From: Candidatus Omnitrophota bacterium
GTDB taxonomy: Bacteria; Omnitrophota; Gorgyraeia; Zapsychrales; Fredricksoniimonadaceae
Direction of reading: 5' to 3'
DNA: 64,000 nucleotides
Assembly (NCBI GenBank): GCA_013287965.1
Contig: JABDCU010000001.1
Location: 5,910 to 69,909, forward strand
The notes beneath the pieces were generated by a model. It was not told the DNA's origin and made no database searches. It saw only the letters and a list, made by a program, of their open reading frames with translations. Position numbers and translations under genes: made by a program. This document shows, one piece after another, positions 1 through 64,000 of the stretch (within the stretch, counting starts at the first letter, position 1; every line of letters starts with the position of its first letter).

Positions 1-376
1 CCACATTGCCGTTGGTCACCACCAAGCCGCCTTGCGGGGTGCTGGTGCCGATGCCGATGTTATTGCTTCCCGTCGTGGAGTAAACGATCCCCACAGCCGT
101 GGTCCATCCGCTTAAGCCGCCGGCTGTTGACCAGGTCACGTCCCCGGTGCTGTCCGTTGCTGTCAGAACATACCCTGGCGCCGCACCCTGGCCGCTCACC
201 GCCAAGCCCGTCGAACGCACCGTGCCTTGCACATCCAGCGTCTGGCCGGGCGATGCGGAGCCGATACCGACATTCATATGAATGCTGGTATTAAAAGGCA
301 TGAATGAGGCGGCCGCCACAGGCGTCAAAGCCAGCAGCACCCCAAGACCCAAGATTATTTTACGCACGGTGTTCAT
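1..376 (-). CDS. N-terminal roughly 125 aa of a second, paralogous giant fibre protein. It is partial and continues beyond the window start.
   Basis: Hand translation of the minus strand from the ATG near 376 gives MNTVRKIILGLGVLLALTPVAAA then SFMPFNTSIHMNVGIGSASPGQTLDVQGTVRSTGLAVSGQGAAPGYVLTATDSTGDVTWS... Nt 1-265 are about 90 percent identical to the 270-bp repeat units inside the giant gene, for example 8790-9060. The ORF track omits it because it is truncated by the window edge. Confidence 0.6.
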   Translation of the reverse strand, partial: MNTVRKIILGLGVLLALTPVAAASFMPFNTSIHMNVGIGSASPGQTLDVQGTVRSTGLAVSGQGAAPGYVLTATDSTGDVTWSTAGGLSGWTTAVGIVYSTTGSNNIGIGTSTPQGGLVVTNGNV

Positions 377-440
377 AAAGATTTCTTGACATCACCCTTC
401 AAAGACCTGCCCTTTTCAAACATTGGTCCCCTTAATTCTG

Positions 441-700
441 TTACTTACAGCAATTAACATACGCCGTATAACCTGCACTGTTGCAAGTTATCCCTTGCCC
501 GCTCATTTGCACGTCACCGGAAGTGGTGCCGTTTGATACATAGCATGACCACTTGATCATCACCTCACCGGCACTGCAAGACGCACTGCCGGCGCCGCTC
601 CTTATCGTGCAGGTCCAGTTTGTTGGAGTAGAACCCGCGGCATCCACATACCCCTTAGCCGCCGCATCAGTGAACGCCGTGGATGTGGCAAGGTCATTGT
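441..700. repeat. 3'-terminal module (C-terminal Cys-rich domain coding region) shared at about 90 percent nt identity with 1318-1580.
   Basis: Direct nucleotide comparison of the last roughly 260 nt of the peptidase gene with the last roughly 260 nt of the fibre gene. Confidence 0.85.
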
Positions 701-1271
701 TGTGTCCCTTAAATTCAATTTTTCCTAAGATATCTCTCTTGTCAATGAGGCCAAACCTGGTTGCATCCAAGCTGCCGGAAACCTGATTACCCATGATGAG
801 ATAGGTGTTTTCCGGAAGCACGGGATAGCTTTTAATATAAAGTTCAAGCATCCGGATATTAGACCGGGAGATTTGATAAAATTCGCCCCGGGAATTCTTT
901 AAGGGCTTATCATCAACCATGATCCGCCAGCTGTTTTGGTCCTTATTTTCCTTAAGATTCCACCTGTCCCTGCCAACTGCCTTAACGAGCTTGATAATAG
1001 GCGCGTCACGACCCGTGTATTTGTAGGCAATGATGTCCCCCCTTTCGACTGGATGGCAGTTATAGTATCCATAAACTAACTTTACCGTCTCACCGGGATA
1101 GATCAAAGGAGCTAAAGAATATCCACGCACCTGTTTTAATTCAACCGTGGTAATGCAGCTGCCGGAATTGTCCCCCAGCGGCTTGCCCTCTTGCGCCTTG
1201 ATGGGAGTGACTCCTGAACCAAAGCACAAGATAAATAAGATTAAGAAAGTCCTTAGTCTTTTTAATTTCAT
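441..1271 (-). CDS. Membrane-anchored S26-family (signal peptidase I-like, Ser/Lys dyad) peptidase fused to a C-terminal roughly 85-aa Cys-rich module that is shared with the giant fibre protein.
   Basis: N-terminal TM anchor TFLILFILCFGSGV. S26 boxes are present. The Ser box is GYSLAPLIYPGE, box C is GDIIAYKY, the Lys box is IIKLVKAVGRDRW, and box E is YLIMGNQVSGSLDATRFGLIDKRDILGKI. The C-terminal TNWTCTIRSG...SCSAGEVMIKWSCYV..GITCNSAGYTAYVNCCK is nearly identical to the last 85 aa of the 2679-aa ORF. Confidence 0.8.
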   Translation of the reverse strand: MKLKRLRTFLILFILCFGSGVTPIKAQEGKPLGDNSGSCITTVELKQVRGYSLAPLIYPGETVKLVYGYYNCHPVERGDIIAYKYTGRDAPIIKLVKAVGRDRWNLKENKDQNSWRIMVDDKPLKNSRGEFYQISRSNIRMLELYIKSYPVLPENTYLIMGNQVSGSLDATRFGLIDKRDILGKIEFKGHNNDLATSTAFTDAAAKGYVDAAGSTPTNWTCTIRSGAGSASCSAGEVMIKWSCYVSNGTTSGDVQMSGQGITCNSAGYTAYVNCCK

Positions 1272-1317
1272 ACTATTTATCCCAGAAATTTGTCATTAAA
1301 TGTGTCCGTCACCTTTA

Positions 1318-1580
1318 TTATTTACAACAATTAACATATGCCGTATAAGCCGCGCTGTTGCAAGTTATGCCTTGTCCGCTCATTTGCGCGTCACCGAAAG
1401 TGGTACCGTTGAGTACATAGCATGACCACGTGATCATCACCTCACCGGCACTGCAAGACGCGCTGGTATTGCCACTCCTTATCGTGCAAGTCCAGTTTGT
1501 GGGAGTAGCAGCCGCGGCATCCACATACCCCTTAGTCGCCGCGTCAGTGGACGCCGTGGGTGTGGCAAGGTTAACGATCT
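1318..1580. repeat. 3'-terminal module of the fibre gene. It is the partner of 441-700.
   Basis: See 441-700. Confidence 0.85.
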
Positions 1581-4500
1581 TTTGACTGCCCATGTCCAGC
1601 GCGCCGGCCGGCGCCCAGGTACCGATACCTACGTTGCCGTTGGTCACGACAAAGGCTCCCTGCGGAGTCGTCGTCCCAATGCCCACGTTGCCGTTGAGAT
1701 CAATGGACATCTTAACGCTTGACGGCAGGGCCGTAGCGCTGGAACTGACCTGAAAATCCATACTCCCGTACGCGCTCAAGCCATCTGAAATTTGCCAACG
1801 GCGGCTGTTGGCATTTCCCACCGTGTCCGTCAATAAGATGCCAGGGACAGTGGCCGCAGCCCCGGCAGATGAAGCGATCTCGAATATCCTGGTCGGGGCC
1901 GTAGTGCCGATACCCAGATTACCGCCTGATGTAATAGCCATCTTCGTTCCACTGTAATCAAACAAGAGATTGTTCCCGGAAACGTATTGCGTCCACAGGT
2001 TCGTTGAGGTCGTTCGATCGGCAAGCTGCAATTGCCCCAGCGATCCAAAAATGTTCACGCGGCCATTCAAAACGCTGTCGCCGTTTACATTAAATAACCC
2101 CGTCGTTCCGCCTTGCGTATAGGCGCTCGTCGTGCCGATGCCCACGTTGCCGTTTTGGTCGATACGCATGCGTTCTGTATAGGTTGATCCATCGGTGGCA
2201 GTCTTGAATACAATGACCGGGTTCCCTGCATTTTGATCGTTGGCCTGGACTGACAAACCATTGTATGTGCCGTCACCCCACTGCCTTATTTCACCCCAAA
2301 TGTTTGTAGCGTTTCGCTGAACTCTCACCGCCGCCGTATTGGAAGCGGCAGCGACTTGCAATAGGGCGCCCGGCGCCGCCGTGCCGATGCCCACGTTGCC
2401 AGCGGTTGTTATTCTCATATATTCCGTATTGTTTGTTCTCAAAACCAACGGATGGTTGGTGGCAGTACTTAAGTATCCTGCACTATCATCAGCTCCAAGA
2501 GTGGCGGTCACTGGTGTGCCAGTAGACGTCACAAAAATTGTTGGGGAACTTGATCCGCGTACATTAATTCCGCTGCTTGTAGTACTCCCAATATCAACTG
2601 TCAGCTTTTTGTCCGGCGCCGCGGACCCAATACCCACGTTACCAGCGCTGGTGATCCTCATCGCTTCAGTCTCATTCCCGGTATAAACTCTAAAATTATC
2701 ACCACTATCCATCGTTTGAATAAAACCGCCTGTTGTATCCACTCCGAATTCAGCTTTTGATCCGCTTGTATCGGTAACACGCACCGCAGACTGGCCGTTT
2801 CGTGCAATTTCGAGACCGCCTCCATTGATCGTTGGAACTGTCGTGCCAATGCCGACGTTGCCGGAGGCATTAATGGCAAGCCGGGCAGCGCTGGCAGTCT
2901 CATCATAAATAGTGAAAAGGCCGGAGCCGATCCCGCTGCCTGTGCCGTTGGAGAACAAGGTAAACGCCCTGCCCGCCGCGCTGGTATTGCTTAAGGTCAA
3001 CCCGGTATCCGTTGAAGTGCTGGTGATCTTGGCCATTCTGACCGCACTGGTGCTGCCTTCTAAAATAAAACCATTGTTCGCATCGTTATAAACATATAGT
3101 TTACTGCTGGGAGCCGCAGAACCGATGCCGACATTGTCGCTTGTGTCCATTACGATGCCGTCGCTGCCAGCCCCTCCGCTGGTGCCTGTTATTGAGAATT
3201 TCCCGTTACCTGCTCCCCCTGAAGAAATAAACCAGTCCTTGTACCCATAATTATTCAAATCTATGACAGATTTATCCCCCGTTGTCCCGCCGCGAAGATA
3301 AATAGTGTTGTCCCCGCTGTCGCCATCGTTCCCGAACCGAAGCGTGCTGCCTCCCACAAGGCTTAATTTTGCCAGCGGCGCTGTCTGCCCGATGCCCACG
3401 TCGCCGTCCGTCTGGATGGTCAATTTGGGAGCGCTGGGGATGTCGGCATTGGTGCCTATCTTGAATTTATGGCTGTCCGCGTTATCGATCCCTGCAGACC
3501 AATTTTGCTGGCCGGGAACGCTCCAAACGACCACAGGGTTATACGCACTGGCACCACCTGTGGTCAGCTGCAGAGCGGCATAAGAGCCCGATGTGTTGCT
3601 GATGTTCTTCATCAGGAAGATCATTCCACTGCCAGGGACTGATTTTTCCATATCAATGTCATACGTCGGTGCCCAGGTGCCGATGCCGATATTGCCGTTG
3701 GTCACGACGAGACCACCCTGCGGGGTGGTGGTGCCGATGCCGACGTTATCGTTCGTTGTTGTATTGGAACCTGAAAGCGTCCAGCCGCTGGCGGAAACTG
3801 TTCCCGTGATCGTCCCGCTGGCACGGATATTGCCCTGCACGTCGAGTGTGGCACCCGGAGCGATTGAGCCGATACCGATGTTACCGGTGCTTGGAATATA
3901 CATCCGCAAATTATTTCCACCGGTGGTGAGCAGGAAATTATTCCCGGAATCAATGACCTCATCTCCTAACACGTCATGGGTAACGATGTCATTATTCTGT
4001 GTGGATACGCCAAGATATGATGCGGTTGCAAAAGCAGAAGTAAAAGTTATATAGGGAGTGCTGCCATTCGTGGTACCGGTTATGTTTAATTTTGAAATCG
4101 GTAGTGTCGTGCCAATACCCACATTGCCGCTAAAATAGGAGACTCCCGTTGAATCAGATGCTAAAGCATAATTTGTCCCCACGCCTCCTGTCACTGAATT
4201 GCCGAGCCGCAAAATCATATTATTGGTAATGGTGCCATTTCCCGACCTGAACGACGGCTCAAGATCCAAGGTCGCGGCTGTCGTTAATGTGTATCCTGTG
4301 CCTGTGGTTTGGACCGTGGGCTGTTCGAAATAGTTAAAATAATGAGTGGCACTATTTCCAGAAAGCGTGTACACAGCGGGAACGATATCAAGCGCGGCAC
4401 CCGGCACTGTCGTGCCGATACCCACGTTGCCAGAAGCGATTGTCATGTCCGGAGAGCCGCCAACTGTGCCGAAATAAATGTTGCCGCTCCCGGAGCCGGT

Positions 4501-7500
4501 ATCAACCATTCCGCCTCCTGACCCGTCCAATCTAACTTCTGAAAGCCGTGCCCGGTTAAGTCCGTAAAGCGTTCCTGAATATCCCGAGGCGTAAGAGTAC
4601 AGGGCAGATTGGTCGGACTGATCATTTCTTGCTGACACTTCCGCAATACCAGTGGTTCCAGCATTCATGTTAGACACATCAAACCGTAAATTCCCTGCAA
4701 ATGACTCTTTTACCTGCAGCACCGTAGCCGGTGCCCAAGTGCCGATGCCCACGTTGCCATTGGTAACAATGAGGCCGCCTTGCGGGGTGCTGGTGCCGAT
4801 GCCGATATTGTTGCTGCCCGTCGTGGAATAGACAAGTCCGGTACCTGTGGTCCAGCCGCTCAAGCCGCCTGCTGTTGACCAGGTCACGTCCCCGGTGCTA
4901 TCCGTGGCTGTTAACACATAGCCAGGAGCCGCACCCTGTCCGCTTACCGCCAAGCCTGTTGAGCGTACTACTCCTTGGACGTCTAATTTCTGGCCGGGGG
5001 CTGTAGAACCGATGCCCACGTTGCCGGTGTTTAATATAGTCATCACAGAATTACTCAGAGTCGGATTTGAAGTATCGGCCGTACTGTTTTGAAGGAAATC
5101 AAATTCTCCTCGGTTGAAAGACCCTGTTGTCGTATACGTGATCGCGCCTTTGCCGCGATTGGCGTCAAAACTGTCTTCCGAGAACAAAATACCCGCACCG
5201 TTTCCAGTCGTAGCGTTACTTGCCGCTATCCTTATGGGATAATACAGACCAGCTGTGCTGCTCGCGTCAACATCTAATGTTCTGCCCGGATTCGTCGTGC
5301 CGATGCCCACGTTGCCGCCGTTGGGATTTAACAAAATATTGTAAGTCGCGGATAAATCACTGTAGCCTGTTGCCTGTAACCAATACGCACCTGTAGAATA
5401 ATAATTTCCAAAGTCAAGGACCCCGCCATCCCTGCCTCTTAGGCGCAGAAGTCCATAAGTTTGGGTCGTGCCGCTGTTGGCAGGCAGGCCGCCTACCAAA
5501 TGCTGGACTTCCAAAGTGGCTGCCGGCGTCACTGTCCCGACACCCACGTTGAGGGATGTCGCTGCGATGCGCATCGCTTCGGTAGGTGATCCGCCAACTC
5601 CCGCTGAAAATCTCAATGCCTGGTCACTTTCAACAGTCCCCACTGTAGATTGATTCCTAAAGTAAAGAGTCCTGTCTGTGCTGCCTGTACTATCCATCCA
5701 TGTATCTCCAAATACAGTAAGTTTTGCGCCTGTAGGGCTTGTTGTCCCGATGCCCACGTTGCCGGTGTTATCTATTCTCATGCGCTCGGCGTTGTTCGTG
5801 CCCAACAGCAGACTGGTGGCGCCGGCGGTTGTAAACCCGAAATCCGTGGAGCTTCCGTTGGTAAAAGTGTAATTGCCACTGCCGCCGTACCCAATATCTG
5901 AACCGGCAACCCTAAAAACTAAAGCCAATCTTGTCAGGCCATCCGTGATCAATGTATTATTCGAACCAACCAAATGAAGTTGCCCTCCCGGCGCCCAGGT
6001 GCCGATGCCCACATTGCCGTTGGTCACCACAAACCCACCCTGCGGGGTGTTGGTGCCGATGCCGACGTTTTGCCCGCTGCTGATGGTCATGGCACGCGTG
6101 CTGTTGGTATAGAACTCCATGGCATTATCATCCGGAGCGCCGTTATTGATGGAATAAGCGATCTTTCCCTTATTCATCGTTGTCGCGTCTCCGAATTGTA
6201 TTCCCGTATCAGCCCCGCCCGCGTTTTCCGCTTCCAATTGGAGTATGGCGTCATTGCCTGATTGCGCATGGACCCTTATGTAAGCATCCCCATTGTTTTT
6301 GATGTCAAGCAATTGCCCAGGCACCGCCGTGCCGATACCTACGTTGCCGTTGACTACCAATTTGCCGCTGAGGCCGGACGTGTAGCCGATGCCGACATTC
6401 TGTGCCGTGTCGATCGCAAGCGCTGACGATCCGCCGGTTTGAAGCACAAGCGAACGGACCGTGCCCGTGCCGGCGGCGTCCGAATTGATCATGAGATTGC
6501 CTCCGCTTGTTCCGGTTACCAAGCGCTCATAATTTGAAGCGTCCGTGTATGTCTTGTAGACGCTGAATGTGGTCGTGCTGTTGGACCGGACGGCAACGCT
6601 GTTGCCGCCATCCCTGAAAAGATACGCGTCCGGCGAAGCAACTCCCGAACTGCCCCATTGGAAACTATTGGCCGAAGATAAAATGATATTGCCACCCTGC
6701 ACAACCAATGCCGCGCTCGGTGCCCAGGTGCCGATGCCCACATTGCCGTTGGTCACCACCAGGCCGCCCTGCGGGGTGCTGGTGCCGATGCCGATATTGT
6801 TACTGCCCGTCGTAGAATAGACAATGCCGGTGCCTGTGGTCCATCCGCTTAAGCCGCCTGCGGTTGACCATGTTACGTCTCCGGTGCTGTCAGTCGCTGT
6901 CAGCACATATCCGGGCGCCGCGCCCTGGCCGCTCACCGCCAATCCCGTCGAGCGCACCGTGCCTTGCACGTCGAGTTTCTGGCCGGGGGCTGTCGAGCCA
7001 ATACCCACATTACCGCCTGTCAAAACAGTTAACGCCTGTATGCCACCAGCCCCATTTGGAAATACACCAAAACCACTACTGCCCACAAATCCTGAGTACC
7101 CTAACCGTCCATAAGCGTCTGTGCCAAGATTCGTGATGCCTGCCCTGCCATAGACCGTCACACCCAAGCTCACGCCATCGTTTGAACCCTGGACCTTCAA
7201 ATCATAAGCATTGCCTGTGTTCGTAAAGTCTCCGATAGCGGTATTTCCTGAAACTTGAAGAGGATATTGCGGGTTGAACGTGCCTAGACCGACACTGCCG
7301 GAAACGATCAAACCGCTGGAAGGAGCAGTATTCAACCCGGCGTACGCGCCGATACCCACAGACCCGTTAACATCCAATTTATTAAGAGGTATCGTACCTC
7401 CATTGCCGATACCCACATTGCTGTCCCCTCCCCTGATCACAATGGCTGGGCTTGAAAACGTAAGTCCGGCTGTGACTGTTGAAGGGGTGATCTCAAAAGC

Positions 7501-9357
7501 GTTATTCAGGTTAATATTGTTGCCGATCTGCCACTTAAAATGAGTGCTGGACGTATCGTCATAAATCATTCTTCCGCCGCCGCCGTTGGAAATATGTAAA
7601 GGGGCCTGCGGGGTAAGGGTGCCGATGCCAACGTTGCCGTTGCTGTCAATGGTCATTCGGACGGCATTATTAGTGGCCAGCTGTAACGGATTCGAACTTG
7701 TTTGAAATCCAATAATGCTTGCGTAAGGTAAGTCTCCAGTAATAAAACCTCCACCGGCACTGCTTTCTACCCCCAAGACCAATGTTCCACCGGTGTTTGT
7801 TTCCTGTATCCCGACACGATTGGTCCCTGTCATTGATCTCATGGCAAAATCACCTTCAGCCGCTCTGAAGTCTATAGGATACTGCGTCGTCCAGGTACCA
7901 ATGCCCACGTTACCGTTGGTCACCACGAAGCCGGCCTGCGGAGTTGAGGTGCCGATACCGATGTTATTGCTTCCCGTCGTTGAATACACAAGTCCTGTGC
8001 CCGTGGTCCATCCGCTTAAGCCCCCTGCTGTTGACCAGGTCACGTCGCCGGTACTGTCGGTTGCTGTCAGCACATAGCCAGGAGCCGCACCCTGCCCGCT
8101 CACCGCCAAGCCCGTTGAACGCACCGTGCCTTGCACGTCGAGCTCTTGGCCAGGGGCATTGGAGCCAATACCAACGTTGCCCGGCAGGACGATCAGCGAT
8201 CCGCCAGGTGTCGTGGTGCCGATGCCCACGTTGCCGGACGAATCTATTCTCAATCTTTCATTAGAATTGGTGCTGAAAGCCAAAGTATGCGAAGCAGGAC
8301 GGAACATCCCGTTATTTGTATCGCCACCAAAAGTGAATATGGGAGCACCCGCCGTCCCGCCGCCATTACTGCCCGCGATAACACGGTTCCATATACTCGC
8401 ATCTGTTGAGAAAACGAAATTACCTTGGTCAAAAGAACCTCCTCCATAAACCTGTAACGCGTATCCCGGCGCCCAGGTGCCGATGCCCACGTTACCGTTG
8501 GTCACGACAAGACCACCTTGCGGGGTCGTGGTACCGATGCCGACATTGCCGGCAAAACTGCTTGCATTAGTACCTACCGAGATACTTCTCCATCGCAATG
8601 GCGTCGCTGTATTACCTAAATCGTAAACATTATCGCTCGATGGATAAAACGGATCGGCGGAACGCACGGAACTAAAACCCCCGCCGAGCCGTAATAAACC
8701 TGACCCTAGATCATCCACGGCAACTTGGTTATTAAGAAGCATCTGTGGGCCAAAATTTACGCTGCCGTTCACATCAAGTATCTTGCCTGGCGCCCACGTG
8801 CCGATGCCTACATTGCCGTTGGTTACAACAAACCCACCCTGCGGAGTTGATGTGCCGATGCCGATATTGTTGCTTCCCGTCGTGGAATAGACAAGGCCGG
8901 TGCCTGTGGTCCATCCGCTTAAGCCCCCTGCTGTTGACCAGGTCACGTCCCCGGTGCTGTCGGTCGCTGTCAGCACATAGCCGGGAGCCGCTCCCTGACC
9001 GCTCACTGCTAAGCCCGTTGAGCGGATAGTGCCTTGCACGTCGAGCGTCTGGCCGGGTGTCGCGGAGCCGATGCCCACGTTCATATGAACGCTGGTGTTA
9101 AAAGGCATGAATGAGGCGGACGCGGGCAAGGCAAACGCAAGGCAAAGCAAACCAGCGATGATCAAGCTCATTAATTTTGGTTTTGCCGCCCACTTCTTGC
9201 GGTCTTCCTCTATTAATTCCCTTAAGATCGTGACAAAAGACGGATCTTCCCCCCTCATTTTTCGCTCGAGGGCCTTGATCTTCAAGTACTGGTATTGGTC
9301 CCGTGTGAGATCAATAGAAGTCTTGATCATCCGCTCTGTGGGTTTGTTCTTTGGCAT
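1318..9357 (-). CDS. Giant (2679-codon ORF) secreted repetitive fibre or adhesin-like protein with NVGIGT-type tail-fibre-like beta-helix repeats. The mature fibre gene probably starts at the internal Met near 9171 (MSLIIAGLLCLAFALPASA signal peptide). The first 62 codons are an RHH-like module.
   Basis: Tens of repeats have consensus GNVGIGT(T/S)(T/A)P...(K)LDV(Q/N)G. Composition is strongly G/T/S/N-rich. An internal Sec signal peptide is followed by the SFMPFNTSVHMNVGIGSATPGQ motif, also found in the paralog at 1-376. There are four near-identical 90-aa blocks (KLDVQGTVRSTGLAVSGQGAAPGYVLTATDSTGDVTWSTAGGLSGWTTGTGLVYSTTGSNNIGIGTSTPQGG). A C-terminal Cys-rich module ends NCCK. Confidence 0.85.
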   Translation of the reverse strand: MPKNKPTERMIKTSIDLTRDQYQYLKIKALERKMRGEDPSFVTILRELIEEDRKKWAAKPKLMSLIIAGLLCLAFALPASASFMPFNTSVHMNVGIGSATPGQTLDVQGTIRSTGLAVSGQGAAPGYVLTATDSTGDVTWSTAGGLSGWTTGTGLVYSTTGSNNIGIGTSTPQGGFVVTNGNVGIGTWAPGKILDVNGSVNFGPQMLLNNQVAVDDLGSGLLRLGGGFSSVRSADPFYPSSDNVYDLGNTATPLRWRSISVGTNASSFAGNVGIGTTTPQGGLVVTNGNVGIGTWAPGYALQVYGGGSFDQGNFVFSTDASIWNRVIAGSNGGGTAGAPIFTFGGDTNNGMFRPASHTLAFSTNSNERLRIDSSGNVGIGTTTPGGSLIVLPGNVGIGSNAPGQELDVQGTVRSTGLAVSGQGAAPGYVLTATDSTGDVTWSTAGGLSGWTTGTGLVYSTTGSNNIGIGTSTPQAGFVVTNGNVGIGTWTTQYPIDFRAAEGDFAMRSMTGTNRVGIQETNTGGTLVLGVESSAGGGFITGDLPYASIIGFQTSSNPLQLATNNAVRMTIDSNGNVGIGTLTPQAPLHISNGGGGRMIYDDTSSTHFKWQIGNNINLNNAFEITPSTVTAGLTFSSPAIVIRGGDSNVGIGNGGTIPLNKLDVNGSVGIGAYAGLNTAPSSGLIVSGSVGLGTFNPQYPLQVSGNTAIGDFTNTGNAYDLKVQGSNDGVSLGVTVYGRAGITNLGTDAYGRLGYSGFVGSSGFGVFPNGAGGIQALTVLTGGNVGIGSTAPGQKLDVQGTVRSTGLAVSGQGAAPGYVLTATDSTGDVTWSTAGGLSGWTTGTGIVYSTTGSNNIGIGTSTPQGGLVVTNGNVGIGTWAPSAALVVQGGNIILSSANSFQWGSSGVASPDAYLFRDGGNSVAVRSNSTTTFSVYKTYTDASNYERLVTGTSGGNLMINSDAAGTGTVRSLVLQTGGSSALAIDTAQNVGIGYTSGLSGKLVVNGNVGIGTAVPGQLLDIKNNGDAYIRVHAQSGNDAILQLEAENAGGADTGIQFGDATTMNKGKIAYSINNGAPDDNAMEFYTNSTRAMTISSGQNVGIGTNTPQGGFVVTNGNVGIGTWAPGGQLHLVGSNNTLITDGLTRLALVFRVAGSDIGYGGSGNYTFTNGSSTDFGFTTAGATSLLLGTNNAERMRIDNTGNVGIGTTSPTGAKLTVFGDTWMDSTGSTDRTLYFRNQSTVGTVESDQALRFSAGVGGSPTEAMRIAATSLNVGVGTVTPAATLEVQHLVGGLPANSGTTQTYGLLRLRGRDGGVLDFGNYYSTGAYWLQATGYSDLSATYNILLNPNGGNVGIGTTNPGRTLDVDASSTAGLYYPIRIAASNATTGNGAGILFSEDSFDANRGKGAITYTTTGSFNRGEFDFLQNSTADTSNPTLSNSVMTILNTGNVGIGSTAPGQKLDVQGVVRSTGLAVSGQGAAPGYVLTATDSTGDVTWSTAGGLSGWTTGTGLVYSTTGSNNIGIGTSTPQGGLIVTNGNVGIGTWAPATVLQVKESFAGNLRFDVSNMNAGTTGIAEVSARNDQSDQSALYSYASGYSGTLYGLNRARLSEVRLDGSGGGMVDTGSGSGNIYFGTVGGSPDMTIASGNVGIGTTVPGAALDIVPAVYTLSGNSATHYFNYFEQPTVQTTGTGYTLTTAATLDLEPSFRSGNGTITNNMILRLGNSVTGGVGTNYALASDSTGVSYFSGNVGIGTTLPISKLNITGTTNGSTPYITFTSAFATASYLGVSTQNNDIVTHDVLGDEVIDSGNNFLLTTGGNNLRMYIPSTGNIGIGSIAPGATLDVQGNIRASGTITGTVSASGWTLSGSNTTTNDNVGIGTTTPQGGLVVTNGNIGIGTWAPTYDIDMEKSVPGSGMIFLMKNISNTSGSYAALQLTTGGASAYNPVVVWSVPGQQNWSAGIDNADSHKFKIGTNADIPSAPKLTIQTDGDVGIGQTAPLAKLSLVGGSTLRFGNDGDSGDNTIYLRGGTTGDKSVIDLNNYGYKDWFISSGGAGNGKFSITGTSGGAGSDGIVMDTSDNVGIGSAAPSSKLYVYNDANNGFILEGSTSAVRMAKITSTSTDTGLTLSNTSAAGRAFTLFSNGTGSGIGSGLFTIYDETASAARLAINASGNVGIGTTVPTINGGGLEIARNGQSAVRVTDTSGSKAEFGVDTTGGFIQTMDSGDNFRVYTGNETEAMRITSAGNVGIGSAAPDKKLTVDIGSTTSSGINVRGSSSPTIFVTSTGTPVTATLGADDSAGYLSTATNHPLVLRTNNTEYMRITTAGNVGIGTAAPGALLQVAAASNTAAVRVQRNATNIWGEIRQWGDGTYNGLSVQANDQNAGNPVIVFKTATDGSTYTERMRIDQNGNVGIGTTSAYTQGGTTGLFNVNGDSVLNGRVNIFGSLGQLQLADRTTSTNLWTQYVSGNNLLFDYSGTKMAITSGGNLGIGTTAPTRIFEIASSAGAAATVPGILLTDTVGNANSRRWQISDGLSAYGSMDFQVSSSATALPSSVKMSIDLNGNVGIGTTTPQGAFVVTNGNVGIGTWAPAGALDMGSQKIVNLATPTASTDAATKGYVDAAAATPTNWTCTIRSGNTSASCSAGEVMITWSCYVLNGTTFGDAQMSGQGITCNSAAYTAYVNCCK
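4733..5030. repeat. Intragenic 270-300 bp repeat unit, copy 4.
   Basis: See copy 1. It encodes the fourth KLDVQGVVRSTGLAVSGQGAAPGYVLTATDSTGDVTWSTAGGLSGWTTGTGLVYSTTGSNNIGIGTSTPQGG block. Confidence 0.8.
6718..7018. repeat. Intragenic 270-300 bp repeat unit, copy 3.
   Basis: See copy 1. It is marked by the antisense ORF 6824..7114 with VVHPLKPPAVDHVTSPVLSVAVSTYPGAAPWPLTANPVERTVPCTSS. Confidence 0.8.
7884..8180. repeat. Intragenic 270-300 bp repeat unit, copy 2.
   Basis: See copy 1. It is marked by the antisense ORF 7793..8077 with VVHPLKPPAVDQVTSPVLSVAVST. Confidence 0.8.
8790..9085. repeat. Intragenic 270-300 bp repeat unit, copy 1 of 4 in the fibre gene. A fifth copy is in the paralog at 1-265.
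   Basis: Near-identical DNA gcccacgtgccgatgcc...ccgcttaagcc...gttgaccaggtcacgtccccggtgctgtc... is shared among 8790-9085, 7884-8180, 6718-7018, 4733-5030 and 1-265. Confidence 0.8.
9172..9357 (-). other. RHH-like small-protein module copy A (62 codons). It is in frame with the fibre gene and not separated from it by a stop codon.
   Basis: MPKNKPTERMIKTSIDLTRDQYQYLKIKALERKMRGEDPSFVTILRELIEEDRKKW, then AAKPKL, then the fibre signal peptide. It is about 85 percent nt identical to 9367-9552. Confidence 0.45.
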
Positions 9358-9366
9358 TTTGTTACG

Positions 9367-9552
9367 TTACTTTTGTTTTTCTTTCCATTTTTTACGGTCT
9401 TCTTCTATTAATTCCCTAAGAATAGTGACAAAAGACGGGTCCTCCCCGCGCATTTTCCGCTCGAGGGCCTTGATCTTGAGATACTGGTATTGATCGCTGG
9501 TCAGATCAATAGAAGTTTTGATCATCCGTTCTGTGGGTTTATTTTTTGCCAT
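9367..9552 (-). CDS. Small (61 aa) putative ribbon-helix-helix / CopG-like DNA-binding protein, copy B of a tandem duplicate.
   Basis: MAKNKPTERMIKTSIDLTSDQYQYLKIKALERKMRGEDPSFVTILRELIEEDRKKWKEKQK. It has a beta-strand (RMIKTSIDL), helix (DQYQYLKIKALERKM), helix (SFVTILRELIEE) pattern typical of an RHH fold. It has its own stop codon and lies upstream of the fibre gene. Confidence 0.6.
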   Translation of the reverse strand: MAKNKPTERMIKTSIDLTSDQYQYLKIKALERKMRGEDPSFVTILRELIEEDRKKWKEKQK

Positions 9553-9740
9553 GAATGTAAAGACAGTGACTTGATTTTTATATAATTATTGCATTATTTC
9601 AAACTACAATTATCTAACAATATAATTATATAAAAAAAAATTCAGAAAGCTACACAATCTAAGGATTTCTTAAAGTAGTGAGATTTTCGTGTTTAGGGGA
9701 GTTTTAAGCAGAAACCTGACAATGGGTATTTATCCGTATT
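9553..9740 (-). promoter_or_regulatory. AT-rich upstream region of the RHH-fibre operon containing a perfect palindrome TATAATTATA (about 9621-9630) and a near copy (about 9581-9590). It is a candidate promoter or RHH operator.
   Basis: The low-GC, AT-rich 190-bp gap lies immediately 5' of the first gene of the minus-strand cluster. The palindromic decamer is repeated about 40 bp apart. No confident -35/-10 assignment was possible. Confidence 0.3.
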
Positions 9741-9759
9741 GAAGATAATGAATACTTGT

Positions 9760-9978
9760 CTAGACTTGCTGAATGTGAACCATGCCAGGAACATGGTTCA
9801 AAAACAACTCTTTAAGGTCGAGCTTTATACTAGCATTGTCAATGTCGATCCCGACGATTTCACCGTCTTTGTCGTAATCAAGATTGACACCGGAAGATAT
9901 TTCCCGCGTCTCAGTGCTGGCTCTTGAGGATAGATCGATATAAAGCGAGTCTGTGTCTGAATAATAATTAATTTTCAT
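9760..9978 (-). CDS. DUF2283 family small protein.
   Basis: MKINYYSDTDSLYIDLS....LDYDKDGEIVGIDIDNAS matches the characteristic YDxEaDaLYI ... DyDedGnlvGIEIlnAS pattern of DUF2283. Confidence 0.7.
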   Translation of the reverse strand: MKINYYSDTDSLYIDLSSRASTETREISSGVNLDYDKDGEIVGIDIDNASIKLDLKELFLNHVPGMVHIQQV

Positions 9979-10168
9979 AGTTTAAACCCCCTGTCAAAAA
10001 AGGCATTATGTATCGTTGTCTTGTCATTAAGCGTCACGACCCGTAAAAACTTGTCCGACGTCTGGGATATTTTGCCCCAAAAGCGATAACGATTATCGTC
10101 CTGCATTTCGGCACGCAACGGGTTGAAGGAAAGTCGAAGATTTCTAAATCAAACATTCCCTTCCCTTT

Positions 10169-11347
10169 TTAATGTTCCCTTGAAATCGAACTTTCCGAAT
10201 GCAGGGAACAATAAGTCTCCAAAGCTTTACGCCAGGGAAGAACAACAACATCATTCTTTAATTTACGGGAACTGGTTTCTCTGAGAGACGCTATATAAAG
10301 CTTAACTTTAGGAAATCTTTTACGGAAAGCCATTACTGCGGCCTCAGATATGGTCTCTGAAGATGTTTTACATTCAAATGCCATCAACGGCCCCTTAGGG
10401 CCGGTGACCAACAGATCAACTTCCTGCTTGCCTTCTCTCCAAAAAGAAATTTCATCGGGTTTTTCATAGTAATCCCGCAGCCATCTTAATTCATTATAAA
10501 AAAATGTTTCAAATAAATGCCCTTTTTCCTGCGGTGTCGGCGGATCGACCAAACGGTTTTGCAACGCACGAACGACCCCGCAATCAAAAAAATAAAACTT
10601 GGGACGGGCTTTTTTACGTTCACTCCGGTCCCATGGCCATAAAAACGATCCCAAAAGAGTATCTTCCAGGATAGAAAAATATTCTTTGACCGTGCTCATG
10701 GGTACCGCGGAATCACGGGCAATAGACGAAAACTCTATTGTCTCCCCATTCATTTGCGCTGCTACATTTAAAAACCTTTGGAAAGCGCCGATATTACGGG
10801 TCAACGCTTCAGCCTGGACCTCTTCTTTAATATAAACCGTACCATAAGTTTTTAAACGGCGTCGAACGTCCTCTTCTTTGTCCTCTAAAAGAAAAGAGAC
10901 TATGAGCGGTAATGTCCCATAAGATAATGCCTTATCAATATCGAAATCACGGCCGATTTCTATGCTGGTCAAAGGATGCAGCCTCAAGTCAAGGGCCCTG
11001 CCTCCTAAAAGATTGGCGCTTCCACGCCGCAATTTTCTGGCACTTGAGCCGGAAAGGATAAATCTTAATTTTAATTCTTCAATCCCCTTCTGAACATAAT
11101 CTAAAAGCACGGGAACACGCTGAATTTCATCCACAATGACCAGTTGACCGCTCTTTAAAACCCTTAATTGTTCCCAAAATTCTTTTGGTGAGCGTTTAAA
11201 CTTAAGTTCTTCTTCAGGATCTAAAAGGTCAACGAATAGATCTGCCTTTAGACGGCGCAATAAATAGGTCTTTCCCGTCATGCGCGGCCCAAACAAAAAA
11301 AACGAACCTGAAATATGCTCTAACTTTAATAATCGCTGAAAGTCCAT
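10169..11347 (-). CDS. AAA+ ATPase of the AAA_14 / DUF4143 family.
   Basis: A Walker A-like FLFGPRMTGKTYLL, Walker B LVIVDEIQRV, and a C-terminal DUF4143-like region. Confidence 0.75.
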   Translation of the reverse strand: MDFQRLLKLEHISGSFFLFGPRMTGKTYLLRRLKADLFVDLLDPEEELKFKRSPKEFWEQLRVLKSGQLVIVDEIQRVPVLLDYVQKGIEELKLRFILSGSSARKLRRGSANLLGGRALDLRLHPLTSIEIGRDFDIDKALSYGTLPLIVSFLLEDKEEDVRRRLKTYGTVYIKEEVQAEALTRNIGAFQRFLNVAAQMNGETIEFSSIARDSAVPMSTVKEYFSILEDTLLGSFLWPWDRSERKKARPKFYFFDCGVVRALQNRLVDPPTPQEKGHLFETFFYNELRWLRDYYEKPDEISFWREGKQEVDLLVTGPKGPLMAFECKTSSETISEAAVMAFRKRFPKVKLYIASLRETSSRKLKNDVVVLPWRKALETYCSLHSESSISREH

Positions 11348-11414
11348 GTTTAAAGAATAACATATTTATGTTATTTGTCAATATTAAATAACATATTGTT
11401 GTTATATGCCTTAA

Positions 11415-13181
11415 TTACTGGTGGCGGCCGTTTGCTAAACGGCAGAGTTTTATGTCCCTGGCGGCTTCGGGGTTTAACGGGTCTATGCTCAAGACCTGCT
11501 GAAAATCTTTGAGGGCCTCCTGCGCGCGGCCTGCTTGCATCCACAACATCCCCCGCTCCATATACGCATCCTCAAATTGCGGCTCAAGCGCGATCGCGCG
11601 CCCCAGGTCATCCAGGGCTTCCTTATAATTATGCTGGGTTTGGTATACCCACGCCCTTTTCACATAGGTTGAAAAATAATTGGGGTCCATGGCGATCGAC
11701 TTATTTAGGTCTTCCAGGGCTTGGGCGGTCCGGCCTTGCTGGCCATAAATGATCCCGCGGTTCTCATAGGTAATATTATTAGGGCTGATGGCAATGGCAC
11801 GGCTTAAATAATAAATAGACGCGTCTAGCCGCCCTAAAGAGCCATACACCCTTCCCAAACTCGCGTTCACACGGGCCTTGCCCGGCGACTCCTTGATATT
11901 GTTTTCCCAAAGCGCTAACTCATTGGCCCAGACTTTATTGCGCTGAAAACTCATAAAGGCCAAAACAAAGACCAGGCAGTATAAAAAAAACCGGGACACA
12001 TTGACTTTTTGTATACCCAAAAAGTCAATGTGTCCCGGTTTTTTCCACACCAAAACGGACAAGGCAGACACGAAGGCCAAAATGAAGCCAAATGAGATGA
12101 GATACAATTTATGCTCAAAGATCACATTGAATCGGGGCACTAAATTGACAGAAAATGTGATCAGCATCCATGCCAAGCCAAACGCTATTAAAGGAAAGCT
12201 GCGGCGCAGCTTGATGATCAGGAAAATAAACCCCAAGATCACGCCTAATCCTGCCAAGGTCAACGGCGGATGGAGAAAACCGGTTGAGGCCGGATAATCG
12301 TAATCCACATTTTGATGGATGGGCAAGACCAAAAGGCGAAGGAAGGTCAAAAAAACCCTCATCTGGGTCAACACATAATGCGCCGTGGTAAAGACATCCC
12401 CATCGTGAGATTCAGAAGGGATTGTTTTTGAAAAATCAACCAACTGTAAATGCAGCATTTTTGAGAACAACAGGCACAATAAAAATCCGGCGGCGAGAAT
12501 TGTTAAATAATGTTTGTTATGGATTCCCGCCTTCGCGGGAATGACAGTGTTTAATAATATCCATTCGCAAGCCAGGACCATCACCGGCACAGTCATGATC
12601 ACTTCCTTGGTTAAAACCCCTAAAATGGTTGCGAGCCCTGCCAGCCCAAATAATGCCATTTGGTGTGTCTTGACCGTTGACAGGCGCGCGCGCAGATAAA
12701 AATATATTGTCCCGAAATAAAACACAGCGGCCATGGATTCAAAACGCTGGGTGATATAGGTCACGGCCTGGGTTTGGCATGGATGGACCAAAAAAAGGAG
12801 AGCGATTATGAAAGGAAGATCTTTGTGGATTCCCGCTTGCGCAGGAATGACAGTGCGCGCAGTGATCTTAAAAAGCAAGTCTGCCAGGGCCCACACTAAT
12901 CCCGTTGCGATAAGATGCACGATAAAATTAAAAATGTGATATCCCCGGGCATCAAGCTGGTTGAAATAATAATTTAACGCGAAGGAATACATGCCCACCA
13001 GACGGGTCAAGGGAAAGGTATGCCACATCATATGGAAATTGCTGAAATTCTTGATAAAAGGATTGGCAACGATGAAGAGATTGTCGTCAAAAACAAAACC
13101 GAATCGGAAGGTCTGGCCGTAGACCAAAAGTCCCAGCAGGATGAGGGCCAAGCAGCGTAAGAATATTTTATTGATGCGCAT
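11415..13181 (-). CDS. Polytopic membrane protein (TMTC / PMT_2-like N-terminal domain with FVFDD motif) with C-terminal TPR repeats. It carries three in-frame palindromic element insertions.
   Basis: About 10 predicted TM helices, then 4-5 TPR repeats (GRVYGSLGRLDASIYYLSRAIAISP...). The REP-1-derived peptides TVIPAQAGIHKD and TVIPAKAGIHNK and the REP-2-derived KKPGHIDFLGIQKVNVSRFF are visible in the translation. Confidence 0.7.
   Translation of the reverse strand: MRINKIFLRCLALILLGLLVYGQTFRFGFVFDDNLFIVANPFIKNFSNFHMMWHTFPLTRLVGMYSFALNYYFNQLDARGYHIFNFIVHLIATGLVWALADLLFKITARTVIPAQAGIHKDLPFIIALLFLVHPCQTQAVTYITQRFESMAAVFYFGTIYFYLRARLSTVKTHQMALFGLAGLATILGVLTKEVIMTVPVMVLACEWILLNTVIPAKAGIHNKHYLTILAAGFLLCLLFSKMLHLQLVDFSKTIPSESHDGDVFTTAHYVLTQMRVFLTFLRLLVLPIHQNVDYDYPASTGFLHPPLTLAGLGVILGFIFLIIKLRRSFPLIAFGLAWMLITFSVNLVPRFNVIFEHKLYLISFGFILAFVSALSVLVWKKPGHIDFLGIQKVNVSRFFLYCLVFVLAFMSFQRNKVWANELALWENNIKESPGKARVNASLGRVYGSLGRLDASIYYLSRAIAISPNNITYENRGIIYGQQGRTAQALEDLNKSIAMDPNYFSTYVKRAWVYQTQHNYKEALDDLGRAIALEPQFEDAYMERGMLWMQAGRAQEALKDFQQVLSIDPLNPEAARDIKLCRLANGRHQ
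11983..12046. repeat. REP-2 hairpin element copy A, located inside ORF 11415..13181 at the TM/TPR domain junction and read through in frame.
   Basis: aaaaaaaaccgggacacattgactttttgtatacccaaaaagtcaatgtgtcccggtttttt. Translated as KKPGHIDFLGIQKVNVSRFF. Confidence 0.8.
12519..12549. repeat. REP-1 palindromic element copy (tggattcccgcCttcgcgggaatgacag consensus).
   Basis: Seen directly. Other copies are at about 12826-12855, 14211-14240, 23529-23557, 52749-52778, 54790-54818 (degenerate) and 55596-55625. Confidence 0.85.
12826..12855. repeat. REP-1 element copy.
   Basis: tggattcccgcttgcgcaggaatgacagtg. Confidence 0.8.
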
Positions 13182-14238
13182 GTCTTAGCTGGCCACAGGC
13201 GGCGTTCACGTCTTTGCCTCTCGGCGTGCGGATAGTGGCATGGACACCGCTGTCTTCAAGGCTGTCTCTAAAGGCAGTCATTTCCTTGCCGGTAGGTGTT
13301 TGGTGCCCGAATTCTGAAACAGGATTATAGGGGATAAGGTTCATTTTGCAGATGATCCCTTTAAAAGCTTTTTTCAAACTCGCCACGGCGTGCGGCGTGC
13401 ACGTGACATCCTTAATGAGGATATACTCGAACGTTATCTGCCGGTTGGTTTTGCGGACGTAGTCACGGCAGGCCGCGATCAATTCATCAAACGGGTATTT
13501 TTTATTGACCGGCATGAGCACATCGCGGGAAGGATTATCATACCCGTGCAGGGAAATGGCCAATTCCACCTGCAAGCCCTCTTGGGCCAATTCCCTGATC
13601 TTCGGGACAACTCCGACGGTGGAGATCGTGATATGCCGCGCCCCTATATTAATGCCCTTGTCCGCATTGATGATGCGCACTGCTTTCATCAAATTAATAA
13701 AATTATCCAAAGGCTCCCCCGTTCCCATGAACACGATATTGGTCAACGGCCTCTTATGTTTCAAGGCCTCTTCCTTGACATGCAAAACCTGGGTGACGAT
13801 CTCAGCACAGCTAAGATTTCTCTTCCAGCCGCCGATACCGCTGGCGCAAAACTTGCAGCCGAACTTACAGCCGGCCTGGGTCGAAATACACGCGGTTGTC
13901 CTGGTTGCGGTGGGGATCAGGACACTCTCGATCTTCTCATGGTCATGAAGGTCAAAGAGAAATTTGGTGGTGCCGTCCTCGGAGACCAGCTTTTGGGCGA
14001 TCTCATTGGTTTTAAGGACAAGGTCTTTCTTCAAACGGTCCCTTAATCCTTTAGGGACATTGGTCATCGCGTCAAAACCCCAAGCACCTTTTTGATAGAT
14101 CCACTGGAAGACCTGGTCAGCGCGAAAAGGCTCTGCATCAACAGAGCGCAAGTACGCCGTCAATTCTTCCAAAGACAAATCACGTATATCTGGATGAGGG
14201 GTCACGTTTATGGATTCCCGCTTTCGCGGGAATGACAA
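13168..14238 (-). CDS. rlmN: 23S rRNA (adenine2503-C2)-methyltransferase RlmN (radical SAM). The annotated TTG start lies inside a REP-1 element, so the true start is probably downstream.
   Basis: CKFGCKFCASG radical-SAM CxxxCxxC motif. The RlmN/Cfr family has conserved GTGEP, ISLHG and a C-terminal Cys. The N-terminus MSFPRKRESI is a REP translation. Confidence 0.85.
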   Translation of the reverse strand: MSFPRKRESINVTPHPDIRDLSLEELTAYLRSVDAEPFRADQVFQWIYQKGAWGFDAMTNVPKGLRDRLKKDLVLKTNEIAQKLVSEDGTTKFLFDLHDHEKIESVLIPTATRTTACISTQAGCKFGCKFCASGIGGWKRNLSCAEIVTQVLHVKEEALKHKRPLTNIVFMGTGEPLDNFINLMKAVRIINADKGINIGARHITISTVGVVPKIRELAQEGLQVELAISLHGYDNPSRDVLMPVNKKYPFDELIAACRDYVRKTNRQITFEYILIKDVTCTPHAVASLKKAFKGIICKMNLIPYNPVSEFGHQTPTGKEMTAFRDSLEDSGVHATIRTPRGKDVNAACGQLRHAHQ

Positions 14239-14240
14239 TG
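14211..14240. repeat. REP-1 element copy at the 5' end of rlmN.
   Basis: tggattcccgctttcgcgggaatgacaatg. Confidence 0.85.
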
Positions 14241-14241
14241 T

Positions 14242-15192
14242 TTACTTCTCAACAAACTCCCCGATGTCACGGTATTTTTTGTAGCGGGCGTCTAAAAGCT
14301 CTTTGGGACTTAACGTGGACGCTTTCTTAAAATATTTAATGAGCGCTGCCTTCAAAAGAAGCGCTGATTCCTGCGGCTCCCGGTGGGCGCCGCCCAAAGG
14401 TTCAGGGATGATCTCGTCCACAATATTGAATTTGATCAGGTCTTCCCCGTGCAGCTTCAGGGCTTCCGCGGCTTGCGGGGCTTTTAAAGAAGAGCGCCAA
14501 AGGATGGACGCGCAACCCTCGGGGGAAATGACAGAATAATAGGCGTGCTGTAAAATAAAAACACGGTCAGCCACTCCTATCCCCAGGGCCCCGCCGCTGC
14601 CGCCCTCGCCGATGATCACCGCGGCAATAGGTGTCCTGATGCCGGCCATATCACGCAAATTTTCCGCGATGGCCTGGGCCTGGCCGCGTTCTTCCGCCCC
14701 GATGCCCGGATAGGCGCCCGGCGTGTCGATCAGGCAAATGACCGGCACATGGAATTTTTCCGCCAGGCGCATCAGGCGCATAGCCTTGCGGTAGCCTTCC
14801 GGATGGGCGCAGCCGAAATTGCGCAACACATTTTCTTTGACATCACGGCCCTTCTGGTGGCCGATGACCATCACCTTCTGCCCGTCGATCTTGGCAAAGC
14901 CGCCGATCATGGCCTTGTCATCGGCAAAAAGCCGGTCCCCGTGCAATTCCAGGAATTCATCGGTCATCATGCGGATATAATCAAACGTATAGGGGCGTTT
15001 GGGATGGCGGGCGATCTGGATGCGCTGCCAGGATGTCATCTTGTTATAGACATCGTTTTTGAGTTTCTCGAGCTTGGATTCCAGGCGCTTGATCTCCGGC
15101 TCAAGGGTCACCCGCTTGGAGCCCATTTGGCGCAGGTCATTGATCTTATGTTCAAGCTCGAGGATCGGCTTTTCAAAATCCAGGATGGCCAT
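14242..15192 (-). CDS. accA: Acetyl-CoA carboxylase carboxyltransferase subunit alpha.
   Basis: Strong similarity to AccA along its length (ARHPKRPYTFDYI, DTPGAYPGIGAEERGQ, IGEGGSGGALGIG, SVISPEGCASILW). Confidence 0.92.
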   Translation of the reverse strand: MAILDFEKPILELEHKINDLRQMGSKRVTLEPEIKRLESKLEKLKNDVYNKMTSWQRIQIARHPKRPYTFDYIRMMTDEFLELHGDRLFADDKAMIGGFAKIDGQKVMVIGHQKGRDVKENVLRNFGCAHPEGYRKAMRLMRLAEKFHVPVICLIDTPGAYPGIGAEERGQAQAIAENLRDMAGIRTPIAAVIIGEGGSGGALGIGVADRVFILQHAYYSVISPEGCASILWRSSLKAPQAAEALKLHGEDLIKFNIVDEIIPEPLGGAHREPQESALLLKAALIKYFKKASTLSPKELLDARYKKYRDIGEFVEK

Positions 15193-15194
15193 AG

Positions 15195-16019
15195 TTAGTT
15201 TTGGATGACCACTTTGGTCCCGACGGGAATGATGTCAAAAAGCTCTTCAACATCTGCGTTTTTCAGGCGGACACAGCCGTCTGTCACCTGTTGCCCGATG
15301 CTTTCAGGGTGAAGGGTGCCGTGGATGCCGTAATGCGGGTCTGTATCAAAGCCCATCCACCGGCTGCCCAATTCATTTGCCGGGCTTTCAGAGGGGATAG
15401 GGGCGCCTCCGTTTTTAAACCATACCGGTTTTTCTATCTTGGTGGCGATCTTGAAGGCCCCGACGGGTGTGATATTGTCCCTTCCCGTTGACACATGATA
15501 GATCTTAAGCACCTCTTCGCCGGACTTAAGGAAGAGCACATTTTGTGATTTGTTGATCAGGACATTGAACGGCACCGTCCATATGCGCAGGCGCTCGCCG
15601 GTACGTATCACATCGCTCTTGAGATTGTTGGCTATTTTGATCAGCTGGGGCGTCGTGTTATATTTCCGGGCCAATTTCCCCAGAGAATCTCCGGGGACGA
15701 TCTCGTAAAGGACCGTTTGGGGCATTTGGGCCGGAGAAAAAATAAGGTCAATGTTCAAATTCCCAAGCTTGTCCTGCACCTCTTCGATCTTGTCATAATC
15801 CGGATAATTGCTGATGATCTGATCGTACGCTTCCTTGGCTTTAAGCTTGTCCCCCTCGGCCTCGTATTTGGCCGCTTCAGCCAAAAGCTGGTTAACAGGG
15901 ACGTTTGTTTCGTCAGAGACCCTGGAGGCAACAGCGGCCTTGTGGTGCTGATGCACGACGATACCACCCGCGACCAATACAATGGCCGCTATAATACCGA
16001 TCAAAACTTTCTGGTCCAT
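15195..16019 (-). CDS. LysM domain plus L,D-transpeptidase (YkuD) catalytic domain protein.
   Basis: N-terminal TM anchor. LysM segment YEIVPGDSLGKLARKYNTTPQLIKIANNL. The LDT catalytic motif is HGT...TDGCVRL. Confidence 0.85.
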   Translation of the reverse strand: MDQKVLIGIIAAIVLVAGGIVVHQHHKAAVASRVSDETNVPVNQLLAEAAKYEAEGDKLKAKEAYDQIISNYPDYDKIEEVQDKLGNLNIDLIFSPAQMPQTVLYEIVPGDSLGKLARKYNTTPQLIKIANNLKSDVIRTGERLRIWTVPFNVLINKSQNVLFLKSGEEVLKIYHVSTGRDNITPVGAFKIATKIEKPVWFKNGGAPIPSESPANELGSRWMGFDTDPHYGIHGTLHPESIGQQVTDGCVRLKNADVEELFDIIPVGTKVVIQN

Positions 16020-16028
16020 AACTCTCCT

Positions 16029-16490
16029 TTAATATAAGATCATGGCACAAACTACGCCAAAAGCAAACCCCGCCAGCACTTCGATGGGCGTATGCCCCAC
16101 TAATTCTTTAAGCCTCTGCTCCTGGACCTGGCCTTTCAAGTAAATATCATCCATCATTTTATTAAGGATGGTGGCCTGGTAACCGGTGGCACGGCGCACC
16201 CCTTGGGCATCAAACATCGTCACGATGGCAAAGCTGGCAGCCACGGCAAAAAGGGGTGAGTTAAAACCATATTCCAGTCCCACTGATGTTGCCAAAGCCG
16301 ATACTCCGGCCGCGTGGCTGGAAGGCATGCCGCCGGTACCGATAAGCCAGCGGAAATTAAACTTTTTTTCCTTTAAGACCCCCACAAGGACCTTGATCAG
16401 TTGGGCCAAGACCCAAACAACCAGGGTGATCAAAAGGATCCGGTTTTGAAAGATCTCCGGGAAAAACGAATGTGGATATAGGCCTAGCAT
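16029..16490 (-). CDS. Divergent PAP2 / DUF212 (YuiD-like) membrane protein.
   Basis: GGMPSSHAA and FDAQGVRR motifs of the DUF212 acid-phosphatase-related family. Four TM segments. Confidence 0.75.
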   Translation of the reverse strand: MLGLYPHSFFPEIFQNRILLITLVVWVLAQLIKVLVGVLKEKKFNFRWLIGTGGMPSSHAAGVSALATSVGLEYGFNSPLFAVAASFAIVTMFDAQGVRRATGYQATILNKMMDDIYLKGQVQEQRLKELVGHTPIEVLAGFAFGVVCAMILY

Positions 16491-16649
16491 GAAATATTGA
16501 CGGAAAATCCTCTTTGTGTTAGGCTACATTATAAGCTTGCTCCCCAAAAAAGCAAGTGAAGGTTTAGAACAGCAATTGCGTATCTTGCTTGACCCCCTCA
16601 AGCAAATGTAGTTTGGCCCTTAACTCCCCCTATCGTACTGGATCCTCCT

Positions 16650-18176
16650 ATGTTAGCCCGAATTTCTTCGTTTGGCCTTTGCGGCCTGGAAGCCTATCCT
16701 GTTGCCATTGAAACGGATATAAGCCCCGGACTGCCCGCCATCACCGTGGTGGGCCTTCCGGACAATGCCGTCAAAGAAAGCCGTGAACGCATCCGCGCGG
16801 CCATCAAAAACAGCGGGTATGAATTTCCTCTTCAGAGGATCACGATCAATCTGGCACCCGCGGACACCAAAAAACAAGGGCCTTGTTACGATCTGGCCAT
16901 TGCCTTAAGCGTTTTGGCAGCCCAAGGCCTGATACCCGTTGATGCTTTAAACCCGTATGCTTTTTTAGGAGAACTTTCTTTAGACGGACGCATCCAGCCC
17001 GTGCAGGGTGCCTTGTCTATTGCGCTGAGTGCGGCCTCAAGCCAATGCCGCGGTCTTATTGTTCCTTTTGAAAATGCCAAAGAAGCGGCCCTGGCCGGCT
17101 GCCCGGTTTTTCCTGCCCGGCATTTGAACGAGGTGGTGGCGTTTTTGAATGACCCGCAAACGCTGGCCGCCGTGCAAACAGATCTTGGGCTTTTGGTCAA
17201 AAATTCCCGTCGCAGCCATTTGGATTTTAGCGAAGTAAAAGCCCAGCAATACATTAAACGGGGCCTTGAGGTGGCTGCCGCCGGCGGGCACAATGTGATC
17301 ATCATCGGCGCTCCGGGCAGCGGTAAAACGATGTTAGCCAAGCGCCTGCCCACGATCCTGCCGGACATGACGCTGGCTGAAGTGCTGCAAACCACCCAGA
17401 TCCATTCGGTCGCCGGCCTGCTTAAGAATACTGACGGCATTATCACCCAGCGGCCCTTTAGGGCGCCCCACCACACAGCCTCAGACGTGGCCATTGTCGG
17501 CGGCGGGAGCGGGCCCCGTCTTGGTGAAGTGACCCTCGCGCATAACGGTGTTTTATTTTTGGATGAATTTTTGGAATTCAACCGCCATGTGCTGGAAGTT
17601 TTGCGCCAGCCCCTGGAAGACGGCTATGTCAATGTCGCGCGCTCCAGAGGGAGTGTGCGTTTTCCGACGAGATTTATGCTCATCGCCGCGATGAACCCCT
17701 GCCCGTGCGGCTGGAAGGATGTGCCGGGAAAAATTTGCCGCTGCTCTTGCCTGCAAGTCGAGCGTTACCGGCACAAAATTTCCGGGCCCCTGCTTGACCG
17801 CATTGATATCCACTTGCACGCCCTGCCTTTGAAAACGCGGGAACTTGTTTGTGTTCCTCTGGAAGAAACTTCCGCGGCCATCAAAGAACGCACGACAAAA
17901 GCACGGCAATTGCAATGGCAGAGATTCCAGGGCCTGCCTTGCCTTTGCAATGCCCATATGGAAACATCACACCTGCGTAATTTCTGTGTTTTATCAAAAG
18001 AGGCGAAAGGGATCCTGGTGGGTGCCATGGAAGAGTTGAAATTCTCGGCGAGGGCGCATGACAAGATATTAAAAGTCGCCAGAACGATAAGTGACTTGGC
18101 CGGGAGTGAGACTATTTTGCCCGAGCATATCGCTGAAGCGGTGGGCTACAGATCTTTAGATAGACCGACTTTTTAA
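16650..18176 (+). CDS. comM: YifB/ComM family Mg-chelatase-like AAA+ ATPase.
   Basis: N-terminal Lon-like substrate-binding domain, Walker A IIIGAPGSGKTM, and C-terminal Mg_chelatase_C. Similarity extends over the full length. Confidence 0.92.
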   Translation: MLARISSFGLCGLEAYPVAIETDISPGLPAITVVGLPDNAVKESRERIRAAIKNSGYEFPLQRITINLAPADTKKQGPCYDLAIALSVLAAQGLIPVDALNPYAFLGELSLDGRIQPVQGALSIALSAASSQCRGLIVPFENAKEAALAGCPVFPARHLNEVVAFLNDPQTLAAVQTDLGLLVKNSRRSHLDFSEVKAQQYIKRGLEVAAAGGHNVIIIGAPGSGKTMLAKRLPTILPDMTLAEVLQTTQIHSVAGLLKNTDGIITQRPFRAPHHTASDVAIVGGGSGPRLGEVTLAHNGVLFLDEFLEFNRHVLEVLRQPLEDGYVNVARSRGSVRFPTRFMLIAAMNPCPCGWKDVPGKICRCSCLQVERYRHKISGPLLDRIDIHLHALPLKTRELVCVPLEETSAAIKERTTKARQLQWQRFQGLPCLCNAHMETSHLRNFCVLSKEAKGILVGAMEELKFSARAHDKILKVARTISDLAGSETILPEHIAEAVGYRSLDRPTF

Positions 18177-20407
18177 TTCTGCTTCCCGCATGCTTGCAGT
18201 TTTTGGGTCAAAACACCAACGAGCCGGCCCTGTTCATTAATTTTGTCCAAGGCCTGTTGTAATTTTTCCCGAAGGCGGTCACCTTTAGGCAGGACTTCCC
18301 TCTTGCCGGTCAATGCCCTGATCTGGTCCTGCAAATCACCCTCTCTTACAACGGAACGCTCTTTAAGGCGGGTCACTTCCATGTTTTTATATTTCAGGTC
18401 TTCAGTCTGACGGTCCATTTCCTGCCGGGCCTGTACCAACTGGTCCTTCAGGCTTTTAAATTCCCTGGTCTGGCTCTTGAATTCTTTGGCATACTCATCG
18501 AAATCGGCCTTTATCTGGCTCAACGCCTGGTCTTTCTTGGCCAGCTCGATGGTGGCTTTCTTCAACCCGGTCCTTAAGAAGTTTATCTCGTCGCTGCTTG
18601 GCATGCCGGCAAGCTCTTCGCGGACCAGGGCCAGGTCGGTCTTAAGGCTTGTTATTTCCTTCACCTGCTCGTCATCCATGGCCTGCAGTCCGTTTATCTT
18701 GTCCTGATACCCATTGATCTTCTCGTCCATCGCCTTCTGCTGGGCCATGGCAAGGCTCAGGTCTTTTGCCTGGGTCTCACTGTCCTTCGCATTGGCCCAT
18801 TGCTGCAGATCGTACATGTCCTTTTTAATTTTAACGACCTGCGCTTCTTTCTCCTGCACTTGGGCGTTTAGATCAGCGACTTGGGCTTCCATCCGGGCCT
18901 GATAGTTCTTGAAAAATAATATTTGCCTCAATTGCTCATTGTAGGCACTGTCCCTGGATTCCAGTTTTTTCTGGTAATTGGCCATCATCAAGGTCATCTT
19001 ATCCGACTGGGCAATTTTACTGTCTAATTGCTGTTTTAAGGAATCCGCCTCTTGTTTGACCTCTTGGGCTGACTGGACCTGTGTTTTTAATGAATCTACC
19101 TGCTGGCGCTCTTGGTCCAGCTCGTCTTTCAATGCTTGTATACGATTTTGCATGTCCGCATTCTGGACCTGGTGGTCGGCCAATAATCTTTTGACCTTAT
19201 TCTCAAAAGCCAGGAAATGCCTGTCTAACATGGCATTTTGGTCTGCTTCAAGATCACTTTTCTCATCTAACAAAGCTGTTTCCTGCTGCTGCAGGTCGAT
19301 GAGCTGTCGTGCCAAGTCCATGTTTTCATTCAACCGGACAGAGCTCTTACGGGAATCCTTTTCTTCGTTCGCCTTAGTCTGCAGGATTGCCTGAATATCC
19401 GCCTTCATTTTAGCAATTTGATCTTCTTTCCAGGACATGTGCTGTGCAAAATCTTCCTTAATATCCCGTACTTCTCCCTGGACTTGCTGCAAAGATATCC
19501 GTTCTTCCTGTGAAGTTAGTTTATAATATTCCGCCTTTTCTTTAGCAACGGCCAAGACCTGCCTTAACCAACGGACAGATTCATTGTCATTAGGCTGGAC
19601 AACAACCGGTGGAATTTCCACGGCTCCTGGTGCCGCAGCAACATTACTGCCCCTGGCTTGCAATTCAGTGATCTTATGCTCAAGCTCTTCTTTTAACAGG
19701 TCGATCTGTTCTTGCTTCTTGGCCAGCTGCTGACCATTAGAGGCATTAACAATGACCGGCGGCAGTGCCACCACTCCTGAAACAGGGGATTTAACATTCG
19801 ACTGGATTATCACCGACGGCAATTCCACCGCCCCTGAAGGAGCGCTGAGTTGAACGATGACCGGTGAAAGCGGCATGGGTGCTTTCAATTCATTTTTGGC
19901 CATGACCAGGCTGTCTTTTAGCCGCGCCATCTGTTGGTCTTTTTGGGCCATGATCTCATCGAAATGGGAGATCTTTTGGTCCACTTCACCCAGCCTTTCA
20001 ACGAGCATTTGGATCTTGTCCTGCTGCTCTTGCGCGATTTTTTTGTACCCTTCAATGATCTTCTCTTTTTGGTCTGACGCGCCCAACCCTTCATCTCTGA
20101 GCTTATCGTCCAAAGCCGTCATCTCGTCTTTAAGGTCCGTCAGCATTTGGTATCTCTGCGCGAGCAGACCGCTCTTGCCTTCTAAATATCCCCGGTCTTC
20201 TGTCATGGCATCTGTATCCTCGGTCAAGGTGATCAGATCACCGTAACGCGAAACCCACATTTCGGGCAGGCCATAAGGTTGAACAATGATCGGCGAAACT
20301 TGCATGACCTCGGCGGCCCAACCGGGACCAACAGCAGAAAAGCCGAAACAAATGATCAAAGCACTGATAAAAAAATTCCTATTCATAAACACATCCTTAT
20401 TTGACAT
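18173..20407 (-). CDS. Signal-peptide-bearing long coiled-coil protein (744 aa) with repeated PPVIVQ-type segments. Function unknown.
   Basis: N-terminal signal or TM. Heptad-rich sequence with many E/K/Q/L. Repeats SPIIVQP, SPVIVQLSAPSGAVELPSVIIQSNV, ALPPVIVNA, EIPPVVVQPND. Confidence 0.65.
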   Translation of the reverse strand: MSNKDVFMNRNFFISALIICFGFSAVGPGWAAEVMQVSPIIVQPYGLPEMWVSRYGDLITLTEDTDAMTEDRGYLEGKSGLLAQRYQMLTDLKDEMTALDDKLRDEGLGASDQKEKIIEGYKKIAQEQQDKIQMLVERLGEVDQKISHFDEIMAQKDQQMARLKDSLVMAKNELKAPMPLSPVIVQLSAPSGAVELPSVIIQSNVKSPVSGVVALPPVIVNASNGQQLAKKQEQIDLLKEELEHKITELQARGSNVAAAPGAVEIPPVVVQPNDNESVRWLRQVLAVAKEKAEYYKLTSQEERISLQQVQGEVRDIKEDFAQHMSWKEDQIAKMKADIQAILQTKANEEKDSRKSSVRLNENMDLARQLIDLQQQETALLDEKSDLEADQNAMLDRHFLAFENKVKRLLADHQVQNADMQNRIQALKDELDQERQQVDSLKTQVQSAQEVKQEADSLKQQLDSKIAQSDKMTLMMANYQKKLESRDSAYNEQLRQILFFKNYQARMEAQVADLNAQVQEKEAQVVKIKKDMYDLQQWANAKDSETQAKDLSLAMAQQKAMDEKINGYQDKINGLQAMDDEQVKEITSLKTDLALVREELAGMPSSDEINFLRTGLKKATIELAKKDQALSQIKADFDEYAKEFKSQTREFKSLKDQLVQARQEMDRQTEDLKYKNMEVTRLKERSVVREGDLQDQIRALTGKREVLPKGDRLREKLQQALDKINEQGRLVGVLTQKLQACGKQN

Positions 20408-20759
20408 TATTATATTCGGAATTAAGATTTTCCCGCATCCGCATTATTTGGCCCCGTAATTCTTCTATTGATTTTTTTTCGGCCTCAATGGCTTCCTTCA
20501 AACCAATCGGTTTTTCCACCACCGGCAAATGTCCCATGTCCTTAAGATACTGTAAGGCCTGGACCTGATGGTCATCATAGGTCAAGACGCGGTCAAAAAC
20601 AGCGCGGGCCTCATTAAAATCCCCGCGATCATAAAGTTTCTGGCCATATTGCATCAAGGCATTAACAGTCAAAAATTTCATCCCTTCCATATTATTTTGG
20701 GCAAAAGATGGCCCGGCAATAAACAAGCATAAAGCAAGAATAAAAATAGTTTTTTTCAT
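20397..20759 (-). CDS. Small secreted TPR-like protein.
   Basis: Signal peptide MKKTIFILALCLFIAGPSFA. Helical repeat KLYDRGDFNEARAVFDRVLTYDD. Confidence 0.55.
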   Translation of the reverse strand: MKKTIFILALCLFIAGPSFAQNNMEGMKFLTVNALMQYGQKLYDRGDFNEARAVFDRVLTYDDHQVQALQYLKDMGHLPVVEKPIGLKEAIEAEKKSIEELRGQIMRMRENLNSEYNNVK

Positions 20760-20915
20760 TAGAGTTGTAAGTTATTATATTTCAAATAGTTAAAAAATAC
20801 TGATTAACGCGAAACTGTCGTCTTCCAGAATTAAGATGTTGTCTGGAAAGTATAACATTTCTTAGACAGCGTTGTCAAGGTGAGGAGGTTCCCCTAGGCC
20901 AAATCTTTGGGGGTA

Positions 20916-21482
20916 CTATTGCGGAGCAACTGCTGGAACTGCCGTTAAATTGACTTCTTTAATGACTTTAAAATCATGGTCATATTTTGTGATCTTATTA
21001 GAGGTGACCACAATGATGCCGCCATCAGAAGTGCTGACCACTGATCTATCCGTACCGCCTGATGCCGGTGGTGCTGCTGATTGCTCCTGGGACGGTGCTG
21101 GCGCCGGGCTTGAGGCAGCGGGCGCGGCATTCCCACTGCGCACGCTCATGAACCTTACTAAAGAATCTTGTTCATCCTTGTAATACGGGACAACTGCAGC
21201 GGGCGGACGATTCATGACCGCCCCTACATCAGCAAGGGTCATCTCTACCGCTGCTTCCCGGGGCATTTCCATGGCCTTCCCATCAATAGATGAGATCTCC
21301 CCTAAAAAAAAGGTCTTCGGCGTTCCGCCGACATCCACCATTATGCGCAGTTCTGTGTGTTCAATGATATTCCCTGTTATTCTTTCACCTGAATTAAGGA
21401 CAAGCGTTGTTGCATCTGCCATAGGTGACACCCAAAGGCTTATCATTAATACGGCCAGGTATCCAAACAATGCTTTAAGCAC
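20916..21482 (-). CDS. Hypothetical secreted protein with an Ala/Pro/Ser-rich linker.
   Basis: ORF with N-terminal signal peptide. No recognisable domain. Confidence 0.45.
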   Translation of the reverse strand: MLKALFGYLAVLMISLWVSPMADATTLVLNSGERITGNIIEHTELRIMVDVGGTPKTFFLGEISSIDGKAMEMPREAAVEMTLADVGAVMNRPPAAVVPYYKDEQDSLVRFMSVRSGNAAPAASSPAPAPSQEQSAAPPASGGTDRSVVSTSDGGIIVVTSNKITKYDHDFKVIKEVNLTAVPAVAPQ

Positions 21483-21567
21483 AACTCCCCCTTATTTTAA
21501 AACTCAGCCAAGTCCTTCCAATTAAAATAAATCTAATTTCGTCAACAGTCAACAGATGTTTGGAAAA

Positions 21568-22749
21568 TCAGGAGTGAGGCAGCATGCTGACAATGCCCGT
21601 CGCGAAGATCAAAGCAATAAAAAACCAATAAATGAACCTGTTGAATCCTTTCAAAGAAAAATTGCCCATCAATTTCTTGTTTGAAGCGATCACGCCCAGT
21701 ATGACCGCGGGCGCTATCAGCACAATGATCTGCAGGACCATCAAGTTCAGGGCGAGTTTTATAAGGTTAAATGAAAAAAGCGGGATCAGCACGGCGGGGA
21801 TCGATTCAATAAGATATACCTTAAACCAGTGCTTTTTCCCCCATCCCATGGCTTCTGTGACACCCCAACAACTTCCGAGAGAAATAACGATGAGCGCGAT
21901 AAAAGACGCTGTGATAAGGCCAACGCCAAAGACATACGGAGCGAAATGCCCTGCTACTGATGACAGGCTTTGTGAAAGGACCTTCGGGGACGTAAAATCC
22001 AAAGAGTTAGCACTTATTCCAATGGCAGATACCGCGATGGCCACCATGATCAATTCGGAAAATATCGCGCCTATCAAGGTCTCGAATCTCACGGCCCACA
22101 CGCTTGAACTGTCTGTCCCCTTTTCCACTGTCGCGGAGACCTGATAGAACAACATAAAAGGCATGATGACCGCCCCGATATTGGCGGCAAGCATGAAAAT
22201 AAAGTCTGGGGACGTGGAAAAATAAAACGGTACGACCACGATCCCATGCCGCGCCGTCAGGAAGGCGGCCACGATCCATACAACGGCGAAAATAAGAGAG
22301 CAAATAAGCAAGGGCTTTTCCGCCTCCGCGTATTTCCTGTTGTACACCACGACCACATGGGCCAAAAACGCGATCGGCACGGAGATCCAGGGCGATACCC
22401 CCATCATCTGAAAGCCGACGGCGATCCCGGTATACTCGACGATATAGCTGATGATGTCCACCAGGGCCATCGGTATGGCGGCCAGCACCGCGATGTGCCT
22501 GCTGTAATTTTCCCTGATCAGTTCGCCCAATCCCTTGCCTGTGACAGCACCCACCCGGCCTGCTACTTCCTGGATGACATATAAGGGAATGACCAACAGC
22601 ATTAAAAACCAGACAAGCTTTGTCCCGTACTGCGCCCCGGTGTCAGCAGCCGTGATGGCGCTGGCCGCGTCAACATCAGCGATCATGACGAGCCACGCGG
22701 GCCCCCATGTGCTGATGATCTTCCCCACTTTTCCTTTTAATCGCTTCAT
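21568..22749 (-). CDS. NRAMP-related divalent-metal transporter family membrane protein.
   Basis: GPAWLVMIADVDAASAITAADTGAQYGTKLVWFLML resembles the Nramp TM1 (GPGxLvsiAyiDPGNiaTdlqaGAqfGY.LLWvlL). There are 10-11 TM helices. Confidence 0.65.
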   Translation of the reverse strand: MKRLKGKVGKIISTWGPAWLVMIADVDAASAITAADTGAQYGTKLVWFLMLLVIPLYVIQEVAGRVGAVTGKGLGELIRENYSRHIAVLAAIPMALVDIISYIVEYTGIAVGFQMMGVSPWISVPIAFLAHVVVVYNRKYAEAEKPLLICSLIFAVVWIVAAFLTARHGIVVVPFYFSTSPDFIFMLAANIGAVIMPFMLFYQVSATVEKGTDSSSVWAVRFETLIGAIFSELIMVAIAVSAIGISANSLDFTSPKVLSQSLSSVAGHFAPYVFGVGLITASFIALIVISLGSCWGVTEAMGWGKKHWFKVYLIESIPAVLIPLFSFNLIKLALNLMVLQIIVLIAPAVILGVIASNKKLMGNFSLKGFNRFIYWFFIALIFATGIVSMLPHS

Positions 22750-22822
22750 TAAAACTACCTTCTATGTTATTTCTAGAGATGTGCCGTTTCCCAAAAATCA
22801 TATTAGAAAAACGGCGTTCATA

Positions 22823-23575
22823 TTAAAACTCGTACTCGATGACCCATTTCAATTCTCCCCGGGGGGCCGCGTCGGACATGCCGAATAAATAACCGATATC
22901 ATATTTAACATGCCTGTTCAGGCGGCCGTAAAAAACAGGTCCGGCCTGATGGCTTTGCTGATTATAGTCTAACTGATGGGCAACCGCACTAAAATCGTTG
23001 TAATACTCAACACCCGGCTCAAAATAAGGGGAAAGGCGGTATTTAGTGCTCCAGGACATTCCGCCGTCAATATGCGGGTTGGCGCCGCTGCCGCCAATTT
23101 CTTTATTGAAACTAATGTTAAGGATATTGGTGATCTTATCTATGGATTTTTCCAGCAAGATCTTCCCTTCAAATTTCCCCGCCTGTTTATCGATAAGGGG
23201 TGCCTCATAGGCAAGATAAAGTCCCGGGTCCAGCCAATATTCCCCTTTGGGGGCAAGTTGAAAAATATTCTCCCATTCCGTATGGGTTGCTTGGAGCTTT
23301 GTGACGGAACCATCTGTAGGCAATGTTTCCATTTCTACTTCTAATTCCGTTGCCCAATGACTGGTGACCCCATAACCGATCGCATTTTTATACTCTTGTA
23401 CTGCATTTTTATTCTTGGCACGGTCAAGATCATACAGCCCTGTTGTTTCATATTCCCATTCCCCTTGTGTCACATATGGCTCGAACACCCGCTTCTCGGC
23501 GAAGGCAGGATTGCACAAACTAACTATTATTGTCATTCCCGCGACAGCGGGAATCCATAAATATTTATTGAGCAA
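22823..23575 (-). CDS. Putative outer-membrane beta-barrel-like secreted protein. The N-terminus is partly encoded by a REP-1 element.
   Basis: Signal-like N-terminus. Alternating amphipathic strands. The C-terminal ...WVIEYEF has the aromatic terminal residue typical of OMPs. WIPAVAGMT is a REP translation. Confidence 0.5.
   Translation of the reverse strand: MLNKYLWIPAVAGMTIIVSLCNPAFAEKRVFEPYVTQGEWEYETTGLYDLDRAKNKNAVQEYKNAIGYGVTSHWATELEVEMETLPTDGSVTKLQATHTEWENIFQLAPKGEYWLDPGLYLAYEAPLIDKQAGKFEGKILLEKSIDKITNILNISFNKEIGGSGANPHIDGGMSWSTKYRLSPYFEPGVEYYNDFSAVAHQLDYNQQSHQAGPVFYGRLNRHVKYDIGYLFGMSDAAPRGELKWVIEYEF
23529..23557. repeat. REP-1 element copy within the N-terminal coding region of ORF 22823..23575.
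   Basis: ttgtcattcccgcgacagcgggaatccat. Confidence 0.85.
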
Positions 23576-23903
23576 CGATAATTCCCTTAGCGATGTCTTG
23601 ATGAAAATCTCCCCAATATTTATATGTTCCCGGCTTTAGCGGGCCCAGAAAAACGGTGATCTGTTTACCGCCTTCTACAACCTGCTCACGGTCTAAATCA
23701 AAGCTTTCAAATTCTTCCGCGGCAGGGTCCTGATTATCAACTATTATCCGGATCTTTTGGCCGGCAGGGACTGTTAATTGCGGCGGTATAAATTGATGGT
23801 CTTTGATCACAATGGTGTTGGGAGCTAAAGTTTGGGCCAAACACAAAACCGGCAGCCAAATACAAACGCCTAAAACCAAATAAACAATTGAACGAACAAG
23901 CAT
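23565..23903 (-). CDS. Small secreted cupredoxin-fold-like protein. No obvious Cu ligand set.
   Basis: Signal peptide. The HQFIPPQLTVPAGQKIRIIVDNQD...PGTYKYW pattern resembles the cupredoxin-like domain. Cys is present only in the signal region. Confidence 0.45.
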   Translation of the reverse strand: MLVRSIVYLVLGVCIWLPVLCLAQTLAPNTIVIKDHQFIPPQLTVPAGQKIRIIVDNQDPAAEEFESFDLDREQVVEGGKQITVFLGPLKPGTYKYWGDFHQDIAKGIIVAQ

Positions 23904-24038
23904 TTTTCCCCCTTAATATTAACTACGTCATTATTCGACTTATTTGAATCCATTAAAAAAGCTCTTTTAATTTTAGAAAAAAGAGCTTAACTAAGTCTTA
24001 CATTGACTTAGTTTAATAAATCATTTTGTTTTGTCAAG

Positions 24039-24094
24039 AAAAACCGGGACACATTGACTTTTCCAGCAAAAAAGTCAATGTGTCCCGGTTTTTA
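24039..24094. repeat. REP-2 hairpin element copy B. Intergenic and terminator-like.
   Basis: aaaaaccgggacacattgacttttccagcaaaaaagtcaatgtgtcccggttttt. Confidence 0.8.
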
Positions 24095-24472
24095 CTGGCG
24101 GGCTAACCATAGTAAAAAACACGGGACCGCGGTCCCTAAAAATAAGCAGGACCAAACGATCCACGGACGCGTGTACTTAAACGCCATAAGGATGCCAAGC
24201 ATGGTGGTGACCAACAGCCCCAGGGACATCAAAACAACTAGATCCTGAAAAGGCACTGACGACTCCGGGGCCATTTTACTGTCAACCCATCGCTGGTCTT
24301 TGTGCACTTGTGAAAGGGACTTGATGATCGCCGGCGGTTTATACCTGCCGTCTTTACTGGCCTCATGGAAACCAAAGACCTGCAGGCACCCGCTGATAAG
24401 AAAAAAAACCAGCAATGGTGCAAAGAAAACCCCTAAATATAAATGAATGTTCCTCATGACCTTGATATTCAT
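24092..24472 (-). CDS. Small membrane protein, PepSY-associated TM-like.
   Basis: Three predicted TM helices. Weak family resemblance only. Confidence 0.45.
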   Translation of the reverse strand: MNIKVMRNIHLYLGVFFAPLLVFFLISGCLQVFGFHEASKDGRYKPPAIIKSLSQVHKDQRWVDSKMAPESSVPFQDLVVLMSLGLLVTTMLGILMAFKYTRPWIVWSCLFLGTAVPCFLLWLARQ

Positions 24473-24481
24473 AAACGCCTC

Positions 24482-26731
24482 CTAGGTTAATTTCACCGGG
24501 GTCTCCGGCCTGGCCATCAGGTATCCCTGGCCAAAGGCCACCCTCAGCTCACGCAACACCTCTAGATCTTCCCTGGTTTCAATGCCTTCAGCGATCACAG
24601 AAGCTTTACAGCTTTCGATGACTTTTAAAAGACGTTTTAAACTGTTGGATTTTCCTGCGTCTTTTGAGATGCCATTGATGATCTTCCTGTCTATTTTCAC
24701 GATGTCCGGTTCTAAAAGGACCAGGGTCTCAATGGAACTGTGGCCGAAACCATAATCATCGAGGGCGATCAGGATCCCCGCCTCTTTGAGCTTCGTGACA
24801 CAAGGGACCAAATAAAGCGGGTCCCTTAAAATTTGCTGTTCATTGATCTCAAGGCAAAATTTGATGTTTTTCCCGGCAGACGCGAAATCCTGCAGCAGGC
24901 GCTCAACCGGGACCTCCGTGAGCGTGGAAGGAAAAATATTGATATAGACCCTCTGGGTGACCGGGACAACGGCTGCGGCCTCCTTAAGCGCCTTCAAACA
25001 TGTTTTCAGGCAGGCATAGTCAACGGTCCCCAAAATATCGGCATTGCGGGCAAAAAGAAAAAATGCATCAGGAGAAGAATACTCTTCATGGTCCAGGCGG
25101 GACAAAAGTTCAAAGCCCACCTTTGCCATGCTGCGTAGATCAAATATCGGCTGGGAAGCAGCGTAAAATTTATCGCCCGCGGCCAGGACTTTCTTGAGCT
25201 GAGAAGCAGCGTCGGGAACTTTCAAGCCGGCCTTAACCCGCTCCCCCTGGTACGCAATGCGGTCCTTGCCTTCACTCTTGCTTAAATGCAAAGATACATG
25301 TAATTGCTGGAGCAGTCCATCAATGGAAACAGGTGCCTCCCCCATAGGCACGATGCCTATGCTGCAGGTGGCCTTAACGACCTTCCCGAAGGAAGCTCCC
25401 ACAGAAGCCCGGGCAACAGCCATGCGTATCTTGTCCGCGACCTTGACCGCGTCCCCTTGCTTGCTGTCGAGCAAAAGCACCATGAACTCATCCCCGCCCA
25501 CCCTTGCAACGTAATCCGTCTGGCGGACCGTCTGGCGTATCTTATCAGCGACGGCAACAATGATGGCGTCCCCGATCCCATGGCCATGGCGGTCATTGAT
25601 CTGTTTGAAATTATCCAGGTCCAAAAGCAAGACCTGGATGCTTAGCCCCAGGCGCCGGACCATGTCGAATGTTTTTAACAGGACATCCTGCAGCCCCCTG
25701 CGGTTGAGGACCCCTGTCAATGGGTCATGGATGGCCATGGCCTGCAATTTTTTGATCGGATCAAAAATGGCCTCCGCGAATAATACACAACCCGCGATAA
25801 CAAGGAGCACGATCAAAAGGCAGATGATAAAAAACAAGGTGCGGATATTGCTGATCGAGGCAAAGACTTCCCCTCTATCGATTTTAGTGACCAACTGCCA
25901 ATTGACAAACGGGACATCCTGCCACACCGACAATACTTTATTGCCACGGTAATCAACGGTCTCTCTTATTTTCTTATCGACGGGCGGTGCTTTAAAGGCA
26001 AGCGCTGCCCGCTTGTTTAAAATGGCCTGAGGATCGTATAACAGAGGACTGATGAATAAATATTGATCATCCGCCATTTTTTTGACCAAAAACGTCTCCC
26101 CTGTACTGCCTAAACCCGTATTGTCCGAAATAAACTGGTAAATAACATTCATGTCCACTTCCAGGACGATGTATCCGGCGAACTGACTCTGTGTATCATG
26201 GGCCGCTGAAAGCAGATATAAAATGTACGGGTGCTTCCAATCCTTGGCCGCCACCGGGCCGCTGATATAGATATCTTTTTGGGCCTTTTGAAGCACGGCG
26301 TCATTAAAAAAAGTCCTGTCCAGATAGGTGCGGGCGTGCGCCGGGTCGGCGACAAAGACATCCTTGCCCTTCTTGTCCAAAAGAAGTATGTCGGCATAGG
26401 CGTAAGAATTCATGAAAGCCCGAAGCTGGTCATCCAATTGTAATTTGGCTTTGGAGTAGGCAAAACTGTAGCGGTCCCGGTCAAATTCCTGCAAGGTGGG
26501 AAGGTTTATCTGCACATCTGAAAACCCCTGGATGGCCCTTAAGTCTTCTTTTCTGGAATTAAAAAAAGTTTCCAGTTTATTTTGCTTAAGGGCTGAGACC
26601 GCCTTAAGCCGGTCATAGATCTCCCCTTTTAATTCTTTTTGGGTATTATAAAGGAAGATACCTGCCACGAGGACCAGCGGGATGATCGACAGGCTCAATG
26701 ATAAGATGATTATTTTCGCGTATATGCGCAT
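24482..26731 (-). CDS. Sensor diguanylate cyclase / phosphodiesterase (TM, periplasmic Cache-like domain, GGDEF and EAL domains).
   Basis: RVGGDEF GGDEF motif, and EAL-domain motifs (ELLSRL, DDYGFGHSS, EGIE). Two TM segments flank a periplasmic domain. Confidence 0.9.
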   Translation of the reverse strand: MRIYAKIIILSLSLSIIPLVLVAGIFLYNTQKELKGEIYDRLKAVSALKQNKLETFFNSRKEDLRAIQGFSDVQINLPTLQEFDRDRYSFAYSKAKLQLDDQLRAFMNSYAYADILLLDKKGKDVFVADPAHARTYLDRTFFNDAVLQKAQKDIYISGPVAAKDWKHPYILYLLSAAHDTQSQFAGYIVLEVDMNVIYQFISDNTGLGSTGETFLVKKMADDQYLFISPLLYDPQAILNKRAALAFKAPPVDKKIRETVDYRGNKVLSVWQDVPFVNWQLVTKIDRGEVFASISNIRTLFFIICLLIVLLVIAGCVLFAEAIFDPIKKLQAMAIHDPLTGVLNRRGLQDVLLKTFDMVRRLGLSIQVLLLDLDNFKQINDRHGHGIGDAIIVAVADKIRQTVRQTDYVARVGGDEFMVLLLDSKQGDAVKVADKIRMAVARASVGASFGKVVKATCSIGIVPMGEAPVSIDGLLQQLHVSLHLSKSEGKDRIAYQGERVKAGLKVPDAASQLKKVLAAGDKFYAASQPIFDLRSMAKVGFELLSRLDHEEYSSPDAFFLFARNADILGTVDYACLKTCLKALKEAAAVVPVTQRVYINIFPSTLTEVPVERLLQDFASAGKNIKFCLEINEQQILRDPLYLVPCVTKLKEAGILIALDDYGFGHSSIETLVLLEPDIVKIDRKIINGISKDAGKSNSLKRLLKVIESCKASVIAEGIETREDLEVLRELRVAFGQGYLMARPETPVKLT

Positions 26732-26741
26732 GGCCAGCGGC

Positions 26742-28751
26742 TCAATGTGAAGGTTTTGATTTACGCAGAAGGTTGTAGTAACCTGACAGCTTCCCCTTCA
26801 GTGAAATTTCATTGTCCCAATTGTTGATATGGATACGGTTTAATTCATAGGGATCGATATCAAAGCGGTCATAGCCCCGATTGGTCGTAAACGCGGCTTT
26901 ATACCCTGCCAACGCGATGATGGCCTTGATCTGCTCATTGAACCCTCCGGTAGGATAAGCAAAATAATAAACAGGCCGGCCTAAATTCTTTTCTATGATG
27001 CGTTTACTTCCTATGATCTCATCCTTCATCTGTTCTTGGGACATTTCCGGAAGATACGCGTGGTGACGGGTATGGCTCCCGAAAGAAATGCCGTACCGGC
27101 CCATTTCTTTGACCTGTTCCCAGTTCAAAAGGTTGGGTTTTTTCCCCACATAATCTGAGATCAAAAAAATAGTGGCCGGGAAATGGTACTTTTTTAGGAT
27201 AGGGAACGCATTCGTATAATTATCCATGTACCCGTCATCAAAAGTGATCACCACCGTATTATGAGGGAATTTTTTTCTTGCGTTGTTCCCTTCGATAAAA
27301 TCCTCAAGCGGGATCACATGGTACCCATTGTCCTCCAAAAAATCCATCTGTCTATCGAATAGTTTCGGACTGACCACGTTCAGTTGGGTCCTGACATCCG
27401 GGTGACGGAATAAAATATTGTCAGGGTTCGTATTAGCTGAAGAAACACTATGGTACATCAGGATCGGGACAACATATTCGTCCTGCGCCCAAACGAAAAA
27501 TCCAACAATGAAAATGAAAAAAATAAGGCAGATCGTCAATAAAAGGCGTTTGATATTTTTCCCCAGCTGATCGACACCAAATACCAGGGGCATGGCATGT
27601 TGCGTCCCTGCTTTGATCAATGGGGCCAACTGAAGCCATCCATACGCGGAAATAATAGCGATGTACGGCACTATAGGCACCCTATAACGTTCCCCCACCA
27701 GCCACATCTCGCTGATGATACTGCCGCTGACAAAATAAACGATGACAAGCAGTAAGAATTTATAATATTTATCTGCTTTTATCTTGATGGTCCCCCATAA
27801 AAATCCTGTCATCCAAAATATCATCAACGGATAACCCAGGACCTTACCGAAAACCGTAAAGGCATGACAATTAAAATTCTTAAAAGTCCCCGGCTTGGTC
27901 AATATGGACAACACACAACGCATGGTCACATTAATATAATAGGACACCGGCCCCATCTTCTGCGTAAAAGGGTCGGTATTCCTTAAATAACTTTTAAACA
28001 GCCCCACCTTGTAGGGGTCTTCCTGGAAGATACTGCTGAACGCAGGGTCCCCGAAAACCATGTAATTCCTTATTTGCCATATCCCCAGCAAAGCATACAC
28101 CACGGCCAAAAAAATAATGGAATGCAGGATGGACCTCTTAACATTATCGGCGGTATTTGTAAGTATAATAAAGAGGATGATGCCAAACCCGAGAAAATAA
28201 CTGCCCGGTCTTACATAGGTCGCCAAAACCAGCATCAAAGAAGACATGACAAGGGCGCTGACCTGCCCGTTTTTAAGGTACCGGATAAAATTAAACATAA
28301 ATAACGTCATTAAAAACAAAAATAACGTTTCTGTTAAGATCATCTGTGAATAAATGGAAACAATGATGGAATATAAAACTATCCCCGCGCTCAAAAAAGC
28401 CAGTTCAGGGTCTATCAAAACGGCTGTTTTATAAGTGATAAAGGCGGTGAGGACCGTTAAGAGCACTTGTATCAGGATGACGCCATTCAAAGGGACCCTC
28501 AAGAACCCATGCAAAATAGCAAGAAAAACGGGATACCCAGGGGTCCTGTTCAACTCGTGTTTTAGTGTTCCCGTCGCGTCGGTGGTGGCGAACACCCCTT
28601 TTGACGTGATCATCTCCGCCGTCTTCAGGTATTCAGATGAATCAGGCATGAATTTGCTTTGGGGTGCTTGCAGGAAGGCAAAAAGAAATAAAGCTATCTT
28701 TATTAAGATAGCGGCGCTGATAATTATCAAAAAATATTTTTTATTTCTCAT
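26742..28751 (-). CDS. Polytopic membrane protein (GT-C / ArnT-PMT-like) fused to a C-terminal NodB-type polysaccharide deacetylase domain.
   Basis: More than 10 TM helices. The C-terminal TFDDGYMDNY...HTRHH motifs match the NodB homology domain. Confidence 0.75.
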   Translation of the reverse strand: MRNKKYFLIIISAAILIKIALFLFAFLQAPQSKFMPDSSEYLKTAEMITSKGVFATTDATGTLKHELNRTPGYPVFLAILHGFLRVPLNGVILIQVLLTVLTAFITYKTAVLIDPELAFLSAGIVLYSIIVSIYSQMILTETLFLFLMTLFMFNFIRYLKNGQVSALVMSSLMLVLATYVRPGSYFLGFGIILFIILTNTADNVKRSILHSIIFLAVVYALLGIWQIRNYMVFGDPAFSSIFQEDPYKVGLFKSYLRNTDPFTQKMGPVSYYINVTMRCVLSILTKPGTFKNFNCHAFTVFGKVLGYPLMIFWMTGFLWGTIKIKADKYYKFLLLVIVYFVSGSIISEMWLVGERYRVPIVPYIAIISAYGWLQLAPLIKAGTQHAMPLVFGVDQLGKNIKRLLLTICLIFFIFIVGFFVWAQDEYVVPILMYHSVSSANTNPDNILFRHPDVRTQLNVVSPKLFDRQMDFLEDNGYHVIPLEDFIEGNNARKKFPHNTVVITFDDGYMDNYTNAFPILKKYHFPATIFLISDYVGKKPNLLNWEQVKEMGRYGISFGSHTRHHAYLPEMSQEQMKDEIIGSKRIIEKNLGRPVYYFAYPTGGFNEQIKAIIALAGYKAAFTTNRGYDRFDIDPYELNRIHINNWDNEISLKGKLSGYYNLLRKSKPSH

Positions 28752-28795
28752 GGACTTTTAGCAGAATACTAACAGAAATTGAGAATATATTCAAA

Positions 28796-30976
28796 TTGCA
28801 ACTTGATACCCATTTTGATAGACTTAAAAAATTGGACAGCTACCTTCATCCTCATTTTACACGCTTAAAGAAATTTGACCTGCTTTTTTTGATCACCCTC
28901 CTTGCAGGCATGAACACCTACTATCTCCTGCTGCCCTATCCCGTGTCCCATGATTCTGCTGAGGCCTTTGAATCGTTCTATTTCTTTTATAATCACTTCT
29001 ATTTTAACCACAATATCGCCCAATGGATGCCCTATTATTCCTTTGGTGTCCCCTCCCAGTATTGGCAATTGTACGCTTTGACCCCTGTCAGCTGCTTTTT
29101 TATCCTTCTGGGCTGCCTGTGCAAGGCCAATAATGTCCTTTTTGTCTTTAAACTATCCATCATCGTGGAACAAATGATCTTTCTTTGCGGCCTCTACCTG
29201 CTGTCCAAAAAGCTCTTTACGCAGCGCGGCACTGTCCTGGCTGTCTGCCTGGGAGGCATTGCCAGCGCGTTTACCTATGAGAATCTCCCTTCGGACTTCC
29301 GGATACTTTACCTGCTGCCCTTGGCGGTCTACTTCCTGGTCCGGTTCATCCAGGAAAAACGTCCGGAATTCTTTTGGCTCTGCGGCATCACGGTCCTGGC
29401 ATGGGACATGGGCAATGCCTTATATTTCATTTTTTTATGGACACCCCTTTTGGTGTTCCTGGGCAGCTTCCTGATACTTAAACAAGGCCGGCTCGATGTT
29501 TTTAAATGCCTGACCGAGCGGTCGTTCAGGAATGCCGGCCTCATTTTACTTTTTTGCGTGGCAGGCCTCTGTTTCTTTTATCAATTAAAAACATTCGCTG
29601 ATTTCATTGATTTTCTCAGCCGGCCGGCCGAAGGGAAAAACAACCTTTTCCAATTCCTGACCTATGCGAATACCAAGGTCGCCCTGCAGGATTACTTTAA
29701 CCGTTTCGTCCTTGGCCTATATCCCGGATCTTATGTCGGCCTCCTGCCCCTGATGCTGTGTTTTTGGAATACGCAACGGTTAAAACATAACGCCTATTAC
29801 CAGGCATTTTTTCTCGCCACCATTGGTCTTCTGTGGTTTTCGTTCGCGGGGATAGGGGCATCATTGATGTATTTCTTCCCGGGCATGCCGTATTACCGCC
29901 ACCTCATCTATGTCTACGGCCCCTTGAAGGTCCTGGTCCTGATATGCGCCGGATTTAAACTGGAAATTTTCTGGAACGCGGACGTAAAGGAAAAAAACAC
30001 CCTGATCTTTGTCTCTCTTTTTATCTTTTTATTCCTGGCAGATGCTTTAGGCCTGTCTAAAGATTGGTTGACCGGCCTGCTGGCAGACAAACGTCTGTTG
30101 AGCGAATTACAAGCCCAAATGAATTTCCATTCTCCCTTGTTCAGGTTCGCGATATACCCGCTTGCCGCGGGGGCGATCTTTATCTCGACCCTGCCACGGT
30201 TCAAAGGACTTAACAATGTCCGTCTCATCAAAGCAATCCTGCTCGCTGCCCTGTGCCTGGACATCGCTTCTTTCCATTACCAGGTTTACAAAGAAGTGTT
30301 GCAAAGGTCCTTCCCGTTACCTAAAGAATTCGAGCATTCATTATGGACCCACCGGGAAGGATTTGAGCCGCAACGTTCTGAATCTCCCCAGGATGGCCGC
30401 GCCCTGGATGTTTTGCTGGCACTTAACAATGGCCATAAATACGCCACGATCTATAGTGTGGCGCAATTTTCACCATGCGTCTCGTCTTTCAGGCTGGACC
30501 TGCAGCCCATCGAGATATCCCGTCTGTTGTCCGCCGCAACAGCCGGCAGTCAAGGGGCTTTAAAAGAAGTGATGGGCTGTGACGCGCCCAAACTGCGTTT
30601 AGAAAACTCTCCGCCCATGTCCCTGGTCTCTCCTGTTGTCCGGCCTGACTTAAGCCCGGGGCAGGTCCAGGTCACCCATTTTAACAGTGATGAGTTAACG
30701 CTCCGGGTGGACGCCCCTGCAGCCGGCGCCTGGTTAGTCTACGCGGATTCCTATCACCCCGGCTGGCAGGCCATGGTCAATGGGAAAAAACAGCCCATCG
30801 TCAGGGTTTACGGCGCATTCAAGGCCCTGCGCCTTAACGGGCACAACGACGTTGAATTTTATTTTAACAGCCCTGTAAATACACTGTGCAGCTGGTTTTT
30901 GATGTTGTTTGGGACCATGTCCTGTATTTTCCTGATAGGCCTGTTAGTCAAGACATTATATGAAAGCCTTATTTAA
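28796..30976 (+). CDS. Large polytopic membrane protein, possibly YfhO-family (glycosylation-related).
   Basis: 726 aa, many TM helices plus a C-terminal soluble domain. The family call rests on architecture and context only. Confidence 0.45.
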   Translation: MQLDTHFDRLKKLDSYLHPHFTRLKKFDLLFLITLLAGMNTYYLLLPYPVSHDSAEAFESFYFFYNHFYFNHNIAQWMPYYSFGVPSQYWQLYALTPVSCFFILLGCLCKANNVLFVFKLSIIVEQMIFLCGLYLLSKKLFTQRGTVLAVCLGGIASAFTYENLPSDFRILYLLPLAVYFLVRFIQEKRPEFFWLCGITVLAWDMGNALYFIFLWTPLLVFLGSFLILKQGRLDVFKCLTERSFRNAGLILLFCVAGLCFFYQLKTFADFIDFLSRPAEGKNNLFQFLTYANTKVALQDYFNRFVLGLYPGSYVGLLPLMLCFWNTQRLKHNAYYQAFFLATIGLLWFSFAGIGASLMYFFPGMPYYRHLIYVYGPLKVLVLICAGFKLEIFWNADVKEKNTLIFVSLFIFLFLADALGLSKDWLTGLLADKRLLSELQAQMNFHSPLFRFAIYPLAAGAIFISTLPRFKGLNNVRLIKAILLAALCLDIASFHYQVYKEVLQRSFPLPKEFEHSLWTHREGFEPQRSESPQDGRALDVLLALNNGHKYATIYSVAQFSPCVSSFRLDLQPIEISRLLSAATAGSQGALKEVMGCDAPKLRLENSPPMSLVSPVVRPDLSPGQVQVTHFNSDELTLRVDAPAAGAWLVYADSYHPGWQAMVNGKKQPIVRVYGAFKALRLNGHNDVEFYFNSPVNTLCSWFLMLFGTMSCIFLIGLLVKTLYESLI

Positions 30977-31595
30977 CAGATCTTCAATGGCCGTGCTGAC
31001 AGGGATCGCAGGGGTGACTGTCCTATGCGCCATTGTCATCAGGTCCGGTGAGCAGCCCGCCGGCCTGGAACAAAAAAACTATGCCGCGCGTTTTGGCATA
31101 AAATCCCTTAATGTGTTCATGCCCGAAAGCTACGCGCAACTTGCTAATGCCCTCGATGAAAACAGGGCCATCCCTCAAAACTACGGGACTTATTTTAAGG
31201 TGGCGGCTAAATTCATGCCGGATGATTTTGCAAGCCATTACATGCTGGCCCTCTATTACCAAAGCCGCGGCGAATGGGCCGAGGCCCAGGAAGCCTATAA
31301 AAAAAGCCTTGATCTAAATCCCGTCTTTTTCTGGTCTTACTATAATTTAGGGCTGATGCTTTGGGAGAATGACCGCAGGGACATGGCTTTAAGGATATGG
31401 TCGCAGGCGTTGAAGATCCCCCCCGAGGTGACTTTGCAAACATTGGTCTCAACAAAAGTGTTGGGTGATTGCGCGGCGGACCTGGCGTTGCGCGGGCATG
31501 ATATCAACCAGTCCGTCGTCAAGGGATACAGCCAATTGCAGCAGTGGGTCAAAGATAGGCAGGTGCCTCAAAACCCCCCGCTGGTAATGCTTTAA
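30960..31595 (+). CDS. TPR-repeat protein.
   Basis: YMLALYYQSRGEWAEAQEAYKKSLDLNPVFFWSYYNLGLML TPR pattern. Confidence 0.55.
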   Translation: MKALFNRSSMAVLTGIAGVTVLCAIVIRSGEQPAGLEQKNYAARFGIKSLNVFMPESYAQLANALDENRAIPQNYGTYFKVAAKFMPDDFASHYMLALYYQSRGEWAEAQEAYKKSLDLNPVFFWSYYNLGLMLWENDRRDMALRIWSQALKIPPEVTLQTLVSTKVLGDCAADLALRGHDINQSVVKGYSQLQQWVKDRQVPQNPPLVML

Positions 31596-32992
31596 AACTG
31601 AAAATAAATGAACGGCGTTCCGCCCCTACTTCCTAACACATAGATCAACGCAAACATTCCCATATAAACCGCATACCTGAAGATCGGCTGCCAACGGCAA
31701 AAACAATTGGGCCCTGCATCATATTCCTCGACAATATCCAGGCATACGACCGGGATAACCAGGAATAAAAATACGGCCAGTTGGTGGGTCATATCCAAAT
31801 CCCATTTAAACGACGAGAATATCTGTGAAAAGAAATGGATGAATTGCCCGATGGATTTGCTGCGAAAAATAAACCACCCAAGGCAAGTCAGGTGAAAATA
31901 AAGAATAACGCGGATGATCTTGGGCATCCCTAACTTAAAATTTCCGGTAAATTTCGAAAAAACGCGATGAATGACCAGCATCGATCCATGGAACACGCCC
32001 CAGATCACATAGGTCCAATTAGCGCCATGCCACAAGCCTCCTAAAAACATCGTCACCATCAGATTGGCGTAAGTTCTTTTTTCCCCATGACGATTACCGC
32101 CTAAAGAAATGTATAAATAATCCCGCAGCCAGGTTGAGAGGCTGATGTGCCATCGCTGCCAGAAATCACGGGGATTAACGGCAAAATAAGGGGCCCTGAA
32201 ATTCACCATCAGATCAAAACCCATTAAACGGCTGATCCCCCGCGCGATATTGCTATAGCCGGCAAAATCCCCATAGATCTGAAAAGCAAAAGCATAGACC
32301 GCCATGAGCACCTGGGCACCTTGTGGATCAGCTGCGGAAAAAACCGGATCAACCATTTTTGTCAAATTATCCGCTACAAAAACTTTTAAGAAATAGCCTT
32401 TTAAGATCAACCAAAGCCCGGATTTAATGTTGTCCCACGCCAATACCCTCTTTGTTTGCACCTGTACCAACAGGTGCTTGGCCCGTTCAATGGGACCTGC
32501 CACCAATTGAGGGAAAAAGCTCACAAAAAGAGAAAAATCAAGGAAGCGCTGGCAGGCTTTAATTTCCCCCCGGTAAACACTGAGGGCATAGCCAAGTGTT
32601 TGAAAAGTATAAAATGATATCCCTACAGGCACGATGATGCCTAATGTATGCAGGGATGTTTTAAATCCAAAAAAAGACAAAAGATCAGCCGTGCTATTGA
32701 TAAAAAAGTCATAATATTTAAAGAACCCCAAAAGGCCAAGGTTCACGGCAATGCTCACCATGATAAGCGCCCTGCGGGCCCTGCTATCCGTTGTTCTGTT
32801 TAAGCCCATCCCCACTGAATAATCCACCACCGTTGAGATCCATAACAGGAGAAGAAAACGGTAATCCCAAAACCCATAGAACACCCAGCTGGCTATCAAC
32901 AAAAGGACATTTTGCTGACGGTGTTCCAGCTTCAGGTATAAAAGATACACCATGAAAAAAAAGACACCGAATGTCCACGAGTTGAATATCAT
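31592..32992 (-). CDS. MBOAT family membrane-bound O-acyltransferase (AlgI/DltB-like).
   Basis: Conserved MBOAT His region WHISLSTWLRDYLYISLGGNR. Multi-TM. Confidence 0.88.
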   Translation of the reverse strand: MIFNSWTFGVFFFMVYLLYLKLEHRQQNVLLLIASWVFYGFWDYRFLLLLWISTVVDYSVGMGLNRTTDSRARRALIMVSIAVNLGLLGFFKYYDFFINSTADLLSFFGFKTSLHTLGIIVPVGISFYTFQTLGYALSVYRGEIKACQRFLDFSLFVSFFPQLVAGPIERAKHLLVQVQTKRVLAWDNIKSGLWLILKGYFLKVFVADNLTKMVDPVFSAADPQGAQVLMAVYAFAFQIYGDFAGYSNIARGISRLMGFDLMVNFRAPYFAVNPRDFWQRWHISLSTWLRDYLYISLGGNRHGEKRTYANLMVTMFLGGLWHGANWTYVIWGVFHGSMLVIHRVFSKFTGNFKLGMPKIIRVILYFHLTCLGWFIFRSKSIGQFIHFFSQIFSSFKWDLDMTHQLAVFLFLVIPVVCLDIVEEYDAGPNCFCRWQPIFRYAVYMGMFALIYVLGSRGGTPFIYFQF

Positions 32993-34017
32993 GGCCCTTG
33001 TTCTTTCTTCCGGTCCTTATCTTCAAAGAAGGCCAATGCTTTGCTGATAAGAAGATAGTGCCGGACCGCGTACCGGGGCTCTTCTTGTTGATTGGGATGA
33101 ATGGTATCCACAAAGGTCTCTTTGTTCCAATAAGAAGTCAGGTCGGCAAAAAGCGCATTATTCCTGCTTTGAATGATATCCTTAATAGTCTCGTATTCCA
33201 CTCCAAAATCCCCGCTCTGACGCGCTTCCTGCCAAATAAATAAGACCGGGACCCTGTGTTCCTGAAAAATATCCAGCACTTCACGCAGCACAATGAATTT
33301 TTCCTCTCCTGTCGACTTTTCCAATTGAGTCATTTGAATGGCCTTGATATTCCCCCTCATTTTAGAGTTAACATCATTAGGATAGGACAACCATTTTAAA
33401 AACCATTCTGGCAGCAAATGATATAGTCTGAAATTGTACCGGATGAGAGGATCAATGCGTTTTAATGGGATGGGGGTCGAAAGCGCGCATTCTACGGCAG
33501 TGTTATAATTAAAATACCGAAAATAAAAAGAGGCAGGCATGTTCTTTAATACTTCCGGATCAAAAACAATTTGATCGGAATCAGTTTTAAACCTTGGGTC
33601 AAAAGAAAATGTTCCTTCGTTCATGCAGATCACGACCATGTCGGGATGCCAGTTAACGATCTTTGCAGCCTGTGCCAAATAATCGTAAATGGTTGATGCG
33701 ATCTGGGCCATATTCATAAAGGCTACGGGAGCATTAAGCTCGTCTGCAATGCCTTGCATGTATTTAGGAATGTCGTTGTATTGATAAACGGAATTCCCAA
33801 GCAATATGACTAATTTCTTGTTTCCCAACTGCTCTCTGGAAGGAATTTGGGCGAGCTGAAATCCGTAGGAACCAAACTTGATGCCCGGGTACGTCAGAAG
33901 GCTGTAGTTAAAACCATTTTCAACGATGAAACCGCTGGAAATGGTCATAAAAGCGATCGTAAGCGCAGTCCAGAAGATCCTATTTCTTAACCGCTTCTCA
34001 CGATTATCTTCTATCAT
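32989..34017 (-). CDS. Putative periplasmic partner of MBOAT (AlgJ/AlgX/DltD-like SGNH-fold protein). Tentative.
   Basis: N-terminal TM anchor, translationally coupled to MBOAT with a 4-nt overlap. The call is by context and size only. Confidence 0.4.
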   Translation of the reverse strand: MIEDNREKRLRNRIFWTALTIAFMTISSGFIVENGFNYSLLTYPGIKFGSYGFQLAQIPSREQLGNKKLVILLGNSVYQYNDIPKYMQGIADELNAPVAFMNMAQIASTIYDYLAQAAKIVNWHPDMVVICMNEGTFSFDPRFKTDSDQIVFDPEVLKNMPASFYFRYFNYNTAVECALSTPIPLKRIDPLIRYNFRLYHLLPEWFLKWLSYPNDVNSKMRGNIKAIQMTQLEKSTGEEKFIVLREVLDIFQEHRVPVLFIWQEARQSGDFGVEYETIKDIIQSRNNALFADLTSYWNKETFVDTIHPNQQEEPRYAVRHYLLISKALAFFEDKDRKKEQGP

Positions 34018-34126
34018 AATCTTAACATCAGTAGCCCCAACCGGAAAAGGCTTCAGTGATCGCTCTCTGGGTCGACAGCCCTGTCGAATCTGTCTCGCCA
34101 GAGAGGTTCAAATCGGAAGGAAACAT

Positions 34127-34163
34127 ATTTTTAATAGATGGGCTTTCAGCCCATCTATTAAAA
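34127..34163 (-). terminator. Perfect hairpin (17-bp stem tttttaatagatgggct / agcccatctattaaaaa, loop ttc) immediately 3' of tRNA-Glu. Probable intrinsic terminator.
   Basis: Inverted repeat seen directly, with A/T runs on both sides. Confidence 0.55.
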
Positions 34164-34164
34164 A

Positions 34165-34238
34165 TAGCCCCAACCGGATTTGAACCGGTGTTTTCTGCCT
34201 GAGAAGCAGACGTCCTGACCAGGCTAGACGATGGGGCC
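34165..34238 (-). tRNA. tRNA-Glu (anticodon CTC).
   Basis: Hand-folded cloverleaf. Acceptor GGCCCCA/TGGGGCT. The D arm resembles E. coli tRNA-Glu (TCGTCTAG...CAGGAC). Anticodon stem TCTGC/GCAGA with loop TTCTCAG. T arm CCGGTTCAAATCCGG. Confidence 0.8.
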
Positions 34239-34329
34239 AAATCAATATTGAATGGTAAGGATATCTCAAAGCTCCTTAATCGTCAACAAATATCGTTGAC
34301 TCCTGGCGTCCTGAATTTATAATCGAATT

Positions 34330-35517
34330 ATGCCCACCAGTATCAGCATTGGATTCAGCCAGGACCCCGATCCCCCAAACGCTATTTTACAGGCTTGCGT
34401 GCAGGTCAAAAACCAGCTCAAGGCCGCTGATACTGACCTGGTCATTCTCTTTGCCTCGCCCCAGTATGTCGTCCCTGAAGTCCAGGATGTCATCACCCGC
34501 ACCCTTAAACCAAAACACTTAGTCGGCTCTTCCACCGGCGGCATCATCCTGTCCAACGGGGTGGCCAACCGCGGCATCGCCATCGTAGGCATTAATTCCG
34601 ACGATATGAACTTCGGGGTTTCCGCGATAAAGGACATTGACAACCAGGACATGCATTACACCGGATTTGACCTGGCCCGCAAAGCGGCCCAGGACTTAAA
34701 CTCCTCTCACCGGGAAGCCTTCATCACTTTTTCGCAAGGCCTTGAAAAAAACTCTTCCCCCTTTATCCGCGGCGTCAGGGAAGTATTGGGCGGGGGTTTT
34801 CCCGTGCTCGGGGCCATTTCCAGCGACGATTTTAAATATAAACGGCTCTCTCAATTTTATCAGGACCAAATATTGCATCATTCCGTCGTCGGCCTGCTGC
34901 TGGGCGGGGCATTCCATCTGGCCTTAGGCTGCAGGCACAGCTTTAAACCGTTGGGTAAACCTAGGACCATCACCAGGGTCGAGGGTCATATCATCCGCAC
35001 CATTGATGATAGGCCGGCCGTTGAAATTTATAAGCATTTCTTAGGGACCGAAGCTGAAGGGTTAAAAAATACTGCTTTAAACTCATACGCGGCGATGTAC
35101 CCCTTGGGCTCCTATCTGGAAGAGTCCCGCCAATATTTGCTGCGTAACATCATTGACATCCTGGATGACGGTAGTATCGTATGTCATGAGGGGATCCTTC
35201 AGGGCGCTGAAGTGCATCTGATGATCAGCAATAAAGAGTCTTGCCGCAACTCTGCCGTTGAAGCGGCGGAATCAGTCAAGGCGTCCCTGGCTGACAGGCC
35301 GGCCAAGCTGATACTTATATTTGAATCATTGGCCCGGCACAAGATCCTGGGGCGCAGCGCTTTTAATGAGATCCAGGCCATCAAGAATGTCTTAGGGAAC
35401 AGCACGCCGATCGCAGGCATGTGCTCCTACGGTGAAATAGGGCCCTTTGGCACACTGGACAATATAAAGAACATTTATTTGCATAACGAAAGCATCCTTA
35501 TCATGGCCATTGCATAA
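34330..35517 (+). CDS. FIST (N and C) sensory domain protein.
   Basis: Architecture and C-terminal ...CSYGEIGPFG motif typical of the FIST_C domain. First gene of a 3-gene plus-strand signalling operon. Confidence 0.7.
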   Translation: MPTSISIGFSQDPDPPNAILQACVQVKNQLKAADTDLVILFASPQYVVPEVQDVITRTLKPKHLVGSSTGGIILSNGVANRGIAIVGINSDDMNFGVSAIKDIDNQDMHYTGFDLARKAAQDLNSSHREAFITFSQGLEKNSSPFIRGVREVLGGGFPVLGAISSDDFKYKRLSQFYQDQILHHSVVGLLLGGAFHLALGCRHSFKPLGKPRTITRVEGHIIRTIDDRPAVEIYKHFLGTEAEGLKNTALNSYAAMYPLGSYLEESRQYLLRNIIDILDDGSIVCHEGILQGAEVHLMISNKESCRNSAVEAAESVKASLADRPAKLILIFESLARHKILGRSAFNEIQAIKNVLGNSTPIAGMCSYGEIGPFGTLDNIKNIYLHNESILIMAIA

Positions 35518-35519
35518 AT

Positions 35520-37064
35520 ATGGACCCGACAACCCTTGAAACCATATGGACGCTCGGCATCATCATTTTTATCCTGCTGTGCGCGACGACATATCTTTTT
35601 TATGCTTCTGCCACTAAAGAGGAAACCATCAAGAAAAAGGACGAAGAGCACAATAAACTCATGCGCTCTTTTAATGACCTGGATGAACAAGCCAAAATGA
35701 TCATCCGCACTGACCTGGAGCTCCATAAGGTCCGCGAAGAAACGGACCAGCGCCTCAACGGCTTAAACGCCCTTCAAAGAACGTCGCGGCAAATGAGCCA
35801 GGCGCTTAACGCGAATGAGATCTTCCAGCGGATCTCCCCCGCGCTTTTTGAAGACCTGGCCTTCGCCCGCGTCTTGATCGCCTGCGCGGATGATAAGAAC
35901 ACGTTAAAGGTCCGCCTTAACATAGGTTACACGGATGCCCGTGCCGAGGCCATCTTAAAAGAGATCGCCGCTGAAGAACAGCTCAAGAGCGCCCTGAAAG
36001 AGACCCACTCTGTTTCTTCCATCAATGGGTCCAACAAAACCAAAGAAAAAATGATCCATGCCTTTGAAGCGGAACATTTTATCTTCGCGCCCATCCTGAC
36101 CCAAACCGGAAGCATTGGTTTTGTTTTCGCGGGGAACCGTTACAATGCCCCCGCGGTGACACAAGGTGACGAAGAATTGATCACCATCCTGGCCGGGCAA
36201 ATAGGCCAGTCCATCGAAAACGCGGAACTGTTTGAAAAAGTGTTCCGCTCCAGCCAGGAGTTGGAATTAAAAGTCGCGGACCGTACCAAACAGCTGGCCA
36301 ACGCCTTACAAAAAGTCAACGACATCAGTAATAAAAAATCAGAATTTGTCTCCGCTGTTTCGCATGAGCTGCGCACCCCCTTGACGTCCATCAAAGGTTA
36401 TGCCGCCATCCTGATCGCCGGGAAGATCGGTGAAGTGCCTCCCGCGGTCAAGGAACGCTTGAGCAAGATCAACTCCCACTCCGACCATTTGGTCAGCCTG
36501 ATCAACGATCTCCTGGACCTCGCCCGCATTGAGTCCGGACGGCAGGAGATGAAATTGGCCGCTTACAAAATTAAAAATATCCTCGATAACGTCACGGACC
36601 TGCTGGCCCCCCAGATAGCTGCCAAGGGGGTTAAATTACACTTGCAACTGCCCCCGGAGGTAGAAGAGATCTATGCAGATACCTCCCATGTCGAACGTGT
36701 TCTTATCAATCTATTAAGCAACGCTGTAAAATTCACGCCCGCCAACGGCACCATCACCGTGGCGGTTGCACCGGCACTTGATGGCGGCTATGCCGTCTTT
36801 AGCGTGTCTGACACCGGCATCGGCATCCCCGCCTCAGAGGTAGAAAAACTTTTCAGTGAATTCTTTCGGGGCGAAAATGAGATCAACCAAAATGTCAAAG
36901 GGACAGGCCTGGGGCTGGTCCTGGCTAAAAATATTGTTGAGGCGCACCGTGGTAAAATGTGGGTCCAAAGCAAGGCCGGGGCCGGGACCACCTTTTATTT
37001 TACATTGCCCTCGTCCATGAAAGCTTACGAAGAACACCTGACCCTTGAGAAAACTGATGCGTAA
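35520..37064 (+). CDS. Sensor histidine kinase (TM, GAF-like, HisKA, HATPase_c).
   Basis: H-box FVSAVSHELRTPLTSIKGYA. N, G1 and G2 boxes (NLLSNAVKFT, DTGIGI, GTGLGL). Confidence 0.92.
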   Translation: MDPTTLETIWTLGIIIFILLCATTYLFYASATKEETIKKKDEEHNKLMRSFNDLDEQAKMIIRTDLELHKVREETDQRLNGLNALQRTSRQMSQALNANEIFQRISPALFEDLAFARVLIACADDKNTLKVRLNIGYTDARAEAILKEIAAEEQLKSALKETHSVSSINGSNKTKEKMIHAFEAEHFIFAPILTQTGSIGFVFAGNRYNAPAVTQGDEELITILAGQIGQSIENAELFEKVFRSSQELELKVADRTKQLANALQKVNDISNKKSEFVSAVSHELRTPLTSIKGYAAILIAGKIGEVPPAVKERLSKINSHSDHLVSLINDLLDLARIESGRQEMKLAAYKIKNILDNVTDLLAPQIAAKGVKLHLQLPPEVEEIYADTSHVERVLINLLSNAVKFTPANGTITVAVAPALDGGYAVFSVSDTGIGIPASEVEKLFSEFFRGENEINQNVKGTGLGLVLAKNIVEAHRGKMWVQSKAGAGTTFYFTLPSSMKAYEEHLTLEKTDA

Positions 37065-37986
37065 AGAACGTATCCTCATTATCGACGATGATCCTGATAT
37101 CCGCGATGTGCTTAATTTAAGCCTGGCGGAACATTACAGCATTTCCGCGGCCAATAACGGCAAAGAAGGTCTGGAGATGGTCAAGACCAAAAACCCTGAT
37201 TTGATCATCACTGATTATAATATGCCGGTGATGAACGGCCCGCAATTTGTCCGCCAACTGCGCCATGACATTTTACTGCGCCACCTGCCTGTTATCATGC
37301 TCACCGGCAAAGGCGAAACCAGGGACATGGTCACCGGGATCGAATCCGGAGCGGACGACTATATAGTCAAACCTTTTGAACCGGAGACCCTGCTGGCGCG
37401 CATCCGCATGATCTTAAAACGCACCACCCGCTCGCTGGATGCCAATCCCCTGACCCACCTGCCGGGAAACTCGTCGATCATGGAGGAATTCCAGGCCTAC
37501 ATCGACAACGGCAAACCATTCGCGGTGGGCTATGCGGACCTTGATAAATTCAAGATCTATAATGATAAATATGGTTTCGAACACGGGGACGAGGTGATCC
37601 GTTCTTTGGCCCGTATCCTCATTGATGCCACCCAGCAATTCTGCGGACCAGACGCTTTTGTCGGCCATGTCGGTGGGGATGATTTTGTGTTTATCTGCGC
37701 TGATGACAAGGCCGATGCCGTCAGCCAGAACATCATTGATGCCTTTGATAAAATCTCCCCCAGCTTTTATAACGATGAGGACCGCGCCGCGGGCTTTATC
37801 ATGGGAGTTGACCGGCAAGGCAATAGTGTCAAGGTCAGTTTAGTTTCTGTTTCCATCGGCATTGTCAGCAGTGTCAACCAGAAGATCACCCATGTGGCAC
37901 AGATCGGGGAACTCGGCGCGGAGTTAAAGAAATTCGCCAAGTCGGTGGGGAAAAGTAATTTTCAGAGGGACCAGAGGAAAAAATAA
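37045..37986 (+). CDS. Response regulator with REC domain fused to a GGDEF-type domain carrying a GGDDF variant motif.
   Basis: REC segment LIIDDDPDIRD...DLIITDYNMPVMNG...K. GGDEF-like segment YADLDKFKIYND...HVGGDDFVF. Confidence 0.85.
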   Translation: MRKLMRKERILIIDDDPDIRDVLNLSLAEHYSISAANNGKEGLEMVKTKNPDLIITDYNMPVMNGPQFVRQLRHDILLRHLPVIMLTGKGETRDMVTGIESGADDYIVKPFEPETLLARIRMILKRTTRSLDANPLTHLPGNSSIMEEFQAYIDNGKPFAVGYADLDKFKIYNDKYGFEHGDEVIRSLARILIDATQQFCGPDAFVGHVGGDDFVFICADDKADAVSQNIIDAFDKISPSFYNDEDRAAGFIMGVDRQGNSVKVSLVSVSIGIVSSVNQKITHVAQIGELGAELKKFAKSVGKSNFQRDQRKK

Positions 37987-38005
37987 AGACGAAGCAATCT
38001 TTTTA

Positions 38006-39502
38006 TTAATTCGGAACGCACTGTCCGGACGCGCTGCACTTTGTCCAAGTCGGCTGCCCGGCAGGCGGACAGTTCCCGCCATTGGAACCACAGGCGTTTC
38101 CGCAGCTGTCCTTCCCGCAATCCGCGCTCCAATTGGTTCCGCAAGCCGTATTAGCTTTACATGCACCAGCTTCCCAATGCTGACACGGAAGACAACACAG
38201 ACCGGGCAAGGTAGCAGCGGTGATAGTGGTACCGCTGTTGCTGCCGCTGCTGCATGGTTCTCCGCCAGAACAACCCCCGCTATTGGAACCGCAAGGGGTT
38301 CCATCGCTGTCATAACCGCAATCATTGCTCCCGCAAGGTGTCAAAGGCACACATCGAGATAAAATACCATTCCAAATTTCAGTATCAGGACAACTTGTCA
38401 CACACGTGCCAGGAGGCCCGTTAACGTCACCGGTAGTATTATTACATTTTTCCCCGGTAGGACAGTTCCCATTATTTGCCCCGCAAAAGCCCCCGCAACT
38501 GTCTTGACCGCAGCCATTGGGTGATGGAGAACCATTGGAAGCTATGGGGCAAGCGGGGCTCGCCTTGCAATTTCCCGGCACACATGTGTTCCCCTTCCAA
38601 TAAGTACAGTTATTAGGATCAGTGCTGTCATTGCAATTACACCGGCAAGAGTCATAGCCGGGATCCCCGAGAGTTGTATCACAGAATTGATTGGCCGGGC
38701 ATGAATTTATGTCCTGACATCCGGTCCCGGCGGAATTAACATCAGTACATTTATTACCATCTACCTGGCAATAAGCGCATGAGGACGTGGAACTGTCCCA
38801 ATAGGAATACTTAAAACAAGCGCATTCTTTTTTAGTGTCCGTCTGGGTTGAATCACAAAATCCATTCGTGCATACTGTCGGCACACACTTGGTCCCATCA
38901 AAAGTAGTGCATGGGTCCGGACAATAATTGACACACGCAGGCGGATTAGCGGACTGATCAAAATACCAGCCGGTGGGACATATGCATTGAGTGCATGTTG
39001 GGTCAGTTAAAGATCCCGGGACGGAAGAGCAATCCAGGCCATTGGAACAGCCGCATCCTGATGGATTATCAGTTGCTCTTTGTGCCACGGGAACTGCTCC
39101 GCAAACCTGGCCGGTGATTGGACAAAAGCAGGCATTGACCCCGTTACAGGCTACCTGCCCGCTCCCTGAACAATATGCCCCTCCAAATGCCGGCGCCGGG
39201 CATTCGCAGGAACGGTACATGACCGTAGGACCAAAACTGCCTGAAGCAGGACAAGTGACCGAACACCAGCCGCCGTTTATAGGAGTGATCTGTTTGCCGT
39301 CAATGGTCTCATTGCCATTTCCCATGATGACACGGGTAACGGTATTATAATAACCTTGTGCCGTGTCATGTATTTGGGAAACCAACGAGTTTGGGTTGGA
39401 ACTAAAACTGGCAATGACCGCCACCGCGACCACGGCCAAGAGCAAAAGATACTCCAGCGACGTCTGTCCTCGAATAGGGCTATAGGCAGCGGGCATTCTC
39501 AT
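38006..39502 (-). CDS. Type IV pilin-like (prepilin-type N-terminus) protein with a large, extremely Cys-rich extracellular domain. The ORF-track N-terminus (MCPGF...) is an artefact of the REP-2 hairpin, and the likely start is MRMPAAYSPIRG.
   Basis: RG then QTSLEYLLLLAVVAVAVIASF gives a positively charged leader, Gly, Glu at +5 and a hydrophobic helix, which is the class III / type IV pilin signal. The remaining roughly 460 aa contain dozens of Cys in CxxC / C-x-n-C arrays with G/N/S/T-rich spacers. Confidence 0.65.
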   Translation of the reverse strand: MRMPAAYSPIRGQTSLEYLLLLAVVAVAVIASFSSNPNSLVSQIHDTAQGYYNTVTRVIMGNGNETIDGKQITPINGGWCSVTCPASGSFGPTVMYRSCECPAPAFGGAYCSGSGQVACNGVNACFCPITGQVCGAVPVAQRATDNPSGCGCSNGLDCSSVPGSLTDPTCTQCICPTGWYFDQSANPPACVNYCPDPCTTFDGTKCVPTVCTNGFCDSTQTDTKKECACFKYSYWDSSTSSCAYCQVDGNKCTDVNSAGTGCQDINSCPANQFCDTTLGDPGYDSCRCNCNDSTDPNNCTYWKGNTCVPGNCKASPACPIASNGSPSPNGCGQDSCGGFCGANNGNCPTGEKCNNTTGDVNGPPGTCVTSCPDTEIWNGILSRCVPLTPCGSNDCGYDSDGTPCGSNSGGCSGGEPCSSGSNSGTTITAATLPGLCCLPCQHWEAGACKANTACGTNWSADCGKDSCGNACGSNGGNCPPAGQPTWTKCSASGQCVPN

Positions 39503-39538
39503 AGATAATACAAATATACCATATAATTTCAGGGTTAG

Positions 39539-39607
39539 CAAAAAACCGGGACACATTGAATTAAATTAAATTTTACATGAAACTTTAATTCAATGTGTCC
39601 CGGTTTT
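39539..39607. repeat. REP-2 hairpin element copy C (aaaaaaccgggacacattgaatt...aattcaatgtgtcccggttttt). Terminator-like, lying between rpe and the pilin-like gene.
   Basis: Perfect inverted repeat with roughly 20-bp arms flanked by an A-run and a T-run. The same core aaccgggacacattgac is found at 11983-12046 and 24039-24094. Confidence 0.8.
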
Positions 39608-40300
39608 TCTAAGACCCTTGGTGACATTGGAAATATCATCAGCGCCAAAAAGATAGCTGGCAGTAATGAGAACGTGCGCGCCTGCCTTCACCGCCAATGG
39701 GGCGGTTTGGGCATTGATCCCCCCGTCTACGGCGATATCACCTTTAAAAATTTCCTTTAGGCGTACCAGCTTAGGCAAGGCTTCGGCCATGAATTTTTGG
39801 CCGGCAAACCCCGGGTTAACAGACATGACCAAGACCCCGTCGCAATCATTCAAAATGGCCTCGCATAACGGCGTGCCGGGATTGATGACCACGAATGCTT
39901 TTTTCCCAAACCCGCGGACCTTTTTTAAGTCCGCGCGAAGGCCAGGGATGTCCACTTCATCGATCTCTTTAGGCCATTGGTCCCACTGGCGGCATGCAGC
40001 CCGACGCTGTCCATAGCACTCCACCTGGATTTGGATAATGTCTGCCCCGGCTTTCGCGTAGCTTTCAATATAATCCCCGGGATGCTCGATCATCAAGTGG
40101 GCTTCCAGGGGAAGTTTGGTGTGCTTACGCATGGCCTCAACGATCACAGGCCCAATGGTCAAATTAGGGACAAAATGCCCGTCCATGCAATCAATGTGAA
40201 AACGCGCCACCCCGCTGTCTTCACAACGCTTGATATCGCGGGCCAAATTGCCGAAATCAGCGGCGAGGATGCTGGCTGAAACTTCGATGGGTTTTTTCAT
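39590..40300 (-). CDS. rpe: Ribulose-phosphate 3-epimerase. True start at MKKPIEV. The track ORF is extended 13 codons into the tRNA-Leu gene.
   Basis: SILAADFGNL, HIDCMDGHFVPN, and MSVNPGFAGQKF motifs of Rpe. Confidence 0.9.
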   Translation of the reverse strand: MKKPIEVSASILAADFGNLARDIKRCEDSGVARFHIDCMDGHFVPNLTIGPVIVEAMRKHTKLPLEAHLMIEHPGDYIESYAKAGADIIQIQVECYGQRRAACRQWDQWPKEIDEVDIPGLRADLKKVRGFGKKAFVVINPGTPLCEAILNDCDGVLVMSVNPGFAGQKFMAEALPKLVRLKEIFKGDIAVDGGINAQTAPLAVKAGAHVLITASYLFGADDISNVTKGLRKTGTH

Positions 40301-40312
40301 AATGTTCTTTAA

Positions 40313-40394
40313 TGCGCGGGGAGGGAATTGAACCCTCACGCCTTACGGCATACGCCCCTCAAACGTACGCGTCTACCAATTCCGCCACCCGCGC
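40313..40394 (-). tRNA. tRNA-Leu (anticodon GAG), type II with long variable arm.
   Basis: Hand-folded. Acceptor GCGCGGG/CCCGCGC. D loop GAATTGGTAGA. Anticodon stem TACGT/GCGTA with loop TTGAGGG. Variable arm TGCCGTAAGGCGT. T arm GAGGGTTCAATTCCCTC. Confidence 0.85.
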
Positions 40395-40402
40395 TCAAAT
40401 AT

Positions 40403-42007
40403 TTATTTTACGTGATTTAAAGCCGCCGCGATAAAGCCCTTGAACAATGGATGGGCGCTGTCGGGCTTGGACTTGAATTCCGGGTGGAACTGACAGCCGA
40501 CAAACCACGGATGGTCCTTGATCTCAATGATCTCAACCAAGTCCCGCTCGGGATTGACTCCCGCGATCACCAGCCCTTTTTGCGTCAATTGCTGACGATA
40601 CGCATTGTTGAATTCATAGCGGTGGCGATGACGCTCGGAAATCTTAGCGTTCTTATACGCTTCAAAGCTTTTGGTGCCCTTTTCCAAAACGCAGGCGTAC
40701 GCGCCCAGGCGCATGGAAGCGCCCAAATTCTTGACCTTTTTCTGCTCCTCGATCAGGCTGATGACGGGATTGGAGGTCTCTTTGTCAAACTCCGTCGAGT
40801 TGGCTCCCTTGAGGCCTGCCACATGGCGGGCAAATTCGATGGTGGCGATCTGCATGCCTAAACAAATCCCGAAAAAAGGAATATTGTTCTCACGCACGTA
40901 TTTGACCGCCGCGATCTTTCCCTCGATGCCGCGGGCCCCAAAACCACCGGGGATCAAAACACCGTGGGCGTCTTTCAAACATTTCTTAAAACCGGCCTTT
41001 TCCACCTCTTCGGAATCAACTTTCAAAATAGTGACCCGCGCGTTATTGGCAATGCCCCCGTGCACCAGGGCTTCGTAAATGGATTTATAGGCGTCCTGCA
41101 AAGAAATATATTTTCCAACCACGGCGATCTTGACCTCTTTAGCCGGAGAACGCAGGCGCTTTAAGACCCCTTCTTCCCAATTTTTGATGCCGCGGTCAAC
41201 GAGCTTGATATTCAGCTTCTTTAAGATGAGCTCATCCAATCCCTCTTTTTTAAGGGCCAGGGGTACTTCATAAATGTGTTTAACATCCGCGGCCTCAATA
41301 ACAGCTTCCAGGTCCACATTGCAAAACAAGGCGATCTTCTCACGCTGTTCCTGCGAGATGGGCCGCTCCGTGCGGCACATCAAAATTTGAGGGATGATCC
41401 CTATTTCCCGCAAACGCCCGACGCTGTGCTGGGTTGGCTTGGTTTTCTGTTCGCCGGCGGATTTAATGTAAGGCAGCAGTGTCACATGGATATTCAACGC
41501 GTAACTTTCGCCAAGTTCCCAGCGCAGCTGCCTGATGGCTTCCAAAAAAGGAAGAGACTCAATGTCCCCTACCGTGCCGCCGATCTCAACGATCGTCACA
41601 TCCACGTCCGTGGACTTGGAGACCTTCTTGATGCGCTCCTTGATCTCATCTGTAATATGCGGGATGATCTGCACGGTCTTGCCTAAGTAATCCCCGCGGC
41701 GCTCCTTGGTGATCACGGAAAAATAGACCTTGCCGGCGGTGATACTGCTGTCCTTGGAAAGCTGGGTATTGGTGAAGCGCTCATAATGGCCTAAGTCCAG
41801 GTCTGTTTCCGCCCCGTCGTCGGTGACATAGACTTCCCCGTGCTGATAGGGGTTCATGGTGCCGGGGTCCACGTTCAAATACGGGTCGCATTTGATGATG
41901 GTCGTCTTAAGCCCGCGGGCTTCAAGCAATTTGCCTATAGAAGCAGCCGCAATGCCTTTGCCTAAGCTGGAAACAACACCGCCTGTGATAAAAATGTATT
42001 TGCTCAT
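40403..42007 (-). CDS. pyrG: CTP synthase.
   Basis: [19 protein letters not shown]..., a C-terminal glutamine amidotransferase domain (GICLGMQ), and full-length similarity. Confidence 0.96.
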
Positions 42008-43377
42008 GATTCCAACTTTAATTTATCCGTGTTTTTAGGGATGGCCGTCGGATATTTGCCTGTAAAACAGGCTGAACAGAAACTGCTCTTGTCCTTCATC
42101 ACGGACATCATGCCATCAAGGCTCAAGAAACCCAGGGAGTCAACCTTGATAAAATCCGCGATCTCCTGGACTGTCTTGTTATGCGCAATAAGCTCTCCTG
42201 ACGAGGGAAAATCAATCCCGTAAAAACAAGGGGACTTGATGGGCGGGCATGAGATGCGCATGTGTATTTCTTTGGCGCCCACTTCACGCAATTCTTCAAT
42301 ACGGCTGCGGGACGTTGTCCCCCGCACAATGGAATCCTCGATGATGACCACTTTTTTGCCCTTGATCACGTCCCTTATAGGATTAAGTTTAACACGTACA
42401 CGGAATTCACGCAAAAATTGAGTGGGTTGAATGAAGGTGCGGCCGATATAATGGTTTCGGACAATCCCCAGTTCAAAAGGCATGTTCAATTCCTGGGCAT
42501 AGCCCAAGGCCGCGTAATTACCGGAGTCCGGAATGCCCATGACAAAATCTGCTTTGGCAGGATGTTCTTTGGCCAACTGTGCGCCTAAACGCTTCCTGAC
42601 CTGGTAAATATTGTCATCAAAAATACGGCTGTCAGGACGGGCGAAATAAACATTTTCAAAAACGCAAAAAGCCTTTGCGGCGCTTTTACTGCCCGGCAAA
42701 TAAATGGATTCCAGTTTATTGCCTTTAATGATGACGATCTCGCCGGGTGCTATCTCCCGCACGAATTCCGCCTTCATCAGGTCAAAAGCACAGCTTTCGG
42801 AAGCTAAAATATACCCGTCGCCTAATTTTCCCAAACACAAAGGACGAAATCCCTGCGGATCTCGGGCCCCGATCAAACATTCTTCCAGCAAAAGCACGAC
42901 CGAGTATGCCCCCTTCACTTGGGAAAAAACCTTTGTCAGCCATTGGGCCATGTCGCCGTTGGGCGTCTTGGCCAATAAATGCACGAAAATTTCAGAATCC
43001 ATCGAGGTCTGGAAAATGGACCCTTCGTCTTCCAGTCTGGCATATAGCTCGTCGGTATTGATCAAATTGCCGTTGTGTGCCACCGCGATGGGTTTTTTGC
43101 GGTGATTGACCAGAATGGGCTGGATATTCTTGGTATGCGACCCGCCCGTCGTGGAATACCGGGTGTGCGCGATGGCCATATGGCCCTTTAACCGGCTGAT
43201 ATTGCTTTCATCAAAATTATCAACGGCCAAGCCGTCTTTTTTAATGACATGCATCTCACGGCCGTCGTAAGAGACGATGCCGGCCGCTTCCTCGCCGCGG
43301 TGCTGTAAGGCATACAGGCCTAAAAAGGCCATTTTGCTTGCTTCCTTATGATGACTGATCCCGACGATGCCGCACAT
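42004..43377 (-). CDS. purF: Amidophosphoribosyltransferase.
   Basis: N-terminal MCGIVGI Ntn-hydrolase Cys, and a PRTase domain. Confidence 0.94.
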
Positions 43378-43379
43378 GA

Positions 43380-46300
43380 TTAAACCGCCTTTAGGGACTG
43401 CGCATATAAATTCTGCAGCGACTCCACCGTAAACTCTTCTTTAATACTCGCTTCTATGCCGTTAACAGCTGCCCATGCCCCCTGCAGGGTTGTGATGCAG
43501 GGGATATTATGTAAAATAGCCGCCGCCCGGATGACCCTCATATCCGATTGGCTTTTCTTGCCTGAAGGTGTATTGATAATTAAGTTTATCTCACCTTTTT
43601 TGACTAATGTCAACGCGTTTTCTTCACCTTCATGATGTTTGTCCACAATGGTCACGTCAATGCCCGCTGAACGAAGCGCCTTGGCCGTTCCTCGCGTGGC
43701 CATCACCTTGAATTTCAGGTCTGCTAATTTCTTGGCAATGAACGCCACATCACGCTTGTCATGGTCATTGACACTGATAAAAACCACGCCTGATTTGGGC
43801 AAGGCCTGGTTGGCCGCCATTTGGGATTTGGCAAAAGCCGCGCCAAAATTCGAAGCGATCCCCATGACCTCGCCGGTGGATTTCATCTCCGGCCCTAAAA
43901 TAATATCCACCCCGGAAAAACGGCTGAAAGGCAGGACTGATTCTTTGACACAGATATATTTTAATTCTTCCGGATCGACCAATTCAAAATCACTTAATTT
44001 CTTGCCTGCCATGACCTGGGCCGCGATCTTGGCCAGCGGCATGCCGGTGGCTTTGCTGACAAAAGGGCTGGTGCGCGAGGCGCGCGGATTGACCTCCAGG
44101 ACATACACCTGGCGGCCCTTGACCGCGAACTGGATATTCATCAGGCCCACGACTTTCAGGGCATGGGCCAGGCGCACGGTCTGATTTTTAATGTCCTCGA
44201 TCACTTCTTCACTTAAAGTATGCGGCGGCAAAACGCAGGCTGAATCTCCTGAGTGAATGCCCGCGTTCTCAATATGTTCCATGACCCCGGCGACGTATAC
44301 ATCTTCACCGTCGCAGATGGCATCCACATCCACTTCCTGGGCATCTTCCAAAAACTTATCGATCAATACCGGATGCCCGCGCGAGACGCTGTGCACCTCA
44401 TCTAAAAAGGACTTGATAGATTCTTCATCATAAACAATACGCATGGCGCGCCCCCCAAGCACATAAGACGGACGGACGAGTACCGGATATCCAATGCGAT
44501 TGGCCGCGATCAGGGTTTCTTCCTTGGTTGTTGTTGAGGCGTTGGCCGGCTGTTTCAAACCCAGCTTGTCCATTAGCTTGGAAAAATGCTCCCGGTTTTC
44601 CGCCAGGTCAATGGAGTCAACAGAGGTCCCGATGATAGGCACTCCGGCCTGGGACAACCGGCGCGCTAAATTCAGCGGTGTCTGGCCGCCGAATTGCACG
44701 ATCACCCCATCGGGACGTTCCACTTCAAACACATTCATCACGTCTTCAAAGGTCAACGGTTCAAAATACAGCCTGTCGGACGTGTCATAATCCGTCGAAA
44801 CCGTCTCCGGATTGGAATTGACCATGATGGTTTCAAAACCCATTTCCTTAAGGGCAAAGGCCGCGTGGCAGCAGCAATAATCAAATTCGATCCCCTGGCC
44901 GATGCGGTTGGGCCCGCCGCCTAAGATCATGATCTTCTTCTTTTTAGATTTACGCTTTTGGTTATTGATGAGCGCTTCATCTTCAGTCTCATACGTCGAA
45001 TAATAATAAGGCGTATACGCTTCAAATTCCGCGGCACAAGTGTCCACTAATTTGAAAGTCGCCGTGATGCCCATGTCCTTACGCATTTGACGGACGTCTT
45101 TTTCACTTTTATCCAGGACCTCTGCCAATTGGGCATCGGAAAATCCGTATTCCTTGGCCTGGCGCAAAAGCTGAGGCGCCAAAGTCCCGCTGGATACAGC
45201 GACGGATTTCAAATGGTCCTCCAGCTCTAAGATCTGTGCTATCTGGTCAATGAACCAAATGTCGATCTTGGAAATTTCCGAGACCTGCTCTATGCTCATG
45301 CCTTTTTGCAAGGCGTATTTCAAATAGAAAATGCGTGAGGCATTGGGCTCAGCCAGGCGCAATTGGATCTTGGCGTCCTCAATATAGCGCCAGTCCTGTT
45401 TATTATCCAGGCCGATATGGTCGATCTCCAGGCCCCTTAACCCCTTTTGCAAAGCTTCCTTGAAATTGCGGCCGATGGCCATGGTCTCGCCGACACTTTT
45501 CATTTGTATGCCTAAGATGTCCTTGGCTTCGGGGAATTTTTCAAAAGTAAAGCGCGGGATCTTGACTACACAATAATCAATGGCAGGTTCAAAGCACGCG
45601 GGCGTTTCCCTGGTGATATCGTTCTGAATTTCATCCAGCGAATAGCCCACGGCCAATTTAGCGGCGAATTTGGCTATGGGGAATCCCGTGGCCTTGGATG
45701 CCAGCGCCGATGAACGCGAGACCCGTGGGTTCATTTCAATGACCACCATGCGCCCGTCTTTAGGATCAACGGCGAATTGGATATTCGACCCTCCGGTCTC
45801 TACCCCGATCTCACGGATCAAACGGATAGAAGCATCACGCATGTTCTGGTACTCGGCATCGGTCAATGTCTGCGCCGGAGCGACTGTAATGCTGTCCCCG
45901 GTATGCACGCCCATGGGGTCTAAATTTTCAATGGAACAGACGATCACGACATTATCCGCGTGGTCGCGCATCAGCTCCAGCTCATATTCTTTCCAGCCTT
46001 CGATGGATTCTTCAATAAGTATTTCATGGATCATGGAGCTTTCGATCCCCAGGGCCGCGATGCGTTCAAACTCCTGCGCATCATGCGCGATGCCGCCGCC
46101 CGTGCCTCCTAAAGTAAACGAAGCACGCACGATGCAGGGAAAACCGATCTGCCCCACTGCCTGTTTGGCTTCTTCGAGATTGTAAGCAAAGACACTTTTA
46201 GGCACATCCAGACCTACTTTGATGACCGCGGCTTTAAATTCACTGCGGTCTTCGGCCTTGCGGATCACCTCGTATTTTGCCCCCAGCATTTCAACATTAT

Positions 46301-46631
46301 ATTTGGCTAAAATGCCCTGCTCATGGAGTTTCATGGCCAAATTAAGGCCTGTCTGCCCGCCTAAAGTAGGCAAAATAGCGTCGGGCCTTTCCTTGCGGAT
46401 GATAAGTTCCAGGAATTCAGGGGTCAGGGGTTCAATATAAGTGGCGTCCGCGATGCCCGGGTCGGTCATGATGGTGGCAGGATTGGAATTGACCAATACT
46501 ACTTCATACCCTTCTTCCTTCAAGGCCTTGCAAGCCTGGGACCCGGAATAATCAAATTCGCAGGCCTGGCCTATGACAATGGGCCCTGCTCCGATGATCA
46601 TTATTTTCTTAATATCAACGCGTTTGGGCAT
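43380..46631 (-). CDS. carB: Carbamoyl-phosphate synthase large subunit.
   Basis: Duplicated ATP-grasp halves and an MGS-like C-terminal domain. 1083 aa with high similarity throughout. Confidence 0.96.
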
Positions 46632-47718
46632 TTTTATGCTTATCTATCATTTCAATAAACTGGCTGAATAAATATTTAGCGTCATGCGGTCCGGGGGCTG
46701 CTTCCGGGTGATACTGGATGGAAAATGCCGGAAAATGTTTATGCCGGATGCCTTCAACGCTCTGGTCATTTAAATTCACATGGATGACCTCTACCTCGCC
46801 CAGATCAAGGCTTTTGACATCCACGCAAAAGCCATGGTTTTGGCTGGTGACCGCGATGCGGTTCCCCTCAAAATCTTTGACCGGATGATTGGCCCCGTGA
46901 TGACCGAATTTTAATTTATATGTCTTTCCATCCAAGGCCAGCCCCAAGATCTGGTTGCCTAAGCAAATGCCGAAAATGGGCGTCTTGCCCAAAAGTCCCT
47001 TAACAGTGTCTATCACATAGGTCACCACCGCCGGATCGCCGGGCCCGTTGGAAAGGAACACCCCATCGGGCTTGATAGCCATGATCTCCTTAGAGCTCGC
47101 CTTGGCCGGGAACACATGCACCTCGCAGCCCATGCTGCTGAGGATGCGTAAAATATTAAACTTGATCCCGCAGTCAATGGCCGCGATCTTGTAAGCCCGA
47201 GGGCCATGGGACTTCCAAACATACTTCTTTAACGTGCTGACATCCTTGACAAAATCCATCCCTTCCATGGAAGGCATCGCATCCAGCTTTTGCTGGAGAC
47301 TTTTAGGGTCAAAATCTTCCGTTGAGATGATCGCTTTCATGGCCCCGGACATGCGCAAATGACGGGTCAAAGCACGGGTGTCCACCCCTTCCATCGCAAT
47401 GATCTTATTGTCATTTAAATAATCGGTAAGGCTTTTTTTAGCGCGCCAATTGGAATGGCGGCGGCAGAATTCTTTGACAACGAAGCCTTTGACGTGAACA
47501 GCGTCAGACTCAACATCCTGGTCATTAACACCGTAATTACCGATCAAGGGATAGGTCATCACAACGATTTGGCCGGTATAGGAGGGATCAGTGAGGACTT
47601 CCTGATAACCGGTCATGGCGGTATTAAAGACAGCTTCGCCCGCGGTTTCCCCGGTCTCTTTTAAAGTACGGCCGCGAAAACTTTTACCGTCCTGAAGATA
47701 TAATATTGCTTCTTTCAT
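46615..47718 (-). CDS. carA: Carbamoyl-phosphate synthase small subunit (glutamine amidotransferase).
   Basis: CarA N-terminal domain plus a class I GATase (GICLGNQ, HH...E). Confidence 0.94.
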
Positions 47719-47811
47719 GCCCTGCTTTTTTATTGAAAATATCGCGGAAATACGTCGGCGGGAAGGATAATCCCCATGCCTGAAACACTATAAAGCAAGT
47801 ACCCTTCATTG

Positions 47812-48183
47812 TCAAGCAAGAGCTTCCCTGATCGCGGCAACGAGTTCTTCCGGAGGCGTGTTTTTCTGGATATAGTCCCGGGCCCCGTAAGAAGCGTAAT
47901 CAATAAAATTCTTGGGGGTATCAATGGATGTGTAAAAAATAACAGGGATGTCCTTCGTGGACGTGTTTTGTTTAAACTTTTTACACAATTCGATCCCTGA
48001 AATGCCCGGAAGCAGAATATCCAAAAGGATCAGGTCCAATCTATGCTCCAGGGCCTTACTCAGACCTATTGAGCCGTCTTCCGCCAAAAGGACATTGAAG
48101 TCGTATTTTGCCAAAAGCCTGCTGATCAAGGTTCTGTCCACAGGGTTGTCGTCAATGAACAAAATTGTTTTTTGCGCTGGCAT
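47812..48183 (-). CDS. Single-domain response regulator (CheY-like REC). The likely start is MPAQKTILFIDD.
   Basis: Residues DD...D...T...K in the canonical spacing (FIDDNP, LILLDILLPGISG, T, K). Confidence 0.8.
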   Translation of the reverse strand: MPAQKTILFIDDNPVDRTLISRLLAKYDFNVLLAEDGSIGLSKALEHRLDLILLDILLPGISGIELCKKFKQNTSTKDIPVIFYTSIDTPKNFIDYASYGARDYIQKNTPPEELVAAIREALA

Positions 48184-48223
48184 AGATAAATTGAGTATAC
48201 AACCATTCCGATGGTACTGGCAA

Positions 48224-51200
48224 CTATAAACCAAGAAAATTCTTCAAATCCGTCATGGGTTGGATACTGATGATCACCGGTACAAAGCCCGGGGCGTTTT
48301 GCAACTGCGCCAGCATGGCTGGATCAAGGTGAAATTCTATTTCACCTCCATTATTTTGAGTCTGTAAATTCATATTGGAAGGAGTTAGGTCGATACCGCC
48401 TTCACGAGTCTTATATTCAACCTTCCTTTGAATATTCTTTGTCACCATAGCATCATCTGTAATAGGTTTTCCCTCTACAACAATGCCTTGTTGTTTAAAA
48501 ATTTCCGCTACCAATGCATTACGAAAAAAGTTGGTAAATTCTCGCGTATAATCGCCTGCTTCTGACAATCTATGTCCCATTTCTTCCATATAAGACCTGC
48601 CGAAAGATTCTGGGTCTGCCAGTTGACTTCTTTTCATCCCAATCTTCTTTGTTGCTGTATTCCAATAAGCCTGGTACCCTTCCAGCGCATCACCTGTCAA
48701 TTTACTTTTAACAGAAGTGAAAACTTCCATAGGACTAGGTTCTATTTTTTTCCCTAATATTTCTTCCAATTTTTTATCAATAATCTGGCGAAGTTGTAGG
48801 ATTTTAATCTCCGCAGGGGTCAAATCATCTATATTCATATATTGAAAATCTGGTTCCAATACTTCAGAATCAAGGTGAACCCCTAAGCTATGGATTACTA
48901 ACGCGATATTATAGTTCATAAACACCACTTGATAACCCATATTTCTTAAGAGTAACTGTGTATCGGGATCATGGATGGTACGTTGTGTGCCTAAAACAAC
49001 CTTCTTGGGATCCCATCCTTTTTGACTTACAACACTTTCCCATGCATTCTGCCAAGTCTGACGGTTTTTGTATGAAGGAATTCTTGTTACATCTTGATAC
49101 TCCGGTCGAGATCCGTTAACTTTTAAAGCCGCATTAATAACCGCAGTTACAGCCTCAACAGAATCTGTTTGTGCCAACATCAATCCAATTGCTTCAGTGA
49201 CTTTGCCTGCATGAAGAACATTCCGGTCGGGAGAAACAATGATTCCAGGTATATTAATAAAATTATAACTCAATATATTATGATGTGAACGTGCAGTATC
49301 TTGAACCTCTAAACCTTGGACATAAAGCCTATCACTAGTCGTTGAAACTATTTCTCCGCCTTCTGTCGTACTTAATGGATGATAATTGGGATTTAGAATA
49401 AGTGCTTTTTCTGCTAAGCGTCTAACAGATTTTAAAAAATCTGAAGTAGGTTGAGTGAAAATGGTCTCCGAACCTTCTATAAGTTGTTTACGTAAATGTA
49501 CCATATCATAACTCAAAACTTGCACTTGGACTGATTTGCCATCAGCATCATTATAAAATTGTGTTTCGATTTTAGCTTTAGCTTTCCAATTTCTTGATCT
49601 TAATTCAAGCCCTAATCCCGCTCTTAAACAAGCTGCGGACAACATTTTGAGACCTTCTCCCCATCCGCCCGCAGCTTCAGGGGTTTCATTTTTTGTACTG
49701 AATAAAAGTCCTAAAAGTTTATAATCATACCCTGTTCCATTGTCTCGGATACGAACGGATGCAATCCGGTCATCGTGGAATTGAGAAATCTCATTAATAT
49801 CCAGCCATCGGGATTCCTCTTCACCTTTTAATGAAAATTCCACGTTAATCTTCGTGGAGCCTGCGTCTTTAGGCAAATGGTTTTGGACTGCATCCAATAA
49901 AATTCGATCAATCCCCCAAGCGGTTTCACGATAATTAAGAGTCAATCCGGTACTTACATTTTGATTTTCTTTCTCATAATAAATTGATGTTGTTGTTGCC
50001 ACGCCTGCTTTTACTAAAAGAATTCCTACAAGGCCAGATATGAGTACGACCTTTTTCCCTTCTTTAATTGCTTGTTCAGTAAGCGCATCCGGTTTTCCAC
50101 TATAACCCGTTGTCTCCCCCAATATTGCGTCTTCACCATATAAACCTTGAAATGCTTGACGCCATACATTAGCCGCCCGTTCATCCAACTTCCTGTAATA
50201 ATCAAAATATAGACCGTTTTCATAGAACTCCTCCGAAACCTTAAACTTACCGTCCTCCTCTTTCATTATAGATTTCTGTATAAAATGTTTTGCAATTTCA
50301 GGTGTTATATTCTCAAACATTGCTAACTTTACCACTGCCTCTATCGCTGAACGAGGCAGGTTATCACGATCACGATTAAGATCTGAATCATTAAAAAGAT
50401 TATAGTTAAAAAGAGCAGGCCTGTAAGCGATATTGCCGTCCGGAAGACTTATAACGTAATTTCCTTTAACATAAATTTCACTCTTTTCTCCTGAGCGTTT
50501 CCCTACAACTTCTCCCACATTTCCAGTGACCAGTGTTGGTCTATATTCCTGATTTAAAAACAACACCAAGTCTGGCAACCTTTTTGCTTGATTCAAAAAT
50601 TCAGAACTAGGGGAACGGATGATCGTCCTTGAACCTGACATTCCTTGTGTATCACTTACTTGTAATGCAATGTTATATGTGGCGATCTCATTTTGAAAAC
50701 CCTTATTAAGGATTTTTTCTGCTATGATTGGTTTAGCCTGCCAAGAGCGGGATTGAAATTCAACTTGAATACCCCGCTTCATTGCAGCCGCGGTCGCAAT
50801 TTTAAGACCTTCTCCAAATTTTCCTGACTCCTCAGTTGAGCCTTTGGTCGTAAGAAAATATTTCAAATGTTCTACATCATAACCGATACCATCATCCGCT
50901 ATCTCAATCGAATCAACATCCTCTGGTCGAAGAGATTGGACTTCTGGATCCAACAGCCCAATAGTTCTTCCGTTTTTTAAATGAAAGGTTACTTCGGTCT
51001 TGCTTCCTTTTGCATCCGCGGGTTTATGATTTTGGACAAAATCAATTAAAATACGGCGTTCATCCCATTTTTCCAAACCACCGTAATCAAGAGTCATGTC
51101 CGTATCAATTATTTTGACTCCTTGTGCTTTGGGGACGCTTTCAATTCTTTCAGGTTCAATTACCACTTCCTGCTTTACTGAATCATCTACCACCTCTTTG

Positions 51201-53017
51201 TTTTTATTATCTTTTTTACGCCAATTAAAAAGACCCGTACCAATATCCGTCTGATTACCTGTCTGATTTACGTCCGCTGGATTAATAAGAACGCCATCTT
51301 TTAATTCCCGCACAGCCGCATTATGGGCTTCAATCCAGCCCCATGTTGGATTCTGTTTACGATAAAAAACTTCCCGTTGTTCATGTTTCAGAAGCCGTAC
51401 ATTATTTAATTCTTCTTCCAGCCCCACTATAAGCCACTGCCCATTCCAGGGGCCTTCCTGGGATGATTGAAAATTTACTGACTTAGCCCCAAAACCTTCT
51501 TGGGGATTCATTACCCATTTATAAATGGCTTTACCTATACGGTCTTCTTGGGCATGCTGGCTAATTTTCAAAATCACATTCCCATCTTGATCGACATCCT
51601 CATCTACCAAACCTTTCTGCCTTAACTGCTCTACTAAAAATTCAATAATTTCGCTGTTCGAACCTGTGGCGGATAAATGGGCAAAACGCGCAATTAGCCG
51701 TAAAATTCTGTTCAAACGTTGTGCGTTTCTATCATGCGCCATGGACGTTGAAGGTAAATTTTGATCGGCATTATCGATCTTTGTTGTTTCACCTATGCCA
51801 GGATCAACAAAAGTACCCACTACATAGGTTCCATTAGTATCATTTATATTAGGCATGACTCCTGCTGAAGTAACCAGCGGTGTAATGTTTAATTTTTCTA
51901 GTGCTACCCCGCCTGAAAAATACTTTCTGGGAATGGTCTCTTGGGATAATGTGTCCGTATCTTCCTTAATATAATTGAACACGCCCTTCTTAAAAGCCTG
52001 TAAATACCGCCCATAAATTCTTTCTTTTTCTTTTGGATCATCAATATTGACCCCCACAACCTTGTTCTTATTCTCATAAACTTGCTCCAAGATACTGTCC
52101 TTGATCTTTTTCTTGTACCAGGTGGCTAAGATGAGGGAATTGTAAACTTGGCGCAATTTGGCAAAATTCTTGCCTTCGTTGACTTCCTTGGTGAGCTCTG
52201 GGATGACGATTTCTCTAACGATTTGAGAGCCTAAAGTACTCACGTCATTCTGAGGCGTAGCCGAAGAATCTAAAGGTGTCTTAAGATGCGCTGCGCTTCT
52301 TCGCTCGCTCAGGATGACAGAATGCTTTTCTAATGATAAATAATCCTGCTCAAGCATTACCTTTAGCTTTGCTTCCACTACATACGCGGTGCCGGCTTTG
52401 GCGTTTTCGTAAACTACGGCTTTTTCCGGCACTATCCATACCTTGTTAAAAGTATTGACCGGAATATTGGTTGTGCCAAATCTTTTAGACGCCTCTTCAT
52501 AAATACGCTTCCAGAATTTCTTGCCAATCTCATCCTCAGGATAAATCAAACTCGCTGTTATTTGTTTGAGCATGTAGTCTTCGGCAAGCAGGTCTCGGCC
52601 CATTTCAGTAAGACCAAAACTTTGAGGAATGATCCTATCCTTCTCGTAAGGGCTCAGGTTGACCCAAAGGTCTTTTTCAGGGATGGTTAGGCTGGCTAGG
52701 AAGTATTTGATTAATTTCGTGGATTCTATTTTAAGTTGTTCTTGGTTCTGGATTCCCGCTTTCGCGGGAATGACAGGGTTAGAATCGCCTTGGTCTAATA
52801 TGAAATCAAAACGGAAAGGATTGTCAGGATGGACTTTGATCCCTTTCAGCATTGGAGGATTAAGCGGTGGGCTTAGATGGACCATGACCCCGGGCGCAGG
52901 CAATCGAAAATCTTGGGCTTGAACTAAAGGAACATTAAAACCAGTAACAGTAAAACATACCGTTACCAGTAAGCTGATCATCCTGCGCCAATTTAAAAAA
53001 TGAACAGGGGCTCCCAT
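48224..53017 (-). CDS. Giant (1597 aa) signal-peptide-bearing protein with two tandem GHKL (HATPase_c_3 / MORC-Hsp90-like) ATPase-like domains. Function unknown. It contains an in-frame REP-1 insertion (VIPAKAGIQ).
   Basis: Signal peptide MISLLVTVCFTVTGFNVPLVQAQ. Two copies of the N-box (DFVQNHKPADA, DAVQNHLPKDA), G1 (ADDGIGYD, RDNGTGYD) and G2 (GKFGEGLK, GGWGEGLK) are present. No HisKA H-box was recognised. Confidence 0.7.
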   Translation of the reverse strand: MGAPVHFLNWRRMISLLVTVCFTVTGFNVPLVQAQDFRLPAPGVMVHLSPPLNPPMLKGIKVHPDNPFRFDFILDQGDSNPVIPAKAGIQNQEQLKIESTKLIKYFLASLTIPEKDLWVNLSPYEKDRIIPQSFGLTEMGRDLLAEDYMLKQITASLIYPEDEIGKKFWKRIYEEASKRFGTTNIPVNTFNKVWIVPEKAVVYENAKAGTAYVVEAKLKVMLEQDYLSLEKHSVILSERRSAAHLKTPLDSSATPQNDVSTLGSQIVREIVIPELTKEVNEGKNFAKLRQVYNSLILATWYKKKIKDSILEQVYENKNKVVGVNIDDPKEKERIYGRYLQAFKKGVFNYIKEDTDTLSQETIPRKYFSGGVALEKLNITPLVTSAGVMPNINDTNGTYVVGTFVDPGIGETTKIDNADQNLPSTSMAHDRNAQRLNRILRLIARFAHLSATGSNSEIIEFLVEQLRQKGLVDEDVDQDGNVILKISQHAQEDRIGKAIYKWVMNPQEGFGAKSVNFQSSQEGPWNGQWLIVGLEEELNNVRLLKHEQREVFYRKQNPTWGWIEAHNAAVRELKDGVLINPADVNQTGNQTDIGTGLFNWRKKDNKNKEVVDDSVKQEVVIEPERIESVPKAQGVKIIDTDMTLDYGGLEKWDERRILIDFVQNHKPADAKGSKTEVTFHLKNGRTIGLLDPEVQSLRPEDVDSIEIADDGIGYDVEHLKYFLTTKGSTEESGKFGEGLKIATAAAMKRGIQVEFQSRSWQAKPIIAEKILNKGFQNEIATYNIALQVSDTQGMSGSRTIIRSPSSEFLNQAKRLPDLVLFLNQEYRPTLVTGNVGEVVGKRSGEKSEIYVKGNYVISLPDGNIAYRPALFNYNLFNDSDLNRDRDNLPRSAIEAVVKLAMFENITPEIAKHFIQKSIMKEEDGKFKVSEEFYENGLYFDYYRKLDERAANVWRQAFQGLYGEDAILGETTGYSGKPDALTEQAIKEGKKVVLISGLVGILLVKAGVATTTSIYYEKENQNVSTGLTLNYRETAWGIDRILLDAVQNHLPKDAGSTKINVEFSLKGEEESRWLDINEISQFHDDRIASVRIRDNGTGYDYKLLGLLFSTKNETPEAAGGWGEGLKMLSAACLRAGLGLELRSRNWKAKAKIETQFYNDADGKSVQVQVLSYDMVHLRKQLIEGSETIFTQPTSDFLKSVRRLAEKALILNPNYHPLSTTEGGEIVSTTSDRLYVQGLEVQDTARSHHNILSYNFINIPGIIVSPDRNVLHAGKVTEAIGLMLAQTDSVEAVTAVINAALKVNGSRPEYQDVTRIPSYKNRQTWQNAWESVVSQKGWDPKKVVLGTQRTIHDPDTQLLLRNMGYQVVFMNYNIALVIHSLGVHLDSEVLEPDFQYMNIDDLTPAEIKILQLRQIIDKKLEEILGKKIEPSPMEVFTSVKSKLTGDALEGYQAYWNTATKKIGMKRSQLADPESFGRSYMEEMGHRLSEAGDYTREFTNFFRNALVAEIFKQQGIVVEGKPITDDAMVTKNIQRKVEYKTREGGIDLTPSNMNLQTQNNGGEIEFHLDPAMLAQLQNAPGFVPVIISIQPMTDLKNFLGL
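52749..52778. repeat. REP-1 element copy inside the GHKL giant gene.
   Basis: tggattcccgctttcgcgggaatgacaggg. Confidence 0.85.
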
Positions 53018-53161
53018 GCTTAAAGTATTTAGTATAAAACTATATAATGCAAGGGCTTGGGAAGGATTTTGAGGAAACGGTTTCCTGTAAATATACCGAC
53101 GAGATAAAAAAATTCTATCTAAGATCAGAGGAAAATGATCTTTTAATTATTTCATAAAGGA

Positions 53162-53542
53162 TTAAATATGCGCTACAACTTCGATTTCCACCATGGAATC
53201 CTTGGGAATGCGGGCAACCTGGATGGTGGAGCGGGCCGGCGCTGTTTCGGCCTTAAAATGCTTGGCGTAGACCTCATTCATTCCCGCGAAATCATTGAGG
53301 TCTTTGAGGAAAACCGTGGCCTTGACCACCTTTTCCAAAGATGAACCGCCGTGGGTCAAGACCGCGATGAGATTTTGGATGACTTGCTCTGTCTGCTCCT
53401 TGATGCCGCCGGGAACCATATTGCCTTGGACATCCAGCGGGATCTGCCCGGCCGTATAAATTAAATTGCCGATGGACACGGCTTGATTATAGGGGCCAAC
53501 GGGTAAGGATGCTTTATCTGTTTTAATGATCTTCTTGCTCAT
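53162..53542 (-). CDS. ridA: RidA/YjgF family reactive-intermediate deaminase.
   Basis: Full-length match to the RidA family (APAPVGPYSQA-like PYNQAVSIG, C-terminal IEVVA). Confidence 0.88.
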   Translation of the reverse strand: MSKKIIKTDKASLPVGPYNQAVSIGNLIYTAGQIPLDVQGNMVPGGIKEQTEQVIQNLIAVLTHGGSSLEKVVKATVFLKDLNDFAGMNEVYAKHFKAETAPARSTIQVARIPKDSMVEIEVVAHI

Positions 53543-54770
53543 GGGAACTCCTATGTTTGATGATGGCCTGCGCTACGGTGTATCCGCTGGCCCAGGCCCA
53601 TTGAAAATTAAATCCGCCGATGCGGCCGTCCACATCCAGGATCTCTCCGGCAAAAAATAAACCGAGCGTTAATTTTGATTCTAACGTTTTAGGATTGATT
53701 TGGGTCCAATCAACACCGCCAGCAGTAACTTCTGCCTTACTATACCCGAGCACTCCTGTAACATCAAGCGGATATTGCACGCATCTGTCGATCAGGCGCT
53801 GACGGGAAGCTTTGTCCAACTGATTCATGGGCAAAGAAGCTTCAATGCCTGCTTTTTTGAAGATGATATCTGCCAAGCGTTGGGGCATTAGTTCGATCAA
53901 TACATTCCTGATTGTCTTGCGGGGATTTTGTGTCCCAAGCTGGCGCAGATGCTCACCCCAAGAATTCTCATTATAAGTCGGAATAAAATTAGCAATGACC
54001 TGTTTCTTGCCTTTGGCCTTAAGAAAATGCCGGCTGATATCCAGGGCCGCGGGACCTGAAAAACCAAGGTGCGTGAAAAGAAAACTGTCCCGGAAAGAAA
54101 TACACCGTTTGCCGTCGGCTACAAGCGTCAGCTGGACTTCAAGGGTGATGCCTGATAAAGATTTGAAATCATTGTCCTGAGTGGTCAAAGGTGTTAGCGC
54201 GGGAACGGTTTCGACCATTGAGTGCCCAAAAGATTGTGCCAGCCTATACCCTGTGCCGTCGCTGCCGGTAGTAGGATAGGACAATCCGCCGGTGGTGAGG
54301 ACCACATTTTTCCCATTAAAATGAAACTGGTCTCCTTGGAGAATGAACCCTTCTTTGTCCCTGCTGACAGCCTTGACTTTATGCTCGCATAAAAGCGTGA
54401 TGTTCTTGGCTTGATTGATTTTGCGTAAAAGTGCCTCGAGAACGGTTTTACCGGAATTGGTGGAAGGAAAATACTTGCCCGTGGGCTCCAGGACCAGCTC
54501 AACACCCAGGCCGCTGAAAAACCTGATCGTGTCTTCATTGCTGAAAGAACGCAAAATATTGCGCACATAAATGATCTCTTCGCTGTTAAAATCTTTTTCA
54601 CTGACAGCTTTGTTGGTGACATTGCAGCGGGTCCCACCGGACATCAGTATCTTGGCGCCGACTTTTTTCTGCCCTTCAAGCAAAAGCACCTGCAAACCGC
54701 CCTGGGCCGCCTGGATGGCTGTCATCAGGCCCGCTGCGCCGGCACCGACGATGATCACGTCATAAATCAT
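53523..54770 (-). CDS. HI0933 / BaiN family FAD-dependent flavoprotein.
   Basis: N-terminal FAD motif YDVIIVGAGAAGLM, and GGTRCNVTN characteristic of the HI0933 family. Confidence 0.88.
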   Translation of the reverse strand: MIYDVIIVGAGAAGLMTAIQAAQGGLQVLLLEGQKKVGAKILMSGGTRCNVTNKAVSEKDFNSEEIIYVRNILRSFSNEDTIRFFSGLGVELVLEPTGKYFPSTNSGKTVLEALLRKINQAKNITLLCEHKVKAVSRDKEGFILQGDQFHFNGKNVVLTTGGLSYPTTGSDGTGYRLAQSFGHSMVETVPALTPLTTQDNDFKSLSGITLEVQLTLVADGKRCISFRDSFLFTHLGFSGPAALDISRHFLKAKGKKQVIANFIPTYNENSWGEHLRQLGTQNPRKTIRNVLIELMPQRLADIIFKKAGIEASLPMNQLDKASRQRLIDRCVQYPLDVTGVLGYSKAEVTAGGVDWTQINPKTLESKLTLGLFFAGEILDVDGRIGGFNFQWAWASGYTVAQAIIKHRSSHEQEDH

Positions 54771-54772
54771 TT

Positions 54773-55504
54773 TTAAATCCTCATGTTCCGGATCCCCACC
54801 TTCGCGGGAATGACAGCGGAAGGATCAACTTCCCTAAATTGACCAGGGATAAGATCGCCCAATTTTAGTTTTCCAAAAGCAATGCGTTTAAGGGCCGTGA
54901 CCTCCGAGCCCAGCGCCTCGAACATGCGGCGGATCTCACGGTTTTTCCCCTCAGTAAGCTCTACGATCAGATGGGACTCTTTATTGCTGGCTTTTCGCAA
55001 AGTGATTGATGATGCTTTCAATATCTGCCCCTTGTCCTGGATGCCTTGTGATAAACGTTTTATCTCATCGTCGGTGATCTTGCCTGCGACACTGACCGCG
55101 TAGATGCGCGGTATTTCATTGTCCGGATCAGTCAAAAAATTCGAAAGCTGAGTGTCGGTAGTCATCAATAATAAACCGCAGCTCGCCATATCCAAGCGTC
55201 CCACCGGATGCAGGTGCTGTAAATGAGGCGGCAATAGGTCATAAATTGTTTTGCGCCCCTTCTCATCTGATCTGGTGGTGACAATGCCCCGAGGCTTATA
55301 CATCATGATCGTACAAGCAGCAGCGCGGGCCGCCGGCTTACCATCAATAGTGATACGGATTTTCTCCGGAACAACTAAAAACGCAGGGTCTTTGATGACA
55401 CGGCCATTGACTGCGATGCTGCCGGCCTCGATCAGCCGTTTAGTCTGCGCACGGGACATGATGCCTAGTTTTGACAATGCCCGCTCTAAAGGAACTTGAC
55501 CCAT
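54773..55504 (-). CDS. RsuA/RluB-family pseudouridine synthase (S4 domain plus catalytic domain). The C-terminus carries an in-frame REP-1 (VIPAKVGI).
   Basis: S4 domain at the N-terminus. Catalytic HPVGRLD motif. Confidence 0.88.
   Translation of the reverse strand: MGQVPLERALSKLGIMSRAQTKRLIEAGSIAVNGRVIKDPAFLVVPEKIRITIDGKPAARAAACTIMMYKPRGIVTTRSDEKGRKTIYDLLPPHLQHLHPVGRLDMASCGLLLMTTDTQLSNFLTDPDNEIPRIYAVSVAGKITDDEIKRLSQGIQDKGQILKASSITLRKASNKESHLIVELTEGKNREIRRMFEALGSEVTALKRIAFGKLKLGDLIPGQFREVDPSAVIPAKVGIRNMRI
54790..54818. repeat. REP-1 element, degenerate copy, at the 3' end of the pseudouridine synthase gene.
   Basis: ggatccccaccttcgcgggaatgacagcg. Confidence 0.7.
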
Positions 55505-56433
55505 AAGCCCGCCAGATAGCTTTCCTTAAAACTGTTGCTGCCCGTAAAATCCTTGTCCTGCCCCACCCGTTGAATATGCGCCACCCGTCGGCCGTTGATT
55601 CCCGCCTTCGCGGGAATGACAATGGAATGTAGCATGCGCTCCAGATCAGCGTGGCTGATCTCACTGTAATTCGTCGTTACCAGCAAATACCCTCCTGGAT
55701 TTAAGACCGCCACGGCCAACGCTATTAATTTAGGCAGATCGCGTTTGACCTGGAACACCTTGCCTTCATGACGGGCAAAAGAAGGCGGATCAAGGATGAT
55801 CACATCAAAATTATTTCCCTTTTTAAAAGCCCTCTGCAAAAATGAAACGGTATCTGCCTTGATGAATTCTCCCGCGGCACCAGGCAAAGCATTGAGCTGA
55901 TAATTATTCTTCCCGCGGTCCAGTATCTTGCGGCTGATATCTGTATTAATGACTTCGCTGGCACCCCCAGCGCGGGCATGTGCCCCGAAAGAACAGGTAT
56001 ATGAAAATCCGTTAAGGACTTTTTTTCCCTTGGAGAACTGTCCGACCATCCTGCGGTTGGCCCGCATGTCTAAAAACAAACCGCAGTTAAGCCCGTCATC
56101 CAAATTAACTTCAAACTTAATGCCGTATTCTTCAACGACCGTTCGGGGGTCAGCGCCTATCAATACCTCTGCCTTGACCTCTAGTCCCCTGCGGGCTTTG
56201 ACGATCAGATACTCCACCGGCATAGAGGAAGTCAATACATGGCAGATCTCATCCATTTGTTTATGCCAATGGTCAGCTAAAATCTGTACATGAAAATGTT
56301 TGTTATGCCGGTCGATCAGAAGCCCATCCAAGCCATCACCCTTGCCATTGACTAAGCGCATAGCATTGGTGATCAAATTTAATTGCTTTCGCCGTTGGAG
56401 GGCTTTCTCAAAGGTGCTTGCGAGCAATTTCAT
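55486..56433 (-). CDS. RlmI/RlmK-like class I SAM-dependent rRNA methyltransferase. The likely start is MKLLASTF. It carries an in-frame REP-1 insertion (IVIPAKAGINGRRV) near the C-terminus.
   Basis: Methyltransferase motifs VLNGFSYTCSFG and DVIILDPPSFA. A PUA-like N-terminal region. Confidence 0.8.
   Translation of the reverse strand: MKLLASTFEKALQRRKQLNLITNAMRLVNGKGDGLDGLLIDRHNKHFHVQILADHWHKQMDEICHVLTSSMPVEYLIVKARRGLEVKAEVLIGADPRTVVEEYGIKFEVNLDDGLNCGLFLDMRANRRMVGQFSKGKKVLNGFSYTCSFGAHARAGGASEVINTDISRKILDRGKNNYQLNALPGAAGEFIKADTVSFLQRAFKKGNNFDVIILDPPSFARHEGKVFQVKRDLPKLIALAVAVLNPGGYLLVTTNYSEISHADLERMLHSIVIPAKAGINGRRVAHIQRVGQDKDFTGSNSFKESYLAGLWVKFL
55596..55625. repeat. REP-1 element copy inside the RlmI-like gene.
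   Basis: ttgattcccgccttcgcgggaatgacaatg. Confidence 0.85.
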
Positions 56434-57941
56434 GGATGGGCTCTTAAGATTTCTTCTGTGGCCCGACGGCAGTTCCCTGTGGGACAATCCAGGTAGGACA
56501 ATTCCAGCCTGCGCTCCATGATATCATCAACATTTTGCGCCATCTCAACATCCCGCGCATAAACGACCTGGGCGGCAATGGCCGATGAGCAGGAGCAGAT
56601 CTTTTCTTTAAGCAGGTCATTGCCTTGGGCGATATTAAGCACATCCCCAAAGCGGCTGCCATAGATACCCTGCAAATACCTGACTAAGTCAAGCGACACT
56701 CCATAGCGCTGGCTTAAGATCTTAAGTTCCTCGTTACATCCCCCGCTGCCGTAAAGAACATACTTTTCCCCATACGGTATACGCGAAGCAATAGAAGGCA
56801 TTTCTTTCCTGACGGCCTCCTCGGCAATGGCGCGATAGGTGGTGTATTTACCGCCCATGACAAAACAAATACCGGAGGAATTCGTTTCAATGTCATGCTT
56901 ACGGGAAATGCGCGAAGGGTCTCCTTTGTCAGCGACCAAAGGCCTTAAACCGGCAAAGGTGGTAATGATCTTGGACGCGTTAAAATTAATATTAGGAAAA
57001 ACCCTGCCTGCTTCCTGCAATAAATACTGCACGTCCGCTTCCTCGACCTTTACGCTGTCCGGACTTTGATGGTAATCCGTATCAGTGGTCCCTATTAAAG
57101 TATTGCCCTTAAAAGGAATGACAAAAAAAATACGTTTGTCCTGGCGGCTTTGCAGTAAAAAGGCGCTGGAAGAAATTTCACCCCGGTAAACAATGTGGAC
57201 ACCCTTGGTCGGCCGCAGGCGCTTGACAGAGCGCGGCCTGTCTTTTTCAATTAACTCATCTGACCATGGCCCCGCGGTCACAATGATCTTGGACGCAAAA
57301 ATATCCATCTGCTGGCCGTTTAACCTATCACGGGCCTTGACACCAACGGCGCGTTTATTGTTGTCTTTGATAAAACTTTCAACCTCAACATAATTAGCTG
57401 CTGCTGCCCCGTGCAGGTCTGCCATCAATACATTTTCCAAACAAAGCCTGGCATCATCCATCTGGGCATCAAAATATTCCACCCCTCCGACCAGCCCGTC
57501 TAAGTTAATGGCCGGTGCCCGTGACGTAATGTCAGCGACGGATAAAAAGCGATGATGGCCGATCCGGTATTTACCGCCCAAAAGATCATAAAGCCAAACG
57601 CCTAATTGCATCATCCATAAGGGCCTTTTGTCATTCTTATAGACCGGGATAACAAAGGGCATGGGCTTGACCAGATAGGGTGCCGCCTGCCACTGGATGA
57701 AACGTTCCCTTAAGGATTCATGCACTAGGTCAAATTCAAAGTTTTCCAGATAACGGATGCCGCCATGCAGGAGTTTGGTGGATTTACTTGAGGTGCCGCC
57801 GGCAAAATCACCCTTTTCCAGCAAAGCAACGCTGGCCCCGCAACTGGCAGCCAAATTAGCAATGGCCGCGCCATTGATCCCTCCGCCGACGACAATGAGA
57901 TCGAATTTATTTTTACTAAGGCGTGAAATATCGCGGATCAA
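56430..57941 (-). CDS. glpD: FAD-dependent glycerol-3-phosphate dehydrogenase.
   Basis: DLIVVGGGINGAAIA dinucleotide-binding motif. Full-length GlpD/GlpA similarity. Confidence 0.88.
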   Translation of the reverse strand: MIRDISRLSKNKFDLIVVGGGINGAAIANLAASCGASVALLEKGDFAGGTSSKSTKLLHGGIRYLENFEFDLVHESLRERFIQWQAAPYLVKPMPFVIPVYKNDKRPLWMMQLGVWLYDLLGGKYRIGHHRFLSVADITSRAPAINLDGLVGGVEYFDAQMDDARLCLENVLMADLHGAAAANYVEVESFIKDNNKRAVGVKARDRLNGQQMDIFASKIIVTAGPWSDELIEKDRPRSVKRLRPTKGVHIVYRGEISSSAFLLQSRQDKRIFFVIPFKGNTLIGTTDTDYHQSPDSVKVEEADVQYLLQEAGRVFPNINFNASKIITTFAGLRPLVADKGDPSRISRKHDIETNSSGICFVMGGKYTTYRAIAEEAVRKEMPSIASRIPYGEKYVLYGSGGCNEELKILSQRYGVSLDLVRYLQGIYGSRFGDVLNIAQGNDLLKEKICSCSSAIAAQVVYARDVEMAQNVDDIMERRLELSYLDCPTGNCRRATEEILRAHP

Positions 57942-57950
57942 TTTATCCCC

Positions 57951-59432
57951 TTATTTGGCCAACGCCTGGCGCACCGCATGGCACCAGCCGTCATATTTAG
58001 TTTTGGCTATTGAACGCGGCATGCCGGGCTTAAAGATCCGCTCGATCGTTTTGATCTTAAGGACTTCCTGTGGTTTCCATAGACCAACGGAAACACCTGC
58101 TAAATAAGCCGCTCCGGCGGCGGTGGAATCAACCATCAAAGGCCTTGCAATAGGAATGGCCAGCATATCTGCCTGAAACTGCATCAAAAAATTATTGCGG
58201 CAAGCCCCGCCGTCAACGGCCAAAGATCTTATCCGAAGACCGGATTCACGGCCCATCAAGTCAAAGACTTCCTTGGTTTGATACGCCATGGATTCCAGGG
58301 CCGCACGCACGATATGCCGCGCGTTTGCCCCCCTTGTTAAACCTGTTATGATGCCCCGCGCATCCGCATTCCAATAGGGTGCCCCTAAGCCCACAAAAGC
58401 CGGGACCAGGTAAACTCCATTTGTATCCTTAATGCCGGAGATCATCTTTTCACTCGACGAAGAGTCCTTGATCATTTTTAATTCATCCCTCAGCCATTGG
58501 ATCACCGCCCCGGCGATAAACACAGCGCCTTCCAGCACATATGCCGGCTGTCCGTGAGCATCGCAACCCAAGGTGGTTAAAAGGCCTTTTTTAGAATAAA
58601 CGCATTTTTTGCCCGTGTTAAGCAGCATGAAACATCCTGTGCCATAGGTGTTCTTGATGCTGCCAGGCAGAAAACATCCCTGCCCGTATAAAGCTGCTTG
58701 CTGGTCACCCATCACGGCCGTGATGGGAATGCCATCGGGAAGACCGGCAACACCTTTGGCCGTATACCCAAACACCGATGATGAAGCTAGCACCTTGGGC
58801 AAAATATTTTCAGGGACATTCAACAATTTTAATAACGGCTTGCTCCATGCCTTGGTCCTGATATCAAAGATCAGCGTGCGGCTGGCATTGGTCATGTCTG
58901 TGACGTGGGCCGCGCCATTCGTTAATTTATAGATAAGCCAGCTGTCGATGGTGCCAAAAGCAACTTGTCCGCCGGCCGCTTTTTGTCTAAGGCCCGCCAC
59001 ATGGTCCAGGAGCCATTGGACCTTTGTACCTGAAAAATAAGCATCAACAACCAGGCCCGTTGTCCTGCGAAATAAACCTTCATGTTTTTTGAGCCCTGCA
59101 CAAATGGCCGCGGTGCGGCGGCATTGCCAAACAATAGCATGATAAAAGGGTTTGGAAGTCTTGCGGTCCCATAGAACAGTCGTCTCCCGCTGATTAGTAA
59201 TGCCGATGGCTGCGATGGCCTTGGGATCAATGCGGGAAGATGTCAGTGCTTTGCGTATAACGGCTTCAACGCTTCTCCAAATCTCCTGGGCATCATGCTC
59301 AACCCAGCCGGGCTTGGGATAATATTGCTTAAATTCCTGATAAGCGCTGGAAACAACATGGCCTTGGGCGTCAAAAATAAACGCCCTGGAGCCCGTCGTA
59401 CCCTGATCAATGGAAAGTATATATTTTTTCAT
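57951..59432 (-). CDS. glpK: Glycerol kinase.
   Basis: MKKYILSIDQGTTGSRAFIFD, and an FGGY kinase with conservation throughout. Confidence 0.96.
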   Translation of the reverse strand: MKKYILSIDQGTTGSRAFIFDAQGHVVSSAYQEFKQYYPKPGWVEHDAQEIWRSVEAVIRKALTSSRIDPKAIAAIGITNQRETTVLWDRKTSKPFYHAIVWQCRRTAAICAGLKKHEGLFRRTTGLVVDAYFSGTKVQWLLDHVAGLRQKAAGGQVAFGTIDSWLIYKLTNGAAHVTDMTNASRTLIFDIRTKAWSKPLLKLLNVPENILPKVLASSSVFGYTAKGVAGLPDGIPITAVMGDQQAALYGQGCFLPGSIKNTYGTGCFMLLNTGKKCVYSKKGLLTTLGCDAHGQPAYVLEGAVFIAGAVIQWLRDELKMIKDSSSSEKMISGIKDTNGVYLVPAFVGLGAPYWNADARGIITGLTRGANARHIVRAALESMAYQTKEVFDLMGRESGLRIRSLAVDGGACRNNFLMQFQADMLAIPIARPLMVDSTAAGAAYLAGVSVGLWKPQEVLKIKTIERIFKPGMPRSIAKTKYDGWCHAVRQALAK

Positions 59433-59449
59433 GGTCCTCTGACTTTATG

Positions 59450-60223
59450 CTAATTGCCCGATGGCTGTTGCTGTTGTTGCTCTGCCGCTTGGGTGAATCT
59501 TCTTTTATTCGCCTCAAATCCCGCGTCACCCAGGATCTTCCTGGCTAATTCATCTTTATCCATCCCATTGTCAAAATCATAATCCACAATGGCCACGATC
59601 TGTATCAGCTCCCCAAAGGACCTCTGGAGCATCTGCGGGTTGGCACCGGTTATCTGATCGATCATCTGCACATAATGCTCCGGCGGTTCATTGATCTTGA
59701 CCCCCTGCTTCTGGAAGCGATCAATGTACTCAGACACCGTTATGACCTTGGCCTGATCGTCGATCAACAATGGCCAGACAGTTGATGTTGTGTCCAGCTT
59801 TTTCCATACTTCAGCAAGGTCAACCGTATCTTTGACCTGTACCGGTCCCGCTTGGGGGATAAACTGCCGTTGCTGGGAGGCGCCGGGATTCACGGCCTGT
59901 GCTGTGGGCTCATCGATCTCTGTGCTATTGCCAAACGGCACACTGTCACTTGTGATTGATTGATTATGGGCAGCAAGAATGGCCTGGGCAATGGCCTGAT
60001 TGCGCTGGTCAACCGTCTGCTGATACGTCGGCTGTTCAGGGGCCCCTTGACCTTGCTCTCCCGTCTGCTGTTGATGCTGTTGGTACTCTGCCTGGGTTGG
60101 CCTGTGCCTATGGGCTTTCTTCTGGTTGATGAGGTATAACACGGCGCCACCATGGCAAATATCTGCTGATAGGGAAAAAATAAAGCAGAAAAGGATAAAA
60201 AAAAGCCGCCGCTTCAAATGCAC
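59450..60223 (-). CDS. Secreted Gln-rich hypothetical protein.
   Basis: Signal peptide. A Q-rich low-complexity segment. No recognisable domain. Confidence 0.45.
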   Translation of the reverse strand: MHLKRRLFFILFCFIFSLSADICHGGAVLYLINQKKAHRHRPTQAEYQQHQQQTGEQGQGAPEQPTYQQTVDQRNQAIAQAILAAHNQSITSDSVPFGNSTEIDEPTAQAVNPGASQQRQFIPQAGPVQVKDTVDLAEVWKKLDTTSTVWPLLIDDQAKVITVSEYIDRFQKQGVKINEPPEHYVQMIDQITGANPQMLQRSFGELIQIVAIVDYDFDNGMDKDELARKILGDAGFEANKRRFTQAAEQQQQQPSGN

Positions 60224-60237
60224 CGCCTCGATTTTTG

Positions 60238-60732
60238 TTACAATCTATTTAAAGCGTCCCTTGCGCCTGGATAATCATTGAGATCAACCGCTTTTTGGTA
60301 ATATCCCCTGGCCTTAAATTTATCCCCCAGGGCGTTAAGGTATATTTCGCCTAACATAAAATAGCACTGCCCTAAATAAACCTGGTCTTTGTTGGGATTG
60401 AATCCGTTGATGGCTTTAAGCAATTGCGCCTCTGCCAGGCGCAGGGTCTCTATGCCTTTTTTCTGGTCGCTGTCTTTAAAAATGGCCACCCCATTGCCAA
60501 AAAGGATGCTGCCGTAGATCAAATGCCTCATTGGGGTAGGGTCCAGGCGGATGGAACGGACCATGAGGTCCAAACCCTGGTCCATATTGCCATCATCAAT
60601 GGCTTGGGCGCTCTTGTCCTCAAGATCATCTGCCTGGGACTTAAGCTTTTGGCCGTCAGTGGGGATGGATTGCGCGAAAGCGTACCCCGACCAAAACACC
60701 AGCATGAAAAAAACAAGGTATCGACTCACCAT
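60238..60732 (-). CDS. Secreted TPR-like protein.
   Basis: Signal peptide. A TPR-like helix pair (LGQCYFMLGEIYLNALGDKFKARGYYQKAVDLN). Confidence 0.5.
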   Translation of the reverse strand: MVSRYLVFFMLVFWSGYAFAQSIPTDGQKLKSQADDLEDKSAQAIDDGNMDQGLDLMVRSIRLDPTPMRHLIYGSILFGNGVAIFKDSDQKKGIETLRLAEAQLLKAINGFNPNKDQVYLGQCYFMLGEIYLNALGDKFKARGYYQKAVDLNDYPGARDALNRL

Positions 60733-60752
60733 TACCTGCCCTGAAATGCTGA

Positions 60753-61268
60753 TTAATCCTTGCCCCCCGGTGGCGGCGTCTTGGCCTGGGCAGCATCCGG
60801 CATATCGATCAGTTCATGGAGTAAGGCCGCTGATTTAAGCATATTGTCCCTGTCCTGCTGGGCCTGGAAGATCTCAACACTGTGGCGGGCAGCTAAAACC
60901 GCTGGTAATTTCTTGCCTGACATTTTATTGGCGATGCTCAACATATAAAAAACAGTCCCGTCGTCAGGAAAGGTCTTGCCGGCCATCTCAAGAAAATCCG
61001 CGGCATGGTCATATTCCTGGACCTTCAGGAGGATCTGTCCTAAAAGCAGGTATGCTTCCGGCTCTGAAGGGTTGATCTTAATGGATGTTTCAAGGTCCAC
61101 GATGGTGGATTTCAGGTCTTTATTTTGCAGGTCATTCAAACTCTTCATGATCAATTTATGGCCAATGTCTTTTTGCTGGTCTGCTGTCGGCTGTTGCTGT
61201 TGGACTTCCTGCTTTTGGCAGCCGGCCAAGGCAAAAAGCGCGATCAAAACAAATAAAGTCTTTTTCAT
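60753..61268 (-). CDS. TPR-containing lipoprotein.
   Basis: Lipobox LAGC after the signal peptide (MKKTLFVLIALFALAGCQ). TPR-like repeats. Confidence 0.65.
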   Translation of the reverse strand: MKKTLFVLIALFALAGCQKQEVQQQQPTADQQKDIGHKLIMKSLNDLQNKDLKSTIVDLETSIKINPSEPEAYLLLGQILLKVQEYDHAADFLEMAGKTFPDDGTVFYMLSIANKMSGKKLPAVLAARHSVEIFQAQQDRDNMLKSAALLHELIDMPDAAQAKTPPPGGKD

Positions 61269-61273
61269 AGTAG

Positions 61274-62716
61274 CTATCCTTTTTGGTTTACCTTCGTTGT
61301 TAAATAATGGTGCACGCCTTGGGCTGCCGTGCGTCCTTCATGGATCGCCCACACCACCAATGACTGGCCGCGGGTCATGTCACCCGCTGTAAAAACACCC
61401 GGTACCGACGTCATCTTGTTAGCATCAGCGCTTACATTCCCACGGGCATCCAGGGCGACCCCTAATTCTTCCAACATCCCTTTTTTAACAGGACCTAAAA
61501 ACCCCATTGCCAAAAGCAATAGGTCACAATCCATTTCAAACTCGGACCCCGCGATCTCGCTCATCTTCATTTGCCCGTTGGCAGCATCCTTGCCCCACTG
61601 CAGGCGCACGGCATGCAATTTTCTCAACTGGCCGTTCTCCCCGCTTAAACGTTTAGTCATAATACTATAATCACGGACGCATCCTTCTTCATGGGAACTT
61701 GAGGTGCGTAAAATAAATGCCCAATTCGGCCAAGGATTGTCTGCAGAACGTTTTTCCGGGGGCTGAGGCATCAATTCAAACTGATGGATGCTTAAAGCTC
61801 CCTGGCGGGTGGCGGTACCGACACAGTCCGAGCCTGTGTCCCCGCCGCCTAACACGATCACACGTTTACCCTTGGCCGTAACTTCTTCAAACCTGTCCGT
61901 CGGACATTTATTATCGCGCAAATTCTGCTGCGGTAAATAATACATGGCCTGGTAGGTGCCTTTTAATTCACGCCCTGGTACCGGCAGTTCACGTCCGGCC
62001 TCAGCACCGCCGCATAAAACTATTGAGTCATACTTGTCCCGTAATTCCTTGGGACTGATATCCACCCCGACATGGGCATTGGTCTTAAAAACGATCCCTT
62101 CTTCGCGCATGCGGTCAACCCGACGGAAAACCACCTGCTTTTCCAATTTAAAATCCGGGATCCCCAGGGTCAAAAGCCCGCCGATAAGTTCATTCTTTTC
62201 ATAAACCGTGACCTTATGGCCTTTTTTATTAAGCTCATCCGCGCAAGCGAGTCCCGCGGGGCCGGAACCGATGACCGCGACCTTCATGCCGGTGCGGTGT
62301 TTAGGTTTATTGGGTTTGATCCAGCCTTTATCATAGGCGTGTTCAACAATGGCAAGTTCAATATTCTTGATCGTCACCGGCGGGGCATTAATGCCAAGCA
62401 CGCAGGCATTTTCGCAAGGGGCCGGACAAACGCGCCCTGTAAATTCCGGGAAATTATTGGTCTTGTGCAGCCGCTCGATGGCTTCCTGCCATCGGTCACG
62501 GTAAACCAGGTCATTCCAATCCGGGATGATATTGCCGATAGGGCAGCCTGACTGGCAAAACGGCACACCGCAATCCATGCAGCGCGCACCCTGGTCCTTT
62601 AATTCCTTTTGGGCGGGAAGATGCGTGAATTCCTTAAAATTCTTGACCCGACGGGAAATTTCGTCTTTCTTGTAGTCCTGCCGGTCATACTTCATGAAGC
62701 CCTTAATATCACCCAT
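61274..62716 (-). CDS. gltD: Glutamate synthase (NADPH) small subunit.
   Basis: Two Fe-S Cys clusters (CMDCGVPFCQSGCP, RVCPAPCENAC), and FAD/NAD(P) motifs (VAVIGSGPAGLA). Confidence 0.94.
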   Translation of the reverse strand: MGDIKGFMKYDRQDYKKDEISRRVKNFKEFTHLPAQKELKDQGARCMDCGVPFCQSGCPIGNIIPDWNDLVYRDRWQEAIERLHKTNNFPEFTGRVCPAPCENACVLGINAPPVTIKNIELAIVEHAYDKGWIKPNKPKHRTGMKVAVIGSGPAGLACADELNKKGHKVTVYEKNELIGGLLTLGIPDFKLEKQVVFRRVDRMREEGIVFKTNAHVGVDISPKELRDKYDSIVLCGGAEAGRELPVPGRELKGTYQAMYYLPQQNLRDNKCPTDRFEEVTAKGKRVIVLGGGDTGSDCVGTATRQGALSIHQFELMPQPPEKRSADNPWPNWAFILRTSSSHEEGCVRDYSIMTKRLSGENGQLRKLHAVRLQWGKDAANGQMKMSEIAGSEFEMDCDLLLLAMGFLGPVKKGMLEELGVALDARGNVSADANKMTSVPGVFTAGDMTRGQSLVVWAIHEGRTAAQGVHHYLTTKVNQKG

Positions 62717-64000
62717 TTATTTTCCCACCTTCACATCTAAATCAGCCGCGTTCTTGATCGATTCAGCTTCTTCCAAGACCCTGCGGTAATCACGCGGGTA
62801 AACTTTGACAAATTGTCCCAAAGACTTCTGCCAATTCTTTAAAATGCCCTCGGCAACAGTTGAGTTGGTGTACTTAAAATGTTTCTCGATCAGGTCCTTG
62901 AGCACCCAAATATCTTTTTCCTCTTTGATGGGGAACAGGTCCACCATGCCGGGATTACAATTTTTTTGCAAAAGCCCTTCAGTGTCCCAGACATAGGCAA
63001 TACCGCCGGACATCCCTGCCGCGAAATTGCGTCCCGTGGGACCGATGACAACAACCCTGCCGCCGGTCATATACTCACAGCCGTTGTCCCCGACACCTTC
63101 CACAACAGTCCACGCGCCGGAATTACGCACCGCGAAACGCTCACCGGCAAGCCCCCGGAAAAATGCCTCGCCCTTGATGGCCCCGTACAAAACCACATTA
63201 CCCGCGATCATGTTTTCCTCAGGAACATATTTCGCGGCACGCGGAGGGAAAACAACAATACGTCCGCCTGAAAGCCCCTTGCCCACATAATCATTGGCCT
63301 CTCCTTCAAGTGTCAAGCTGATGCCCTGGGCCAGAAAAGCGCCAAAGCTCTGGCCTGCCGAGCCGTTAAATTTAATTTGGATAGTATCATCAGGCAATCC
63401 CATAAATCCGTATTTACGCGCGACCTGGCTCGAAAGCATGGTGCCCACCGTGCGGTTAATGTTACGGATAGGCGATTCGATCTTGACAGGGACCTGCTGT
63501 TGGATGGCTTGCTGGCTTTGAGCGATCAATGTATTGTCCAAGGCCTTCTCAAGGCCATGGTCCTGGGTACTGGAGTGATGGATAGCCACCCCCTTGGGCA
63601 CGTCGGGACGATGCAAAATATTAGTCAGGTCAACACCCTTGGCCTTCCAATGCTCAATGGTCTCCTTTGTATCCAGCATATCAACGCGGCCGACCATGTC
63701 TTCAAATTTCCTGAAGCCAAGTTCTGCCATGATCTGGCGCACTTCCTCGGCGATAAAGGTAAAAAAGTTGACCACATGTTCCGGCTTACCGTCAAATTTC
63801 TTGCGCAGTTCGGGATCCTGGGTTGCGACCCCCACCGAGCATGTGTTGAGATGGCATTTGCGCAGCAAAATACAACCCACGGTGATCAAGGCCGTCGTGG
63901 AAAACCCGAATTCATCAGCGCCTAACATCGCGGCAATGGCCACGTCCCGTCCGGTCTTTAATTGCCCGTCGGTCTGCACACGGATGCGCCCGCGCAGGTC
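62717..64000 (-). CDS. gltB: Glutamate synthase large subunit, C-terminal (GXGXG / beta-helix) portion. It is partial and continues beyond the window end.
   Basis: GltS C-terminal domain repeats ([38 protein letters not shown]). The reading frame is open to the window edge. Confidence 0.9.

Follow-up and report, generated by a model that had tools for sequence, protein, structure and literature searches.

The analysed window is a stretch of 64,000 nt from Candidatus Omnitrophota bacterium (GCA_013287965.1, contig JABDCU010000001.1, positions 5,910-69,909, forward strand). The open reading frame 38006..39556(-) is real and encodes 516 aa when counted from its first ATG. The gene lies downstream of the carAB-purF-pyrG-rpe unit, and a signalling operon converges on it from the other side. 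The features are listed in Table 1.

Table 1. Features of the pilin-like gene and its surroundings in the window
Feature	Position	Strand	Basis or remark
FIST_N + FIST_C protein, first gene of the signalling operon	34330..35517	+	Pfam; position conserved across loci
Histidine kinase, GAF + HisKA + HATPase, one N-terminal transmembrane helix	35520..37064	+	Pfam; essentially without periplasmic domain
Response regulator, REC + GGDEF-family domain with GGDDF	37045..37986	+	Pfam; GGDEF match covers model positions 5-117 of 161
Modular pilin-like protein, corrected CDS	38006..39502	-	498 aa + stop; stop codon 38006-38008
Variable C-terminal region, aa 312-498, with a ~55-aa module in three copies, C..CG.D.CG..CG.N.G.C...G..C	38009..38569	-	Pairwise repeat scores
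Conserved disulfide-ladder region, aa 120-310, nearly invariant Cys	38573..39145	-	Predicted rod of small beta-hairpin modules
Divergent TSR-like unit, aa 76-119, six Cys (C80, C84, C99, C101, C111, C119)	39146..39277	-	Has PINGGW, without WxxW ladder
Pilin module, aa 13-72: QTSLEY, hydrophobic alpha-1N helix, conserved amphipathic helix AQGYYNTVTRVIMG	39287..39466	-	AF2, conservation
Leader peptide MRMPAAYSPIRG, 12 aa, last residue Gly -1 of the predicted prepilin-peptidase site	39467..39502	-	PF04021 match; cleavage predicted
Sigma-70-like promoter candidate TTGCTA-N17-(TG)TATATT	39513..39541	-	Predicted; consensus scan, match to consensus alone
Intrinsic-terminator-like hairpin of the upstream carAB-purF-pyrG-rpe unit + U-run	39549..39600	-	Holds the spurious ATG 39556

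The first ATG at 39556 is located within the 3' arm of a 17-bp hairpin downstream of the rpe stop codon. This hairpin has a folding energy of -24.1 kcal/mol (z = -6.63), which was reached by none of 200 shuffled sequences, and it is followed by a U-run. The N-termini of the homologues start with MR(M/I).. at the position equivalent to ATG 39502. The promoter candidate ends 11 nt before that codon, which would give a very short leader. Because of the hairpin, the promoter-like site and the homologue N-termini, ATG 39502 is preferred and is most likely the true start, with a product of 498 aa. The same three lines of evidence bear out the start correction made in an earlier, sequence-only reading of this DNA. 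The sole repeat in the window that touches the pilin region is the terminator-like inverted repeat (39533-39562 and 12022-12051). A diversity-generating retroelement or cassette-type variation was also considered and was rejected, since the gene has no matching DNA repeat in the rest of the window.

The neighbouring genes had been described as a convergent c-di-GMP-type operon (34330-37986). The order FIST, GAF-HisKA-HATPase and REC-GGDEF-family regulator stands as described, but the motif of the output domain is GGDDF. It was found in all 28 response-regulator copies compared (27 fetched loci and the window; some contigs were fetched twice), and the regulator thus lacks the GG(D/E)EF motif of diguanylate cyclases. 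Since GGDDF replaces GGDEF or GGEEF, the term c-di-GMP-type is to be taken as a family assignment.

Prepilin signal and pilin module

The N-terminus of the corrected product is MRMPAAYSPIRG followed by QTSLEY, and it displays the Flp/archaeal prepilin motif with QTSLEYLLL. The Pfam family Class_IIIsignal (PF04021) matched the window protein with 24.7 bits against a gathering cut-off of 23.7, and 38 of the 42 relatives matched it at E <= 0.01. Among these 42 relatives, G-1, Q+1, E+5 and Y+6 are conserved in at least 90%, and the 11 leader residues before the Gly are variable. The final (R)G of the leader is kept despite this variability, and the motif RGQT(S/A)(L/I)EY is retained at the n/h boundary where both leaders and ectodomains have diverged. 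Pfam N_methyl gave no match in the window protein at E <= 1, and the residue at +1 is Gln, neither Phe nor Met. Gln at +1 is also found in archaeal EppA-type pilins. Pfam Flp_Fap (PF04964) did not match the window protein; its best scores in relatives and orthologues (E = 0.005-0.09, 13-17 bits) stay below the cut-off of 32.2. Two relatives are annotated by JGI as 'Flp pilus assembly pilin Flp'. According to these data, the class III (prepilin) signal is genuine and its helix is of the pilin type. The leader with its terminal Gly, QTSLEY and the hydrophobic helix are together the hallmark of substrates of a prepilin peptidase. The prepilin-type signal proposed earlier is therefore confirmed by the PF04021 match above cut-off and by the conserved positions. 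The label 'type IV pilin-like' has to be narrowed, as the signal is of the Flp/archaeal type (G/QTxxEY, the slash marking the predicted cleavage) and not of type IVa.

In the AF2 model, the pilin module forms two helices, aa 15-32 and 40-59, and its conserved residues are Q13, E17, Y18, Y51, Y52 and N53. The module alone makes up entire syntenic orthologues of 75-95 aa. A word-indexed search with the 72-aa pilin module returned four proteins, and an exhaustive search with the same query among 1.84 billion proteins returned 72 cluster representatives carrying the module. Flp/Tad pilins (Aggregatibacter Flp1, Caulobacter PilA; PF04964) and archaeal Epd-type pilins (PF04021) resemble it in the short basic leader ending in Gly, the xTxxEY motif and the hydrophobic helix. 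The general motif G/xxxxEY is present as G/QTSLEY. The Flp size of 50-60 aa is approached by the slot orthologues with 55-83 aa in mature form, to which the likeness in size is restricted, and not by the mature window protein of 486 aa. The latter further differs from Flp pilins in its 420-aa Cys-rich extension, the lack of adjoining tadV/rcp/tad genes and the lack of a Flp_Fap match above cut-off.

Cysteine-rich ectodomain

The window protein contains 60 Cys, all of which lie from residue 80 onwards in the final 419 aa. Cys thus accounts for 12% of the mature protein, and the 38 other genes of the window have a mean of 1.0% and a maximum of 3.3%. Only three CxxC motifs and two His were counted, besides some CxC spacings. 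The dense Cys arrays of the sequence-only reading are accordingly real as to richness, which is far above chance, but their description as CxxC arrays overstates a likeness to metal-binding sites. The Cys count is even in 35 of the 42 relatives (p = 1.5e-5), and the loss of C84 in relatives is always accompanied by the loss of a second Cys near C119. From the covariation analysis only this result in the TSR region was used, as the variable C-terminus is confounded by presence or absence of whole modules. The paired loss fits the canonical C2-C6 bond of thrombospondin type-1 repeats (TSRs). As far as sequence can tell, the even Cys counts, the paired losses and the small number of His speak for disulfides and against metal ligands. 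Of the two options that had been left for the ectodomain, the disulfide-rich one is thus retained, and metal binding is unlikely.

The first Cys module was compared with known structures. A profile of the aa 76-119 region against PDB sequences gave 16 matches, all of them TSR proteins, with thrombospondin-1 as the best (E = 0.0022). Foldseek gave local probabilities of 0.85-0.93 to TSRs at 32-35% identity. On the other hand, Pfam TSP_1 (PF00090) did not match the window protein even at E <= 1. The syntenic orthologue L028 passes this model with 27.7 bits against 21.6, and bona fide Pfam TSP_1 and HRM domains are present in syntenic orthologues. One relative, P0054, consists of the pilin module and exactly the six-Cys TSR-like unit with no further extension. 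The unit shares with the TSRs of thrombospondin-1, properdin, UNC5 and ADAMTS13 (PF00090) the pattern PINGGW..C..TC...C..P.P.FGG..C and the six Cys, with three disulfides inferred from covariation. It differs from them in that it has a single Trp (W79) and no WxxW tryptophan ladder, has VMYRS in place of the RxRxR layer, lacks a TSP_1 match, and is bacterial and fused to a pilin. Judged from these profiles, the first module is probably a TSR of divergent sequence. None of the papers listed by a literature search on thrombospondin type 1 repeats and pilins contained the thrombospondin term. The sequence-only reading had held that a known domain family behind a conventional signal peptide would speak against the pilin. 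A probable member of a known family, the TSR, was found, but a conventional signal peptide was not, and for that reason the pilin reading survives the TSR match.

The Cys residues up to C307 are kept in at least 37 of the 42 relatives, with the exception of C290 and C299, which are lineage-specific. The AF2 sub-model of the ladder region has a mean pLDDT of 82 and a pTM of 0.59. In the full model, most of the Cys-rich region has a pLDDT of about 65-88 and appears as beads on a string, composed of beta-hairpin modules without metal. No Pfam or NCBIfam match was obtained for the ladder region in the window protein or in the 42 relatives. The best Foldseek hits of the ladder were ectodomains of the TNFR superfamily (RANK, CD40), which are not significant (E ~0.015, TM 0.23-0.27, rmsd 9-10 A). 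The resemblance of the modelled ladder to TNFR/EGF domains thus appears to be one of architecture only. In the C-terminal region, the three repeats score pairwise z = 5.5-7.4, values reached by none of 200 shuffles. These CGxDxCGxxCG repeats match no known family, and the number and kind of C-terminal modules vary among the homologues. Known Cys-rich families were sought with Pfam and NCBIfam in the window protein and the 42 relatives, and nothing beyond Class_IIIsignal was returned. The evidence supports a disulfide-rich, modular ectodomain of extracellular type.

A conserved pilin slot beside the signalling operon

Fifty homologues were found at E <= 1e-3, and the prepilin motif is kept in about 40 homologues, all from Omnitrophota. 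In each syntenic locus retrieved from other Omnitrophota genomes (~27/29), exactly one class-III pilin occupies the place between rpe and the REC-GGDDF gene. The order of the slot is rpe, the pilin, and then the convergent REC-GGDDF, histidine kinase and FIST genes, with the position of the kinase kept in the loci examined and carAB-purF-pyrG-rpe conserved on the other side of the pilin gene. The mature lengths at the slot are 55, 61, 73, 83, 97, 144 and so on up to ~1355 aa. One relative, which is counted apart from the syntenic loci, has 1642 aa in mature form. This conservation of one pilin per slot across the phylum goes beyond the sequence-only reading.

The ectodomain is the fastest-evolving part of the syntenic block. 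Between loci it shares 32-55% identity or escapes detection, against 75-95% for pyrG and 60-89% for the response regulator. Its C-terminal region is 35-55% identical or undetectable even at 90-95% identity of pyrG. The adjacency of pilin and operon holds even where the pilin N-termini are only 34-46% identical. The neighbourhoods of the homologues, in many Omnitrophota species, thus bear out the pairing that had been noticed in the window, as slot and flanking operon are kept in every syntenic locus retrieved. This supports the view that the pairing is not accidental.

The absence of pilus-assembly genes from the window, as first noted from the sequence, was confirmed with Pfam among its 38 ORFs >= 150 aa. 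Prepilin peptidase, ATPase, platform protein and secretin are lacking in the window, in the 10 kb past its right end and, in all syntenic loci, at distances of up to 10 kb from the slot. An A24 peptidase was found neither in the window nor in any fetched locus, and tad/cpa genes neither in the window nor within 10 kb of the slot in syntenic loci. When an Omnitrophota PilB-type ATPase and a secretin were used as tblastn queries against 38 sequences (583 kb), they were found in their source locus L026 only. This locus contains a non-syntenic paralogue with the same N-terminus and a TSR-like motif, located 4-9 kb from a T2SSE/PilB-type ATPase (332 bits) and a secretin (116 bits). In addition, Tad and T4aP systems have been reported across Omnitrophota (PMC10066038). 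We infer the link of the slot pilin to a filament machine from the paralogue in L026 and from the literature.

Interpretation and alternative readings

We favour, with moderate confidence, the reading that the protein is a modular Flp-type pilin with a class III signal, and a putative surface or tip adhesin. The long extension would most likely serve as the adhesin, at the cell surface or at the pilus tip. The protein would enter the inner membrane, an A24-family prepilin peptidase with its gene in another part of the genome would remove the leader up to Gly12, and the ectodomain would be oxidised in the periplasm. A type IV filament machine, Tad-like or of the PilB/secretin type, would then take up the protein through its alpha-1N helix with Glu+5. 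Considering the bulk of the ectodomain, the window pilin would be a low-abundance or tip-located subunit, and its rigid, fast-evolving stalk would serve for adhesion to a host or prey cell or to the surface of a particle. If the short slot orthologues are the major pilins of their species, the minor or tip role of the long forms is an extra assumption. To our knowledge, an extension of ~45 kDa on an Flp-type helix has no solved precedent.

Several known systems resemble this arrangement. Modular pilins are found widely, comprising over 1,200 proteins in 264 architectures, and are probably exposed at the tip (PMC8179133). The combination of a pilin anchor and a large ectodomain is therefore less unusual than the sequence-only reading had supposed. 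Modular type IV pilins such as PilB (vWA) and PilC (lectin) of Streptococcus sanguinis and CofB of ETEC carry a bulky graft, presumed adhesive, on a small pilin module (PMC8179133). The window protein has the same composition, with a pilin module (aa 13-72) and a Cys-rich graft (aa 76-498), and its orthologues occur with and without the graft. However, the published set was catalogued by the IPR012902 N-methylation motif of type IVa/b pilins, whereas the window protein has the Flp/archaeal motif. Its graft of TSR-like, TNFR/EGF-like and CGxDxCG parts is absent from the 15 commonest architectures described there (PMC8179133). The tips of Myxococcus Tad systems carry variable domains with many predicted disulfides (PMC12075869). 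KilL/M/N of Myxococcus xanthus are Tad-family pilin-like proteins with large variable distal domains, for which prey recognition has been proposed, and some of their loci lie away from the core machine, as does the window pilin (PMC12075869). In contrast to the single gene with a helix-only module found here, the Kil proteins are TadE/F/G-like heterotrimers with beta-stranded pilin domains, encoded in three-gene clusters, and their distal domains are unrelated. In the Sulfolobus bindosome, large ectodomains are likewise exported and anchored by a class III signal and a dedicated type IV-like assembly system (PMC3047682). Those proteins are archaeal solute-binding proteins encoded next to ABC transporters and are not in pili, and no transporter or Bas-like genes lie here.

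The modular-pilin reading would extend the principle of grafted pilins to the Flp/archaeal type, whose members are expected to escape domain surveys because these are keyed on the N-methylation motif. It would also mean that bacteria carry thrombospondin-type and hormone-receptor-type modules on a pilin. Omnitrophota are uncultured, mostly ultra-small bacteria that are suspected predators or parasites. The slot would be a concrete, phylum-wide candidate for recognising and holding partner cells. The exposed part of its pilin may be missing or exceed 1000 residues of disulfide-bonded modules, and it evolves much faster than the adjacent genes, which would suit a recognition surface.

The invariable neighbour of the slot raises a further question of function. 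In Caulobacter, the transmembrane helix of PilA stimulates PleC-PleD and the production of c-di-GMP (PMC7196804), and PilS-PilR of Pseudomonas regulates the expression of the major pilin PilA (PMC6058289). Both, like the present slot, join a pilin gene to a two-component pair of membrane histidine kinase and response regulator, and the Caulobacter output is a REC-GGDEF enzyme. The present case differs in that the pairing consists in genes that stay adjacent, the kinase combines a single transmembrane helix with a GAF domain, a FIST protein is added and the motif is GGDDF. Given the invariable adjacency and these precedents, the adjoining kinase and REC-GGDDF regulator may monitor or control the slot pilin, by analogy, and the two form a testable pairing of a pilin with a two-component system of GGDDF output. 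It is possible, though rather unlikely, that the protein is primarily a signal receptor, which stays in the inner membrane or in a short pseudopilus and contacts the kinase through its helix, so that events at the ectodomain or in the pilin pool reach the REC-GGDDF output. The adjacency in every syntenic locus even where the pilin N-termini diverge, the kinase without a periplasmic sensor domain, the constant absence of adjoining pilus genes and both precedents (PMC7196804, PMC6058289) are consistent with such a receptor. However, the genes are convergent and not co-transcribed, and carAB-purF-pyrG-rpe is kept on the far side too, so that simple synteny inside a single phylum may account for some of the linkage. 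The conserved Glu+5 and the Flp-like short orthologues point to filament assembly instead, and the REC-GGDDF output is a family assignment only. The roles of signal receptor and pilus subunit are not mutually exclusive.

A more speculative version, to which a low probability is given, is a conserved contact-sensing cassette. An Flp-like pilin would serve as its recognition arm, and the helix would signal within the membrane to the kinase and REC-GGDDF regulator, converting recognition of a host, prey or surface into a nucleotide second messenger. As part of the same speculation, free exchange and growth of the pilin's ectodomain, which would span 0 to ~1350 aa at the slot, would draw on eukaryote-type extracellular modules (TSR, HRM, TNFR-like ladders). 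Such a cassette would be a receptor built from a pilin and not merely an adhesin on a pilus.

As other Omnitrophota have a short Flp-like pilin at this slot, the long form could also be the major subunit, polymerising along the whole filament into a bottle-brush fibre coated with Cys-rich rods. This seems improbable. Each locus does have a single class-III ORF orthologous to the 55-83-aa pilins, the gene has its own strong promoter-like site, and the 583 kb examined revealed no second pilin. That search covers ~20 kb per genome, however, and a separate short pilin elsewhere is quite possible. An extension of 420 aa on every subunit would be sterically hard to fit into a helical Flp filament crossing an outer-membrane secretin, and the extreme variability of the extension suits a specialised adhesin better than a structural subunit.

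Still less credit is given to an ordinary secreted or membrane-anchored Cys-rich adhesin, whose N-terminus would be a Sec signal or anchor with incidental likeness to a prepilin. The positively charged n-region and the hydrophobic stretch could engage Sec, no peptidase is encoded nearby, and TSR, HRM and TNFR-like modules usually belong to conventionally secreted proteins. However, the retention of RGQT(S/A)(L/I)EY among diverged leaders and ectodomains is unexpected for Sec signals, and PF04021 scores above its cut-off. The module alone also forms proteins of 75 aa, which would be functionless as bare signal peptides. A metal-binding or redox protein (metallothionein-like or cluster-binding) on a pilin anchor, as the Cys content and some CxC and CxxC spacings might suggest, is very improbable and was rejected on Cys parity, paired Cys loss and scarce His, and its first module is probably homologous to the disulfide-bonded TSR and AF2 gives ordered beta-hairpin modules without metal.

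Gene and conserved slot

The window protein is best supported as a modular Flp-type pilin: a small pilin module serves as carrier for a grafted ectodomain that is rod-like and stabilised by disulfides. Its minus-strand ORF was present in the window and encodes 516 aa when counted from the first ATG. This ATG sits within a strong hairpin, in its 3' arm, directly past the rpe stop codon (17-bp stem, -24.1 kcal/mol, z = -6.6, then a U-run); the simplest reading of the hairpin is that it terminates the carA-carB-purF-pyrG-rpe unit. A candidate sigma-70-like site (TTGCTA-17-TATATT, TG upstream) lies downstream of the hairpin, and homologues have their N-terminus at the corresponding MR(M/I)... position. 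Therefore, the product is most likely the 498-aa protein beginning at ATG 39502, and all three observations back the start correction made in the sequence-only reading. A copy complementary to the terminator arm at 87% lies 27 kb off, which suggests a reused terminator-like element. The GTG start given for the rpe ORF is overlapped by a tRNA-Leu(gag); therefore, the true rpe start is near 40300 (MKKPIEV...).

Five contigs, independent of one another and with relatives 36-56% identical, share a single gene order: REC, carA, carB, purF, pyrG, rpe and the pilin. Convergent to the pilin come the genes for the REC-GGDEF-family regulator, the histidine kinase and the FIST protein. Scanning one genome per species gave 27 loci. 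The MAGs that carry them are all Omnitrophota; some bear the submitter label 'uncultured Planctomycetales'. At loci matching the N-terminal 50 residues only, the same slot between rpe and the regulator holds either short proteins (75, 80, 91, 95 and 157 aa) or very long ones (933 and 1366 aa). Each locus examined holds exactly one class-III-signal ORF, the slot pilin, with a mature length of 55, 61, 73, 83, 97, 144, 204, 336 ... 1355 aa. Judged from sequence, the slot pilins, including the short Flp-like ones, are orthologues of the window pilin. Identities of the other loci to the window were 75-95% for pyrG, 48-90% for rpe, 60-89% for the response regulator, 50-80% for the histidine kinase, 38-83% for FIST, 34-70% for pilin residues 1-135, and 32-55% or undetectable for the ectodomain, a pattern indicating that the ectodomain evolves fast.

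Signalling neighbours and filament machinery

A convergent c-di-GMP-type signalling operon had been described beside the pilin. Its gene content and orientation hold, but c-di-GMP activity is unproven. The regulator has REC and a GGDEF-family domain; the Pfam GGDEF model matched at positions 5-117 of 161 only, and the signature is GGDDF, not GGDEF or GGEEF, in 28 of 28 copies (the window and 27 fetched loci from L001-L034, some being the same contig twice). For these two reasons, its assignment as a diguanylate cyclase is unproven. The kinase spans the membrane with one N-terminal helix and has almost no residues outside; GAF, HisKA and HATPase domains follow. Because of the convergent orientation, the pilin and the operon are not co-transcribed. 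Their adjacency, conserved over deep divergence, would be compatible with a functional link; it would also be compatible with plain block synteny, since the biosynthetic genes on the slot's other side are conserved too. Two-component systems linked to a pilin have known precedents in Caulobacter, PilA-PleC-PleD (PMC7196804), and in Pseudomonas, where PilS-PilR regulates PilA expression (PMC6058289). It is conceivable, if rather doubtful, that the protein is a membrane receptor derived from a pilin and signals to the kinase next to it, a role compatible with the modular pilin. The slot is useful for Omnitrophota biology, and a new principle would emerge only if such receptor coupling were true.

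As first reported, the window lacks pilus assembly genes: no such family was found among its 38 ORFs of at least 150 aa, nor any such gene in the 10 kb past its right end. A non-syntenic paralogue in L026, a locus from another genome, has the same N-terminus and thrombospondin type-1 repeat (TSR)-like motif as the window pilin and lies 4-9 kb from an ATPase (332 bits, MshEN domain), a secretin (116 bits) and a T2SSB-like protein. This is one instance of physical linkage between a pilin paralogue and a type IV filament machine. The MshEN domain binds c-di-GMP elsewhere. The L026 PilB/GspE-type ATPase and secretin had no relatives in the other sequences examined (583 kb in all). Tad complexes are reported in most Velamenicoccia and T4aP genes in the other Omnitrophota classes (PMC10066038), and secretion and pilus genes are reported to recur across Omnitrophota genomes (bioRxiv 10.64898/2026.06.07.730766).

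The signal motif and its conservation, the orthology with short Flp-like pilins, the sequence evidence for disulfides, the TSR-likeness of the first module, the fast evolution of the ectodomain and the conserved slot are established. The modular pilin most likely serves a type IV filament as an adhesin that is either scarce or located at the tip. It would be cleaved by a prepilin peptidase, taken up into the filament and placed at the tip, where the ectodomain would adhere to some target. A role as the major filament subunit is unlikely. Modular pilins are an established, widespread kind (PMC8179133), and Myxococcus Tad tips have variable, disulfide-rich distal domains (PMC12075869). In contrast to these, the carrier here is of Flp/archaeal type, the grafts are TSR-, HRM- (hormone receptor domain) and TNFR-like modules, one orthologous locus spans 55 to ~1355 mature residues, and the FIST, kinase and REC-GGDDF neighbourhood is invariable. 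The thrombospondin term occurred in none of the literature matches listed for 'thrombospondin type 1' and 'pilin'.

Pilin carrier and Cys-rich ectodomain

The prepilin-type signal noticed from sequence alone was borne out. Class_IIIsignal (PF04021) is the sole Pfam family match of the pilin (24.7 bits against a gathering score of 23.7), and the NCBIfam search of the pilin gave no match. Among 5.8 billion proteins searched, 50 relatives were found. Aligning 42 of these showed conservation of at least 90% for G12, Q13, E17 and Y18, and variation at the 11 leader residues. Such a pattern agrees with a motif for processing and assembly rather than with a Sec signal; a conventional Sec-dependent adhesin is quite improbable. 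The G↓QT(S/A)(L/I)EY motif meets the archaeal QxSxExxxL and the Flp G↓xxxxEY rules alike. Two relatives carry the JGI name 'Flp pilus assembly pilin Flp', and Pfam Flp_Fap scores below threshold in the family. AlphaFold2 with the family alignment predicted helices at 15-32 and 40-59, and thereafter only short beta-hairpins. With the 72-aa pilin module as query, 1.84 billion representatives were searched exhaustively, and only 72 clusters (43-1642 aa) were obtained. The family is small and lineage-restricted, with a constant pilin module and a variable graft.

The pilin has 60 Cys, all beyond residue 80, together with 2 His; Cys in the 38 other window genes averages 1.0% (maximum 3.3%). The Cys richness noted at first is therefore real, but the dense CxxC arrays come down to three CxxC motifs. 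The Cys number is even in 35 of the 42 relatives (range 32 to 130; binomial p = 1.5e-5), and the odd count of the relative P0003 is an artefact of a miscalled N-terminal extension that adds one Cys. Loss of C84 is always joined by loss of a second Cys near position 119 (V.C to V.F or V.T), and this paired loss matches the canonical TSR C2-C6 bond. Because of the even counts and the paired loss, the sequence evidence points to disulfides rather than metal sites; of the two original suggestions, disulfide-knot-like or metal-binding, the former is retained, and a metal-binding protein is very improbable.

The ectodomain is probably a disulfide-bonded chain of small modules, the first one TSR-like. 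A profile of residues 73-135 against all PDB sequences gave 16 matches at E <= 10, every one a TSR protein (thrombospondin-1, best E = 0.0022; ADAMTS13; properdin; UNC5D), and shares with them the pattern PINGGW...C..TC...C..P.P.FGG..C. Foldseek with the full-length model gave no globally significant match, but local ones to structures of these TSR proteins (probability 0.85-0.93, identity 32-35%). The tryptophan ladder (WxxW) and RxR strand are missing from the first module, and Pfam TSP_1 has no match in the window pilin. The module thus seems a divergent TSR-like unit, not a canonical TSR. The TSR link is made firmer by relatives: the syntenic orthologue in locus L028 clears Pfam TSP_1 (27.7 against 21.6 bits) and HRM (38.1 against 26.2 bits), P0037 has a canonical WSESAWGTCSVTCGGG repeat, and P0054 is made up of the pilin module and a single 6-Cys unit.

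In the middle region (residues 120-310), Cys are nearly invariant among relatives. The best structural neighbours of its dedicated model (pLDDT 82, pTM 0.59) are TNFR-superfamily ectodomains (E ~0.015, TM ~0.25), and the resemblance is one of architecture only. Residues 312-498 are three copies of a ~55-aa CGxDxCGxxCG-type module (z = 5.5-7.4 against shuffles), without Pfam or NCBIfam match in any of the 42 relatives. A known Cys-rich family, raised earlier as a counter-possibility, is approached by the TSR-like first module, but the middle and C-terminal modules have no Pfam or NCBIfam match. The related protein P0068 (1642 aa) has at its C-terminal end a tandem array of no fewer than 8 repeats of ~75 aa (..CCAANYDWNGT.C..).

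Other features of the window

Coordinates of the features in the window and in loci fetched from other genomes
Feature	Position	Strand	Remark
Pilin ORF	38006-39556	-	most likely a 498-aa product, 38006-39502
Sigma-70-like site	39541-39513
rpe terminator arm	39533-39562		AATGTGTCCCGGTTTTTT; copy at 12022-12051
tRNA-Leu(gag)	40313-40394	-
Response regulator	37045-37986	+	GGDDF
Histidine kinase	35520-37064	+
FIST protein	34330-35517	+
tRNA-Glu(ctc)	34164-34239	-	between FIST and MBOAT-associated genes
MBOAT O-acyltransferase and partner	31592-34017	-	beyond FIST gene; overlapping 342-aa membrane-anchored partner without Pfam match
2679-aa ORF	1318-9357	-	3' end (1318-1571) 88% identical to 441-694; further repeat copy at window start (3-302)
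~30-nt palindrome	12517-12546, 12819-12852, 14207-14239, 23531-23564, 52746-52775, ~54786, ~55592	both	GGATTCCCGC(N4-6)GCGGGAATGACA
Low-GC island	48224-53017	-	coincides with 1597-aa ORF
L028 slot pilin	9959-12760	+	syntenic; HRM and TSP_1 modules together
L036 slot pilin (P0054)	10001-10327		syntenic, 108 aa, minimal form; 3' end overlaps regulator gene
L026 (Omnitrophota MAG ND2_Bin_17)	553-8683	-	ATPase, T2SSB-like, secretin, then TraC/VirB4-like ATPase; just upstream of TSR-bearing paralogue

Conservation of the slot in other genomes does not extend to the MBOAT pair. The 2679-aa ORF, rich in Gly, Thr, Ser and Asn, is made up of degenerate DNA repeats, dozens in number and 48-300 nt long. 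Near residue 65 it has a segment resembling a transmembrane helix or signal, and it has no Pfam match; it resembles the 'giant' proteins of Omnitrophota. The dispersed palindrome, at seven sites partly within ORFs, resembles a REP-like repeat and encodes ..IPAKAGIQ.. within the 1597-aa ORF. This ORF has a signal-like N-terminus, and its domain matches are limited to weak, sub-threshold ones to HATPase_c. The island coinciding with it has a GC content of 39-40%, against ~50% elsewhere, and may have been horizontally acquired.

What the first reader, a model, noticed from the sequence alone, without database searches (positions are those of the whole stretch)
47812..53017. Exported 1597-aa protein with tandem GHKL ATPase-like domains followed by a stand-alone CheY-like receiver
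The large ORF has a Sec-type signal peptide. It contains two complete sets of GHKL N, G1 and G2 boxes (DFVQNHKPADA / ADDGIGYD / GKFGEGLK, and DAVQNHLPKDA / RDNGTGYD / GGWGEGLK). Each set is preceded by a conserved TL(D/N)Y..(W)....IL(I/L)D..QN segment. No HisKA dimerisation or H-box was recognised. GHKL folds normally work in the cytoplasm with ATP, so a signal-peptide-bearing tandem GHKL giant is atypical. The immediately downstream overlapping gene encodes a receiver-only response regulator, hinting at a non-canonical signalling pair.
Basis: partly seen in the sequence, partly recalled or inferred. Interest (0 to 1): 0.6.

Follow-up and report, generated by a model that had tools for sequence, protein, structure and literature searches.

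The report
Exported carrier protein with GHKL cargo
This gene is one of thousands of Omnitrophota proteins in which a signal peptide, a shared head domain and a shared tail domain bracket a normally cytoplasmic enzyme, here a double Hsp90/MutL-like ATPase. The response regulator next door belongs to a conserved housekeeping gene block, so the two are not a signalling pair.

Summary
A 1597-aa ORF lies on the minus strand (48224-53017). It has a Sec-type signal peptide and two duplicated GHKL-like modules (36% identity, E=2e-35), and no HisKA domain. A canonical receiver-only gene follows it.

- The modules have a Bergerat fold closest to Hsp90, MutL and MORC, not to histidine kinases.
- The response regulator is not a partner. 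None of 4 orthologue loci has one, and in 3 of 3 syntenic relatives the same regulator sits in a RidA-...-RR-carA-carB block without the big gene.

The bigger point is the architecture.
- Residues 35-370 (ending PRKYFSGG) and 1540-1597 (GGIDL...FVPVIISIQP...FLGL) are constant brackets.
- Thousands of Omnitrophota proteins share them, tens per genome, around very different cytoplasmic-type cargo.
- The cargo here (aa 626-1497) is collinear with stand-alone ~1000-aa proteins. These carry no signal peptide, and the named ones come from CPR and DPANN lineages.
- A D-x-A-M motif punctuates domain boundaries across the family.

Neither bracket domain matches Pfam, NCBIfam or PDB. Export is inferred, not shown. 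Delivery of the cargo to the surface or into a host cell is a hypothesis.

The parts
48224..53017 (-). Whole gene, 1597 aa plus stop
   Evidence: ORF list and translation. An identical protein, P0001, is on record from a 107-kb contig. Six full-length orthologues share 46-57% identity.
52916..53017 (-). Predicted Sec signal peptide, aa 1-34, with predicted cleavage VQA|QD
   Evidence: A basic n-region, a short h-region, G/P breakers and an A/V-x-A site are conserved in 118 family members. The residues before Met13 are conserved in close paralogues, so Met1 is the start. No SignalP run was possible.
51908..52915 (-). Family-constant N-terminal domain, aa 35-370 (LPAPG ... PRKYFSGG)
   Evidence: It is 58-78% identical in 113 listed proteins with unrelated middles. 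The [RK][KQ]YFSGG end motif is in 120/120. At least 550 copies occur in GTDB species genomes, and 14 of the top 80 come from one MAG. No Pfam, NCBIfam or PDB match. The AF2 model has low confidence.
52750..52774 (-). 25-nt hairpin repeat inserted in frame (aa 81-89, VIPAKAGIQ) in a variable loop of the N-domain
   Evidence: 7 copies in the window against 0 expected. The sequence forms an 8-bp stem with a GAAA loop.
52244..52318 (-). 75-nt element with 11-nt terminal inverted repeats, inserted in frame (aa 234-258)
   Evidence: Pattern match. The homologous peptide VILSAAKDLKTPLDSSATPQNDV occupies the same loop in paralogues.
51143..51907 (-). Orthologue-specific linker region, aa 371-625
   Evidence: Conserved only among the 7 orthologues, at 0.4-0.57 identity per 40-aa bin. 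No Pfam hit.
48527..51142 (-). Cargo, aa 626-1497, collinear with stand-alone ~1000-aa proteins
   Evidence: BLASTP against P0122: 29% identity over 895 aa, E=3e-90, covering P0122 aa 158-973 of 996. The stand-alone homologues lack signal peptides and both bracket domains.
50462..51109 (-). GHKL (Bergerat-fold) core 1, aa 637-852. Motifs: D-F-V-Q-N (659), DDGIG (708), GKFGEG (732), GSRT (795)
   Evidence: Pfam HATPase_c 25.8 bits (cut-off 26.4) and HATPase_c_3 22.1 bits. AF2 pLDDT is about 80. Foldseek best hits are Hsp90, TRAP1, HtpG, MutL and MORC4. The motif columns are invariant.
49313..49957 (-). GHKL (Bergerat-fold) core 2, aa 1021-1235. Motifs: D-A-V-Q-N (1042), DNGTG (1092), GGWGEG (1117), GSET (1182)
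   Evidence: Internal duplicate of core 1, E=2e-35. Secondary-structure elements follow the same order as in core 1 in the AF2 model. HATPase_c gives sub-threshold hits in 11 of 14 modules.
48572..48586 (-). Degenerate zincin motif EEMGH, aa 1478-1482
   Evidence: It aligns with HEKTH (HExxH) of P0122 and HETLH of orthologues P0005 and P0006. Most stand-alone homologues have exactly one HExxH.
48446..48457 (-). D-D-A-M, the family's D-x-A-M punctuation motif, 16 aa before the C-domain
   Evidence: 237 motifs observed against 12 expected in 117 variable middles. In 58 of 117 proteins it lies within 30 aa upstream of the C-domain.
48227..48400 (-). Family-constant C-terminal domain, aa 1540-1597 (GGIDL...FHLDPAML..LQNAPGFVPVIISIQP...FLGL)
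   Evidence: GGI[DN][LFT] lies 46-84 aa from the C-terminus in 117/120 family members. No Pfam or NCBIfam match. AF2 pLDDT is below 50.
47812..48183 (-). Stand-alone receiver (CheY-like) gene, 123 aa. It is not part of the system
   Evidence: Response_reg 89 bits. Orthologues are 70-81% identical. RR-carA-carB synteny is conserved without the big gene. Its GC3 of 0.55 is like its neighbours.
48194..48223 (-). Promoter-like TTGCCA-18-TATACT in the 40-nt gap before the receiver gene
   Evidence: Consensus scan, 10/12 matches. This is a consensus match only. The region as a whole has no more such sites than shuffled sequence.

Best explanation
SHOWN. The ORF is a mosaic protein from an Omnitrophota bacterium. 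From N- to C-terminus it contains:
- a Sec-type signal peptide (aa 1-34);
- a ~335-aa N-terminal domain (aa 35-370);
- a lineage-specific linker;
- a cargo region (aa 626-1497);
- a D-x-A-M motif;
- a 58-aa C-terminal domain.

The N- and C-terminal domains are constant brackets. Thousands of Omnitrophota proteins share them, tens per genome, while their middles carry unrelated, mostly cytoplasmic-type enzymes.

The cargo here is a complete copy of a rare ~1000-aa protein type. That type otherwise occurs without a signal peptide, and the members that carry a name come from CPR and DPANN lineages. It consists of two tandem Bergerat-fold ATPase modules of the Hsp90/MutL/MORC kind, followed by a zincin-like region. 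In the window protein the HExxH of that region has decayed to EEMGH.

The downstream response regulator belongs to a conserved RidA-...-RR-carAB block and is unrelated.

INFERRED.
- The signal peptide sends the protein through Sec and is cleaved after VQA.
- The constant N- and C-domains then determine the fate of the exported protein: anchoring, display, or onward transfer.
- The cargo is a payload. It needs ATP, so either it acts in an ATP-containing target compartment such as a host cell, or it works as an ATP-independent binder.
- D-x-A-M may be a linker or a processing site.
For: Architecture and family:
- 4673 cluster representatives match the query. Below the orthologues (P0002-P0008), every listed hit matches only the first 21-29% of the query, at 58-78% identity, and has a different middle.
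- The YFSGG end motif is in 120/120.
- The C-terminal GGIDL domain is in 117/120.
- At least 550 copies occur in GTDB species genomes, 14 of the top 80 in one MAG.
- Paralogues within one MAG are 79% identical in protein but only 47% identical at third codon positions. This indicates purifying selection rather than gene conversion.

Signal peptide: family-wide conservation of the three-part layout and the A/V-x-A site.

Cargo:
- Internal duplication, E=2e-35.
- The four Bergerat motifs are invariant in 14 modules.
- HATPase_c or HATPase_c_3 hits in 11 and 8 of 14 modules. The hit is above the cut-off in homologue P0131.
- AF2 plus Foldseek give Hsp90 at E=1.5e-6, then MutL and MORC4.
- Collinear with stand-alone P0122, E=3e-90.
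- 145 of 147 homologues lack an N-terminal hydrophobic segment.

Response regulator unrelated.

D-x-A-M: a 20-fold excess, set at the protein level rather than the DNA level.
Against: - Export is predicted from sequence features only.
- The folds of the N- and C-domains are unknown (AF2 pLDDT about 50-85 and below 50; no significant Foldseek hit).
- No link to any secretion or sorting machinery was established.
- ATP is not available outside the cell, so an exported GHKL cargo has no obvious energy source.
- The catalytic Glu is Asp in both modules, and the HExxH is lost, so the cargo may be catalytically weak or dead.
- The window protein's own Pfam GHKL scores are just below the curated cut-offs.
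- A profile of the modules finds no PDB sequence.
Confidence: 0.6

Rival explanations
1. Membrane-tethered cytoplasmic scaffold. The N-terminal hydrophobic segment is an uncleaved anchor. The body, with its ATP-, SAM- and GTP-dependent cargo, stays on the cytoplasmic face. The family would then be a way of tethering enzymes to the inner membrane.
For: - The cargo across the family depends on cytoplasmic cofactors: methyltransferases, kinases, GGDEF, MutS, receivers and GHKL.
- Stand-alone homologues of this cargo are predicted to be soluble and cytoplasmic.
- Nielsen & Lui (bioRxiv 10.64898/2026.06.07.730766) read comparable enzyme modules in the TM-only class of Omnitrophota long proteins as sitting on the cytoplasmic face.
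Against: - The basic residues precede the hydrophobic segment. By the positive-inside rule, the body would therefore be placed outside.
- The h-region is only about 14 residues and ends in G-P-x-P.
- A conserved A/V-x-A site follows it in about 80% of members.
- The body contains no second convincing TM segment. The one hydrophobic window (aa 987-1010) is a buried strand-helix in the model and is not hydrophobic in orthologues.
Confidence: 0.17
2. Extracytoplasmic, ATP-independent Hsp90-like holdase or binding protein. It would work in the periplasm or on the surface of the Omnitrophota cell itself, with no transfer to another cell.
For: - Signal peptide.
- The closest folds are Hsp90-family chaperones.
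- Glu-to-Asp in the N-box and loss of HExxH fit a non-catalytic role.
Against: - All ATP-contacting motifs (N, G1, G2, G-S/T) are invariant in both modules of all seven orthologues. This conservation is hard to explain without nucleotide binding.
- The reading does not explain why the same brackets carry dozens of unrelated enzymes.
Confidence: 0.12
3. A non-canonical two-component pair. The exported tandem GHKL protein would sense something and signal to the downstream CheY-like receiver.
For: - The two genes are adjacent on the same strand, 40 nt apart.
- The receiver has intact acidic-pocket, Thr and Lys residues.
Against: - No HisKA/H-box.
- Hsp90/MutL/MORC-type fold, not kinase-type.
- 0 of 4 orthologue loci have a receiver.
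- The receiver is conserved next to carA in 3 of 3 relatives that lack the big gene.
- GC3 differs strongly: 0.55 for the receiver against about 0.3 for the cargo.
- A promoter-like site lies in the gap.
- A body outside the membrane could not reach a cytoplasmic receiver.
Confidence: 0.03
4. A decaying or selfish mosaic with no function of its own. It would be a captured foreign gene drifting in a variable genomic slot.
For: - The cargo GC3 of 0.28-0.33 contrasts with 0.54-0.63 in the neighbours.
- The slot between RidA and the receiver holds other genes in relatives.
- HExxH is lost.
- Repeat elements are inserted in frame.
Against: - The 4.8-kb frame is intact.
- Six orthologues share 46-57% identity, with long runs of invariant residues including all the nucleotide-binding motifs.
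- Low cargo GC3 is a general trait of the family.
Confidence: 0.05

Closest known systems
Hsp90/HtpG, MutL and MORC ATPases (the GHL branch of the GHKL superfamily; Pfam HATPase_c and HATPase_c_3)
   Same: - The Bergerat fold is predicted for both modules.
- The N-box Asn, DxGxG, GxxGxG and G-S/T-x-T motifs are conserved.
- The best structural matches are Hsc82, TRAP1, HtpG, the MutL N-terminal fragment and MORC4.
   Different: - Asp replaces the catalytic Glu.
- The N-box reads D-x-V-Q-N-H with two extra residues before D-A.
- Two modules lie in tandem in one chain.
- Sequence scores fall below the Pfam cut-offs, and there is no PDB sequence relative.
- The modules are fused to a zincin-like tail.
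- Here, uniquely, they sit behind a signal peptide.
Omnitrophota giant multi-enzyme proteins ('Archaeovorin' type: West-Roberts et al., bioRxiv 10.1101/2023.11.21.568195; Nielsen & Lui, bioRxiv 10.64898/2026.06.07.730766)
   Same: - Same phylum.
- A signal peptide or TM segment is combined with cytoplasmic-type enzyme modules.
- The domain repertoire is the same: HATPase_c, methyltransferases, GNAT, HAD, GGDEF, receivers, HEAT, PPDK_N.
   Different: - The proteins here are 0.9-2.8 kaa, not 10-147 kaa.
- They carry one or a few cargo units between a defined N-domain and a defined C-domain.
- They occur in tens of copies per genome.
- The passages I read or term-searched in those papers do not mention these bracket domains or the D-x-A-M motif.
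Type IX secretion cargo (Sec signal peptide plus conserved C-terminal sorting domain)
   Same: The layout is formally similar: a cleavable signal peptide, variable enzymatic cargo, and a small conserved C-terminal domain shared by many otherwise unrelated proteins in one genome.
   Different: - No hit to the NCBIfam or Pfam T9SS C-terminal-domain models.
- There is an additional 335-aa constant N-domain.
- The phylum is different.
- The cargo is mostly of cytoplasmic type.
- The presence of T9SS genes was not examined.
Polymorphic toxin and effector families (Rhs, CDI, LXG, MafB)
   Same: A constant trafficking part is combined with highly variable payloads. There are many paralogues per genome, and the payload types are also found as stand-alone proteins elsewhere.
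   Different: - The variable part is central, not C-terminal, and is closed by a constant C-domain.
- The payloads are ordinary metabolic or regulatory enzymes, not recognisable toxins.
- No immunity-like gene was seen downstream.
- No PADLOC hit.
Sensor histidine kinase with cognate response regulator
   Same: A GHKL-superfamily ATP-binding fold lies next to a receiver gene.
   Different: - No DHp/HisKA domain or phospho-accepting His.
- No kinase-type structural match.
- The receiver is not conserved with the gene and belongs to another block.

Membership tests
GHKL (Bergerat-fold) ATPase superfamily | Motif I / N-box: acidic residue-x-x-x-Asn (Mg2+ ligand) | tested here: met
   D-F-V-Q-N (aa 657-661) and D-A-V-Q-N (aa 1040-1044). 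D24 and N28 are invariant in 14 modules. The acidic residue is Asp rather than Glu.
GHKL (Bergerat-fold) ATPase superfamily | Motifs II-IV: DxGxG, GxxGxG and G-(S/T)-x-T | tested here: met
   DDGIG/DNGTG, GKFGEG/GGWGEG and GSRT/GSET. D73, G75, G77, G97, G100, G102, G160 and T163 are invariant.
GHKL (Bergerat-fold) ATPase superfamily | Alpha/beta sandwich fold similar to solved members | tested here: met
   In the AF2 model the modules have pLDDT about 80. Foldseek against PDB gives 25 hits at E<=1e-3, all of them Hsp90-family chaperones (Hsp90/Hsc82, TRAP1, HtpG). MutL (E=1.3e-3) and MORC4 (E=6e-3) follow. The alignment behind the model has only 7 sequences.
GHKL (Bergerat-fold) ATPase superfamily | Score above the Pfam gathering threshold for HATPase_c or HATPase_c_3 | tested here: not met
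   25.8 against 26.4 bits, and 22.1 against 25 bits. Hits are sub-threshold but consistent in 11 of 14 modules. Homologue P0131 passes, at 28.6 against 25 bits.
GHKL (Bergerat-fold) ATPase superfamily | ATP binding and hydrolysis | not testable with these tools
   Needs purified modules.
Two-component sensor histidine kinase | DHp/HisKA dimerisation domain with phospho-accepting His | tested here: not met
   No HisKA-type family appears at E<=10 in the piecewise Pfam scans, nor in NCBIfam.
Two-component sensor histidine kinase | Kinase-type catalytic domain | tested here: not met
   No histidine kinase is among the top 50 Foldseek matches.
Two-component sensor histidine kinase | Cognate response regulator conserved in the neighbourhood | tested here: not met
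   0 of 4 orthologue loci have one. The regulator is conserved in the carAB block without the gene in 3 of 3 relatives.
Omnitrophota N-/C-bracketed cargo family (unnamed; defined here) | Signal peptide with an A/V-x-A site about 4 residues before LPxPG | tested here: met
   VQA|QDFR-LPAPG in the window protein.
Omnitrophota N-/C-bracketed cargo family (unnamed; defined here) | N-domain of about 335 aa ending in [RK][KQ]YFSGG | tested here: met
   aa 35-370. It is 58-78% identical to the listed members. The motif is in 120/120.
Omnitrophota N-/C-bracketed cargo family (unnamed; defined here) | C-terminal domain of about 55-60 aa starting with GGI[DN][LFT] | tested here: met
   aa 1540-1597. The motif is in 117/120.
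Omnitrophota N-/C-bracketed cargo family (unnamed; defined here) | D-x-A-M punctuation at domain boundaries | tested here: met
   DDAM at aa 1521-1524. Family-wide, 237 are observed against 12 expected.
Zincin metallopeptidase (HExxH) | HExxH zinc-binding motif | tested here: not met
   The window protein has EEMGH. This aligns with HEKTH in P0122 and HETLH in P0005 and P0006. The fold of this region was not identified.
Type IX secretion cargo | Recognisable T9SS C-terminal sorting domain | tested here: not met
   No NCBIfam or Pfam hit for the C-terminal region.
Polymorphic toxin systems | C-terminal variable toxin followed by an immunity gene | tested here: not met
   The variable part is internal. 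The downstream genes differ and are not immunity-like: TPR protein, caspase-helicase, LptFG, receiver.

The most novel reading that the evidence does not exclude
The constant N-domain and C-domain form a previously undescribed protein-delivery format of Omnitrophota. It is a Sec-exported carrier that takes ordinary cytoplasmic enzymes, here a double Hsp90/MutL-like ATPase captured from a stand-alone gene, to the cell surface and into the cytoplasm of a host or prey cell. There ATP, SAM and GTP are available. D-x-A-M would be the site at which cargo units are cut free. The 10-147-kaa multi-enzyme giants of the phylum would be the extreme form of the same principle.
Probability: 0.2. Interest if true: 0.85.

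Novelty: new variant of a known kind. Interest (0 to 1): 0.6.

Why it matters
Omnitrophota are mostly ultra-small cells that are thought to depend on hosts or prey on them. How they act on other cells is unknown. The only published lead is their giant multi-enzyme proteins, which are too large to handle experimentally.

The family this gene belongs to offers the same puzzle in a tractable size of 1-2.7 kaa. The puzzle is that cytoplasmic-type, cofactor-dependent enzymes sit behind an export signal. The family also has two defined constant domains and a candidate processing motif, all of which can be expressed, localised and solved.

If the brackets prove to be a carrier, this would be a new route of protein export or delivery. 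It would also explain why an ATP-dependent GHKL protein carries a signal peptide.

Separately, the cargo defines a rare, unstudied tandem GHKL-plus-zincin protein family. It has 358 clusters among 1.84 billion representatives. The few members that carry a name come from CPR and DPANN lineages, and the bracketed copies come from Omnitrophota.

Tried and rejected
(1) Homologue search with the module alone returned nothing, not even the protein itself. This looks like a limitation of the word index. The exhaustive HMMER search replaced it.

(2) Profile searches of the modules and of the N+C brackets against PDB sequences found no relatives.

A full-length short paralogue (P0079) was predicted instead, but only at mean pLDDT 54. 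Its best Foldseek matches were ClyA, MakE and NheA at E>=0.25 and probability below 0.1. I treat these as noise.

(5) Hypothesis: D-x-A-M is an in-frame ribosome-binding site plus start codon, that is, a fusion scar or internal start. Rejected.
- There is no Shine-Dalgarno enrichment upstream (13% against 12%).
- Asp codons occur at the background ratio.
- Only the Ala codon is skewed, towards GCG/GCC.

(6) Hypothesis: the low GC3 of the cargo proves recent horizontal transfer. Softened. Cargo GC3 is lower than N-domain GC3 in 10 of 14 paralogues of another MAG.

(7) Hypothesis: the brackets are kept alike by gene conversion. Rejected. Third-position identity among paralogues of one MAG is only 47%.

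(8) Tat export. The twin-arginine pair is not conserved in the family.

(9) Anti-phage defence. No PADLOC hit.

(10) Phage origin. Only 3 N-domain loci in 2.9 million viral contigs.

(11) My guesses that some paralogues carry subtilisin or lipase cargo got no Pfam support and were dropped.

(12) No paralogue of the brackets lies elsewhere in the window. The weak tblastn hits there come from the 25-nt hairpin repeat.

Full report
**1. What is there**

The region holds one long ORF on the minus strand, 48224..53017 (1597 aa, ATG start). It is followed by a short ORF at 47812..48234. The flanking genes on the same strand are ordinary housekeeping genes:
- downstream, carA (46615-47718) and carB (43380-46631);
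- upstream, a RidA-family gene (53162-53542), an HI0933-like flavoprotein and an RluB-type pseudouridine synthase.

The two motif sets are not chance resemblances. Residues 637-852 and 1021-1235 align at 36% identity over 222 residues, E=2e-35.

Pfam finds no HisKA or other kinase dimerisation domain, even in piecewise scans at E<=10.

The short ORF is a canonical receiver domain (Response_reg, 89 bits). Its real start is almost certainly the ATG at 48183.
- The Pfam domain starts at residue 24 of the long reading.
- Most of the listed orthologues are 123-125 aa.

So the two genes do not overlap. They are separated by 40 nt, and that gap contains a promoter-like TTGCCA-18-TATACT (a consensus match only).

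**2. The signal peptide**

No dedicated predictor was available, so I used family conservation. I aligned 118 relatives on the LPxPG motif that opens the mature protein. The N-termini show four features:
- basic residues first;
- then a short hydrophobic core of about 14 residues;
- then G-P-x-P;
- then A/V-Q-A four to five residues before LPxPG. Ala is at the predicted -1 position in 97/118, and Ala or Val at -3 in 95/118.

In the window protein this reads ...FNVPLVQA|QDFRLPAPG.

The twin arginine of the window protein is not conserved in the family, so Sec rather than Tat is the likely route.

The residues before Met13 (NWRR) are conserved in close paralogues (P0012, P0013, P0059). Met1 is therefore the start, although neither ATG has a Shine-Dalgarno sequence.

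The basic residues come before the hydrophobic segment. The body would therefore be placed outside the cytoplasmic membrane whether or not the peptide is cleaved.

The only other hydrophobic window (aa 987-1010) is a buried strand-helix in the model. It is not hydrophobic in orthologues.

**3. The GHKL modules**

Sequence evidence:
- The window protein scores just under the curated cut-offs: HATPase_c 25.8 against 26.4 bits, and HATPase_c_3 22.1 against 25 bits.
- I cut the two modules out of seven orthologues. Eleven of the 14 hit HATPase_c and eight hit HATPase_c_3, all sub-threshold.
- A more distant homologue from Patescibacteria passes the HATPase_c_3 cut-off.
- In the 14-module alignment all four Bergerat motifs are invariant: D-x-V-Q-N-H, D-x-G-x-G-Y-D, G-x-x-G-x-G-x-K and G-S-x-T.
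- The one departure is Asp in place of the usual catalytic Glu, four residues before the Asn.

Structural evidence:
- An AlphaFold2 model of aa 621-1597 (7 sequences, mean pLDDT 71, modules about 80) gives both modules the same order of secondary-structure elements.
- Foldseek against the PDB returns Hsc82/Hsp90, TRAP1 and HtpG first (E from 1.5e-6). The MutL N-terminal fragment and MORC4 follow.
- No histidine kinase is in the top 50.

The GHKL reading is therefore supported at the fold level, and the class is Hsp90/MutL/MORC-like, not kinase-like. A profile of the modules finds no PDB sequence, so the family is remote from anything solved.

**4. The response regulator is not a partner**

The four orthologue loci with readable flanks have other neighbours:
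- a TPR protein (two loci);
- a caspase-helicase protein;
- convergent LptF/LptG genes.

Conversely, the regulator has hundreds of orthologues at 70-81% identity.

In three relatives on long contigs the gene order is pseudouridine synthase, HI0933-like (absent in L089), RidA, glutathione peroxidase (plus a CxxCxxCC protein in two of the three), RR, carA, carB, purF, pyrG. This is the same block as in the window, except that the slot between RidA and the regulator holds small redox genes instead of the 1597-aa gene.

The regulator's GC3 (0.55) matches its neighbours (0.54-0.63). The cargo of the big gene has GC3 of 0.28-0.33.

The signalling-pair idea is therefore refuted, as far as comparative data can refute it.

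**5. The larger picture: constant brackets around variable cargo**

The homologue search returned 4673 cluster representatives.
- Six are full-length orthologues, plus one contig-end fragment that covers 62% of the query (46-57% identity).
- Every other listed hit matches only the first 21-29% of the query, yet at 58-78% identity.
- These hits continue into entirely different middles. Precomputed Pfam entries and source names include SAM methyltransferases, adenosine deaminase, guanylate kinase, MutS, GGDEF, receivers, GNAT, HEAT, WD40, M48 peptidase, metallophosphoesterase, PPDK_N and HATPase_c.

The shared part ends with [RK][KQ]YFSGG in 120/120.

117 of 120 also end with the same ~55-60-residue tail. 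It starts with GGI[DN][LFT] 46-84 residues from the C-terminus. In the window protein it is GGIDLTPSNMNLQTQNNGGEIEFHLDPAMLAQLQNAPGFVPVIISIQPMTDLKNFLGL.

Distribution of the N-domain:
- All of the top 80 are in MAGs, nearly all labelled Omnitrophota. Some are labelled 'uncultured Planctomycetales' and one simply 'bacterium'.
- 14, 8 and 7 of those 80 come from single MAGs.
- The window itself has only this one copy.

Within one MAG the 14 N-domains are 79% identical in protein but only 47% identical at third codon positions. They are therefore old paralogues held by purifying selection, not by gene conversion.

Neither bracket domain matches Pfam, NCBIfam or any PDB sequence. The N-domain is nearly absent from viral contigs, with 3 loci.

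A full-length model of a short paralogue reached only pLDDT 54. It shows an alpha+beta N-domain with three hairpins and long helices, an unresolved C-domain, and no significant structural match.

**6. The cargo is a captured stand-alone protein**

The exhaustive HMMER search with the module profile found only 358 clusters among 1.84 billion representatives. Many are ~1000-aa proteins with two tandem modules that start near residue 150.

The few members that carry a name come from Patescibacteria, Peregrinibacteria and Nanoarchaeia. One partial sequence is binned as Heimdallarchaeota.

Of the 147 listed representatives that were not already in hand:
- none has the N-domain and one has the C-domain;
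- only 2 have an N-terminal hydrophobic segment;
- most have exactly one HExxH motif;
- D-x-A-M is essentially absent.

Window residues 626-1497 align collinearly with residues 158-973 of the 996-aa P0122 (29% identity, E=3e-90). In this alignment the window's EEMGH sits opposite HEKTH. Orthologues P0005 and P0006 keep HETLH.

So the gene is a normally cytoplasmic tandem-GHKL-plus-zincin protein that has been placed between the Omnitrophota brackets, with the zincin motif since degraded.

**7. The D-x-A-M motif**

In the variable middles of 117 family members, D-x-A-M occurs 237 times against 12 expected from shuffles. It tends to lie just after the N-domain and, in 58 of 117 proteins, within 30 residues before the C-domain. 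The window protein has DDAM at aa 1521-1524.

At the DNA level (164 sites in the fetched loci), Asp codons follow the background ratio and there is no upstream Shine-Dalgarno enrichment. The motif is therefore selected at the protein level. It is a linker or processing signal rather than a fusion scar. Its role is unknown.

**8. How it most likely works**

Shown:
- the mosaic architecture;
- membership of the bracket family;
- the Hsp90/MutL/MORC-type fold of the cargo;
- the independence of the regulator.

Inferred:
- Sec export and cleavage after VQA.
- A carrier or sorting role for the constant N- and C-domains. This is the only role that explains why they are under strong selection while the middle can be almost anything.
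- A payload role for the cargo.

The payloads need ATP, SAM or GTP. The most economical reading is that they act in a compartment that supplies these, which would be a host or prey cell. That fits the host-dependent or predatory lifestyle proposed for the phylum and the published giant multi-enzyme proteins with the same domain repertoire.

No secretion machinery was linked to the family. The brackets' folds are unknown, and nothing was localised. I give this delivery reading about 0.2. I give 0.6 to the overall statement, which covers the bracket-family member, the exported protein, the GHKL payload and the unrelated regulator.

The main rival is a membrane-tethered cytoplasmic scaffold (0.17). 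It is disfavoured by the charge distribution, the short h-region and the conserved cleavage site.

**9. Novelty and verdict**

What is really there is a new variant of a known kind. Omnitrophota proteins that combine export signals with cytoplasmic-type enzymes have been described for the giants. However, the passages I read or term-searched in the available papers do not mention:
- a compact, highly paralogous format with a defined N-domain, C-domain and D-x-A-M punctuation;
- the tandem GHKL-zincin cargo family.

Absence from that library does not prove that these features are undescribed.

Interest is 0.6. The specific gene is one member among thousands, but the family is a tractable entry point to an open question.

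Noticed in passing
window 52750-52774 (-); also 12521, 12827, 14212, 23532, 54790, 55596: A 25-nt hairpin repeat, GTCATTCCCGCGAAAGCGGGAATCC (8-bp stem, GAAA loop), occurs 7 times in the window against 0 expected. Most copies fall within listed ORFs or at their ends. One copy is in frame in the N-domain of the big gene, where it encodes VIPAKAGIQ. The same peptide recurs in paralogues from other MAGs. The repeat also explains the weak tblastn hits elsewhere in the window.
   Followed up: partly
window 52244-52318 (-): A 75-nt element with 11-nt terminal inverted repeats (GTCATCCTGAG...CTCAGAATGAC) is inserted in frame in a second loop of the N-domain (aa 234-258). Paralogues carry the related peptide VILSAAKDLKTPLDSSATPQNDV at the same place. 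MITE-like elements seem to be tolerated in two loops of this domain.
   Followed up: partly
family-wide; window 48446-48457 (-): D-x-A-M occurs about 20 times more often than expected in the variable middles of the family, at domain boundaries. It is set at the protein level, yet the Ala codon is skewed to GCG/GCC (72% against 41% background). Its function is unknown. It could be a processing site.
   Followed up: partly
window 48224-53017 against flanks: GC3 is 0.28-0.33 in the cargo, 0.43-0.47 in the two bracket domains and 0.54-0.63 in the neighbouring housekeeping genes. The N-domain also has higher GC3 than the cargo in 10 of 14 paralogues of another MAG, so this is a family trait of unknown cause.
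   Followed up: partly
window 53018-53161 and 48184-48223; L088-L090: The slot between RidA and the receiver gene is variable within an otherwise conserved block (pseudouridine synthase ... RidA | slot | RR-carA-carB-purF-pyrG). Relatives hold a glutathione peroxidase gene there, and two of the three also a CxxCxxCC protein gene. The window holds the 4.8-kb gene.
   Followed up: yes
window 1318-9357 (-): A second very long ORF (2679 aa) has no Pfam hit. It is Gly/Thr/Ser-rich, has a TM-like segment at about aa 62-80, and its GC3 (0.57) is like its neighbours. It is not a member of the bracket family.
   Followed up: no
P0121-P0267 (homologues of the cargo): The tandem GHKL-plus-HExxH protein type is rare (358 clusters). 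The few named members come from Patescibacteria, Peregrinibacteria and Nanoarchaeia, which like Omnitrophota are small-celled, host-associated lineages. One is fused to a transglutaminase core, and one has a weak SprT-like hit.
   Followed up: partly
window 48572-48586 (-) and orthologues P0002-P0007: The zincin HExxH is replaced by EExxH in 5 of 7 bracketed orthologues. It is retained (HETLH) in P0005 and P0006 and in most stand-alone homologues.
   Followed up: partly
and tables: There are annotation oddities. JGI names some family members 'ribosomal protein L21E' or 'signal transduction histidine kinase'. Several MAGs that carry many N-domain genes are labelled 'uncultured Planctomycetales'.
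   Followed up: no
window 24482-26731 (-) and 26742-28751 (-): A dCache-GGDEF-EAL protein gene lies next to a PMT_2 plus polysaccharide-deacetylase protein gene. Both look ordinary.
   Followed up: no
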